The position numbers were made by a program, and so were the translations under genes. Source: Mesotaenium endlicherianum (taxonomy: Eukaryota). Taken from it: a stretch of 64,000 nt of DNA. Below, piece by piece: positions 1-64,000 of the stretch (its first letter is position 1; each line of letters opens with the position of its first letter). The stretch lies in NCBI GenBank assembly GCA_009602735.1, contig WELA01002856.1, positions 62,001 through 126,000 of the forward strand. Direction: 5' to 3'. The notes under the pieces were generated by a model. The model made no database searches. It was given only the letters and a program-made list of their open reading frames with translations, and was not told the DNA's origin.

Positions 1-782
1 CAGCCTGTAGAGCCTGCAGAAGATTCTGACTCTAGCCAGAGTCCACGAGGAAGTGAGACGTCCGAGCATACTGACAACCGGTGGAGTGAGCAACCGTCGA
101 GAGACGAGTCTCGCCATATCTCCGCAAGCGATGAGAACCCGGATAACACACGAGCCTTTGCACCTGATTCGGGCAAAGAGCAAGACGTGTGGGGTAAAAT
201 CAGTGAGTCCTAGTCACCGTTTACAATGGCCGATGATGATGGGGATGAAAATCCTACCTTCAAGCTGTCTGCAAAGTGTTTTTGCGGACACACCAGTGGA
301 AACGATCTCACTTTTGAAGAGTTTGATGAGATCTAGTGAGCAGAATTCTTTGAGAAGATTCGGAAGGATTCTTCTTATACGCAATCTGTCGCAATCTTTC
401 CAGTTGAGAATTGGCTCAGGGCAAGTCACCAAGTCTTGTGGGATTACTCGCAAGCCTGTGGAAATCACAGTAAATTCGGGGAAACCTGAAGAGGCGTCAC
501 TACTCATGGAGTGCACAGTGACGGTGGCAGAGAACTATGATGTTCTTTTGGGAACAGAAGCACTGATTCCCTTGGGAATGGTCATTGATCTGCGAAAGCA
601 AAGGGTGACTTACCAGTCAACAGATCAGCAGCCGGCAAGAGAAATTCCTGTGAAAATGGTTTGCACAGGAGAAGCAAACTACGGGCTGCTAGACTGCTGC
701 GTTAACAATAGGTACCCAGAAGCCTGCGACAATATCATGAAACACGAAGAGGAAATCTATACGAGCATCAACATGCCAACAC

Positions 783-1950
783 TTGGTATGGCAACCTCGG
801 ATTATGGAGCAACTGGAAACTGTGAGTAACAGGGACCGCGGCCCGCAAGAGCTGCTGCCAGTACCTTATCCAGTTACCTCTGCTCGAAACCTGATGCCGG
901 GATTCGAGCCGCTGCCGCAAAGCATTGTCAGGATGGGAGATCCGTTTCGCAAAAGGGGAGTGGTGGTGTTGGAATTGTTTGCTGGACTTGGGTCTGGGAC
1001 CATAGCATTGATCCAGCGAGGGATAGAGGTGGCCAAAGTCCTGTATGTGGACAATGATGACCACGCTTTTCCAGCATTCAGAATAGTCATGAGTCAGATG
1101 CGGCAAATGCATCACTTTCAGGAGTTGGTGCCCCCATACTCCAATGTTGAGCGCATCGCTGGAGGCAACATTATCCATGTGAAGCCTGAAGACCTGTATG
1201 GCTACAGGATTGACTAAATCTTTGCTGGATTTTCTTGTCCGCCGTTTTCTCAAGGTGGGAACGAGAGGGGATTCAATGATCCAGGAGCACAACATTGGGG
1301 ATGGATGGTGAAAATCATCAGCATGCTGCGGGAACGTCAGCACTATCACCCACCAGTGTTTGTGATTGAGAACGTGCATCCAGGAATGGATTACAAGCAG
1401 ATGAAGCCGGGAGAGCCACGGCTGATTTTCGACTCTACCTTGGGTCATCATGTGCTAATCAACAACGCCAAGCACGGAGAATTTTCCCATAGGGCCAGAA
1501 TATTTTGGACCAACGGCTTGTCTATTGAGATCCTGAGAGAGATGGAGGACCTTACACGGCAATCATCGACGACATTGACAGTGGAAGAGGCGCTGGCAGT
1601 ACGTACCAGGCCAATAACCAGGAGGGATTCCTATCCACAGTGCGTCACCAACGAACCAGGTCAGCCAAGGGTGGTACTGCCTACCTTCACAGCGTATCCA
1701 AGATCTCGAGTCTTCATTGGAGGTGGACCAGGAATGGTCAAGGACATGCATAAAAGAGATGCCGTTTGGAGAGAGCCTACTGCGGTGGAGAAGGGAAACT
1801 GCCTTGGAATACCCGACACCATGACTCGGCAGATAGTCGATGCTGTAGGGTCAGATGAAGCTGCGAAGATTTTCGGCAACATGATTGGACAACACTCTAT
1901 GACTTGGCTGGTGGAGACAATCATGACGTGGCAGCAATTGACCTTCACCA
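783..1950 (+). pseudogene. DNMT3-like C5 cytosine methyltransferase domain inside the gypsy A1 polyprotein (one in-frame stop)
   Basis: Motif I LELFAGLG; motif IV FAGFSCPPFS, read through TAA 1215-1217 (PC appears as SC); motif VI VIENV; motif VIII SHRARIFWTN (DNMT3-type HRAR.FW.N); motif X KIFGN. ORFs 783 and 1305 are in the same frame. Confidence 0.88.
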
Positions 1951-4149
1951 ACAAGCCTATGCCGAGGCCAAGACCAGTGGCAATTGGGGCCAATGTGGTG
2001 CCAACATCTGATGAGAGGGCAATCAGGACCGCACATCAGCAACAAGAAGAAAACGGTGTGCAAAGAGACGCAGCGGCAGCTGCCAGAGACAGAGCATTCA
2101 GGGAAGCTGAAGTAGCTGAGCAGATGAGATGCCACGATCTGTTGGACCGGATTGATAATCGGACCGCTGAATTACAAGCACCTCTGGAAAGAGAGGATAC
2201 ACCCATGAGGGACCAGGCGCCTGAGCAGACGGCGCCGTTGCCAAGCGCAGAAGACGATACGCAGATCGACCCGTCATCCCTGAGAAACGCCACTCGCAGT
2301 CAGATATTTGGGAGTCCATCTCCCGAAGCCACGACAACAAGGCGTGAGGAGACTTCAGAAAATGCCAAATCAAGTTATGATGCCAACCTCAGCCCACGAG
2401 CAATTGGGAACGGAAACTACTGGCAAGAAAGCTCAAGTAGCTGGGAAGCTAACCAAAAGTGTCTATCGTCTTCACCAGAGCAAGCGCCATTACAAGATAT
2501 GTCAGAGGAGTCTGAGAAAAGACCTCTGAGCCAACGCTTGAAGACTTTGAATACTATCTAAACCAAGCATCAATGCAAGAACGCCAATGCAATATTGGTG
2601 AATGGGCTGAAGAGAGTAGCCAAAATTCAGGAGATTTTGGGGGGTCTGCAAAGACCATATGCCTCGAGACGATATTCGAAGAACGCAAGGAGGAGTCGGG
2701 CAAGCAATTGTCCACAACACCTTCTTTGATGAGCCCTGAGTCGCAGGCTAAGGGGCAACAGCAGGGTTCAGCCAGTCAGACAGCTGAATCCATTGCAAGG
2801 CAAATCATGGAGCAGCTGGTGGAAGCAGACGCTCAACGGCACAAGGAAGAGGAAGTGGCCAAGACGGCAAGCATGCTGCAATCAGCCATCGTCAACTTGG
2901 CAAAGCTCAACACAGATAACGATGGAGAGCCACCACCACCTGGAGTGGAGAAGTAAGTCGAAGATGAGGCAGAGATGCCAGACCTTCCAGAGTTTGACCT
3001 GCCGTCAGTCACCAATGAAGAGGAGATACGGGAAGAAATTCCACGTTTCCCTATCCCAGAGCTGGGCCTGTTGGAGCTACAAGAGCTCAGAACGGATGAT
3101 TGGGTGGCCGACCACTTGATAATGGAGGGCCCCAGCCCGGCAGATCTATACATCAATCTGAGACCGCCTACATCCAATTTCCAACCGCCAGTTTTCCAGC
3201 ACCAGGAGCTACCCCACATCAACTACAACAGCCGCAGGAAGTGGCTGCCTGCACCGCTAAGGTGGAACCAACACAAGGTAATCCTCACGGTCGTGCAAGC
3301 GGACCAAGAAAGGTGGCCCGGGAAGGACATGCACCTTTCACGCGGATGCTGATACGTTATCTCAAGTATAGGGGAGCAGCTCAGAGAGAAGGGGTTCCGA
3401 AAGGAACCATGGCTCCTCCTCCGCAACCTATCCTGGACATTTTGCAGAGAGAGGGAGAGGATGGCTTGATTCGCAAAGCCATGGCATTGGAAATTCACAT
3501 TCCAGTGGTGCGACCTTCATCCACTGGAACGTGGGAGAAGGATAGTTCAGCTCCTAGGACACCTGCAGTTTCTGAAAGGGAACTGGTGGAGCTGAGAAGT
3601 ACCATAAGCCGCATGACAGCAGAACATGCTGTGTATGCACAACTAGCTGCAGCTCAAAGAATCGCAGACTCCTACACAAGTATGGACGGTTACGCCACCA
3701 GCCAGGGAAGAGTTTGGCACAACCGTTGCGCGCATTGCTACCATTGAGCGCGAGTGGGGTAGGACAATCGACCCCAGAGCCGATCCAGCAGGGTGGCCCT
3801 TGCCGAATCTGCCCCGACCACGTGAAGAGGGAGGAACGGTAGCTGGACTGCGGCCGATGAAGAAAGGTTCTTGAGGCAGCCCATCCGGAGGCGTCTGACA
3901 TACGCCACTCAACAGGAGAGGCGACGATCCATCGGAAAGGGTAAAAAGCCTAAGAAGCAAGCCGCAGAGCCTAAGTCAGCGGAGGAGCAAGCTGCGAAGC
4001 CTGCCACTCCACCGCCTCACAATCAGGCAGAAAAGCCTGAAGGTCAGGATGAGGGCGGAAAGCCCCCACTTGAACCCCAAGAGTAGCAACTACTGGATGC
4101 CTGTGTTGGGAAAAAGCAGCCGGCAGCTGAGGTTTTCACCATTGGAAAA

Positions 4150-5540
4150 ATGGTCTTATCCCAGCAGAGAGCACAATTAGAAAGGCTGCTGAAGAAGCAC
4201 CGCAAGGTGTTTGCTTTCACGAAGGAGGAGATTGGTAGAACCACTGCCAGTATGTGTGAGATCACACTAACTACTGATAACCCAGTCAGACTTCGGCCGC
4301 ATAAGCTCAGACGAAATGGGACTGTGTCGAGAAAACTTGCCAGGAGCTGCACAAGCTCGGCATGATTGAGAAATCAACCTCAGTACATGGAGCTCCCAAA
4401 GTAGTAGTTGCCAAGAAGGACGAGGCTTGCAATTATACAGCTACTCGTATGTGTGGGGACTACAGGCGACTGAATCTTCACACGGAGCCAGACAGCTATG
4501 TGATGCCTACACCAGAGCGGATCTTTGCGATTGCCACCATCGGGAAGGTGTTCAGCATCATTGATCTATGCCAACGCTTTAACGAGATCCTTGTGAAAAC
4601 AGAAGATCAAGGTAAGATCGCAATCTGGGCTCAAAGGGAACTTTGGCAATGGACAATAATGCCGTTTGGGCTGAAAAATGCCCCAGCCATCTTTCAGAGG
4701 ACTATGGATAAAGTGCTGAAGAGGCTGAATTTTACAAAGTCATACATTGATGCCGTAGTGGTGTTTAGCAAGTCCATAAAGGAGCACCTCGAGCACTTGA
4801 AACAAGTGCTCCAGCGCCTGGAGAAATTCTAGATGACGTTGCATCCTGGAAAGTGCAGATTCTTTGAGGCACATGTGCCTTACTTAGGACATGAGATTGG
4901 GAACAATGCTATGTCCCCTCAGGCTGTAAAGACTGAGGCCATTTACAAGATACCTGCAACTGCGAATGTGTCTGAGCTGAAAGGTTTATTAGGGCTAAGC
5001 GGATACTATCGTAAATTTGTGAAGGACTATAGCAAAATTGCTAAACCCTTGACAGAACTCCTGAAAGAGGATGTATCTTTCGTATGGACGGAAGCCTAGG
5101 AAAAGGCCATGAACGAGCTCAAGGAGCGGCTGGTAACCGGCGCAGTCTTGCGAACGCCTGACTACTCCAAGCCGTTCAATCTACACACTAACTGGAGTCG
5201 TGTGACAATCGGCGCAGTACTCACTCAGGCCGCAAGTCCTAGAAAGGAGTACGTCATTCCCTATGCCTCGCGCTCTAACAATCGAGCAGAGAGCAACTAC
5301 TCGTTCTACGAAAGAGAGCTACTGGCAGTGGTTTGGGCTGTCGCACATTTCAGAGAGTATCTATGAGGAAGATCTTTCACGCTGATCACAGATCACTCGC
5401 CGTTACTCCGGCTGATGAAGAATGGAGACCTCACTAATTAACTGGCTCGCTGGGCTCTCAAGCTCCAGGAGTACCAGATGACGGTGGTACATCGAGCAGG
5501 TGTACTCAACAACGACGTCGATGGACTCAGCGGAAATCCG
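4150..5540 (+). pseudogene. Reverse transcriptase-RNase H of A1 (disrupted)
   Basis: ORF fragments 4150, 4362, 4833, 5109 and 5478 carry gypsy RT/RNase H motifs, separated by stops or frameshifts. Confidence 0.92.
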
Positions 5541-5717
5541 GACCCATCCTCAGACGACAAAACAGGAGCTCGAGAAGACGAAGATCCAAGCAGCCCAACA
5601 GAGTTGGCAGTCGGCTTGGCCGAAATGGCTAGACTAGTAGCGTCAGGTGAAGCTGAGTCTCTACCCTTGTTTATTCCAGAGATCTGGAAAGATCAAGCCA
5701 CTATGCATTGACTGAAG

Positions 5718-7131
5718 ATGGGAGTCCACATGGAGGGATTATCTGTGAAAGAGAAGGACCACGTGAGCCATCGAGCTAAAAGATTTTGCTGGAAACGCAA
5801 TATCCTCTTCAAGATTGAAGAAATTGGTCAGGAGAAGTTGGTGCCAGAACCCACCAAGAGGCGAGCTCTTGTGCAGGCGATGCACGAGAATACTGGACAC
5901 TATGGTGTCAAGGAGACGTACAGTCTTCTGGAGCTGTCTTACTGGTGGAGGGGCATGAAGCAGCAGTGTGAGGATGTGATCAAGGCCTGCCAAAGCTGTG
6001 ATCGCGTCAAGGTTGGTTTTACACAGCAACATCCACACTTGCAACCTCTGCCAATCATGGGCCGAGGCTACCGGTGGAGCTGCGATCTCGTAGGTGAGCT
6101 ACCGCTGTCCAAGCGAGGTAACAAGTACATTATGGTCATGATTGAGCATTTCTCTAAGTGGATAGAGGTTGTGCCTCTAACTGCAAAGGAGAGTTTGGGG
6201 ACCGCGGAAACGCTCCTCAGCGGTGTGATAGTACGTCATGGAGCTCCAGCAGAAGTGCTGACAGACCATGGGTCTGAGTTCCAAGGATCTTTTCAGAAAC
6301 TCTTGGACAGATGCTTCATTCACCATCGCACTACATCTAAAGATCACCCACAAGCAGATGGTCTAGCAGAACGGATGGTGCAAACCATTAAGTCTGCTTT
6401 GCGCAAATTTTGCCTTGAGCATGATAAGCGTGATTGGGCTCTGGCCCTGCCATGGTTGATTATGGGTTACAGATTTAGCAAGCAAGCTGCTTTGGCGAAT
6501 TACTCGCCTTCTCAGATTCTGTTTGGCAGAAGTCTAGTAGTGCCCAGCAGCATCAAGCAGGAGTTTGAGCAGGTGAAAGACCTGGACAATCCCGATGAAC
6601 TGCTAAAGGTTATGGTACACCGCAAGGCGTTATTTGAGCGCATGATGCCTGCTGCCTTGGACAATCTAAAAATTATGCAGAAAAGAGACACACAGCGTTA
6701 TGCCAGGACGCAAGATGGGAGCTACCGCCTGCGAATGACGCAGATCCAGGATGGAGACTTCGTTCGACCGCAAGCGCCAGACCAAGACCACCATCGACAC
6801 CAGTTCAGGTGCAGTGATCTTACGCGTGAAACATGCGTTCGACATTGGTGTATTGGAACTGGAAGGTACTGATGGTAAGACCATGTGAGATCACGTGGAG
6901 AACTGCTCGCTGTGCCATTTGTCAAATATCGATCCTACGGTTAAGGCGGTGCCCGAGGAATTGGTGCCAGCCACGCCTTGTGCCAGCTGGAAAGTGGTGG
7001 ATGATCAAGAAGCAATGGTAACTTGCGATGAATGTAGTGCCCCTTGGCACACCTTCTGCATTGGTGAAGAAGAGATTATGGCAGGATGGTGGGTATGTCC
7101 TGACTGCCTTCCTAAAACTTCCAGCCGCTGA
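5718..7131 (+). pseudogene. Integrase with C-terminal PHD finger (A1)
   Basis: HHCC zinc finger and DDE core in ORF 5718-6872. The frameshifted tail 6895-7131 reads CASW..MVTCDECSAPWHTFC..WWVCPDC, a C4HC3 PHD pattern with one Cys changed to Trp. Confidence 0.88.
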
Positions 7132-7702
7132 GCTAGGAGATAGAAGCTTTCAGCGGAAAGGCAGGGACGCCTGAGCTGAAAGGGAGGGGTGTAAGGGAAA
7201 CCGAGTATAAGACATTTTTTTTGAAAGATTTCTACTAAGTGTGGAATGCTCCACCGCACGATGCCAGTGCAGGCAGACCAGGGATGGTCAACCTCCAGCC
7301 AGCCTGTTACCGACACACGTGCGAGGGTTGATCAACCCGGTAGATTCCTCACGTGCCGTAACGCACTTGCCAGGGGGTCAGACACTGTTAGGCACGACAC
7401 ATGCCATAACATATCAAAGTTCACCATGTTAAAATGGTACATATGTGCGTGTACCATGACAATTGTAGCCGACATAGCGCTTTTAACTTCTTTGTAAGCA
7501 TGGGGCGTAGTCGTGCGTCATCGTGTGTAGTCGTGCCCCATTCACATGCAAACGCACACGGTGGGTGAATCTGGCCAACTATTGACCTACGCGTTTATGG
7601 CATGCATCTTGTATGGCGATGGTTGACTATCAAGCATATGACCAAGTGTGGTAAACTCACAAAAGAATTTTATGTTGGGGCTCGAGAGGATTGTACGAGA
7701 TC

Positions 7703-9507
7703 ATGGGTAACAAATTGACGAAGAGGAGGGCTTTGGTTGACGAGCGCTTTACTAGACCCCAGGGGTTGTACATACATAATGATGTAGATCATAGGAAGCT
7801 TCGACGGTTTATAATTGATGCAAAGCTGGCTCCATGTCATCCAGGCGCGGATGAGCCCTCTACTGATCTAGAGGAGTGTCCGATATGTTTCCTGGTACAC
7901 TCAATCTGCTTCTGCCTTCTTCCTTGAGTTTCTTTTGTGCATGTGGCCTTTTGGTCGTGATTGGCTAGGATCATATCCCGGTACAGTGCATGAAGAGGGG
8001 TCTTCAGCGTATGATGTGAGTCCTCGGGTTGAATCAGTGGACCTTTTGGAATGTTGTGAGAGTCCACCACTCAGGCAGACATGCCTGGCATACTGTCACC
8101 TCAGACCGCAGACTATCGTACCCATCCTCATTCAAGATATTATGAGGTGGCCGTTTATCGACTTTGTGTGCTATCGTTATAAATTGTGGATGGGCAGCAC
8201 TATCCAAGTGTGAACAGATCCAAGTGCTGCGGCAAGGGTGTTTGCACGGGTAGGTTTGTATCACTCTTAACTTGGTTAATGCAGCTTTGCTTGAAGGCTT
8301 CAACCTCCTAGGGCTAAGAAGGTGTGCGCGTGCGGCGTGATTGCAGAGTGCTTCCTGCAACTGAGAAGCCCACAGGCAGCGCGGCCCATGCAGTAAGTTG
8401 GCCCTGTTTACCTCCCTTTCGTCCTTCTTCTTTTTCTTCCTTCTCCTCTTGTGTCTGTCGTGGAAATGTGTGTCTCACCTTGAGAGGGGGGGGGGGGGTC
8501 ATGCGGTGCAGGTGTCCTTTCTGCAAGGCAACCACATATGCCATCGAGTACAGAGGAGCAAAGTCGCTGGAGGAGAGAGGCCTTGAGCAGGCTGTACGTT
8601 GTGACACGTGTCTCTCCAGCATTCATTCAGCAGTCAACGTGCGCCGAAACTCTTATGAGAACTTGCTGATTTGTTGCTGCTGGGGCTCGGCTGGGGTGGG
8701 GAGCAGGAGGAGCAGAAGGTCATAGAGGCACGCATCCGCATGCTGCGCGAGCAGCAGCAGGAGCAGTATGCGGATGTGGCGTTGCAGCAGGCAACGCTAG
8801 CTACAGCAGAGAGGCAAGGAGGGCTGCCCAGCGTTGACTCTGAAGGAAGTGCAGCAGCAGGGCCAGGGCCTGCCGCAGAGGGGTTGGCCAGAGGCAGCAG
8901 CTGGGGGGGCCTGTGGGCCAGCAGCAGCGGCAGCGGGGCGAAGCGCGACAAGCAGCGGTGGTCCAGCAGCAGCACCAGTGGCGGCATCCAGCCCAGTCAC
9001 CTGCTGACATCTGGTGCTGCAAGATTTTCGCACGGAATGACAATGAGTAGTAGTGTCGACAGCGAGAGCGGCGGCAACGTCGGGAACGTCGGCAGCGGGC
9101 TGAGCTTCTCCCTCGATACGAGCAGCAGTGGGCCGCGTCCCCCGGCAGTAATGATGCCGCATCAGCCGCATGCCCCCCCCTGGTTGCAGCCACCAACAGC
9201 AGCAGACCGGGGGGTGGTGCTGCCTAGAGTGGGGGGAGGAGGGGGAGCTGCCCTCACTCATGTTCCCAACTTCTTTTTCTATGGATCTCCTCCCAGGTGG
9301 GTGGGTGGCCTCCCTATATCCGCCCCATCCTTCGTCCTTCAAATGTGCCATATGTCTCCGACACGTGCTGCTTTGTGTTTCTGTGCTGGAGTGGGATGGG
9401 ATGGGATGGGAGGGGAGGGGAGCAGCAGAGAGGAGGAAGGGGACGTGGATTTGGAGGACGTCATGCTTATGGAGGCCATCTGGCAGTCGCTTCAGGAGCA
9501 CGACCAC

Positions 9508-9553
<46 letters not shown>

Positions 9554-9969
9554 CGGTGTCAGACAACGGCAGTAGTGCGGGAGCCACGCTCAACGACACC
9601 CCCCATGTTGTGCGCCCAAGAGACACGCCGGACGAGGCCAGCACCTCGTGCTCCTCCTTGCCTGTCAGCACTGCTGGCATTTCCACCGGTCCAGCCCCGG
9701 TAAGTGGCACGCAGGGGGCTTCGTCTGCCACGGCTGGGCAACCATTCCCACATAGATCCGGTGCTCATGAACACGGGTATCACACTGGTTCTCTTTCTTC
9801 TCCTGTAAATATGACTAGTATAGAAAGTAGAAGTCACGCTCCTGCAGGTGAGATTGGGTCTGATCTAGACGCAATGGAGGAGAGAGACTCGGAGCGGAGC
9901 TTTGAGGACCAAATGCGCGTTGCTCTTGCCTTATCTCTTGCTCATTCTCAGCAAGCACCTCACTTGTAA
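7703..9969 (+). CDS. DA2/GW2-like: RING-type E3 ubiquitin ligase of the DA2/GW2 family (multi-exon host gene)
   Basis: Exons 7703-7894, 8198-8249, 8347-8392, 8512-8593 and 8707-onward join at GT-AG sites to give [74 protein letters not shown]. The C-terminus has [17 protein letters not shown] and [14 protein letters not shown]. Boundaries of the later introns (~9.2-9.4 kb) are uncertain. Confidence 0.9.
9511..9550 (+). repeat. (CAG)n microsatellite encoding polyQ
   Basis: About 13 uninterrupted CAG units in frame in the DA2-like CDS. Confidence 0.95.
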
Positions 9970-10703
9970 GTCCATGCAGCTTACTTTTTGAAGGAAACTT
10001 CTGGATGCCCGACTGAACATGATATATCTCTGACACTGGATTCTGCATATCTTGTTTGTTTTAAATGCCTTCTTTATTGGAATGCTTCAGTGGGTACATA
10101 CAGAATATACAACCACAAGATTGCCTGGAAATTAGGTGACCATGACGATTGCAAGTATTGCCAAGCCGTCGTTGTAATGAGATGCCCGAGCGCAAGCACT
10201 CTTTTACTTGCAATGCGTAAGCTTTAATATCCGCAACCTTTTGCCAAAAATGTGTCGACCTCACTCTATTGATTTAAAAATAATAAGCACGGCATGGGAT
10301 TAAGCAAAGTGCGCTCCTAATCATCCAACCCCTGAAATCTATGCAAGATAATTATCAGTAGCACAAAAACCTACAACTGGGCTAATTACTTCCTCTGAAG
10401 AGTGAAAAATCAAACACGAATTTCTCCAAGATACCTTGCGTGGGACATTGCTTCCACTAAACTTCGTTGCCCATGTGGTATATAAAGTGGAGAGACGTGA
10501 AAAAGAGGCACTAAAAAGTGAACCTAGGTGATTAACGTCGTTCATGATCAGGGGGGGGGAAAAACGCCTAGTCAATGACCAAAGTAAATTTATGGAATTC
10601 CATCTCCTTCGGAGCTTGGAACATCCAGATACTAGATGGCACTAGGAACCAAATGTTCGATGAGCAAGCTCATATATACAGGCAGAGTGCATAGATTGCA
10701 CAT

Positions 10704-13700
10704 TTAGGTGTTGGAGGCAGTAGTGAAAGTGCATACGCGCTTTTTAGGAGGCACATTTTGCTCCCCCCCGTCCACGATGGAGTTGGCGTTCAGCAAGGGG
10801 GATGACTTGCATTGTCCCAGAGAAGCGGCCAATGATGATGCAGAACGGCGGTAGGGCATAAAGCCAGCAGCGGCTCCTGTAGCTGCTGCCGCCACCGTGC
10901 TGATTGCAAAGCGCATCTTTGAGAGCCGCTGCAGCACCCAGCCACGTGTACACACCTTCATTCATGTCAGCTCCAGCTGATGCTGAGGACAGTTTGAAGC
11001 GAGGCAGGATGGAGTGACAAAGGGAAGAAAGGGGAGGGTGGGGGGAAGGGAGGCAGTGGAGTGTACCTCGCGATGCGCCTCATGCTCGCCTCCCGGCGCT
11101 GCCCACGGCCCCTGCAACCCGTGGTGCTCCACCATGTCATCATCATCGTCACTGCTGCTGCTGCTGCTGCTGTTGCTTCTGCTTCGCTTCCTCCTCCTAC
11201 TATCTTTGGGAGATGTGGGGAGCGGTTTCACTGCGCCACACCCCGCGGACCTTGGGCTCGGAGCGGCAGCAGCAGCACCGGGGTGCCTGCTGTTATGGGG
11301 ACACGGGAGCAACAAGCCCGCAGATTTTGAAAATATCGCCTGCTTGCCTCCCACTGACGGCACATGCTCCTCCTCTGCCTCCTCCTTCTGCTCCTCCTGC
11401 GCGTCTGGAGTGAGGTCTTCCTCACCCAATGATGGAGCCAGCACTTGCGCCGGTGCCACACTTGCGGGTGCGCCGCCCAGGTTAGGGCTAGGGGTAGGGC
11501 TCTGAGACTTGTTGCTGCTGCCTCCTCCTCCACTGTGGTAGTGGTAGTGATAGTGGTGATGCACATTCGCCTCCTCGCCCCCGGCAGATCGATCCTCCTC
11601 CTCTCCCTCCTCTTCCCTCTGCTGCTGCTGCAGGGGCGCGGCTGACGAGTGCGATGAAACACTGCGCTGCTGCTGCTTCTCCAGGCTGCCAGGGCTGCTA
11701 GTGGTGGTGCAGGTGGCTGCACACAATTGCACTCTCAGCTTGCGAGAGGCGGCAGCAGCTGCATGAGGAGCGGGGTGCACATTATCATCGCCGCCTGCCA
11801 CTGCACCCAAGGGGGTGGTGGGGGGCATATTCCGGTGGTGGTGGTGGTGGTGGTGGTGGTGGCCTTGCCCCTTCCCGGTGTGCTCTCCTTGCTCCTCCTC
11901 CTCCTCCTCTTCCGCTGCACTCCCGCCACATGCGGACGAGTTTGAGCTGGGCCCGCCTCCCCCGGAGTCATCCCCGTCTCCGTCCCCGCTGCCGCTGCCG
12001 CCTCCCTCTTCTGCATCGTCATGTGCCTTCATCGCATCTACATCCACATCCGCATCCACGCCGCTGCCATCCGCGGAGCCTGACAGCGCATGACACGCCT
12101 CCAGTTGCTGCTCCCCTGCTGCCGCCGCCGCTGCTGCCGCTCCCTCATCCACTTTCAACCTGGCCATGCCTGGCTGGTCAACGGGAAGAGGGGGCACATT
12201 CTTAGTGCTGCCCCTGAGTGAATGGCGGCTGGCACGTTCCCTCGAGGGCGGAAGTGCATCATCATCCTTGCCCTGCTGCCGGCTGCTGCTGAGAGTGAGC
12301 TCCTTCTTCATATTGGCACTGCGCTGCTGCTGCTCCTGCTCCTCCTGCGCCTTCTTTGCAAGGGAATTGACAACGGGCGCTACCAGCGTAGGAGTTGGCG
12401 TTGGCGTCGATTTCGACGATGCCATGGCCGCCGGTGATGACGATGACGCAACCAGAGACGGCGAAGAGTCCGTGCACGCTCCTCCACCACCACCACCACC
12501 GGGGCTGCTGCCGGCTGACGACCGCCTTGCCTTGAGCTCCTGCACTCATCTTGCACGGGAGGGCATGCTTTGCATCAGTACATGGCCTGCGAGCGGCCAG
12601 TCAGAGTGGCAGCCTGCAGCAGCATGGGGAAAGAGAGAGAGAGGGGCGAAAAGGGACTGGCAGGGAGGCAGGCTGTCTGACCTTGAGGCGCCAGGCTCTC
12701 TCCGCGCGCCGAGCCCCGCTTGCTCCACCTCCGCCTTCTCTCCTCCTAGCGAGGCCCGCCTCTGCAACCCCTGTTGCTGCTGCTGCTGCTTGGTCCTCAT
12801 CTGCTGCTGTCCACACTGTTTCTGGCCGGGGGCGGGGGGGGCTGTGGGGGGGCAGTGGTGCAGCCATGATAGGGAGGGCGGGAGCAACGTCTCCCCCCCA
12901 CCACGCGGAAGAGCCAGTAGTGGTGACGGGGCTCCTTGTCCACAGGGGCAGGCTAGTGGGAGCAGAGGGGGAGGGGGAGGCCAGGGAGCTGCTGCTGCTG
13001 CTGCTCAGCCAAGGCCCAAAGGAACTGCCTGGGCCTCCAGGGACAGATGGGGCAGAAGGGGCAGCAGGGGCAGGGGGGCCAGGAGGATGATGGTGATGGT
13101 GGTAGTGGTGGTGATGGCCCGTCTTGAGTGACAGCGCTGCTGCTGCTGCTGCTGAGGGGGGCGGGGGGAAAGGCCCCCCCTGGAACTGGTGGTGGTGGTG
13201 GTGGTGGTGGGCATTGCTCGGATGAGCCAGAGGGGCACCCCGCTGCTGCTGCTGCTGCTGCACCACGTGGCGGAGCGCAAAGGCAACATCGTGCTGGGGA
13301 TGATTGTGTCTGTGAGGCACGCGGTTGGCGTCCATCATCGCTGTCGGCACCATCAGCAGGCCCGGAGGACGCAGCAGGTTGAGAGTGGAAGCAGCCTCCT
13401 GGCGGCCGTAGCCGCCACCTGCGCCTCCTCCTCCACTCTCCGCCACAGAGATGCCCGACACAGCCTCCTCCGCATTACCGCCAGCAGCAGCAGCAGCTTC
13501 TCGTGCCAGGAAGCTCTCGTGGCGTGCCATCTGGTCCTGCTGCTTCTCTGCCGCTGCTTCTGCAGCGGCTGCCAACATAAAAGGGCCATCGCTTGCTGCG
13601 CGCCCCAGGGCAGCAAAGCCGAGCCTGCCTGGGGCGGGAGTGGCTCTGGTGGCCACGGGCACCACCACCGTTTGGCCAAACAGCTTCAGGCTGCCAGAGG

Positions 13701-15702
13701 ACGGCGACGATGCACCCCCACCCGCCAAGCTGAGGGTGAGGAGGGAGCTGCAAGGTGGAGCCGAGGTCGCTCTCTTCAAAAAGGGCTCCTGCTGCTGCAG
13801 CGCACAAGGGTAGTGCTGCTGCTGCTGTGGCGGCGGCAGCAGCGCCTGCGGCAAGGGTGCAGCATGGGGCGAGAACAAGGGCAGTGCGCACTGCTGCTGC
13901 TGCCGCCTACTCGCCTGCATGAGCAGAAGACACACATTCAGCTGTCAGCTACATCCCTTGACTCACAAAGTATTCGGCAGTGGTGAGATTTCTAAACCAT
14001 GAGAGACAGGGAGAAAAAAAAGATTGAAATGTGCCACAGCCACTCTAAGTGTCCCCAGGCATCAATCGCGTGCCCCAATAACTCAAGACTGCACGTCTGC
14101 GCGCACGTGCGTCCCTCTGGGTTGTGGGGACTGCACGCACAGACGGCTGTGAGTACAGTCAGATACAACTACTTTTTGAACTTCTTTAGATTAGCACGCA
14201 CACCCACACAAACATGTAGAAAAGAATGAATACTACACATGACAACGTGCACTTGCACAGGAACTTCATGCTGTAGGGTATCATGCCATGCACATCCACA
14301 CATCCACGAGATACTTGCGAACATCCATCTACGTACATATGTGCATGTTTGGAACTTAGACCAACAATCATAGGATTCAAAAGAGTACAGCTGCTGTCAC
14401 CTCTGCATGAATCTGACATGCAGCTCATGATCTTGCGGAAGGAAGGAAGCATACCAGGTGGTGGTGGTGGTAGTAAGGGTCTCCTCCGCCTCCAAAGGCA
14501 GCACCAAAGTCAGCAGTGGTAGTGGTGGTGGTGGTGCCGGATGACGCGCCTGGACTGGACGCCATGCAACCGAATGCGGCTGCTGCGAGGGCATGCGCCT
14601 GGGGCAGCTGCGGAGGAGGCTGCGCACTGCTGCTATCCGTTGGTGGCGCCTCGTCCGCACGCTCAACAGAGCCAGCTAGAGCAGCAACGGCAGCGGCAGT
14701 GGTAGCAGCAGCAGCAGCATTGTGGGCAGCCTTGCGCGGATATGGGTGGGACGGCTTCCTCTTGGGGCGCGGGGGCGGAATGTCGATCTCACTGATCCCC
14801 ACTGCTGCTGCCGCACTGGCCCCTCCTCCTGTACCTCCTCCAGCTCCACTGCTGCCCAGAGCATCCCTCTCGAGCTGCACCCCATTCAAGGACTTGCATC
14901 CAGTCAGCTCCCTACCTCCACGCACAGAAACCCGCCCTGCATGGCAAGAGGATGAGAGAGAGACAGGCAGCACAAGAGAGAGGGTGCACCTTGGAGAAGA
15001 ACTTCTGAGCATGGCTGCGAATCTGCACTGCTGTCTTGGACCCGATATGTTCTGCACAACAAGAGCGCCACAGTGCACATTAGAGCACAGCAAGACACGA
15101 CACAGGTAGCTACATCCCTTGCAGGAGGATACAGTTGCATCAAGCACAGCATCATGACATCTCGTGCATGCAACAGTGAATATACCTTCAATGCGACGCC
15201 AAGCACGACCATAAAGCTTCAGTGCTTCCAGGAACTTCAAGTGCTCCTCTTCTGTCCATCGCTCTCTCTGCTTAGTTATAGTGTAAGGCTTTCGAACCTG
15301 CCAAGAAGGCCCACCAACAGAGAACACGCGTCTCAGATAGTGTTTGCTCGTCACCAACATGGCACAGACAAAGCACCAGCCTGAACTGATGCGGCTAGAA
15401 CGATAACGGAGAAGCCACCGCCAGTAGAACACTACATCTAATTCGCTTCAGAGAGCACATGCCTAATTACCATTGAAAGAATCTTACAATAACGTCAATA
15501 TGAAAGAACAAGAAACCAGCAGGCAGTGATAGATCCCTACCTTCAGGGACAAATCGTCAACCGAAAGTGAACGCTCCATGCCGTGACTTTTGGTAGTCGA
15601 AGCAGCTACAGACGTATGTGGGTGGTACGAATACATATTACTGCCTGAAGCCGAGGTTAAGATGTTTGAACCACTTGACTGCACCGGAGCAATGGGTGGC
15701 AC
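10704..15702 (-). CDS. CCA1/LHY/RVE-like: CCA1/LHY/REVEILLE-family single-MYB (SHAQKF) transcription factor, multi-exon, very low-complexity
   Basis: Exons 15297-15186, 15051-14990 and 14874-onward give [81 protein letters not shown]. Downstream family motifs are [13 protein letters not shown] and C-terminal GFMPYRR. Start codon and several internal exons are uncertain. Confidence 0.9.
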
Positions 15703-18331
15703 AAAGCTGCACCGATATTACTGAGGATTGGCTATTTCCTTCTGCACAATAATGTCGGTAATCATCTCCGTAAGCTGCCATTCAAGAGCCACGAGGAACT
15801 TGGAAGCCATGTACAAGGTACAATTACGTAATGCTCGAAAATAAACAAGATGGCTAACAATAGGACTTCTCGTGAACAACAAAAGAATGTAATACTGCTC
15901 ACATATGATCAACTACCGCAAGGTACAGCCAGCGACCCCTAATGCATCGCTTCTTGCGCTTGGTTTCTCGGATGTGACAAGACTGACCGGCTCATATGTT
16001 TACCATTTGAGGAAGAACGCTTATCAGAGGCTGTGACATCTGCACATGACCATCTGCATATGTAGTCGAGTGACATGTACGCCACCTACTTATCGTCTTG
16101 AACTACACAATACTCTCAAGAATGCATGTACTACCTCAGAATCTTGCTTGATTGAACAGAAAGTGTATGCGCTTAAGTTTATTCTTTGGAGTTTCAAAGA
16201 TTCCACACAAAACCTGTCAATGCGTCATAGATCCCGACTTGAATCCAAACCCCTAGTGTTGTTAACAAGAAAGTAAGACAAGAACAACCGTGCAATGGAG
16301 CAACATGTAAAATCACGCTCTCGAGAGACAGACCTAGGTGCAAAAAGCGACTATGGGCCAAATTGCAGTGAGGTGTGGGGGCTTGGGGCCAGGGCCCAGC
16401 AGACGAGGATGGAGGAACGAGCAGCTGGTCACTTTTTCCAACTTAACGGTGTCCACATAGTCTACAGGCGTGTAAAGGGTTGTTGGTCCCACGTGTGGGA
16501 AGACCTTGCCCGAGCTCCAAATTTGTGGCTGAGAGTTACTTTATGGGCGTATCCGACGTAAGCTACTTTTTCACTTTTTGCTCTAAAGTTTGTACTATAT
16601 GTACCCTAAAAGTGCATTCGTCAGAGACATGCTTGAAGGCAGCTGCTTTGAGGGGTATCTGTGGGCATCTGTGGGTATCTGAAGTTTGAACTACGAAAGA
16701 GTGGGGCAAGAGTGTAATCATCTGACAATATAAAAGAGTGGTACCAGCCAAAGGACTGGCTATGACAGCTCGTGTTCTTACTTCATGGGCCACATCTGGC
16801 CGTCCAAAATTCCTCATGCTGGGAAAGTACATAGCGCGAATATGATGGTGCTCTTGAAATCCCTCTTTTCACATGCTCGAAACCTCGAAGTGGCTGAAAG
16901 GCTTCATCGTCCACACTCCAGGGCCCAGGCCACTCCAGGCCCATCTAGGCCTGTCCGGGCTCTTCGGGCGGAGGGAATGCACCGTGACAAGCAGGCTTCC
17001 CGTTACTATCCGCCACAATCCGCTGCTGCATATTAGCGTATATGCTGCAAGTCACTGAAAGTACGCCGGTTGTAGGGGGTGATCCACTTGTTTTCCGTAA
17101 CATATATTTTCATGATCTAATTCTGTGCTTTTGGTCCTTACGTGACACAAGGGTGTCACATTCTATGCCAAGTGTCGAAACATTCAGACACTCTTTTGAA
17201 TAGGTTGGGCGAAGTCGACGAGATTGTGGCTAAGCTGGGCTACTTTTAGGTGGTCCATATTGCTCTTTACTGCACTTTACTGGGTCTTATCAACCCTATT
17301 CGGATACGCCCGTGGTCGTTTGCCGCCTCGCTTACACTCCTCTGCTCCGCTGACTATTCTGGGTCTTATCGATCCAAGATGATCCGAGATGGCTTTTGAG
17401 GCCAGATGAGGCTCGTCAGCCGCCACGGTTTTTAGCGTCGTTCGTCTCATCCATAATGATCTTGCACGATCCTCACGTTTGCCTCGGCACCTAATCCAAA
17501 TGCTCAAAGCAGCTCAAAGTTCATCTATTTTGAAGACACACAAGGAACTCCATAAGCACCAATAAGCACCATGAAGGGACATTTGTGGACTGCGGATCTC
17601 TTTAGTCTGGAGTCTGGACTCTGGAGTCTGGACTCTGGTGGTGTCTGGATACTGGGGTCGAGCAGGGTCGAGAGCAAGTCGAGACTCAACTTTCAAGTGA
17701 TGTCGAGCCGTCTTTGACTTTCGGAAAGCCGGAGCAGGTGGGAGATCTTTTGGCTTTGGCTTTTAACGGCTTCACAAACTTTCACGCACGGTCGGCTGAC
17801 AAACAAATGCGTGTAATTGTCGGTGAAAACATACACAACATCAAGATCCAAGTTCCAACTATCATATCTCGAAGCGGCAAGTCATCCCGTCCAATTCCGT
17901 CCTTGACCCTCTAATCTCCATTTTCACATCATCTAGCAGTGATTACCCATTAGCCAGAAAGTTCGTAGACTACCTTCCTGGACCGGTCTGAAAAGCGGTT
18001 AATGTCGTCAGGAATTGGTTGGTGAGTCTGGTCGACCGTTTTATGAGCGCTCAATAGGTTGCCAAATGAAGCAAAGTGAGCGTTCGACCAGTCTCTGACA
18101 GTAACCGACCACCGTGGGCACTTGTAAAAGATAGTAGATTGAGGTACGGGCAATGAAGGAAATAAAAACTTTAGGGCAAAATTGACGGCTTCGTCAAGTG
18201 TCGTCTGTCTCATTTTGTAGGTGCTTCTTCTCCACCAGGTACGCTTCACTGTGCTATTCGGAGAGAAGTGTTGTGGCCTGAGTGCTTCATTATGCTCAGT
18301 AGAGGTGTTTGTCTTTAAGCCTGCAGCAGGG

Positions 18332-19867
18332 ATGGCAGGATCGCGTCTCCTTCCAAACCTTCCCACCAGTGCTCTTCCCATGCTCGGGTATGCTGCCTGG
18401 CAAACCTTCCTTCAATTGTGTGATAGTGACGACGATGAACAGACGTGCATGAATGCGTACGACAGTGACGACAGCACAGACGAAACTTTAGACTTTCTGG
18501 GGTTTTACGACGCGGGTAGAAGGAATAGCGCGGACATGAACATGCCCCTGAGTAACATTATCTTCATAACAGCTTTCTTTGGTTATGAGTCTGACATTGA
18601 GGCTCGTATAGACCACTTGTTTCGCTCCATTCAGACGTCAGAGTGGTACATCAGACCCCGTTCCACTGATTGGAGTCAGGCTATCCAACACACAGTTGCT
18701 TTTCAAGATCCTGACCAGTGGATTCCCCTCTTCAGGGTCTCTGTTAAGTTTTGGGCTTCGCTTGTTGTGCTCCTAGAGCCCTTCCTTGCCACCCATACCC
18801 CGTATTGCTTCTCTGGCATACGCAACAGAGTGATAGATGTGCCCACAATGGTCTTGGTGTCGCTGTTCAAACTAGGGACAAGGATGACTTACCTAGCGTT
18901 ATCTGCACACTTTGGCCTAGGTGTCAACACAGTTTCAAATATTGTGCACAAGTTCACAGTCGCTGTCACTACCGAACTAGGGTCCTTTGTGAACATGCCC
19001 CGCCGTGGGCGTGCACTTCAGGCTTCTATAGAGGGGAATTTTAATGTCAGAGGTTTCCCCAACTGTGTTGGGTCCATTGATGTGTCCCACATAGAAATTC
19101 AGAGACCTAATTTAGGAGACCCCAGGGCCTACTGGGATCGTAATAGCAATTACAGTATCTGCCTGCAAGCTGTCGTTGGACATAATGCGTTCTTCTACGA
19201 TGTTGCTGTCGGAGCTGTGGACTCCATGCACGACATGCGCATTCTAAAGCGGTCATGGTTGGGAAAAAAGAACCAGCATGGGCGCAGGCTCTTTAGGGGG
19301 CCTGCTATTGTGCATGGTGACACACGTATCCCTCCTTACATTATCGGGGATGGAGGCTACTCCCTAGATCATTGGCTCGTCTCTCCCTACAGGAATAGTA
19401 TGGCAAACCCCCTCTGCGAAGAGCAGAAGCTCTTCAACACGGCCCTCTCTTCGACGCGCATGGTTGTGGAGAGGGCGTTTGGTATGTTTAAGTCTGTGTG
19501 GCGTATGTTCGGGGGTAGAGTGAATCACCCGTCCCAGGTAGGACGCTTAGAGCGACAGATACGCACCTGCTGCGTACTTCATAACATGCAAATAGTCATG
19601 AATGAAGACCCGCGGGCAATTGAGGANGTTGAGGATTGGCAGCGCTTGGATGGGATGCCCCTGTTGCCTCAGTTGCTGGCGGAAGGTGATGACGCGCTGC
19701 ATGAACATGATGATGGAGCCGGTGATGGTGGCGCAGATAACGACGACAGCGATGACGACGGAGATGTACCACTTGCAGACGAGGCTGCAGGTGCTGCCAT
19801 CAGGGAAGCACTGTTTGATTATCTAGGGTTTGGTGCAGTAGATGTAGGGTTTGGTCCAGATGTTTGA
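18332..19867 (+). CDS. Harbinger/HARBI1-type DDE transposase
   Basis: GFPNCVGSIDVSHIEIQRP, NYSICLQAVV, SMHDMRIL, IIGDGGY, WLVSPY, FNTALSSTRMVVERAFGMFK..WR, CCVLHN, with an acidic tail. Likely ATG at 18332. Confidence 0.95.
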   Translation: MAGSRLLPNLPTSALPMLGYAAWQTFLQLCDSDDDEQTCMNAYDSDDSTDETLDFLGFYDAGRRNSADMNMPLSNIIFITAFFGYESDIEARIDHLFRSIQTSEWYIRPRSTDWSQAIQHTVAFQDPDQWIPLFRVSVKFWASLVVLLEPFLATHTPYCFSGIRNRVIDVPTMVLVSLFKLGTRMTYLALSAHFGLGVNTVSNIVHKFTVAVTTELGSFVNMPRRGRALQASIEGNFNVRGFPNCVGSIDVSHIEIQRPNLGDPRAYWDRNSNYSICLQAVVGHNAFFYDVAVGAVDSMHDMRILKRSWLGKKNQHGRRLFRGPAIVHGDTRIPPYIIGDGGYSLDHWLVSPYRNSMANPLCEEQKLFNTALSSTRMVVERAFGMFKSVWRMFGGRVNHPSQVGRLERQIRTCCVLHNMQIVMNEDPRAIEXVEDWQRLDGMPLLPQLLAEGDDALHEHDDGAGDGGADNDDSDDDGDVPLADEAAGAAIREALFDYLGFGAVDVGFGPDV

Positions 19868-20341
19868 GAAGGTTTCACTTTATTAGCACTTGCAAGCAGC
19901 TGTGCCCCTCACTGCATTTGTGACTCCGTACGATGCAAGCGACATGTACCTGCCTCACACGGCACCTGTTTCAAGGCATCTTACTGCTCACATAGCCTTC
20001 TTTGCAGTGTATATCTTGCATTCCACACTATAGCCATCATCCACCCACAGCTTGCACATTTATCTACTTGCGATGCAAAGTCTGGCTGGGAGCGTTTGTG
20101 CTTTATATGCATGCGCTCATAGTGTAGGTCCAGTTCTCCGTAATGCAGAACAGGTCCAGGTGCTGTCACATAGGACATCTTTAGATTTTGCCATTAAACA
20201 AACGTCATGTCTGTACACATATGCATGTGCTGCCATGCTTGTACACATATGCATGTGAACCCATGCTTGGTTAAACTATCATCTGGGTGATGTACATGTA
20301 GAGGTCCATCCCTATGACTGCATCCAGTACCTTGTGCGTCT

Positions 20342-21964
20342 TTATGTGCAAACCTTCTCCACTACTGCCTTGTTAAAATATCTTCTAGGGTGCTTGTTAC
20401 CTCTCACCCACTGCAAGCCTTGTGAACCAACCAACAAATTCACATGCTTTGTGTTGCACACGTGCATGTCTAATCTGCCTCTATCCTTCTCTGCGAGCCA
20501 AGTATTGAACAAGTGAACTACTTCAGCACATCCCAGAGACTTTGCATTGCTCTCGTCTTTGATTTGCTCCTCCACAAACTCTCCAAAAAGTAACGCACAC
20601 TCTAAGGCCTTGCTAGTACCCACTTTGTACTCCTGCTCTCCTTTATGCAACCTCTCTAATGCGCGCCACTCATTGCTTGACAGCCGCCTTCTTTGGCTCC
20701 CACCAATGTCCACCTGCTCCCCACTCGTAGCAGTCAAATGAGACACGGCAGTGGCACGCAGGTGTGATCTGCATGCACACAATATACAAGTTTTAAGCCT
20801 GTTTGGAAGCTGAGATACCTTTCTCCAATCCTCGTCTGTCCTGTCTCGGTTGAACCACTGCACCAATGCCCGCTTTCCTCTTGCTTATTCTTCAGGCGTG
20901 ACAGTCACTTCTGTGCCTGGCACTGCAGATACAGCGGTAGCCTCTACAATTGTGGAGTTCAGAGCCCGGTGAATGCGGCGTGCCCCGCTTTGCATCTGCC
21001 ACGCACTTTTGGGCCACTTTTCTGAGACCTGAAAGATGATGTCTTCCTTGTAGCTGTACTTCTCTTCATACATGTGCTCCACCTGTGAGGCTACCCAGTT
21101 TGCTAAGCCCACCGGTATGGCGTTCGCTAGATGGAGGAGTTGCTGTTTGGGATTATTCATTACGTCTGTCCAACCTGCAGGAAATCCTTGCAACATCTCA
21201 ACTTGAGCCACATTCAACAAGTGCAAGCGAGTGCTCCGCCCTGCCTCTTCCACAACAAGCATTCTGTCGCAATTACTACCTGTGAGGGTGGGGCACAGTC
21301 CATACGACTTGTGAGGACTGATCTCGTTCAAGCTGGTCACCCACACGCCTTCGTATTGTGACCTGCGTCGGAGCCTGAACACTGCACACCTGCAGTTGTC
21401 TGTGTTATTGCAACAGCCGTTGACGGGGAGAAGCACGTCCCTTGGGTCCCCGCACCTCATCGCAACGAGGATGAGCCTCTCTCTCCTCTGTGGCTGACCA
21501 AACGAGGCGCACTGAACACATCTATAAGCCCAGTTGTACCCCAACTCGTGAAGTGTTGTTGTTACGTCTTCAATATAAGGCCTACCGACGGATGTCACCC
21601 TACTTAATATGCCTGGAACATTCTCTAAGATTACCATGTTCACTTGTTGTCCTTCCAAAAGCCTCCACAAATGCTCGACCAAGCCAGTGCGTTCTAACGT
21701 GGCCGGTGCGCCCATTGTACTTGATCGGCTAGAGACGTCTTGGCACGGGAAACCTGCAAGGACTAAATCTGTAGCGGGCGGCAAATGAGACAGGCCGCTC
21801 ACGTCTGGCAGTATCTGAATGCGCGGAAACTTTTGCCTCAGCAACCTCCCACAATATTGGTCGCTTTCCACCATGAGAATAACATCGTGGCCTGCCTGCA
21901 TAAATGGAACTTCAAAGCCAGCTATTCCTGTGAATAAACTACAGATTCTCAGCGGTGGAGCCAT
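20342..21964 (-). CDS. C5 cytosine DNA methyltransferase (bacterial Dcm-like motif order) with a C-terminal extension; one in-frame TAA at 20885-20887
   Basis: From ATG 21964: motif I SLFTGIAG, II VESD, IV LAGFPCQDVS, VI ILENVPGI, VIII FGQPQRRERLILVA, IX LNVAQVEMLQGFP, X LANAIPV. ORF 20342-20866 continues in the same frame six codons after the stop. Confidence 0.93.
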
Positions 21965-23130
21965 AGTGAGCAGGACAGTTGAATATATAATGATACAGTT
22001 AGAGGTGTGGTAGAATAGACACTTTAATGATTCCCACGCTTGTCTCACTCATGTCAGAGTAGTTAGAGTACAAAGTGCTGATTCTTCAGCACCATGTACC
22101 CTTTTTTTTATGTGGCTTTGAATGTAGGGCCGTTAAAATTTTAGTCGCTATTTTATGATTTAATCAACGTGCTCTAAATTGCTCTAAACTGCTCTACACT
22201 GCTCCACATTGTGGTCGTATGACATTATGTCACTTTTGACGGTTGCAGTTTATTTTGGTCAGCGGTTTTTGACTTTCCGTCGTGTTCGATAGCTGTCGTT
22301 ATTGTCGGTATCTTCTACAACCGATTTGTAATTTTGTGTCTTGTTGCGTCTTTTCACAGTCTTGCCTATTCTTGCCAGCATTTTGCAGCATTTTGCAGCA
22401 TCGAGTGCCATCGACTCCCTACAAGGTCACTACCATTTTTGCCACTTCTTGCATAGGGCTGCATGGCTATTGTATTCTACGACCACAATTCCCAAACATT
22501 CCTTTGCATATCCAACTTGATCTCGGTACATCCATACCCCTTTCTTGCCTTTGTGCTCATCTTTTCTCATTCGTGGGTCTTATGCTCTGTTTAAGTTCAC
22601 TGTTTGCTTCTTCCTTTGCCTACTTCGCTCTCCAAAAACCATGTGTCTGAAACTCGTGTGCGTACCCTTGAAAGTGAAATAGCAAACTTGAAATAGCGGG
22701 GATTGAACAGCCGAATTAGGCACTCCTTTCTGGTAACCAGGGGACCTTTTTGCGTGATCGTCTACGTCTCTGTCTTGTGGATGCCCTTTCTAGCCGCGAA
22801 CCTTCGGAGCAGCCTCTATTCTGAATGGTACTCTACTTTCCTTCTGTTTTTGGATTTTTCCGATGCGAGTGCTAAGTTCCTCCTGTTTCTATCCTTCTGT
22901 TATGCTGTGTGTGTAATATACTGTAGTTGTGCTGCTCATACATTGGCTGTTGTAACTGTTTTTGTTTTGCATTAGTATGTGCAATTGCTGTTTTTGTGAT
23001 AGTTGAACAACTCTCAGCAGTTGTTGATTGAGGTATAACTCAAAATAATATAGTACTTTGTATATGCAATTGCTGTTTTCTAAGTACTGTGATGCTGCTC
23101 AATGTACTTGTTGTGCTACAGGAAGAAGCC

Positions 23131-23646
23131 ATGGATGCTTCAGACAACGTGACATGCGCTCGTGGGATAGCGCGTGCTTCTATGGAGATTGGAAAAACAG
23201 TAATTGAAGCACAAGTGTGCAGCCTGGAAGAGGAGTTGCTGGACTTAGAGGAAGATTTCAGTGAGGTTCAGCTTACAACGTCCCGTGCAAGGATGACTCG
23301 GCACGCACCTGAGTTGGAGAGATTTTTGCACGTGAAGAGCGCCGATATCAATGACAGGATCAGTGCTGTTAAACTAGACATATCTAACAGAAGGCAGATT
23401 TACTCAGTGCTTGAGAAATGCAATCCTGAAGATGAGGAATTTCTACACCTCATTGCTTTGGTAATAAACATGGGGGATGACCGCAACAGGGATGGTTGCA
23501 GCCCTGCAAACCATCAACAATGTTGCAAAGCTATCTTTGAGGCTACATTAGCTGGCGACGTAAGCCACAGGGGATCAACACAATTACGCCTGTACATCAT
23601 AGGGGCCGCAGCACGACTGAACCTGCCTCTGCCTCTACAATTGTAA
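23131..23646 (+). CDS. Orphan helical ~171-aa protein inside the Harbinger element
   Basis: ATG (GCCATGG) follows an apparent intron acceptor (ctacag) after an AT-rich leader. The ORF is uninterrupted and acidic/helical, with no recognisable motif. Confidence 0.55.
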   Translation: MDASDNVTCARGIARASMEIGKTVIEAQVCSLEEELLDLEEDFSEVQLTTSRARMTRHAPELERFLHVKSADINDRISAVKLDISNRRQIYSVLEKCNPEDEEFLHLIALVINMGDDRNRDGCSPANHQQCCKAIFEATLAGDVSHRGSTQLRLYIIGAAARLNLPLPLQL

Positions 23647-24140
23647 TATAGTTTGCGAGGAATTTCGGGTATAATGCACTGTCTTGTATGCTTAGTTTAT
23701 TATGTTGACGTGTAAGTGGCACATCACTGTCTACATGCAGGTTTGTGTCATAGGTTTACTTGTATCATAGGTTACGTTGTCTAATTGCACAGGAGATGAA
23801 AGGTGGTACTGGATTCAGATGCTGGCGTTGCGTGTTGCTAGACATTGCGTCTTTTTACACAGTAGAGCGCAACCCTATATGCAGTGTGACCACTAAGTAC
23901 TAGGTCTATTATATTTAGTTATAAACCATTTGCATATTTGTATTATATTTGCAAGTCATGCATGCTGCCAGACTGTGTACGCGCAGGTTTGCATACAACA
24001 ACAACAACAATATCTCTGAAATAAGCGGAAGCGCGCGAGCAATTACAATACAAGTATAATCCTACAGTACTTCTACTGCTCACAACACTCACACTAAATG
24101 TATCCTAAACCTGACTACATACGCGCTGTCGTATCCGAAT

Positions 24141-25551
24141 CTACTCAGCCAGCAACTGCATCGCTCTGCGTCTCGTGTCCTTGAAAAGCAAACGTGCATC
24201 ATCGTCGCTAAGCCTGTAGCATGCCAGTCGCGCGGAATACTGGGCATGGCTATAATGCCATGTGAACGGTCCTAAGCATGTGCAACAAAATGACACAGAC
24301 GTGTTCACGGGTATACAAGCGAGACCGTCAATGAGCTGTAACAGCTGGCAGCTACCCAGCTTGAGCAGCTGCAAACCTGCAAGCGCATCCATTGTGTGCC
24401 AGACAGAGTCTGTGGGAGGGTCTGTCTTCCGACCTGAGCTCGAGCCATCCCCGCCCATCCAATTAAGGTAGAGAGTGCTAAGCCCCGTAAGGACATGCAA
24501 GGCGGGCCACAGCACCTCTTCGTTCATAGTCAAGTGCAGGACGCGCAGATTAGGCGTAAATGAAAAGTAGTTTCTCTGCATCTGTTTGTTAACGACTAGG
24601 TCCAGCTCCTCTAACAAAGGCATGGGCGCGTAATAATGCGCGGGATAGTACCACATATTGTCAATTTGCGCATGATAGAGCACAATGCGGGGGGGAGGGG
24701 GCGCATGGGGGTCATGTCCGGATGCCCAACCTCCCACGGGTGTGGGCACACAGACCCCACATTGAGGGACGTCAATTGCGTCATTTTGGACACAATGTCC
24801 ACCCCCTGCATGCCTGCGTCGGCGAACTGCAAGGACAAAACAAGCAATAACAAAGAGCGTTAGGAATGACACCAATGCACGCACTCAAATGGTTGCTACA
24901 CACAAACTGCAAGCAAGGTACATGGATGGAGGAGGCAGGGCAAGAGTGCACCTGGACATAAGGCATCAAGAGCTCCTTCAGGGTGGTTATGCCGCTCAAT
25001 GACGCTGAACCTCCAAATCATTAGTCACAAGGCGGAACTCCCGGAGAGTAGTCAGCCGAGGGATGGACTTGCTGATAGAAAATACACAACCTGGGTACGA
25101 GGCCGACCACAGGCGCATGCGCTGGCAGTCGCATGTCAGCTTCTTCATGTGAACCAGTGCCATGAGGTCCATAGCTTCCAATGCCCGGCCAAACTTCAGG
25201 CTGGCTGTAGTGCTAAACTCACAGTCCACCGTACGAAAGTCCAGATACAGTTCTTCGATTCAACTAGGCGTGCTGAAGAAGTGCGCTGCGGTTGTGAGTG
25301 CCCCATCATCTCCCATGAGTATTAGTGCAACTGATTTGATGTGCGGAAAGTCTGTCCCTAGTGCTGTGAAGAAAGGAGCCAATTCCTGTGGGGTCCATCC
25401 AACCACNGTCCAACCAACCACACACTTATTGTCGGTCTCAAAGCAGGGGCATTGAGGCACTGGGTTGAGGACTAGTACAGAGAAGAAGGGTACTGGACCT
25501 GCACCCAAGCAGGACTGACTCACGACATCGCAGTCCGGAGTGCAACGACAT
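24141..25551 (-). pseudogene. LRR (RNI/F-box-LRR-like) protein gene inside the Harbinger element; spliced and disrupted
   Basis: Repeated LxxLxL units across frames (LTTLREFRL, ITTLKELLM, MTQLTSLNV, MPLLEELDL, PNLRVLHL, LTGLSTLYL, LAGLQLLKL). GT-AG introns are apparent, with a stop at ~25260 and frameshifts. Confidence 0.6.
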
Positions 25552-25850
25552 ACTGGCGGCCTTTGACGGCAAACGCTTCACAACAACTGATTGAGCACTG
25601 CACACACATGCAGGGGTAAATATAAACCTGGAGGAATAAGACATTAAGCTAGCACACATGTCATATGGAAACCATGTAGTAAACAAATGTATTGGATAAA
25701 ATGAATAGCTGTACAGATGTGTTGCTGCAGCCATACACCTGGCACTACAGGGCCTACACACAAGTACTACTGCTGCACTAGTATTTGACCTGACAGCTTA
25801 CTCAATTGTGCGAGCTACAGCCAGCGGAACAGCAGGAGCAAATGAACCCA

Positions 25851-27797
25851 CTACGAGCCTGGTACGTGACGGGGCGACACTGGAGCAGATGTACCGGAGG
25901 GTACAGATGGGGACTGTGCACGAGCGGTAGCGCATCCGGCAGAGGGCGCACTCGGCCCAGTTGCAGCCCCACTTGCCGCAATATCTGCTAGTCTATTGAA
26001 GGCAGCAACCATACCGTTCCCCACATTCTTCTGCACCGCTAATTTTTTGGTCAACATTTTCATCTGCAATGCCTGTTGGATTTGCATCTGTTGCATCTTC
26101 ATAGCATGCTGTTCCTGGACAAACAAAAGTCTAGCGGTGTCAGCGGCCCGCTGGTCAGCATCGCGCCCTCTCTGGATGGCCAGTTGCTCCTGAAACGCCG
26201 AGAGCATGCACTCCTGTCGTTTCCCGCCTACCTCAGCAGCTGCACTGAGCTCTGCTTGTGCAGCGACGTCAGCAACGTATCGCTTTCGACGCCTACCAAT
26301 GGCAGTTGCGTCTGCCCCAGTAGTACCTGGGGAAGAAGTAACTGGCGGTGATGCTGCGCGTGGTGGCATAGGACGAGACGGCGTGGTTGCAGGGCGGGGT
26401 TGCGGGGGGCTCTGGAGGGGCGACGCCTCGCGCGTTGGCCTTGGTGCTGCCGTAGGAGTCGCCTGTGGGAGGGGCACATCTTCAGCAGAGTCGTCCTCAT
26501 CCCTGGTTGGGCTTGAGCAATCATCCAATCCAGGTTCTTCATTCATATCTCCAAGGTCTGCATACATACCAGATGCAGTCCTTTGAGATGCCGCGGGGGG
26601 AGGAAGGCTGTCCGCACGTGCTGGATTCTGCGAAGAAGGTGTCTGTGGAGTTGCAGAGGTTGCCCTTGAGGTACCTGCCGGGCCCTTGTCCCAGGCTGCA
26701 CGAGTAGCAGCTGCTGCTAGCCTGCGAGCTGCAACCCTTCTCTTGCGTTGCGCTTCCATAAGTGCGTTATGGTCTTGCTCGCCGGGGTTGTTGTATGCCA
26801 GGCTATTCTCAGCTATTCTGGCCCAGTGATCGTAGACGTCTTTCTTTGGGCAGTGCCCATCTGCCCAGAGGCCATGGTTTTTACGGTAGGTGGTCTCTAA
26901 CTCCCAGAACGACGGTTGTCCAGTGTGCGGCTTGTACTCGTAGTCCCAGATTGTCTTCAGGCCCTTGAGCATTTTGCTCCAGAATTTGGAAACGGCCGTC
27001 CCTGNACCGTCCCTGTCCTCTCAATATAAGTGAGTAGCCTGAGGTCCAACGCTAGCTCATCCCACATCTGGGTGACAGTCTGAAACTTTGCGTGGGGATC
27101 GTTGGAGCTGTCCTTTTTTCTCTTCATCATGGCAGAGTGGACGTCAATGAGATGACACTTCTCGGGATCTGACCATGGGATAGTCTTCGCNTGGGGTAGT
27201 CTTCGCAGGGACAGTGACGTCGGTTACCGAGGAGGGCTGAGCAGTAGAGGCGGTAGAGCGTACCTGCGACGTGACACGAAACGATTTCAGTACGGAGCAG
27301 TAGACAGCAGGGGTGGTAAGGCATCTTGCAGGCACCACTAATTGCTGCGTACGTGCGGACTTTACATTATGTCTTACCTCTGTGATGTTAACAGAGGACG
27401 AAGGCACGACCAACGCCACGAACTCCAACCCGGTGCCAGGTGGAATCGATGGCGACTGCAACTGTTGAAGGCCAGTGGCGGTGAAGGAGAGCTGTGTGGA
27501 AACGTGTTGTCCAGTCACACCTTCGGAGCTGCTGACAGCTGGATTCCAATATGTATGCGGGGCCTGCCGATTCGGCACATGCACGAAGGGGTTACCTCCC
27601 TGAGGGAACTGGGGACCGGGCTGCGTTGAATAATGAGCTGCATATTGCACAGGGTGGTGTAAATTATGGTTTACATAGGACCCCTGCAGGGCTGAAGTTG
27701 GCAACAAAGACGGAGATGTACAAGAACTTAGACCAGCGCAGGAAGGTGGGCGTTCATTTTCACACTCACGACCTGCTGGCTTGTCCTTGGGATCCAT
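25851..27797 (-). CDS. Harbinger Myb/SANT-like (trihelix-type) DNA-binding protein, ~639 aa
   Basis: Collapsing the duplicated sequence around N27191 and N27005 gives one ORF: IPWSDPEKCHLIDVH..QMWDELALDL..ERTGTAVSKFWSKML..IWDYE..GQPSFWEL. A Pro/Ala-rich linker and coiled-coil follow, as is typical of the second Harbinger gene. Confidence 0.85.
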
Positions 27798-28949
27798 GGC
27801 AGCAACTCGTGGATAATGAGGGGGTGGAGCTGCATTCTCTTATACTTGACCACCCCTACTGCTGTGAGAGGAGTTGCATGCACAGCTGTGAGTCAATACA
27901 TTTTTGTCAAGTGCTTGATGCAGACGGACGGCACAAGGCGCCGGCAAGTCAGCCGTTATGTGGTGCACACATTTTGTGCCGAGGGTTGCACATTTGTCTT
28001 TGAAAAACTTGTAGAGGTGCTTGATGTGGCAAATTGCTTCTGGAGGGAAACCGTGCGGGTTTCATTCATGTCAGAGAATGTGAGATTTTTTTCGGGCAAT
28101 TCGTGCGGTGCCCCGACCACGAGGTAAAGCAACCAATGTCGACTTCGGTCTGCCGGTAGTCCGAAGCAGTCTGCAGCCACAACGATACCCCGATGTATCG
28201 ATGCAAAAATGCTAGTCCAGACCAGTTCAGACCAGTCGAGACTGCTCGGGAGAGTCTGCAGACCGTGGAGGTGGGGAAGCTCCACGCGCATGCGGACGAA
28301 CGTGGTTACACCGTTACCATGATCAGCTGCCGAGCCCGACATCGTGCCATTTCGCGGACAAACGAGGCAGATTGCGTCTCGTATGCTTGTTTTATCCCAG
28401 GTATATAAAAACATAGCGGTGGATTGCAAATGTTTTCGGTTGATTTGCGATGGTTGTGCTTTGTTTCTTGTGGATCGATCAAGTCACTCTACACTTTTGG
28501 CCAACGACCTTTCACGCGTGTAGACAGATGCTGACGTCGTGGTCCGTCCCGGACTACAACTGTCGGCCGTTGATGAGTGCATCTGGACATCGAGTCTGGC
28601 GAGGTGGTCTGAACAGGTGGTCTACGGACGGGATATCGTCAAAATTGTTGCTAATGGGTAATCACTGTAGGTTACCCCCTGCGACTACAGTGCTCGCCGC
28701 TGCTCGCCGCAGATGCATGGACTTATTTTGTGGCATTTTGTGGTCCTTCTTTCATCTCTTTTTTGGCGACAAAATTATGGCGTCGCTCAATGTCGTGACT
28801 GGCAGGTATTGAGGCTCATACGCTTATTCAGGTCGACTTCACAAGCAACGCGCGCTCAAGCATGTCTCTACGGACCTCCTGGGCCATCCTGGGCGACTAA
28901 ATCACAACTTCGTGTCATTCAAGGCTGGAGTTAGGTACCATCCCTACTA

Positions 28950-29849
28950 GGGCAAATTACCAAACTAGCACTCAAAGTTTCTTTTATTTCAGAATCTAGC
29001 ACTCGCACATGTAAGGCGAGTCCACCTAGGCCTTCAACGAGCAAATGACGTGCCACACGAATTCGCACGCGACCCAACCTGACGCACCACTTCTCCCTCT
29101 CGTTCCAAAATCTTCCACCACCACTTTTTCAACTGACCCACCTTCACAAATCAAATTGCCAAAGGACACCTAATTTTGGTCCACACTTATTTTCAATACC
29201 TTTTCAGCAGGACGTAAGCTTGTACACTTAGGCGCGCATAGACAAAGAAAGGCGATAAATTAGCATGCATAGCTAAACACGACGACAGTTGTCAGGCATT
29301 CAACAACGCTTGTTAGCGCATCACAGGAAAGTACAAAATATAGAGATGCTTGTATGTTCGCAAATTTGCGAATAATGATTAAGAGAGGGGAGGGAAGTCA
29401 GGGAGGTCCTAGCGAGCTCTCATCGGGTGGCGAGCAGCTGGCGAGCAGCTCAATCATACCGGTACTGCTAACGTAGCAATTAAGTCAGTTCACAGCGATC
29501 GAACTATAGCTCAATTACATGCAAAAATTTTAAGCGAGTACGAGAGCGGGCAGGTCGAGCTCAGTAAAGCAGACGCGAATGAGCTCAGACACAACTGCAA
29601 GAGGCTGGGGCAGTTTAGTTCGTGAAGGTGGGTCAGTTAGAAAAGTGGTGGTGGAAGATCTTGGAAACGAGAGGGAGAAGTGGTGTGTCAGGTAGGGTCG
29701 CGTGCGAAATCGTGTGGCACGTCATTTGATTGTGTAAGGCCTACGTGGACTCGCCTTATATGTGCGAGTGCTAGTTTTGTAATAACGAAAGTTCGAGCGC
29801 GAGATTCAGAAATAAACGAAACTTTGAGTGCTAGTTTGGTAGTGTACCT
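28950..29849. mobile_element. Non-autonomous Mutator-like (foldback) element, 900 bp
   Basis: Imperfect TIRs of ~210-240 bp (28950-~29160 vs ~29608-29849) starting GGGCAAATTACCAAACTAGCACTCAAAGTTTC. Degenerate 9-bp TSD TCCCTACTA / TCCCCAGTT. No internal coding capacity. Confidence 0.8.
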
Positions 29850-29859
29850 TCCCCAGTTT

Positions 29860-32800
29860 TGACCTGCATAGATCTACAACATCTAGCATAAACACGTAGC
29901 GACATTCTAGTGCCACAGAGACATCTACGTATCGCGACTAATCAAGACTTCCTCATCCTCACCGACGTCGGATTAGATCAGTAGACATTAGTTTAAACAG
30001 AAGAATGGATAGACGACCAAGTAGCCGTAGCACAAACTACGCCTAGGCAACTTATAAAAGTCAATATTCCAACGTTGTAAAATCATTCTGTATACACAAA
30101 GTAACGACTGAAATTCATTCTCGCTTTCTCTTGTTATTACGCTATCTCCTTATCGAGCTCCAGCACTCTCTACACTGGTGGAGACGCTTTCAACTTGTTT
30201 TGTCACGTTCATGAATCGCTAGACAATTGTTCAAGTACACCTCTCGCAAGAATCTTTCTGTCGAATTTGAGAAACAAGCTCACATTTGGGAAGACGAAGA
30301 GTTATATTGGAGTCTCTATGGCGTCGACAAACACACCTGTGACAAGATTTCAAGACTCGGCGGAGCAAAGCCTCAAGAACGGTCTACCACAAGCACAAGC
30401 CCTTCTCGAAGTCGACCCTTCTATCTTAGCTTGATTCAGACCTCAGGCGTAACGCCACTCCCCTCTCCTCGTGCACGTCCAGGCATAATCAACGTGCTCC
30501 TTTTGGATCTTTTTCACGAGTTATTAGCCGAGCAAGGAGCTTAGACTCGACAGGAGATGTTGGCACTGAGGAGGTTAATAGTAAACCCCAGTGTGTCCCC
30601 TCAGCAAAGCTGACTACTGGGCATTCACCTCCCCAAAGAGTCCCCACATCCTTGACCTCAGCAGCCCCCTCTAATTCGGCTAAGTTTGGTCGTTTCAAGC
30701 TGCTTATTTCGGAAATTTCAAGCTTCCCTCCCGATACTGACATACACGGCTGGTTTGACGTTGTCACCAACCGAGCTGAGACTCACGATTGGACTACTGC
30801 TGAGACATTGAAGCAAGTTCGCAATGGCCTTACTAAAAAAGCCCTGCGCTGGTTGATTGCGCATTCTCCTGCATTACAATCTTCTCTCGCTCTGCTTAAG
30901 GACAAACTTGTGCGCACATTCGCCTCTTAAGATGCCACTGCTACGGCCATTGACAACCTTATTGACCTTCAGCAGAACAGGCGGACCATCAATGAGTTTG
31001 CCATCAAACTCCAGACATTCTTCACCCGCGGCGCCCCTACACTGGATGAGACATTCAAGATCCGCTGGTTCTTCAAGGAAATTACAACTTCCATTGTCGC
31101 ACGGGTTAAGACCTTCCAACCCGCTTCTTTTTGTTTAGCCTGGACCATGGATAGTGATCTCGAGCTTGCCGATCTAGCTGCTAAGAGTGTTTTCCCTGCT
31201 TCTCGTTTTCAGTCGCAATCACTGCATCACATCGATCAAGCTCTTAGCTGTAAGCCTCCTAAGGAAATTCTATGCACCCCCCTGCACACCTCTTTAGCCA
31301 GGCATGGGATCAAACGGGCGAGATCAGGATGGGTCTCGTTCACAGCCTAAGTTCTACGCACACATTCAATGCTACCGATGCCTCCAGCAGCACTCTGAGA
31401 TCGGTTTAGTGGGAAAAGGGCAAAATGCCAAGATCGGAGATCGACGAAGAAATACCACGTCTCCGCTTTTGGCAGCTTTTGGACTTCAACGGACCCCCCC
31501 GCCCCGAAAAATGTTTGTTACATGCATCAAATGCCCAATCAGAGCAAACTTTTAAATGCAATCAAAAAGAAACATCATCCAATGCAAACACTCCATGTCA
31601 AGCACTACATTTCAAAGTAAACTGTCGCCAACCGTTTGCAAAAGCGAGAGCAATTGATTCTCAAAATTGGAAGTCAATCCCACCGTCGGCAATATGACAA
31701 ACAGCATTCGATATTGACTTTTTTTATTGGCTAATGCAATCGCGTCAAGATTCTCCAACCGACCCGTCGCATGGGTGCGCACGTGGTCAGTACGTCATTG
31801 ACACGTAGCAAGTTTCTCATTAGTAACCCTACATGAGTAAGGGTGTCAAGCCTTCTTCTCCCGATGATTAACCCGTTGAAGCTTAGGGCCCCATGAGGCC
31901 AACCCCCTAAGGGGTTGTATACTACCAAGGTTTTACCCATCAAGGCCTGAAACCAGTAGGGCTTGATTCTTGCTCTTACCGACTGTTGTAGCCAATTAGC
32001 AACTTAAGTTACGAAATCTGAGTGTCGCCGGGTGGAAGGTCTTTCGAAAGGGTGGCTTTGTGAGATAATGTGATGTGGGTTAAGAAGTCTCATTTTTTTG
32101 GTTGAGCAGCGGGGCACAAGCCTGTCACAGCCACTATCGCCACCTGCTAAGTGCCCTGTGAGGGCCGGTCCCGCCACCCAGCCTCGATGTCGACCAAACC
32201 CCCCAATTCCCTCTTAACTGCTTTTAACCAATTGTCATTTCGCAACGAGCGATCCTATTGGCCAGATTAAACCTGTCCGGCCGACGCAATAAAGTATAAC
32301 GTTATCTTCAGGCGCGAATTTGCGTCAACCTAAAATATTGTCGGACAAAACAAGCCGCGGGTTTACAAGCAGCTCGGGTCTCGATCAATCCCACACGAGC
32401 GGGAGGCCAGGACCCCCTCCCGTTGACAGAAGGGACCGGGCCAGGGGGGACGAGCTTGTCAAAGCTCTCCCACCATCCGGCAACTTTTGTTCGTGGCTGG
32501 CTGACGACATAACTGTGCAACGGAAAGCGGGCCTGTGCGGCCACTCTTGCCACCCGGCGACTTTGGCCCGTCGCCTTTTTTACAAAGTGACCAGGCAATG
32601 GGGAGCGAGCATGTCAGGCCACCCCCGCCACCCGTTAACTTTTGCCGACTGTTGCCAATGAAATTAAGTACACTCACGTTCTTCTAATCTTGTTTTGGAC
32701 TTTTCTGACCACCTCGTCCATGATAACGTTATCGCCACACTCAAACTCAACAACGACCAATCAGAAGGCGGTGCCCATACTTAGTACGAAATTGCATAGT

Positions 32801-33743
32801 TAACATCTTCGAGGCGATGAAAATGTCTACGCTTCAGATTTGGAGATCAGGCGACGATCGTTTCGTCGCAATTTAGTTGGCATTTAGCGTAGAAATACCA
32901 AGAAATACCATCTTCGCCTGCCGTGAAGGGGTCATTTTCTCCACTTCGCATGGCTTAGCGTTGAAAAAAATCCAAACGAAAATGGCTGGAGATCCATTTT
33001 TTTGCCGTTTTGGTCCAAACCGGTCGCAGAGTAAGGGGCACTATGCCTCTTCTTGCCAAAACCCCCGGCACCCCAATGCACAGGCCCCTCCTTCCACGCA
33101 CCAGCCTAGCAGACAGCAAAATGTGCAACAGTCTCTGCTTTCTACCAGCTCGCCTAACAAGCAAGACTTAGATCAGCCTAGCTGAGAGGGAGAGGGAGCT
33201 GTGGACAAGTACATTGAGATCCACACTGGACTTCCCTCGGACGATGACTATGCCAACATGGTGGGGTACACTGTCAAGGAAGCCAAGGCCTTAACCATAC
33301 AGCCTGAGGACCCACCAGTACCTGTACCAGGGATGGTAGGATCTCAAAGGGTCATTAGAAAAATTTGGATGCTACTGGATAGCTTCAGAGATGTAACATC
33401 CTACCACAAGTTCAAGCCTATGTATAATGAGGTGGAGAGGAGAAGCTGTAAATTCTTGGCCAAGAAGATCACCTAACATATCTTTTTAGCCCACTGGTAT
33501 CCCTGTACTCTGAGGAGGGCAGACCAAGCTTTCTTCAAGCAGCCTATGGATTGGCGCTAGATGACCATGAACATGGAGGACCAGAAAAATGACAGGGCTG
33601 AAGAGAATGACTTCCACCCGGCTCTGGACGGCACCATCAATCTACCTCCTCACATTGCACCTTGGGATCCTAGACTGATGGGCTCAGGGGGTGCGTGAGT
33701 GACAAGATGAAGATAAGAGGGCCGGGTACAGGTCTAGGTCTAC
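29860..33743 (+). mobile_element. Degenerate pol-less LTR element remnant (family D): LTR end, PBS, gag fragments, extra-ORF homolog
   Basis: TATAAAA at ~30053; ..CA at 30174 followed by PBS-like TGGTGGAGACGCT (30176-30188). Gag-like fragments at 30652-31140, a zinc knuckle split by an insertion, and an ORF remnant at 33201-33690 homologous to the family-B 3' ORF. Confidence 0.6.
31391..33033. mobile_element. Non-autonomous CACTA/EnSpm-like TIR element (1.64 kb) inserted in a gag zinc knuckle
   Basis: Imperfect TIRs CACTCTGAGATCGGTTT / AAACCGGTCGCAGAGTA, 2-bp TSD AG, and subterminal AGAAATACCA copies. Excision restores CYRCLQQGHYASSC. Confidence 0.75.
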
Positions 33744-34525
33744 TGTAACGATTTGAGCTTTTTAGGCGTATTGTAATGAATCAGTATATTAGTGGATATA
33801 ATATTCATTTAAATATAATAGTTAATTAAGTTCAGCCTGCTGAACTTTAGTTAATAATCAGTCTGCTGGACTTTACATAATTATCAGTTTAATGACTCAG
33901 TCAAAAGCAGCAGGCTGAAAGTCCATATAAGTCAGCTGGCTGACACATTCTTTGACAGCAAGCTGACTTCCGTACTTGGTAGCAGCGAACTGCCTTGATA
34001 TGCATCTAAGTGCGATATGCTAGATGAATAGCCAGATGACATCCCTATGATGGATGGCTATTCGGGATGATGGGAGATGGCGGTGGATTTGGTTAACCGA
34101 GGTCCTACCAACGTGGTTAACTCCCGGGTAGGCGGTGCCATCGCACTGACCGTTGAACAGTAAACTCATTCCATGTACATATGCTAGGCATTGCTCTCGA
34201 GTTCGGCATTCGGAAACGAGGCCAACTCTCTTGTACAGCTTACTGAGAGAGATCTGAATCCAAGGCGAGAAGCCATTGATACGCACTGTCTTCTAACCTT
34301 GCTTATGTATGAGTTTACTGATTTGCATCATTGATGCTAGTTTACTCGCATTTGACTTACGAGTATTATTCCCTGCTAGTGTATTGTCCTTTGCCGTTTA
34401 ACTAGTTAACGGAAATACCATAAAGATTACTTGCTGATATAAAGATCTTTATTAATTGTTAATCGCCTATTTGGTAAGTCGATTCATTTCAGTGGTATCG
34501 GAGCAGTTATCACAGTCTTCTTTGT

Positions 34526-36004
34526 ATGGTAAGGACAAGGTCTCAAACTAGCAACTCCCGAGACATGGAGAACCAGGATAACGAGAATGTCGAAAACCAG
34601 GCGGAAAGCCATGTAGCGGGAAACCGTACCTATTCGGAAGCAGTAGCGGATACTGCAGCTAGGGAGGCTGCAGATGAGGCAGCTGCTATTGCCTCAGTCG
34701 CAGCTCAGCAAGCTGAGGAGGAGATAGCCAGACTAGAAGCTGAACAAGTAGCAAAGGCCGCTGAAGATATACAAAGGAGGGAAGGACAGCCAGCTGACGA
34801 GCGCACTGTTGAAGAACTTATGGCATCAAGGGCCAATGTTCTGAACCCACCTCCTGCCGTACAACTCAATGTACCCCTAGGTCAAATACGTGACCGGCTG
34901 AATGCGGCAGGAATTGCTGCTGCAGGAGCAAGAGGGATTGTTGAGGACACTACTCAGCGAGTAGATGCCAATGCTGCTGCTGCATTTGCTAATCTACCAC
35001 CCCAAAATGTAGACTTGGGAGCATTGTTCGTTCAGATGCAGTCGCAAATGGCGACCATGTATCAGTCCCAGCAGGAGGACAAAAGAATCATAATGTCCCT
35101 ACTCCGGGACAGAGACCAACTGGGGTCTCACACCACTAGTGGTGGTGGCCGAGGGCCTAGTAAGCCCAAGCCGAAACCTCCCCAGGACTATGATCCTGAG
35201 GGAAACAGAAAATATTACCTGATCAAGTTTCTCGCGGATGTTGAGCAGTGGCTGGAGAACTACCCAGAACTGCAAGATTACGAGAAGGTCAGGCACACCG
35301 GTGCGCTACTGAAAGGCAGTGCCGCAGACTGGTGGCTTTACTGGAAGGAAGAGCGTAAGGCTCGGCAACTCGGTGACCCTACGTGGGTAGAGTTTGTCGA
35401 GAAGTTGCATGAGAAGTTTGATGTCATCAACCAGCAGGAGAAAGCTATCTATGCGATGATCTCCCTGACACTGAAGCAGACCACTTCAGTTGCTGAGTTT
35501 GCTCAAAAGTTCCAAGAGAACATGATGAAGCAGCCTGATTTGCCAGAACGGTATAGGATAGCATACTTCAGGTATGGCTTGAAATCCGAGGTCTCTGGTC
35601 ATTTTGCTGAGAAAAAGTATGAGAAACTGGCTGACTTGATCCAGGATGCTGACGCCTGGGATCAGCAGCAGTTCAATCACAAGCGCCAGAGTAACGCTTT
35701 GGTGTCTAAGATTGTCAAAAAGCCCCACGGTTCCTACAATGCAGTTGAAGGAGACCAGGCTGAGGATAATCAGGGTGATGAATATGAGTATGAGTACAAT
35801 GCTATTCAGTCTAGAGGTAGAGGTGGTCCCTCTCGAGGTGGCTATGGAAGGGGTGGTGGTAGGACTAAGCCGAGACCAGCCTCAGCAAAATCTACTTGCT
35901 ACCATTGTCAGCAGAAAGGCCACTACAGAGAACAGTGTCCGGTCAAGCACCTGCCTAAGGTCGAGAGAAAAGACCAGCCTTTAAAAGACAGCAACAGTCA
36001 GTAA
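34526..36004 (+). CDS. gag: Gag of B1
   Basis: Intact 492-aa ORF with retrotransposon gag core ([22 protein letters not shown]) and zinc knuckle [14 protein letters not shown]. Confidence 0.93.
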
Positions 36005-38983
36005 TCCAGTCTACTGACTGTGAGGATGCTAGAGATAGTGAGTCGTCACTAGCTGCCCTCGTAGCAGGTATTATGGGTCCTGCTGAACTGGATTCACTAT
36101 GCATGCCTGACAACCAGATAAAGGAGACCATCAGCAATATAGACGTCCAGAGAGTGCACACTCTGGATGCTCTTGTTCCACCTGATGTCCAACATTTCTT
36201 TGCTACGTCAGGAGAACAATGCGAAAGTCAGGAAAAGACAGTCCCCCCTATCCTACTGCATTGCATGATTGCAGGTAGGAAGGTGAGGGCATTTGTTGAC
36301 GGAGGGGCGTCACATACTTTTATCCACAAGGACTTAGTTAAGCGGCTAAGGCTGCCTACTGTCACCCAAGGGAATAGAAAAATATTCCTTGGAGATGCCT
36401 CAAGTATCCCGGGAGGAGTTATAACCAAGCCTATTGAGGTCCAGTTAGGTTCTGGCATTGCAGTTCTAACTGAAACGCTTACATTTGAGGTACTCAACAC
36501 TGGCTTTTATGATCTCGTGCTAGGCAGGTCCTGGCTTAATAGACATCAAGCTGAAGTGTGTTGGAGCAGAGGTACAGTTAAAGTGAGAGGAGCCAGTGAT
36601 GGGCAGACTGACTTGGCACCCACCAGTGCTCTTCCTCTTGTCCTGTGTGGATGGCAAATGAAGGAAAAGAAGAGGCTTCCAGAAGGATGCAAGTTGCTGA
36701 ATGCAATGGAGTTCGTCAAAAGCTGGAACCAGAAGGAAGACAGAATGTTCTGTCTGCTGCTAAGAGAGGTACCTCCTCAACCTGAAGAAGTGGTTGAGAA
36801 AAAGGTACACCCTCCGGAACACCCTACTGCTGCAAACATTGTTGCTCAGTACACGGATGTGTTTAATATGCCTCCAGGACTACCCCCTAAGCGGGAAGTA
36901 GATCATAGGATTGATTTATTACCTGGTAGCCAGCCACCCTGGCAACGCACGTATGGCTTGTCTTATTTGGAGAGTGAGGAGTTGAAAACACAGATTGCAG
37001 AGCTGGAGGAAAATGGTTACATTTCTCCCAGTAAATCACCGTACGGCGCACCTATCCTATTTGTTAAGAAAAAGGATGGCAGTATGCGGATGTGTGTGGA
37101 TTACAGAGCCCTGAACAGAATTACAGTAAAGAACAAGTATGCTTTACCCAGAATCGAGGACTTGCTTGATACCCTGTCTGGCGCTAAGGTGTTCAGTAAG
37201 ATAGATCTCAAGAGTGGTTATCATCAAATCAGAATTGCTGAGGGGGATGAACACAAGACTGCTTTCCGCACACGTTATGGACACTATGAGTTCAACGTGA
37301 TGCCATTTGGACTGACTAATGCTCCTGCTACCTTTATGGGTGCTATGAATGACATTTTCAGACCTTATTTGGATAAGTTTGTGCAAGTTTTCCTGGATGA
37401 TATTTTAATTTTCTCTAAAGATGAAGCTCAGCACACTGAACACTTAAAGAAAGTGCTGGACACTCTGCGGAAAAATCACTTGTATGCTAAAATGAGCAAG
37501 TGTGATTTCTTTAAGGAAAGTATTGAATTCTTAGGCCACGTTGTCAGTAAAGAGGGCATCAGTGTGGATCCTAAGAAAGTCCAGACCATAAGGGACTGGC
37601 CAGTACCACAGTCTGTCTCTGAAGTTAGATCCTTCCTCGGGTTGGCTAACTACTATAGGAGATTTATTGAGAATTATTCCACAAAGGCCAGTAAACTGAC
37701 TGACCTTACTAAGAAAGACATCGGGTATGTGTGGGGGGAAGAGCAGCAGGCTGCCTTCCAGACCCTTAAAGATGCCCTTTGTTCTGCCCCAGTGCTAGCC
37801 GTGTATGACCCCAGCAAACCGGTGCAGGTGGTTACTGATGCCTCTGACTTTGCCATGGGTGCTATTTTGTTGCAGCCTGCTGACAAAACCACAAAGGATG
37901 GTAAGGTACGGCAGGAGTGGCATCCTGTGTTGTATGAGTCTATGAAATTTAATCCAGCGGAGATTAATTACTCAGTGCATGATAAAGAGCTGCTAGCTAT
38001 CATTCATGTACTCAAACAGTGGAGAGCATACTTACATGGTAAAGCTTTTAAGGTGATTACAGATCATCTAGCTCTGACCCACTTTCAGAAGAAGTCCAAG
38101 CTGTCGAGGAGGGAGAACCGCTGGAGCCAGATGCTGGAGCAGTTCCAAGTCCAGATCGACTACAAACCAGGGAAGTTGAATCCTGCTGATGCACTCTCTA
38201 GAAGACCTGACTTGCAAGAAAGGAACTTTAGTCAGCATGCTGTAGATAAAGTCCTGTGTGCACTCACTTCACTAAAGGTGAAAAAGTCCTTCCTTGAACA
38301 ACTTAGGAAAGCCTACCTTTCTGACCCAACATTTGAGCCCAGCCCCACCACTAGTATGTGTCGTGCTACCGCACTCAGGTATAAGCTCAAGGGAGGGGTC
38401 TGGGTGACTGAAACCACTTCAAGCAGGCTGAACCTGGTCATTCCTAATAACTTGGAAATAAGGTCTCTCTTACTGAGTCAAGCTCATGACAGTCTCCTGG
38501 GTGGACATTTGGGGCAGGCCAAAACTGTTGGCAAACTGGCAAAACATTATCATTGGGAGGGGTTACCCCGGGAGGTCTTGAAATATGTCAAGTCCAGTGA
38601 CCAGTGTCAGAGGAATAAGTCTCGGCACACACCACCCGGAGGTCTCTTGCAACCACTGCCCATCCCAGCTGGACGCTAGGAAACAATATCCATGGACTGG
38701 GTGGTCACACTGCCACGAACTGCTAATGGGCATGATTCGATATTGGTAGTCGTGGATGAGACCGGTCCCCGCTGTCAGGGACGGCAACTCTGACGAATAT
38801 GAGGTTGAGGAGATTTTAGACGCGCGCTCGGTCCGTCGATCGTCTAAATATGTCATGAAATACCTCATTCGATGGAAGGGTCACGATGCCTGTGGGAACA
38901 CTTGGGAATTTAAGAACCATTTGACCAATGCCAAAGGGGCGTTGAAACGGTTCCACCTTCGGGCGGCTGGAGCCCCTCCATAA
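35959..38983 (+). CDS. pol: Pol of B1 (PR-RT-RNaseH-partial INT, chromodomain), in the -1 frame relative to gag
   Basis: [45 protein letters not shown]. Stop at 38679 and integrase core deleted at ~38757. Chromodomain [19 protein letters not shown] at 38790-38950. Confidence 0.92.
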
Positions 38984-39299
38984 GTGTCATTTCAGTTGAC
39001 ACGGAAAGGTGACAGGCGGTCCTGTCTCCATTTAAGTTGGAGGGGAAAATATATGACAGTTAGTGAGCGAGAGCGATAAAGGGACAGTTACGTGAATCCT
39101 AAGTGTCAGCAGAGTGACAGATGGGACAGCCTGGCCCACATAAAACACCTTGGGCTGAAGGAAAAAGGGCCTCGCACAGCAATACATCACTTAACTCACC
39201 TTAAAACACATTCATACGTTTATGTTTAGCGCACCGCGACTACGTCAACTTTTAGCAATCACCCTGTAAGGTAAACAGGAGCGAATCCACCATACTATT

Positions 39300-41054
39300 A
39301 TGAACATACTTCCTGCCTGCAATCCCTATGACAAAGGTCGATATCCTACTAACTTGTGCCCTGGTTACATGTACAGGATGGCTCCCACCACACAAAAGGA
39401 GGACAGAAAGCGCAAGGCAGAAGAAGCCAGGAGGACAATGGAGCAATACCAGAAGGAGCTGGCGGCGACGTCCCTCACCAGGAGAGAACAAGAAAGGGTC
39501 CGCAAACAACAAGAGGCGGCAGAAGAGGCACAGAGGAAGAAGGATCAGGAAGCGGAAAACCTCAGGAAGGCTGAGGAGGAGAGACAGAAGAAACAGCAAG
39601 AAGAAGCGGCAGCGGCAGAAGAGGAGAAAAGAAAAAAGATTGAAGCGGACAGACAGAAGAGCTTGGCCACTTACAGGTATACTGTGGTGGGTGGCCAAAA
39701 CTTCGATAACCTGAAGGAAGCATTGCTGGCAGCCCAGGAGATCAACAGGCTGGAACAGACAACACTGCTACAGAAGGAAGGAGCTACAGCACTGGACAGG
39801 TACATCGAGACACACACCGGCGTGGTCCTTTACGAAGATTATGCTAAGATGGTGGGCTATACAGCAGAGCAGGCCCGGTATCTCGCAGATGATTCAGAGG
39901 ACAAGCCGGTCCCCATACCGGGAATAGTGGGAGATCAGAGACTCATCCGGATGGTGAGCATGCGGCCCGATAGCTTTAAGGATACGGTATTCTACCTCAC
40001 ACTCCTGCCAGCTTACAATGAAGTTGAGAGAAGGAGCTGGGAGTACTTGGCCAGGGAAGCAGGACAGCAGATGTTCTCTCCCCACTGGTTCCCGTGTAAA
40101 CTGAGGAAGGCTGAGCACGGACCCCAGTACTACCAGCAGCCAACAGACTGGAGGTGGATGACCGTCACAAATAAGAAGCAGGAGTGTGACCGAGCCCAAC
40201 CGGATGACTTCCACTATGGCCTAGACGGCTATCTCATCCTACCACCTCACATTGCCCCTTGGGACCCCAGGCTGAATGGATGCCTGAGCAATATGAATGC
40301 AGAGACCAAGGAACATAGGAGGAGGGGAAGAGACTACTTCTCTAAGGGAAAGCATGCCTTTGTCAAATGGGCAAAGAATGCAGGCCGGATAGATATCAGT
40401 AGGCTGAAGGCCAAGCAACCTCCAGCGCGCCCTAAGAAAGGGAGGTCGGTAGACTACTCCATGTCTACTAGGGAGCAGGACGACTTAGTGGACGAGACCC
40501 CTACTCTCTCCGAGGAGGAGGATGAGGAGGATGAGGAAGAAGAACAAGGCAGAGGAGAAGCATCAGCAGCAGGTACTCAGGATACCCAGGGACAGGCAGT
40601 GGCACTTCCTAAAGAACCACGATCAGGTGTGTGGAATGTGATCCCCGTTATGGCGACAACTGGACCCCGCGCTCGCTCCCCCAGCCCACCTGCCCAAGCA
40701 GGGGAAGAAGCTGATCTGACTGTACTGGGCAGCAGACACAGGCAGAAATCCCCAGAGGACAGGGGTGCCAGAAGAGGGACACGCGGGTGGGCCAGAGGTA
40801 TGCCAGCCTCCCCCTCCGCTCAGGGGCATGTACCTCTAGCCAATGTATTTCAGCATCCTACTGGAATGCCTGTCTATGTGGGAATCAACACCCAAATAGT
40901 TGAAGAGCAGGCCACCATCCTCCGTTCTCCTCGAGGGCCAACTTTAGAGCAAACAGGGTTCTTTAGAAGGCCAGCTGACAGACCTAGAGGGCTGTCCAGA
41001 TCTAGGTCCAGATCTCCGTCCCCTGATCCTGAAGCCCCAGGAACCACCCCTTAA
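39300..41054 (+). CDS. Extra 584-aa ORF of unknown function between pol and the 3' LTR of family B
   Basis: Intact in B1, disrupted in B2 (46462-48150). N-terminal E/K/R/Q coiled coil, globular middle domain, acidic and RS-rich tail. No obvious transmembrane segment. Confidence 0.8.
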   Translation: MNILPACNPYDKGRYPTNLCPGYMYRMAPTTQKEDRKRKAEEARRTMEQYQKELAATSLTRREQERVRKQQEAAEEAQRKKDQEAENLRKAEEERQKKQQEEAAAAEEEKRKKIEADRQKSLATYRYTVVGGQNFDNLKEALLAAQEINRLEQTTLLQKEGATALDRYIETHTGVVLYEDYAKMVGYTAEQARYLADDSEDKPVPIPGIVGDQRLIRMVSMRPDSFKDTVFYLTLLPAYNEVERRSWEYLAREAGQQMFSPHWFPCKLRKAEHGPQYYQQPTDWRWMTVTNKKQECDRAQPDDFHYGLDGYLILPPHIAPWDPRLNGCLSNMNAETKEHRRRGRDYFSKGKHAFVKWAKNAGRIDISRLKAKQPPARPKKGRSVDYSMSTREQDDLVDETPTLSEEEDEEDEEEEQGRGEASAAGTQDTQGQAVALPKEPRSGVWNVIPVMATTGPRARSPSPPAQAGEEADLTVLGSRHRQKSPEDRGARRGTRGWARGMPASPSAQGHVPLANVFQHPTGMPVYVGINTQIVEEQATILRSPRGPTLEQTGFFRRPADRPRGLSRSRSRSPSPDPEAPGTTP

Positions 41055-43887
41055 GGTGACAGGCTGAAAAGATAGTCAGTAAGGGAGGCTGGTCAGGGTC
41101 AGTTTCTTTATTTAAAGCTTTTGCAGTTTAATGTTGTCGAGGCGACAACAAGTTAAGTTGGAGGGATTGTAATGAATCAGTATATTAGTGGATATAATAT
41201 TCATTTAAATATAATAGTTAATTAAGTTCAGCCTGCTGAACTTTAGTTAATAATCAGTCTGCTGGACTTTACATAATTATCAGTTTAATGACTCGGCCGA
41301 AAGCAGCAGGCTGAAGTCAACTTAAGTCAGCTTGCTGACACATTCTTTGACAGCCAGCTGACTTCCGTACTCGGTAGCAGCGAACTGCCTTGATATGCAT
41401 CTAAGTGCGATATGCTAGATGAATGGCCAGATGACATCCCTATGATGGATGGCTATTCGGGATGATGGGAGATGGCGGTGGATTTGGTTAACCGAGGTCC
41501 TACCAACGTGGTTAACTCCCGGGTAGGCGGTGCCATCGCACTGACCGTTGAACAGTAAACTCATTCCATGTACATATGCTAGGCATTGCCCTCGAGTTCG
41601 GCATTCGGAAACGAGGCCAACTCTCTTGTACAGCTTACTGAGAGAGATCTGAATCCAAGGCGAGAAGCCATTGATACGCACTGTCTTCTAACCTTGCTTA
41701 TGTTTGAGTTTACTGATTTGCATCATTGATGCTAGGTTACTCGCATTTGACTTACGAGTATTATTCCTTGCTAGGGTATTGTCCTTTGCCGTTTAACCAG
41801 TTAACGGAAATACCATAAAGATTACTTGCTGATATAAAGATCTTTATTAAGTATTAATCGCCTATTTGGTAAGTCAATTCATTTCACGTATTTGGGACGT
41901 TTTCCTGATTACCTAAAAACGTTATGCTATTTATCGATATATTAGTTGATAAATGATTGCATCTTGATGAATTAATTGACACAAGCATGTGCCGACTAAT
42001 TCTTGGTCGATTGGCAAAACGACCAAGATGCTATTGCAAAAAGCATCGTGAAGTAACTCGATTACTTCGCAATAGTACGACATAATGAATCATAACGTTA
42101 TCTTGATTGATTATGAAGGAAAAAATAAATTATTCAACGACTAATTAACTTATTATTGTCGCGCCTGCTATACACTTGACGGTGCCGCACGCGCAGCGCA
42201 AGTCACGACCGCCCAGGTATGGAAAGTCAGCGTTGACGCACCGACCAAAAGACTGAGTTATCTTAGTCAGGGGTTATGTCAAAGTCGTTATCACTGTCAA
42301 AGTGGTCACGACACGTCAAATCCCACACCCAGGGATGGATGGGGATTTGGACGGAGTAGTCAGCCAAAAGGCTAGGGACCTGGAACCAGCAATGAGCCAG
42401 ACCAACAAGTGCCAAGATACTGATCAATCGGCTAGCTAAACCAAGTACAGCAGGGATGTTGCAGAGGCGTTGTGTGCCACCTTGGTTAAGACCCTCAAGT
42501 GACTAGCCACGGCTTGAGCGTTCATCTCAAACGCTGCCAGCCGCCAACCACATAGGCATGATCGCCAGCTGAAGGGCTAAGCAGTCACGCGCAACAGTCA
42601 CAAGGCGTGCATGCATACTGAGTGACAATTTACGAAGCTGTTTGAGGGCTGCTAGGTAAGGACGGCATGCAAGCTAGGCGCGGTGACTAAGCACTGGCAT
42701 TCTCAAGAGAGGATAATGTGTGGTGCTTGTGAAAGGCACGAGACCTGCCTGAAGCTGCCTCATTCTTGCTCGCATCGTTGTCAAGAAAGTTGAAGGAGCA
42801 CAGGTACAAAAGGAAAGGAGAAGAAGGAGCGCGAAGAAGAAGGAGTTTCCAAGGCCACAGAAGAGCCAAGACGCCACGCATCTGCCGACGCTGGAAGATT
42901 TCTTCTTAAGTATATCATAGAAAGGTTAGACCTCAACAGTTTCCAAGAGGGGATCTCGCTGGTAGAAAGTAGAGAGCTGGCAGGAGATTAGCACAGATTT
43001 GGGTCAAGCACCACAAGCGTGCGAAAGCCACTTAAAATGGTGAGTACTGCGTTAGTTTCCAAGTTCTCGGAAGTCTCAGTTGTCGAATTGCTGATAGCAA
43101 GAGTAGTATTAACAAGTAAAATTCTCAGTGAAGAACTGAGTGAACCCAGCCAAGCACTGAAGAACTGTTAAGGCGCGATGTTGAGTGAAGAGCTCAGACC
43201 AGGCCAGCATAGATGTGCAATTTCAAAGTTTTGTAAGCTGTGACTTCGTGAAAGTTAAGCGAAAGTCTTGAAGGGCGATTTTCTCTGAATCTGGCATTGC
43301 CTGTTAAGCTGCTTAGACGTGATTTTTGCAAACTACAAACTTGTTCAGTCTGTAAACCCTCAACTTGGGCGAAAGCCTGTATGGAAGTAAGACGCTTCTG
43401 TCCTACTTCTGAGAACTTGAGTTGATTTGTTCAGGTGAACAAGCATTCCCAAGCCAGTTGGAGATTGAGGCCTGTGAAGGCTGCCGGTGTTTACCCGGGA
43501 AGGGGACCCGGAGAAATTCAACTGTATATGCGGTTGAGAAGTGGAAAACTCTTCCAGCATGTGGAGCCTGCAGAAGGTTCTGACTCTAGCCAGAGTCCAC
43601 AAGGAAGTGAGACGTCTGAGCATACTGACAACCGATGGAGTGAGCAACCGTCAAGAGACGAGTCTCGCCATATCTCCGCAAGCGGTGAGAACCCACATAA
43701 CACACGAGCCTTTGCACCTGATTCGGGCAGAGAGCAAGATTTGTGGGGTAAAGTCAGTTAGTCTTGGTCACCGTTCAGAATGACCGATGATGATGGGGAT
43801 GAAAATCCTAAGTTCAAGCTGTCCGCAAAGTGTTTTAGCGGACGAACCAGTGGAAACGGTCTCACTTTTGAAGAGTTTGATGAGATC

Positions 43888-46800
43888 TGTAAGATCATAG
43901 GTTTATAAAGTGCATTGTTGAGTTCCTTAAAAGTATGTTTTGATTCCTTAGAAGTGTAGATTGCATTTTTGTGGTCATTTTGATATAAAGTTCATCGAAT
44001 TTGGTCAAGTATTGAGAGGATTATGGATTTCCAAAATATCATTAGTTTTGAGGTCGGTTGACGACTGTCCTTAATTCGCGGTGAGCGCGACCGTCGGATT
44101 GACCGACAGCGTCGAGCGATCTGGCCCGTTAGAATGAACTCAAACCTTCACGTAAGTTCGGCTAACGCGGAGTGCCGACTAGGTCGATTTACCTAGAAGT
44201 TTCGATTTAGCCTAGCGCGTCTAAGGTAGAATATTCTAGTAATGTCGATGCCTGTATGTGGACGTCACTTTGGCCCGATACGTTTGATGAGACTGATCTG
44301 GCTTGCTCACAAATATTCTGGAAAAGACGATTTGACGAACACTTAGGAAAACTCGTAGCTTCCTCCTAGGGAGGAGCACTTAGGCAGAAAATTATAAATA
44401 GGTATAACTTCTTTGTTTCTAATCAGTAAATTTTTACGGGTTTGTAATAACAAGGCCTTTCATCCTAGTACATTTGTGAGCAGTTTCTTGTTACTCAAAA
44501 TGTTGAGTATTTTTCCTAAGCTTTCTTAGTGATATGCCGCTGCACTCTTTAGTATGATTGCAAATAATTCCTTTCCTCGTGAGTTACTACGCTTCCAATA
44601 GGGCACTCTGCCCCTTTCATCTAGTATCGGAGCTGGGCTAGTTTGCATATATATTATGGAGTCGCAGTCGGCAGCTGGAGGAGGCAAACATGTTGAGCAT
44701 GTTGAGCGCGCGGGGCAGCAGGCAGCACCAACAATGACCAGAGAGCAACAAGAGATGCAGGCGATGCTAAGGCAAATGGCAAATGCAATTGGAGGAGAAG
44801 TCTACACCCAGTTTCAACAAAATATGCGCGCGGAGGTGGAGAGAATGCTGTGAGTTGTTGTTGGGAACGCCGCTTCGACGAGTTCGGCACCTTCACCTGT
44901 TGTGCCACCAATTCATGTTAACCCAGTGGTGCAACCAGTTATTCCATCCGCATCGGGAGTGCGTGCGCCCAAGCCTGAAGTGTATACTGGAGAGCGTGGA
45001 TCGCCGCCTGTTCATCAATGGATTTTTAGAGTGAAGAAGCTTATGGAGTATTCTGCGCTCACGCCCGACAGCCAAGTCGACTCTGTGATTACTTTGCTGA
45101 AGAAGAGTGCTGGAGCTTGGTATGAGCGACAGGAGCAGCTGTCTGGAAATCCTGCTACTATTGGTCAGCTATTTGAAGGCTTGAAGAGGCAATTTCAACC
45201 TATTGCACCCGAAGCTACCGCTCGAGATCTATTGGTGCGCCTTCGTCAACGAGGAAGCGTTCAAGAGTATGTATCGCGCTTCAACGACCTGGTGCTTCAA
45301 TGTCCATCCATGCACGAGTTGGAGATGATGGACAAGTTCAAGAGGGGACTCAAGCCAACTGTGGCCAAGGAAGTGGCGCTCAAGGACCCTACCAGTCTTG
45401 GAGAAATAATGGCATTGGCAACAAGGGTCGACGCTGTGAAGTATAGTCAGAGGCAGTGGGGCAGCCACAACTTTGGAGGTTATCAACACTTTGGATCACA
45501 AGCGCCAAGCACGAGTGGTCAAGGTCCAGTACCTATGGAGTTGGGACTTGTGCAGTACCAGCGCAGGCAGCAGAATTTCAAGCCGAGAGGATTGAAATGA
45601 ATCGACTTTCCAAATAGGCGATTAACAATTAATAAAGATCTTTATATCAGCAAGTAATTTTTATGGATTTTCCGTTAACTGATTAAACGGCAAAAAGACA
45701 ACACACTAGCAGTGAACAACACTCGTAAGGCGAATGCGAGTAAATTAGCATCAATAATGCAATCAGTAAAACTCATACATAAGCAAGGTTAGAAGACAGT
45801 GCGTATCAATGGCTTCTCGCCTTGGATTCAGATCTCTCTCAGTAAGGTGTACAAGAGAGTTGGCCTCGTTTCCGAATGCCGAACTCGAGAGCAATGCCTA
45901 GCATATGTACATGGAATGAGTTTACTGTTCAACGGCCAGTGCGATGGCACCGCCTACCCGGGAGTTAACCACGTTGGTAGGACCTCGGTTAACCAAATCC
46001 ACCGCCATCTCCCATCATCCCGAATAGCCATCCATCATAGGGACGTCATCTGGCCATTCATCTAGCATACAACACTTAGATGCATATCGAGGCAGTTCGC
46101 TGCTACCGAGTACAGAAGTCAGCTAGCTGTCAAAGAATGTGTCAGCAAGCTGACTGAAGTGGACTTCAGCCTGCTGCGTCCGGCTGAGTCATTAAATTGA
46201 TATTAAATATACAGTCCAGCAGACCGATTATCAACTAGAGTTCAGTAGGCTGAACATAATCGACTATTATATTTAAATGAATATTATACCTACTAATATA
46301 CTGATTCATAACAATCCCTCCAACTTAACTTGTTGTCGCCTCGACAACATTAAACTGCAGAAGTTTTTGGTCAGGGGACTGAACCTGACCGGCCTCCCCC
46401 ATTTACTGCCTCTTCAGCCTGTCGCCTAGGGGGTTGTTCCTGGGACTTCAAGATCGAGAGATTAAGATTGAGATCTGGACCTAGATTTGGACAGCCCTCT
46501 AGGTCTGTCAGCTGGCCTTCTAAAGAATCCCGTTTGTTCTAAAGTTGGGCCTCCAGGAGAACGAAGGATGGTAGCCTGCTCTTCACCCACTTGGGTGTTG
46601 ATCCCCACATAGACAGGCATTCGAGTAGGATGCTGAAATACATTGGCAAGAGGTACATGTCCCTGAGCGAAGGGGGAGGCCTGCATACCTCTGGCTCACC
46701 CGCGTGGCCCTCTTCTGGCACCCCTGTCCTCTAGGGATTTCTGCCTGTGTCTGCTGCCAAGTACAGTCAAATCAGCTTCTTCCCCTGCTTGGGCAGGTGG

Positions 46801-49800
46801 GCTGGGGGAGCGAGTGCGGGGTCCAGTTGCCTCCATGACCGGGATCACGTTCCATATACCTGATCTTGATTCCTTAGGAAGTGCCCCTGCCTGCCCCTGG
46901 GTCTCCTGAGTACCAGCTCCTGATGCTTCTCCTCTGCCTTGTTCTTCTCCTTCCTCCTCCTCATCCTCCTCTGAGAGAGTAGGAGTCTCGTCCACTAGGT
47001 CGTCCTGCTCCCTGGTAGACATGGAGTAGTCTACTGACCTCCCTTTCTTAGGGCGCGCTGGAGGTTGCTTGGCCTTCAGCCTGCTGATATCAATCCGGCC
47101 TGCAATCTTCGCCCATTTGACGAAGGCATGCTTTCCCTTAGAGAAGTAGTCTCTTCCCCCTCCTCTTGTGCTCTTTGGTCTCTGCATTGACATTGCTCAA
47201 GCAGCCATTTAGCGTGGGATCCCAAGGGGCAATATGTCAGGTGGTAGGATGATGCAGCCGTCTAGGCCATAGTGGAAATCGTCTGGTTGGGCTCGGTCAC
47301 ACTCCTGCTTTTTGTTTGTGACGGTCATCCACCTCCAGTCTGTGGGCTGCTGGTAAACTAGGGCTTTATTTCTCAGTTTACATGGGAACCAGTGGGGAGA
47401 GAACATCTGCTGTCTTGCTACCCTGGCCAAGTACTCCCAGCTCCTTCTCTCAACTTCATTGTAAGCTGGCAATAGTGTGAGGTAGAATATCGTATCCATA
47501 AAGCTATCGGGCCGCATGCTCACCATCCTGATGAGTCTCTGATCTCGCACTATTCTCGGTATTGGGACTGGCTTGTTCTCTGAATCATCGGCAAGATACC
47601 GGGCCTGCTCTGCTGTATAGCCCACCATCTTGGCATAATTCTCGTAGAGGACCACACCAGTGTGTGTCTCAATGTACATATCCAGTGCTGCAGTTCCTTC
47701 TCTCTATAGCAGTGTTATCTGTTCCAGCTTGTTGATCTCCTGGGCTGCCAGCAATGCTTCCTACGTGTTACCAAAGTTTTGGCCACCCACCACAGTATAC
47801 CTGTAAGTGGCCAAGCTCTTCTGCCTGTCAGCTTCAGCCTTTTTCCTTCTCTCCTCCTCTGCCGCTGCCGCTTCTTCTTGTTGTTTCTTCTGTCTCTCCT
47901 CCTCAGCTTTCCTGAGGTTTTCCGCTTCCTGATCCTTCTTCTTCTGTGCTTCTTCTGCCGCCTCTTGTTGTTTGCGGATCCGTTTTTGTTCTCTCCTGGT
48001 GAGGGACGTCGCCGCCAGCTCCTTCTGGTATTGCTCCATTGTCCTCCTGGCTTCTTCTGCCTTGCGCTTCCTGTCCTCCTTTTGTGTGGTGGGAGCCATT
48101 CTGCACATGTAACCAGGGCACAAGTTAGTAGGATATCGACCTTTGTCCTAGAAGTTGCAGGTAGGGAGTAAAGTTGTATTAGTATGGTGTATTCGTTCCT
48201 GTTTACCTTACAGGGTGCTTGCTAGGAGTTGACGTAGTTGCGGTACGCTAGACATAAACATATGAATGTGGTTACAGGTGTGTTAAGTGACGAATGGCTA
48301 TGCGAGGCCCTTTGTCCTTTCGCTAAAGGTGCTTTATGTGGGCTGTCCCCTCTGTCACTGTGCTGACACTTAGGGTTCACATAACTGTCCCTAACTGTCC
48401 CTTTCTCGCTCTCGCACACTACCTGTCATATACTTTACCCTGCAACTTAAATGGAAGACAGGATCTCCTGTCACCGGCCCGTGTCAACTGAAATGACTGT
48501 TAAGGAGGTGCTCCAGCCGCCCGAAGGTGGAATCATTTCAACACCCCTTTGGCATTAGTCAAATGGTCTTTAAATTCCCAAGTGTCCCCAGAGGCATCGC
48601 AACCCTTCCTTCGAATGAGGTACTTCATGACATATTTAGACGATCGACGAACCGAGCGCACGTCTAAAATCTCCTCAACCTCATATTCCTCAGGGTCGCC
48701 GTCCCGGACAGCGGGGACCGGTCCCGGTTGGACAAGTAACGGACCTGTGGACAGTGTATCACCTTTGATGTAGGGTTCCAGGAAGGAGACATTAAAGATC
48801 GCATGACCCTTGTATTTTGGCTGACATGTTCAGTTTGTAAGCGTTCTGACCGACACGACGCACCACCGAATATGGACCGACCCAGACAGGGCCAAGCTTT
48901 TTCTTGACCACACCAGGGAGGTACAGGTGCTGAGAATGCAGTTTGACTAAATCGCCCTTGGAAAATGTCAGCTCCCGACGGTGTTGATAGTGTATTTTTG
49001 TTGGTTTTCTTGGGCTTTGTGCAGGTTTTATTGGACTTCTGACAGGGTGTTAGCAAACTCCTGAGGTAACTGGAGGGAGACCGGATTGTCAATCTCTTCA
49101 GGGTCAGTTAAAAACTCCCCCAGTACATCTGAAGGAGACTTAGGGGCTCTACCCAAGCTGAGTTCAAAAGGAGTTTTGCCCGTTGACGTGTGCACCGCAC
49201 TGTTGACCGCAAAGTGGATTTGAGGTAACAGGTCATCTTAATTATCTTGTTTTTGGTTAATATAGGCTCTGAGTACTTCCTGCAGAACTCTGTTAGTTCT
49301 TTCAATCTGCCCATTAGTCTGAGGGTGGTTTGATGTGCTGAGCAGCTGCCTAACTCCCATTAACCCCATTAAAGCCCTCCAGAACTTAGAGGTAATTTTC
49401 GAGTCTCTGCCTGACATCATATTAGAGGGTAGCCCATGTTGGCATACTACATGGTTGTAGAATTGTCTCGCTGTTTCGAGTGCAGTTACTTTGACAATTG
49501 TGGGGATGAAAATGACCATTATTGTCAGTTTATCCACGACTACCAGTATCGAATCATGCCCATTGGCAGTTTGTGGCAGTGTGACCACCCAGTCCATGGA
49601 TATCGTTTCCCAGCGACCAGCTGGGATGGGCAACGGTTGTAAGAGGCCCCCCGGTGGTGTGTGCCGAGACTTATTCTTTTGACACTGGTCACATGACCTC
49701 CCGAGCAAATCCCTCCCAATGATACTGTTTTGCCAGTTTGCCAACAGTTTTGGCCTGCCCCAAATGCCCACCCAGTAAACTGTCATGTGCTTGACTCAAT

Positions 49801-52800
49801 AAAAAGGACCTTATTTCCAAGTTATTAGGAATGACCAGCTTCAGCCTGCCTGAAGTGGTTTCAGTCACCCAGACACCTCCCTTAAGCTTATACCCGAGTG
49901 CAGTAGCACGACACATACCAAAAGTGAGGCTGGGCTCAAATGTTGGGTCAGAAAGGTAGGCTTTCCTAAGTTGTTCAAAGAAGGACTTTTTCACCTTTAG
50001 TGAAGTGAGTGCACACAGGACTTTATCTACAGCATGCTGACTAAAGTTCCTTTCTCTCAAGTCAGGTCTTTTAGAAAGTGCATCAGCAGGATTCATCTTC
50101 CCTGGTTTGTAGTCGATCAGGACTTGAAATTGGTCCAGCATCTGGCTCCTGCGGTTCTCCCTCCTTGGCAGCCTGGACTTCTTCTGAAAGTGAGTCAGAG
50201 CTAGATGATCTGTAATCACCTTAAAAGCTTTACCATGTAAGTATGCTCTCCACTGTTTGAGTACATGAATGATAGCTAGCAGGTCTTATCATGCACTGAG
50301 TAATTAATCTCCGCTGGATCAAATTTCATAGACTCGTACAACAAAGGATGCCACTCCTGCTGTACCTTACCATCCTTTGTCAGCAGGCTGCAACAAAATA
50401 GCACCCATGGCAAAGTCCGAGGCATCAGTAACCACCTGCACCGGTTTGCTGGGGTCATACACGGCTAGCACAGGGGCAGAACAAAGGGCATCTTTAAGGG
50501 TCTGGAAGGCAGCCTGCTACTCTTTCGCCCACACATACCCTATGTCTTTCTTAGTAAGGTCAGTCAGTTTACTGGCCTTGGTAGAATAATTTTCAATAAA
50601 TCTCCTATAGTAGTTAGCCAACCCGAGGAAGGATTTAACTTTAGAGACCGACTGTGGTACTGGCCAGTCCCTTATGGTCTGGACTTTCTTAGGATCCACG
50701 CTGATGCCCTCTTTACTGACAACGTGGCCTAAGAACTCAATACTTTCCTTAAACAAATCACACTTGCTCATTTTAGCATATAACTGATTTCTTCTCAGAA
50801 TGTCCATGACTGTCTTTAAGTGTTCAGCGTGCTGAGTCTCATCTTTAGAGAAAATTAAATATCATACAGGAAAACTTGCACAAATTTATCTAAATAAGGC
50901 CTGAAAATGTCATTCATAGCACCCATGAAGGTCGCAGGAGCATTAATCAGTCCAAATGGCATCACGTTGAACTCATAGTGTCCATATCGTGTGCGGAAGG
51001 CAATCTTGTGTTCATCCCATTCAACAATTTTGATTTGATGATAATCACTCTTGAGATCTATCTTACTGAACACCTGAGCACCAGACAGGGTATCAAGCAA
51101 GTCCTCGATTCTGGGTAAAGCATACTTGTTCTTTATTGTAATTCTGTTCAAGGCTCTATAATCCACACAAGAGGAAGAGCACTGGTGGGTGCCACGTTAG
51201 TCTGCCCATCACTGGCTCCTCTCACTTTAACTGTACCTCTGCTCCAACACACTTCAGCTTGATGTCTATTATTGATGTTTATTAAGCCAGGACCTGCCTA
51301 GCACGAGATCATAAAAGCCAGTGTTGAGTACCTCAAATGTAAGCGTTTCAGTTAGAACTGCAATGCTAGAACCTAACTGGACCTCAATAGGCTTGGTTAT
51401 AACTCCTCCCGGGATACTTGAGGCATCTCCAAGGAATATTTTTCTATTCTCTTGGGTGACAGTAGGCAGCCTTAGCCGCTTAATTAAGTCCTTCTGAAGA
51501 AAAGTATGTGACGCTCCTCCGTCAACAAATGCCCTCACCTTCCTACCTGCAATCATGCAATGCAGTAGGATAGGGGGGACTGTCTTTTCCTGACTTTCGC
51601 ATTGTTCTCCTGACGTAGCAAAGAAATGTTGGACATCAGGTGGAACAAGAGCATCCAGAGTGTGCACTCTCTGGACGTCTATATTACTGATGGTCTCCTT
51701 TATCTGTTTGTCAGGCATGCATAGTGAATCCAGTTCAGCAGGACCCATAATACCTGCTACGAGGGCAGCTAGTGACGACTCACTATCTCTAGCATCCTCA
51801 CAGTCAGTAGACTGGATTACTGATTGTTGCTGTCATTTAAAGGCTGGTCTTTTCTCTCGACCTTCGAAAGGTGCTTGTCTGAACACTGCTCTCTGAAGTG
51901 ACCTAGCTGCTGGCAATGGAAGCAAATCGATTTGTATGAGTCTGGTCTCGGCTTAGTCCTACCACCACCCCTTCCGTAGCCACCTCGAGAGGGACCACCT
52001 CTACCTCTAGACTGAATAGCATTGTACTCATACTTATATTCATCACCCTGATTATCCTCAGCCTGGTCTCCTTCAATTGCATTGTAGGAACCGTGGGGCT
52101 TTTTGACAATCTTAGACACCAAAGCGTTACTCTGGCGCTTGTGATTGAACTGCTGCTGATCCCAGGCGTCAGCATCCTGGATCAAGTCAGCCAATTTCTC
52201 ATACTTCTCCTCAGCGAAATGACCAGAGACTTTGAATTTCAAGCCATACCTGAAGTATGCTATCCTATACCGTTCTGGCAAGTCTGGCTGTTTCATCATG
52301 TTCTCCTGGAACTTTTGAGCAAACTCAGCAACTGAAGTGGTCTGCTTCAGTGTCAGAGAGATCATCGCATAGATAGCTTTCTCCTGCTGGTTGATGACAT
52401 CAAACTTCTCATGCAACTTCTCGACAAACTCTACCCACGTAGGGTCACCGAGTTGCCGAGCCTTACGCTCTTCCTTCCAGTAAAGCCACCAGTCTGCGGC
52501 ACTGCCTTTCAGTAGCGCACCGGTGTGCCTGACCTTCTCGTAATCTTGCAGTTCTGGGTAGTTCTCCAGCCACTGCTCAACATCCGCGAGAAACTTGATC
52601 AGGTAATATTTTCTGTTTCCCTCAAGATCATATTCCTGGGGAGGTTTCGACTTGGGCTTACTAGGCCCTCTGCCACCACCACCAGTGGTTTGAGACCCCA
52701 ATTGGTCTCTGTCTCGCAGTAGAGACATTATGATTCTTTTGTCCTCCTGTTGGGACTGATACATGGTCGCCATTTGCGACTGCATTTGAACGAACAATGC

Positions 52801-55800
52801 TCCCAAGTCTACACTCTCGGTGGTAGTCTAGCAAATGCAGCAGCAGCATTGGCATCTACTCGCTGAGTCGTGTCCTCAACGGTCCCTCTTGCTCCTGCAG
52901 CAACAATTCCTGCCGCATTCAGCCGGTTACGTATTTGACCTAGGGGTACATTGAGTTGTACAGCAGGAGGTGGGTTCAAAACATTGGCCCTGGATGCCAT
53001 AAGTTCTTCAACCGTACGCTCGTCAGCGGTCTGTCCTTCCCTCCTTTCTGTATCCTCAGCAGCCTTTGCTACTTGTTCAGCTAATCTGGCTCTCTTCTCC
53101 TCAGCTTGCTGTGCTGCGACTGCGGCAATAGCAGTTGCCACATCTGCAGCCTCTCTAGCTGCAGTATCTGCCACTGCTTCAAAATAGGTACGGGTTCCCG
53201 CTACATGGCTTTCCGCCTGGTTTTCGACATTCTCGTTATCCTGGTTCTCCATGTCTCGGGAGTTGCTAGTTTGAGACCTTGTCCTTACCATACAAAGAAG
53301 ACTGAGAAAACTGCTCTGTTACCACTGAAATGAATCGGCTTACCAAATAGGCTATTAACAGTTAATTAAGATCTTTATATCAGCAAGTAATCTGTATGGA
53401 TTTTCCGTTAACTGATTAAACGGCAAAAGGACAACACACTAGCAAAGAACAACACTCGTAAGTCACATGCGAGTAAACTAGCATCAATAATGCAATCAGT
53501 AAAACTCATACATAAGAAAGGTTCGAAGACAGTGCGTATCAATGGCTTCTCGCCTTGGATTCAGATCTCTCTCAGTCAGCTGTACAAGAGAGTTGGCCTC
53601 GTTTCCGAATGCCGAACTCGAGAGCAATGCCTAGCATATGTACATGGAATGAGTTTAGTGTTCAACGGCCAGTGCAATGGCACTGCCTACCCGGGAGTAA
53701 ACCACGTTGGTAGGACCTCGGTTAACCAAATCCATCGCCATCTCCCATCATCCCGAATCGCCATCCATCATAGGGATGTCATCTGGCCATTCATCTAGCA
53801 TATCACACTTAGATGCATATCGAGGCAGTTCGCTGCTACCGAGTACAGAAGTCATCTGGCTGTCAAAGAATGTGTCGGCAAGCTCACTAGAGTTGACTCC
53901 AGCCTGCTGCTTTCGGCTGGGTCATTAAACTGCTATTAAATATAAAGTCCAGCAGACTGACTATTTAACTAGAGTTCAGCAGGCTGAACATGATTCACTA
54001 TTATATTTGAATGAATATCATATCTACATATATATTGATTCATTACAAGGACCCTGCTATAATTGCGGCAAGCTTGGACATCTGGCTCGAGACTGTCATG
54101 TGAAGGCGAAGCAACCTCAACAGCAGGAAAAAGGAGGACGCCAGTAAGTCGTTTTGGGGTGCCTACTGGCGTAAAGATGAGCACTCACAAGGAGGTTATC
54201 TCCGGGAGCCTGCCGAGATGCGAAAGACGAGATGTTGACAAGCCTATCATCGTTGGAGGAGTGGTCGACGGCAACAAGGCAAAGTGTATGGTCGACAGTG
54301 GCGCAAGTGAAACTTTGTGCACAAGAAGCTGGTGAAAGAGTGGCGAATCCCTGTGCAGAAGCATTATGAGCCTAAGGAGGCAATTTTGGCGAATGGGCAG
54401 AGATTCAAGTGTGGTGCACCTACGGAAGCTATTCACGTGGAAGTAGCGGTGCACCAGAGTACTGAAGTTATGGAGCAGGCAGAGTGAGGTCATCATGAGG
54501 TGATATTGGGCCGACCATGGCTAAGAAAAGCCAACCCTCAAGTGCACTGGAGCACAGGACAAGTGAAGGTCCAAAGGCGTAATGGTCGGATGGAGATAGC
54601 AAAACCGGTGGAGGTAGATACGACCACAAGTAACTGTCTTCTGTCGAGCCTGCAAGTTAAGAAGCTATGCAGGGCGAATCAAGTGAAGGAGATGTACCTT
54701 GTTTCGGTGGCCCTGGCCAGGTCATCAGATGGAGCAAGCGTGAATCCTAACAGCCTGGGCGAATGTACATCGCCGGAGGAGCAAGTAGTGGTGTCTGATC
54801 CCCTTGCTAAAAAGGAGCAGAGCCCAACTGCTCATGAGAAGCCTGCTGAGATGCCTGCCCAAATTAAGACGCTGTTGGAGGAGTTCAAGTGCGTATTTCC
54901 TGAGGAGCTACCTGCAGGATTACCTTCACAGAGAGCTATGGAGCACAAGATCGAGTTGGAACCAGGGAGCAAGCCACCAGTGAGACCCGCCTATCGTCAA
55001 TCGCTTGCGGAGTTGGACGAGTTGAAGAAGCAGCTGACAGAGTTGTTGGAGAAGGGATTCATCCGACCCAGCGAGTCTCCATTTTCAGCGCCAGTCTTAT
55101 TTGTGAAGAAATAAGATGGGACTATGAGGATGTGTGTCGACTACCGGGCTCTCAACAAGGTCACCATTAAGAACAGGTACTTACTTCCACGAGTGGACGA
55201 GTTGATTGATAGGCTTGTCAGGGCGAAGTATTTCTCGAAGATCGATTTGAGGAGTGGCTATCACCAGGTACGGATTGCGGAAGGAAACGTTGAGAAGCCT
55301 GCTTTCAGAACTCGCTATGGTTTGGTCGAGTTCACAGTCATGCCTTTTGGATTGACTAATGCACCTGCTACATTGATGGGACTCATGAATAGTATCTTCA
55401 GACCCTATTTGGACCAGTTTGTGGTGGTATTTTTGGACGACATCTTGATCTATTCGAAGACCTTGGAAGAGCATGTGGAGAAACCGAGGAAGGTGTTGGA
55501 GGTCTTGAGAGATCAAAAGTTATATGGGAAGATGAGCAAGTGCAACTTCTGTCTAATGATTTGCCAAGGTGTGTGCACCGCTAACGGACATGTTGAAGAA
55601 CCAGGAGAAGTGGCTATGGGGTGACAAGGAGCAGCAAGCCTTTGAGAAAATTAAGGAGGTGTTGACACAGGCACCTGTGTTGGCAATTGCCAGTCCAGAG
55701 CTTCCTTTCACCATCATCACGGACGCATCAAACTTTGCAGTGGAGCCATTCTTCTCCAGGACCAGGGCCAAGGATTGCAGCCTGTGGCATATGAGAGCAG

Positions 55801-58288
55801 GAAGTTGAGTCCTGCTGAGCAAAACTATGCAGCACACGAGCGGGAGATGTTGGCTATCATCCAGGCTTTGAGGATTTGGCGATGTTATGTGGACGGCCGG
55901 AAGGTGTTCATCAAGAGCGACCACAAGAGCTTGGAGAAGTTTATGACGCAACCAACGTTAACACGAAGACAGGCAAGGTGGATGGAGTTTCTGCAACAAT
56001 TCAACCACAAGGTTGAGTATTTACCTGGGAAGATCAACCCTGCAGACGCTTTATCCAGGAGGTGTGACCTTGCAGCTGTCTCAGTCATCAAGGAGTGTAT
56101 GGACTTCAAGGAGAAGATTCACAGAGGTTATGAAGAAGACCCAGAGTATGCTGATGGTGGAACAGCTGAGTCCAACTCAAGTATGCAGAAGAAGGACGGC
56201 AGATGGTATTATGGTGATTCCAAAAGAGTGGTGGTACCTGACATCAAGGAGCTACAAAACTTACTACTTGCGGAGCATCATGACTGCTTATATGCTGGAC
56301 ACTTTGGAAGCGAGAAGACGGCAAGCGTGCTGAAGCGAGAATACTGTTGGAGAAACATGGACAAGGACATCGAGGAGTGGATCAGGAATTGCGATGCGTG
56401 ACAGCGAAACAAGACACCAAATCAAAAGAAGGGAGGTACATTGCAGCCCCTACCTATTCCAGAGTACGCTTGGGAGCAGATTGCTGTGGACTTCATCACA
56501 TCATTACCAGTTAGTGGTCAAGGGCACGATGCAGTATGGGTTGTGTCTGATAGACTCAGCAAAATGGCTCATTTCATTCCCATGACGGAGACTTGTACGG
56601 CAGCAGATGTGGCACGACTATTCTTTGATCATATTTTCAGGCTACATGGGTTGCCGAAGGTGATTGTTTCAAATCGGGATCCAAGGTTTACTAGCAACTT
56701 TTGGTGAACATTGTTTACTTTGATGGGGACCAAGCTGAGTATGAGCACTTCCTATCACCCTCAGACAGACGGGCAGAGTGAGAGGCTCAACAGAACTCTG
56801 CAAGAGGTGCTCAGGAGTTTCACTATGGAAGACCCTTCAGAGTGGGACAAGAAGCTACCAGGGTTGGAGTTTGGCTACAACAACATCATGCAGGGATCGA
56901 CCAAGCAGTCACCATTTTCTATGGTTTATGGAAGAGAAGTATATCTACCAGGGCACATCTTGTTGGAGTAGGCCAAGGAGACTCAGGTTCCTACTACACA
57001 AGCGTTTATGGAGCAGATGGCCAACACGTGGGATACGGCGAAGACGTGTATTCGGAAGGCACAGGAAGAACAGGTTAAGCATGCTAACAGGCACAGGAGG
57101 GAAGTGACATTCCATGTGGGCAACAAAGTACTCTTGCTGACATAAAATCTACCTTTCATAGGCAAGAGGAAACTGCGGGCACGGTCTACAGGTCCCTTCG
57201 TAGTGCTCAAGCAGGTGAATTGAGTGACCTACAAGTTGGAAATTCCTTCAGGCTGGCGTATCCATGATGAGTTCCATGTCAGTTGTTTGCGGCCATACGT
57301 TGACCCGAATGAAGGACATCCAGGACAAGTACCTACACCGCCACCACCGGTCGAGATCGATGATGTATCGGAGTATGAAGTGGAGGCGATTGTCGGTGAT
57401 CGACGAGTCAAGCGAGGTCAACAACTTGTTCAGGAGTATCTGGTCAAGTGGAAGGGCTACCATGCGGACGACAACACTTGGGAGCCGGAAGCCAACTTGA
57501 CTCGTTGTAAGAGTAAGTTGAGACGTTATTTGCAGAATGCGTCGAGGACGTCGCATCTTGAGGAGGGGGGTGAAGTAAGGTCATAGGTTTATGAAGTGCA
57601 TTTTTGAATTTCATGAAAGCATGTTTTGATTGTTTAGTAGTGTAGAGTGCATTTTTGTGGTCATTTTGATATAAAGTTCATCGAATTCGGTCAAGTATTG
57701 AGAGAGTTATGGATTTCCGAAGTACATTCAGTTTTCCTTAATTCGCGGTGAGCGCGACCGTCGGATTGACCGACAGCGTCAAGCGATCTGGCCCGTTAGA
57801 ATGAACTCGAACCTTCACGTAAGTTCGGCTGACGCGAAGTGCCAACTAGGTCGGTTTACCTAGAAGTTTCGGTTTAGCCGAGCGCGTCTAAGATAGAATA
57901 TTCTACTAATGTCGATGCATGTATGTGGACGTCAATTCGGCCCGACACGTCAGATTAGACTGATCTGGCTTACTCACGAATATTCTGGAAGGGACGATTT
58001 GACAAACACTTAGGAAAATCCGTAGCTTCCTCCTAGGAAGGAGCACTTAGGCAGAAATTTATAAGTAGGCATAATTTCTTTGTTTCTTATAAGTTTTCAC
58101 TTCTGTGAATTTTTGCGGGTTTGTAATGACAAGGCCTTTCTACCTAGTACATTTGTGAGCAGTTTCTTGTTACTCAAAAATGTTGAGTATCTTTGCTAAG
58201 CTTTCTTAGTGATATGCCGCTGCACTCTTTAGTATGATTGCAACTAGTTTCTTTCCTCGTGAGTTACTACGCTTCCAATAGGGCACTC
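43888..58288 (+). mobile_element. Chromovirus-type Ty3/gypsy family C, copy C1 (degenerate; hosts B2)
   Basis: LTRs 43888-44619 and ~57574-58288; PBS TAGTATCGGAGC at 44622. Gag 44656-45592 resumes at 54048 (CYNCGKLGHLARDC), followed by protease [18 protein letters not shown], RNase H, integrase and chromodomain (57361-57530). PPT GAGGAGGGGGG. Confidence 0.93.
45593..54047 (-). mobile_element. Gypsy family B, copy B2 (degenerate)
   Basis: LTRs 53326-54047 (5') and 45593-46313 (3'). TSD AGGAT/AGGAC; PBS TGGTAACAGAGC. Gag, pol and extra-ORF fragments are near-identical to B1. The integrase core is retained, and ~450 bp is deleted at the PR/RT junction. Confidence 0.95.
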
Positions 58289-61200
58289 TATTGGGCAGAA
58301 TTGTTTGAAAAGATTCGGAAGGATTCTTCTTATACGCAATCCGTCGCATTTATAGGCTTGGTTCAGTACTTGGATAAGGATGCCTTGTTGCTATATCGCC
58401 AATTCTGGAAGGATGAGTATCTCACCCAGGAATGGGCGTTTGAAGAACAAAATAGGGCTAGGGATTTGAAAATCCAGAAGAGGCTGCGAAAGCCCAAATG
58501 TCTGCTTTATCTTCAGGAAGAGTAGTGCCAACTGAACCTGTTGAGAGCATAGACATAGCTGCACTAACACAAGAATTAACAGAGGCCATGAGGCAACTCA
58601 CTGAGGGCCAGCAATGGGCTGCTACTCAGAATGATGATGCCGGCTCTGTCGAAGAGTTGCGAAAGGTGTGTGCAGAATTGTATGAAAAGATTGCTGATGC
58701 TCAAGAACGAGTAACGCGCAGAGCTGCACCTTTTAATGGTCAGCAAGGCGATAGCGCCACGACAGAGGCAAGCCATGCGCAAGCCTTGGCTAGCTGTCGT
58801 AAGGATATGGAGGCTGGGGATGACCATCTAGACTCTGAGCATTGCCTACGTCGTTACTTTAAGTTGCTTGAAGCACAATTCCCAGAGGATCGCAGTCTTA
58901 GTGTGCACCGTTATGTGCAATTTGTCCGCCAGAAGAACAAGACAGTCATGGAGGTTCAATCCAGATTGGTAGATCTCGCCAAAAAGGCAAATATCTACGA
59001 GCCCAAAATAGTAGCTGACAAACTTCTATTATGCTTGGGCAAGGACACAGATCGAGAAGTCAGGCCACACCTGTCCGTGAAGCACGGGATGCATTGGGAC
59101 ATTGACGAGACGGCTGAAATAGCACGCAATGTCGAAGAAGGTAAAGTGTGGAACAAGGAGGCTTCCAGGACGCTTATGGCTCCTGAGAGTAGGGAGGAGT
59201 CTTCTTCGTCTAACGCCAACAGCTCCACTCTTCAATTTAAGAAAAAGAGCGGGTCTCTCAATAAGTTTGCTAAGCACGCCAACAGCTGAAATAGCAGAGG
59301 ACTGTTGGAATTGCGGGAAATTGGGACATCACAAGAGAGATTGTCCGTACCAGAATGCTAAGCAACTATCTGCTAGCAAGGCACAGATATGTGCACACTC
59401 AGAAGATGAGTGCTGGTCTAAGAACCCAAATCTAAAGCCACCATGGGCAAATGCTGCCACAAAAGAGGCCGAGAAGGAGAAAAGAAAGAAAATGGTAGCT
59501 CTGGTAACCGCAAGGGTAACCAGAAGTATTACGCTATGAGTGCAGAAATTGCCGAGCTGAAAGCTCAAGTGGCAAAACTAAATGCGCCTAATGTCTACTA
59601 TGATGCATATGATGCAAAAAAGACCGTCTGCAAAGGCGAGAAGCTGATGCTTGAAAAGGCAGTGGGTGCAACGGCTGCCGAGCGAGCAGATCACGACCGT
59701 CTGGTGCCAAGGAATGCTGGGAAGCATCCTCAGACTTTCCGAATCACTCTGGATGAAAATGAGATCTTGCAACTGCAACAAGTCAGGCCTGGGACGCGTA
59801 AGACATTAACTTTTTCCTTGGAGAAGCTGAAGGCCGCGGTGGAACACCGGATCCGACATGCTCCTTTGCTTTCTCTCGCTGATTTGCATATTACCTACCC
59901 GTTCACGATTGAAGAAGCCGGACATCAGCTGGATATAGCTAAGAAGGGTGCAAACAGCGCCTCATTGCCTACCAATTTTAGCACTGTGAAAGTGCAGAAT
60001 AAGGATGGTGCACTAATATTCAACAACTCGACAGCCCCCAACATTCTGTTGGATACGGGCGCACAGCCAGTCATCCTAAGAAAGCGAGCTGTGAAAGCTC
60101 TAAGATTGACAGCAAAGGACCTGAAAGAGAGTCTTTTCCAGTTGAGAACTGCCTCAAGGCAAGTTACAAAGTCTTGTGGAATTACTCGCAAGCCTGTGAA
60201 AATCACGGTAAATTCAGGGAAACCTAAAGAGGCGTCATTACTCATGAAGTGCACAGTGACGGAGGCAGAGAACTATGATGTTCTCTTGGGGACAGAAGCA
60301 CTGATTCTCTTGGGTATGGTCATTGATCTGCGGAAGCAGAGGATGACTTACCAATCAACAGATCAGCAGTCGGCAGGAGACTTTCCTGTGAAGATGGTTT
60401 GCACAGGAGAAGCAAACTACGGGCTGCTAGACTGCTGCGTTAACAACAGGTACCTAGAAGCCTGCGACAACATCATGAAACACGAAGAGGAAATCTATAC
60501 GAGCATCAACATGCCAACACCCTTGGTATGGCAACCTCGGATTATGGAGCAACTGGAAATTGTGAGTGACAGGGACCACGGCCCGCAAGAGCTGCTGCCA
60601 GTACCTGTTGGAGCTACAAGAGCTCAAGACGGATGACTGGGTGGCCGACCACTTGATAATGGAGGGCCCCAGCCCGGCAGATTTATACATCAATCTGAGA
60701 CCGCCTACATCCAGTTTTCCAACCGCCAGTTTTCCAGCACCAAGAGCTACCCCACATCAGCTACAACAGCCGCAGGAAGTGGCTGCCTGCACCGCTAAGG
60801 TGGAACCAACACAAGGTAATCCTCACGGTCGTGCAAGCGGACCAAGAAAGGTGGCCCGGGAAGGACATGCACCTTTCACGCGGATGCTGATGCGTTATCT
60901 CAAGTATAGGGGAGCAGCTCAGAGAGAAGGGGTTCCGAAAGGAACCATGGCTCCTCCTCCGCAACCTACCTTGGACATTTTGCAGAGAGAGGGAGAGGAT
61001 GGCTTGATTCGCAAAGCCATGGCACTGGAAGTTCACATTCCCGTGGTGCGACCTTCATTTACTGGAACGTGGGAGAAGGATAGTTCAGCTCCTAGGGTAC
61101 CTGCAGTTTCTGAAAGGGAACTGGTGGAGCTGAGAAGTACCATAAGCCGCATGACAGCAGAACATGCTGTGTATGCACAACTAGCTGCAGCTCAAAGAAT

Positions 61201-63705
61201 CGCAGACTCCTACACAAGCATGGACGGTTACGCCACCAGCCAGGGAAGAGTTTGGCACAACCGTTGCGTGCATTGCTACCATTGAGCGCGAGTGGGGTAG
61301 GACAATCGACCCCAGAGCCGATCCAGCGGGGTGGCCCTTGCCGAATCCGCCCCGACCACGTGAAGAGGGAGGAACGGTAGCTGGACTGCGGCCGATGAAG
61401 AAAGGTTCTTGAGGTAGCCCATCCGGAGGCGTCTGACATACGCCACTCAACAGGAGAGGCGACGATCCATCGGAAAGGGTAAAAAGCCTAAGAAGCAGGC
61501 CGCAGAGCCTAAGTCGGCGGAGGAGCAAGCTGCGAAGCCTGCCACTCCAACGCCTGACAATCAGGCAGAAAAGCCTGAAGGTCAGGATGAGGGCGGAAAG
61601 CCCCCACTTGAACCCCAAGAGTAGCAACTATTGGATGCCTGTGTTGGGAAAAAGCAGCCGGCAGCTGAGGTTTTCACCATTGGAAAAATGGTCTCAACCC
61701 AGCAGAGAGCACAATTAGAAAGGCTGCTGAAGAAGCACCGCAAGGTGTTTGCTTTCACGAAGGAGGAGATTGGTAGAACCACTGCCAGTATGTGTGAGAT
61801 CACACTAACTACTGATAACCCAGTCAGACTTCGGCCGCATAAGCTCAGACGAAATGGGACTGTGTCGAGAAAACTTGCCAGGAGCTGCACAAGCTCGGCA
61901 TGATTGAGAAATCAACCTCAGTACATGGAGCTCCCAAAGTAGTAGTTGCCAAGAAGGACGAGGCTTGCAATTATACAGCTACTCGTATGTGTGGGGACTA
62001 CAGGCGACTGAATCTTCACACGGAGCCAGACAGCTATGTGATGCCTACACCAGAGCGGATCTTTGCGATTGCCACCATCGGGAAGGTGTTCAGCATCATT
62101 GATCTATGCCAACGCTTTAACGAGATCCTTGTGAAAACAGAAGATCAAGGTAAGATCGCAATCTGGGCTCAAAGGGAACTTTGGCAATGGATGGTAATGC
62201 CCTTTGGGTTTAAAAATGCTCCAACCATCTTTAAGAGGACTATGGATTAAGTGCTGAAGAGGCTGGATTTGGCAAAACCATACATTAATGACGTAGTGGT
62301 GTTTAGCAAGTCCATGAAGAAGCACCTCGAGCACTTGGAACAAGTGTTCCAGCGCCTGGAGAAATTCCAGATGGCGCTGCATCCTGGAAAGTGCAGATTC
62401 TTTGAGGCACATGTGCCTTACCTAGAACATGAGATTGGGAACAATGCTATGTCCTCTCAGGCTGTAAAGATTGAGGCCATTTACAAGATACCTGCACCTG
62501 CGAATGTGTCTAAGCTGAAACCTCTGTTAGGACTAAGCGGATACTATCGTAAATTTGTGAAGGACTATAGCAAAATTGCTAAACCCTTGACAGAAGTCCT
62601 GAAAAAAGAATGTACCTTATGTGTAGACGGAAGCCTAGGAAAAGGCCATGAACGAGCTCAAGGAGCGCCTAGTAACGGCCCCAGTGTTGTTGAACGTTTG
62701 ACTACTCCAAGCCGTTCAATCTACACACTGAGTGGAGTCGTGTGGGAATCGGCGCAGTACTCACTCAGGCCGCAAGTCCTAGAGAGGAGTACGTCATTGC
62801 CTTTGCCTCATTGAACCCGGACCCATCCTCAGACGACAGAACAGGAGCTCGAGAAGACAAATATCCAAGCAGCCCAACAAAGTTGGCAGCCGGCCTGGCC
62901 GAAATGGCTACAATGGTAGCGTCAGGTGAAGCTGAGCCTCTACCCCTGTTCAATCCAGAGATCTAGAAAGATCAAGCCACTATGCATTGACTGAAGATAG
63001 GAGTCCACATGGAGGGATTATCTGTGAAAGAGAAGGACCACGTGAGCCATCGAGCTAAAAGATTTTGCTGGAAACGCAATATCCTCTTCAAGATTGAAGA
63101 ACTTGGTCAGGAGAAGTAGGTGCCAGAACCCACCAAAAGGCGAGCTTTGGTGCAGGACATGCACGAGAATACTGGACACTATGGTGTCAAGAAGACATAC
63201 AGTCTTCTGGAGCTGTCTTACTGGTGGAGGGGCATAAAGCAGCAGTATGAGGATGTGATCATGGCCTGCCAAAGCTGTGATCGCGTCAAGGCTGGTTTTA
63301 CAAGCAACATCCACACTTGCAACCTCTGCCAATCATGGGCCTAGGCAACCGCTGGAGTTGCGATCTCGCAGGTGAGCTACCGCTGTCCAAGCGAGGTAAC
63401 AAGTACAATATGGTCATGATTGAGCATTTCTGTAAGTGGATAGAGGTTGTGCTCTAACTGTTAAGGAGAGCTTGGGGACCGTGGAAGCGCTCCTCAACGG
63501 TGTGATTGTACGTCATGGAGCTCCAGCAGAAGTGCTGACAGACCATGGGTCTGAGTTCCAAGGATTTCTTCAGAAAATCTTGGACAGGTGCTTCATTGAC
63601 CATCGCACTACGTCCAGAGACCACCCACAAGCAGATGGTCTAGCAGAACGGATGGTGCAAACCATTAAGTCTGCTTCGCCCAAATTTTGCCTTGAGCATG
63701 ATAAG

Positions 63706-64000
63706 TGTAAGGTCATAAGTTTATAAAGTGCATTTTTGAGTTTCATGAAAGTATGTTTTGATTGTATAGTAGTGTAGAGTGCATTTTTGTGGTCATTTTG
63801 ATATAAAGTTCATCGAATTTGGTCAAGTATTGAGAGAGTTATGGATTTCCAAAGTTTAATTAGTTTTGAGGTCAATCGACGCCTGTCCTTAATTCGCGGT
63901 GAGCGCGACCGTCGGATTGAACGACAGCGTCGAGCGATCTGGCCCGTTAGAATGAACTCGAACCTTCACGTAAGTTTGGCTGACGCGGAGTGCCGACTAG
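63706..64000 (+). mobile_element. Start of another family-C LTR (C2) inserted in the A2 integrase; runs off the window
   Basis: TGTAAGGTCATAAGTTTATAAAGTGCATT.. matches 43888 onward and interrupts A2 exactly after GAGCATGATAAG. Confidence 0.92.

Follow-up and report, generated by a model that had tools for sequence, protein, structure and literature searches.

A PHIS/Harbinger-type DNA transposon carrying a gene for a predicted cytosine DNA methyltransferase

The window, i.e., the whole 64-kb stretch of DNA that was analysed, contains an element of 10,731 bp between its ends that encodes both a transposase and a C5 cytosine DNA methyltransferase (MTase). Judged by its sequence, the element is a PHIS/Harbinger-type cut-and-paste transposon that is likely autonomous. 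The reading that we hold, with slightly better than even confidence, is that this transposon has been recently mobile, exists in about three copies and carries an MTase of the ChloroDNMT lineage that would have been kept by selection for methylating DNA in and around new copies. Taken alone, it appears highly probable that the element is real and multi-copy and that every copy has the MTase.

Structure and class of the element

The features of the element are the following, with the evidence for each in brackets.

17934..17936, + strand: left target-site duplication, TAG (sequence)
17937..17954, + strand: perfect 18-bp terminal inverted repeat at the left end (sequence match and shuffle control)
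18332..19867, + strand: PHIS/Harbinger DDE transposase (Pfam, alignment, protein search)
20342..20884, − strand: C-terminal tail of the MTase, 180 aa, in frame with the catalytic part (contigs from the two DNA libraries)
20885..21964, − strand: catalytic part of the C5 cytosine DNA methyltransferase, 359 codons, ChloroDNMT-like (Pfam, motifs, model, tree)
23131..23646, + strand: orphan ORF, 171 aa, further exons possible (ORF list)
24141..25734, − strand: LRR-like gene spread over several frames and interrupted by a stop, by eye possibly of F-box/LRR type (Pfam below threshold)
25851..27797, − strand: putative partner protein of Myb/SANT type (trihelix-like), with a length of about 640 aa after discounting two duplications (contigs and Trp spacing)
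28650..28667, − strand: right terminal inverted repeat (sequence match and shuffle control)
28668..28670, + strand: right target-site duplication, TAG (sequence)

The terminal inverted repeat (TIR), CAGTGATTACCCATTAGC, is exact at both ends. With up to 3 mismatches allowed, these are its only two matches in the window, and two matches were obtained in none of 100 shuffles. The perfect 18-bp pair, the TAG directly flanking each repeat and the order and strands of the five genes (transposase +, C5-MTase −, orphan +, LRR-like −, Myb/SANT −) are as described in an earlier note on this DNA. The PIF/Harbinger label given there holds in its wider sense: the element is of PHIS/Harbinger type by its DDE_Tnp_4 domain, with a transposase alignable over the catalytic region and TIRs with a duplication within the 0-3 bp of the PHIS superfamily (one insertion site). 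TAG and a C-initial TIR, again at one site, are instead non-canonical for the strict PIF/Harbinger group, which the available part of its description defines by a TWA duplication and a TIR whose first base is in most cases A or G (PMC4482050). A search of Rfam gave 0 matches.

The transposase starts with an ATG at 18332 or 18380 and matches DDE_Tnp_4 (4.7e-26, positions 1-158 of 158), the profile named in the earlier note, and Plant_tran (3.4e-15). In the alignment, the catalytic motifs GSID, IGDGGY and VVERAFG are intact and the DDE triad is complete, while the match to HTH_Tnp_4 falls below the cut-off (E 6.5e-4, 19.7 bits vs. 27 bits). The closest protein is a Mesen1 paralog (47%), and fern Plant_tran-type transposases are also among the nearest.

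The other genes are less well defined by homology. The orphan ORF has no meaningful match in Pfam, PHROGs or PDB. The LRR-like gene lies at the position and on the strand previously assigned to it, but its label finds matches in Pfam below threshold only (LRR_4, E 0.052; LRR_8, E 0.066); the gene appears decayed, and its stretch 24432-24941 shows no indel in a contig of one DNA library (X3). The three frames of the Myb gene in the window are caused by short duplications at N27005 and N27191, where the contigs are 11 and 16 bases shorter, so that the frames join and the frameshifts are assembly artefacts. Its Myb/SANT label is tentative: three spaced Trp residues fit the trihelix pattern, but the split gene pieces have no significant match in Pfam, PHROGs or PDB, and a homologue search with the Myb piece was empty.

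Copy number and mobility

Depth was compared in X1 and X3, two DNA libraries from one sample that is possibly the source of the window, bearing in mind that contig depth is not a copy number. The element contigs listed have depths of 222-240 in X1, against 73.4 for the single-copy left flank, and of 195-250 in X3, against 85.6, which corresponds to 2.3-3.3 times the flank. The depth of the MTase equals that of the transposase, and an X3 contig of 2,402 bp (19026-21436, depth 238) spans both genes. Since the MTase appears by depth to be present in all of about three copies and a contig bridges it to the transposase, the one-off capture or misassembly that the earlier note had listed against its own claim is unlikely. 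Alleles at depths of about 75 and 150 are consistent with one and two of three copies, respectively. There are thus likely around three young copies, roughly 1% apart, all with the MTase.

It is very improbable that the extra depth stems from a segmental duplication or from collapsed copies with no recent transposition, in which case the TAG pair may join the flanks of different copies. Such an origin would agree with the four N bases of the window, all inside the element between near-duplicate words one base apart, which indicate that the assembly merged alleles, with the stretch 17635-17964, unresolved and at a depth above single, and with the absence from the 64-kb window of an empty site with a single TAG, which the earlier note had suggested looking for. 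It is at odds, however, with the left flank, which in each of the two libraries is a contig of single depth reaching 17615-17634, and with the right side, where the bin 28481-28940 has a depth of 151 and a drop at the TIR predicts 148-152 for an element depth of 238-250 (130 for 195). Other flanks are also hinted at by one contig of a further set (X5), whose match to the element side begins at 17933 and whose 25 outer letters do not match, and by one single-depth X1 contig that joins the element at 17939 from a different context.

The methyltransferase and its origin

The catalytic part of the MTase can be read without an intron and matches DNA_methylase (6.2e-33), as the earlier note had led one to expect. 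Motifs I, IV (PC), VI (ENV), VIII (RxR), IX and X are present in order, with AN in place of GN in motif X, and residues C74, E114-N115-V116, R161 and R163 are kept. The predicted model (pLDDT 80) has an HhaI-like fold (Foldseek M.HhaI 5.7e-16). As far as sequence can tell, catalytic competence is fairly probable.

After codon 359 the window reads TAA at 20885-87, while the contigs of both DNA libraries have G at 20887, giving CAA (Gln), and the ORF most likely continues to 20342, for a total of 540 aa. Because the contigs have Gln at the MTase stop and also Gly at two transposase positions, as in the closest relative, their sequence can be considered the more intact form. There is no need to assume a 50-nt intron in the tail, a possibility that was rejected because the frame is open without it. 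The tail contains no PWWP or Tudor domain in Pfam and has no significant match in Pfam, PHROGs or PDB, with no usable match from the atlas search either; it is possibly winged-helix-like, going by its residue pattern. The model of the 540-aa read-through, built from a 4-row alignment, has a pLDDT of 40, too low for use. A similar MTase-plus-tail layout is found at 28-29% identity in a metagenome cluster (P0139, P0308 and P0309; n = 3, 498-601 aa). The likeness of the tail to that of P0309 is weak (score 43, equalled in 19 of 2000 shuffles, with algal tails reaching 39). When metagenomes were scanned with P0139, none of the 71 pattern matches was confirmed.

In the tree, the MTase groups with green-algal PWWP-bearing DNMTs, apart from bacterial relatives and from the retrotransposon DNMT3-type enzymes. 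The clade that it forms with 17 algal-type rows, 5 of which bear green-algal names directly or via their cluster, has a support of 82/91 in the presence of the other long row, rising to 100/98 when that row is left out. From its taxa and PWWP domains we infer that this clade is the published ChloroDNMT, a comparison made by description and not by the sequences of that paper. The branch of the MTase is 1.3 substitutions/site long, and two homologue searches gave no relative above 46% identity. The protein has the algal-type Cys cluster and PT-x-T motif and is without FYWTEG/GIPSP, motifs by which the groups are themselves partly defined. The gene would likely have been taken from the green-algal ChloroDNMT lineage, long ago.

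There is little probability that the gene came instead by way of a virus or directly from a bacterial enzyme of restriction-modification type, which has the FYWTEG motif. Bacterial genomes do encode relatives at 422 of 600 pattern matches in an alignment-based scan, the best 80 at 30-36% identity and with bit scores near the algal ones, whereas a single-sequence scan confirmed 0 of 63 pattern matches. The intronless gene would suit a bacterial or viral source, and the AU test for the MTase with the bacterial clade is borderline (p 0.0504). The tree placement and the algal motifs nevertheless speak against a bacterial source, as does a CpG o/e of 0.69, the same as that of the element, compared with a median of 1.19 for 63 bacterial genes; the 10 viral matches are weaker. 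Recent bacterial contamination was rejected on account of the eukaryotic flanks and the host-like CpG depletion.

Expression and mutation signatures

RNA was evaluated in the three sets with a control gene (X6, X17 and X20); the zero of X14, a set with no control gene, was left out. The RNA check over the element that the earlier note had called for was negative for the MTase, whose RNA was seen in none of the three controlled sets. In X17 and X20, of which 13% and 24% of the runs were read, 0 reads fell on the element, and a neighbouring host gene took nearly all of 222 and 274 reads, respectively. Contigs of X6 span the transposase and not the MTase, and the splice joint in one of them defines a transposase RNA form that omits 18388-19672, catalytic core included.

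The earlier note suggested that the MTase might mark the TIRs of its own element. The CpG o/e is 0.97 at the left end and 1.0-1.2 at the right end, as compared with 0.26-0.96 in 400-bp interior tiles. CpG depletion is thus seen in the interior but not at the ends, and the TIR contains no CG, which argues against long-term CG marking of the element's own ends. Among the transitions listed between copies (n = 27), 5 are in CG, 7 in CHG and 15 in CHH, vs. a background of 17, 22 and 61%, with no CG or CHG excess, and no target motif emerged from k-mer depletion or from the context of copy differences.

Proposed role of the methyltransferase

If the element behaves like known Harbingers, its Myb-like protein would bind the element ends and recruit the transposase, which would cut at the TIRs and leave the 3-bp duplication. 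The resting element would be silent, with part of the rare transposase RNA spliced to the core-less form. The MTase would act only upon de-repression of the element, in an unsampled stage, and would mark fresh copies as 'self' or damp their expression. Upon capture, the gene would have lost its introns together with the histone-reading PWWP/Tudor domains and gained a different tail; with the readers shed and the tail exchanged, DNA or other proteins of the element, not host chromatin marks, would direct the enzyme to its targets. Whether the MTase is kept for the benefit of the element is an even call. All catalytic residues are retained despite the length of the branch and the distance of the relatives, a pattern pointing to purifying selection.

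It is possible, if doubtful, that the element is mobile and that the MTase, LRR-like and orphan genes are passive cargo (Pack-type capture) with no role in its life cycle, the MTase perhaps having been passed on from another transposon in which it used to matter. The missing MTase RNA and the unrelated cargo genes alongside the MTase are in line with this possibility, and copies about 1% apart are too close to reveal selection. In addition, no MTase was found near distant Harbinger transposases at 78 metagenome loci (mostly around 30% identity; 26 of at least 5 kb), and TET genes have been judged, in the accessible part of the report, to be frequently but passively exchanged among DNA transposon lineages (PMC12730594). 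Passive carriage is less easily reconciled with the intactness of a 540-codon frame and of all catalytic residues when the branch is very long and the searches gave no close host gene, or with the contrast between the LRR-like gene, which looks broken, and the MTase, which does not. Still more doubtful is a transposon-adapted ChloroDNMT branch in green algae, in which PWWP/Tudor would have been swapped for a DNA-binding tail and cut-and-paste elements would use the sequence-aimed enzyme to set their own methylation state or to silence competitors or genes of host defence; transposons would then also bear the three metagenome relatives. If true, the capture of DNMTs would be a strategy to which DNA transposons of algae have turned repeatedly.

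With an MTase kept for methylating new copies, as we favour, the element would be able to lay down the very type of mark by which elements of its sort are normally silenced. Retrotransposon DNMTs have been explained by the methylation of new cDNA; as a cut-and-paste element makes no cDNA, a conserved 5mC writer on it would need another purpose, and the element offers a new setting for testing the self-marking idea. The MTase itself, being compact and having no introns, would be a convenient representative of its green-algal DNMT lineage for a first assay. Harbinger proteins have been repeatedly recruited for chromatin control in plants, and the host, likely a freshwater green alga, is probably near land plants.

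Comparison with known systems

The PIF/Harbinger group, as far as its description goes (Han et al. 2015, PMC4482050), has in common with the element a DDE transposase (with an HTH, for which the match here is below the cut-off), a second Myb-like ORF (putative here), short TIRs and a 3-bp duplication. Its mean length is about 4.1 kb vs. 10.7 kb here; the element has TAG in place of TWA (or CWG, TNA, ANT), a C-initial TIR and three additional genes, a DNA methyltransferase among them. Harbingers with a chromatin- or DNA-modifying enzyme as additional cargo do exist, namely the SET-domain HarbingerS of Phytophthora, mentioned in the earlier note without a name, and the TET-bearing PHISTA of rust fungi (PMC12730594). 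In the available account these act in histone methylation or 5mC oxidation and in another host group, while the cargo here would write 5mC; PHISTA has TA duplications and no Myb partner, unlike the present element with TAG and a putative Myb-like gene.

The earlier view that DNMT capture is known mainly from retrotransposons is right for KnitGypsy-Dnmt3, SymbioDIRS-Dnmt3 and SymbioLINE-Dnmt, some of which are active de novo on CG and for which self-marking has been proposed (de Mendoza et al. 2018, PMC5890265). These are likewise algal transposons with their own C5 methyltransferase, but a DNMT3 is described there as fused in Pol or LINE ORF1, whereas a separate ChloroDNMT-type gene sits here on a class II element with no cDNA step. 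The same view has to make room for Mariner-1_OLpv and Mariner-2_PGv, TIR DNA transposons of giant viruses bearing a methyltransferase, of C5 type in Mariner-1_OLpv (Bao and Jurka 2013, PMC3627910). According to the sections at hand, these belong to another superfamily and have an endonuclease beside the methyltransferase, in a restriction-modification-like arrangement, while the element here has none.

ChloroDNMT is a chlorophyte and charophyte lineage with a frequent but not universal PWWP, whose substrate and sequence context are not described in the accessible text (PMC12344493), and it is possibly identical to 'Chlorophyta DNMT6-like' (PMC10538959). It shares with the MTase the Cys cluster and target-recognition motifs; its published members are treated, in that text, as ordinary genes, whereas the MTase is transposon-borne, intronless and without PWWP/Tudor, with another tail and a long branch. 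A literature search, with Repbase not covered, found no published DNMT-carrying Harbinger, in agreement with the earlier note. What appears to be new is a DNMT on a Harbinger; SET and TET on Harbingers were already known, as was a viral Mariner with a C5 methylase. Kinship of the MTase with a second C5 methyltransferase gene was rejected (different type, no tblastn cross-match); that gene is borne by a Gypsy element in the same window, at 1218-2558.

Structure of the element

The element spans window positions 17937 to 28667 (10,731 bp) and ends on both sides in an exactly matching 18-bp inverted repeat. Allowing up to 3 mismatches yields no third match anywhere in the window, and none of 100 shuffles gave two. 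TAG directly flanks both ends, and the perfect terminal inverted repeat (TIR) pair with a TAG target-site duplication (TSD) described in the earlier note is thus borne out. The following features lie inside the element:

+ strand: transposase (Pfam DDE_Tnp_4, 4.7e-26; Plant_tran, 3.4e-15)
minus strand: C5 cytosine DNA methyltransferase, MTase (Pfam DNA_methylase, 6.2e-33)
+ strand: orphan ORF of 171 aa (ORF call)
minus strand: LRR-like region (sub-threshold LRR matches)
minus strand: long ORF split over three frames, the putative Myb gene

The Pfam matches agree with the transposase and oppositely oriented MTase read earlier, and the observation of an MTase-carrying element is confirmed and strengthened. 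As for the PIF/Harbinger label, the element falls within the PHIS superfamily as defined in the available text of PMC4482050, whereas its one examined site departs from the strict PIF/Harbinger TSD rule of that text.

The transposase retains intact triad motifs, and its closest relative among 7 matches is a Mesen1 protein (47%), followed by fern transposases, an order that points to a zygnematophyte alga as the likely host. Two of the 44 differences listed inside the element between the X1/X3 contigs (two DNA libraries of one sample) and the window restore a Gly, as in the closest transposase. The LRR-like region appears decayed because it contains an internal stop and frame changes, and the X3 contig covering 24432-24941 lacks any indel able to repair one of these faults. 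No split piece of the putative Myb ORF gave a database match to support the Myb/SANT label; its three spaced tryptophans fit a trihelix pattern.

Just right of the element lies a MITE-like long inverted repeat (28951-29848; X1 bin mean depth 4,676 at 85% likeness). On the left, a short tandem-like repeat at 17604-17638 recurs in many other contigs, and one single-depth X1 contig contains it together with the left end of the element, differently arranged.

Copy number and assembly

Copy number was judged from contig depth of the element relative to its left flank in X1 and X3, whose shared sample is possibly the window's own source. The left flank is one contig (depth 73.4 in X1, 85.6 in X3), and among the contigs listed those of the element reach 222-240 (X1) and 195-250 (X3), that is 2.3 to 3.3 times the flank, a depth ratio that is not in itself a copy number. 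Variant depths of about 75 and about 150 are consistent with variants present in one copy and in two copies out of three, and the 130 substituted places over 14 kb in X3 indicate that the copies are about 1% apart or less. One X3 contig (2,402 bp, depth 238) extends from the transposase, of which it includes the 3' half, into the MTase, of which it includes the greater part, and the two genes are therefore linked in the collapsed sequence. At the right end, a bin depth of 151 is compatible with coverage dropping to the single-copy level at the TIR; on the left, the stretch 17635-17964 is not resolved, and two hints of other flanks come from an X5 contig (another public run) whose 25 letters outside 17933 do not match and from an X1 contig of single depth that enters at 17939.

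All four N bases of the window (19627, 25407, 27005 and 27191) are inside the element, each between near-duplicate words that differ at one base, and are likely assembler marks at sites differing between copies. At three of these sites there are contigs without 9, 11 and 16 bases; with the 11- and 16-base gaps, the three frames of the putative Myb gene become a single ORF some 640 aa long. The element is likely a young, low-copy, autonomous PHIS transposon.

The methyltransferase and its relatives

Position 20887 is G in both DNA libraries. In the majority form, Gln therefore replaces the stop that follows MTase codon 359, which lengthens the ORF to 540 aa. A 53-row alignment including the MTase shows no variation at the catalytic Cys74, ENV at 114-116, Arg161 or Arg163, and motif X reads AN. 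The predicted model (pLDDT 80) matches M.HhaI in structure at 5.7e-16. The 180-aa tail has no match in Pfam, PHROGs or an atlas search, and may be winged-helix-like. The CpG observed/expected ratio of the gene is 0.69, the same as that of the element, compared with a median of 1.19 in 63 bacterial genes.

A word-based protein search gave 366 proteins. Its top matches are 27-37% identical, and all those that carry organism names are bacterial. Relatives of a widespread bacterial subfamily make up 422 of 600 pattern matches. A full HMMER search ranks first longer proteins with an MTase and PWWP, often with Tudor, the named ones from Cymbomonas, Ostreococcus, Trebouxia, Haematococcus and Bathycoccus. 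These PWWP-bearing relatives fit the ChloroDNMT lineage, which the available text of PMC12344493 places in chlorophytes and charophytes, often with PWWP; the term occurs only in that paper and its preprint.

A tree was built from 57 of 185 near-full-length rows: the window MTase, 17 algal-type (13 of 19 motif-picked and 4 chosen manually), 25 of the 115 rows of FYWTEG type and 14 others. With P0139, a metagenome protein and another long row, the window MTase stands beside it in the algal clade at 82/91; without P0139, its place in this clade is at 100/98. A tree constrained to place it with the bacterial clade falls at the border of rejection (p-AU 0.0504). A Cys cluster is present in the window MTase, in 16 of 17 algal rows and in none of the 25 bacterial rows, and the FYWTEG motif is missing from the window MTase, these motifs having partly defined the row groups. 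The FYWTEG-type bacterial subfamily (L001-L080), some members of which are fused to Vsr, is widespread, adjoins the algal clade in the tree and may be the lineage from which ChloroDNMT came.

The three metagenome proteins P0139, P0308 and P0309 are almost identical to one another, lie on contigs of 2.8-9.5 kb and pair a ChloroDNMT-like MTase with a similar tail. All three align with the MTase over the full length at 28-29%; the tail alone scores weakly against P0309, with 19 of 2000 shuffles as high. They are candidate transposon-borne relatives in another alga.

Expression

A neighbouring host gene served as RNA control. From 13% of run X17 and 24% of run X20, 222 and 274 reads were placed, nearly all on the control gene and 99% alike, and zero on the element. 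X6, RNA-like by a spliced host contig, has element contigs at depth 2-5 over the left end and transposase only, and X5, which has no control gene, has coverage of the transposase and of part of the LRR-like region. The element is therefore nearly silent in the conditions sampled. In the RNA-seq check proposed earlier, no RNA of the MTase gene was seen in the controlled sets X6, X17 and X20.

One RNA-like X6 contig (depth 5) skips 18388-19672 and so loses 1,285 bases from within the transposase gene; the skipped segment has GT..AG ends once the cut is shifted by one base. The predicted 69-aa product would be without the DDE core, and this RNA is a possible self-limiting form.

The control, a host Myb gene at 14428-16333 (- strand), is expressed and alternatively spliced, and is probably REVEILLE/LHY-like by motif. 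It lies some 1.6 kb away from the left end of the element.

Possible role of the methyltransferase

Harbingers move by means of a transposase and a Myb partner, and this element would use the same route. The MTase is likely kept by selection, as it is intact on a long branch, has no close relative among the host genes found and sits beside apparently decayed cargo; passive carriage by the element is a less probable but serious alternative. The most likely role of the MTase would be the marking of new or de-repressed element copies, on the model of the self-methylation that the available text of PMC5890265 proposes for DNMT-bearing retrotransposons. The simple self-marking version is disfavoured here because CpG is depleted in the element interior and not at its ends, the TIR contains no CG, and the listed copy differences show no sequence-context bias. 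The interpretation given in the earlier note is partly supported.

Relation to known elements

Harbingers with SET or TET cargo are described in the accessible part of PMC12730594, so the SET-domain group mentioned earlier does exist in print. That DNMT capture is known mainly from retrotransposons agrees with published cases (PMC5890265) but has to accommodate a C5 methylase carried by a viral Mariner (PMC3627910), as far as the available texts go. In the accessible literature, including PMC9861306, PMC10538959 and PMC11982613, neither a DNMT-carrying Harbinger, in keeping with the earlier statement, nor a transposon-borne ChloroDNMT was found; Repbase, Dfam, subscription papers and supplementary figures or trees may hold one.

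The window also contains a Gypsy-type retroelement (950-6869 and 58462-63700) that resembles published Gypsy-DNMT3 elements. The second copy has no MTase match; the first carries a C5 methyltransferase on 1218-2558 (Pfam E 5.6e-6), with motif I upstream of an in-frame stop.
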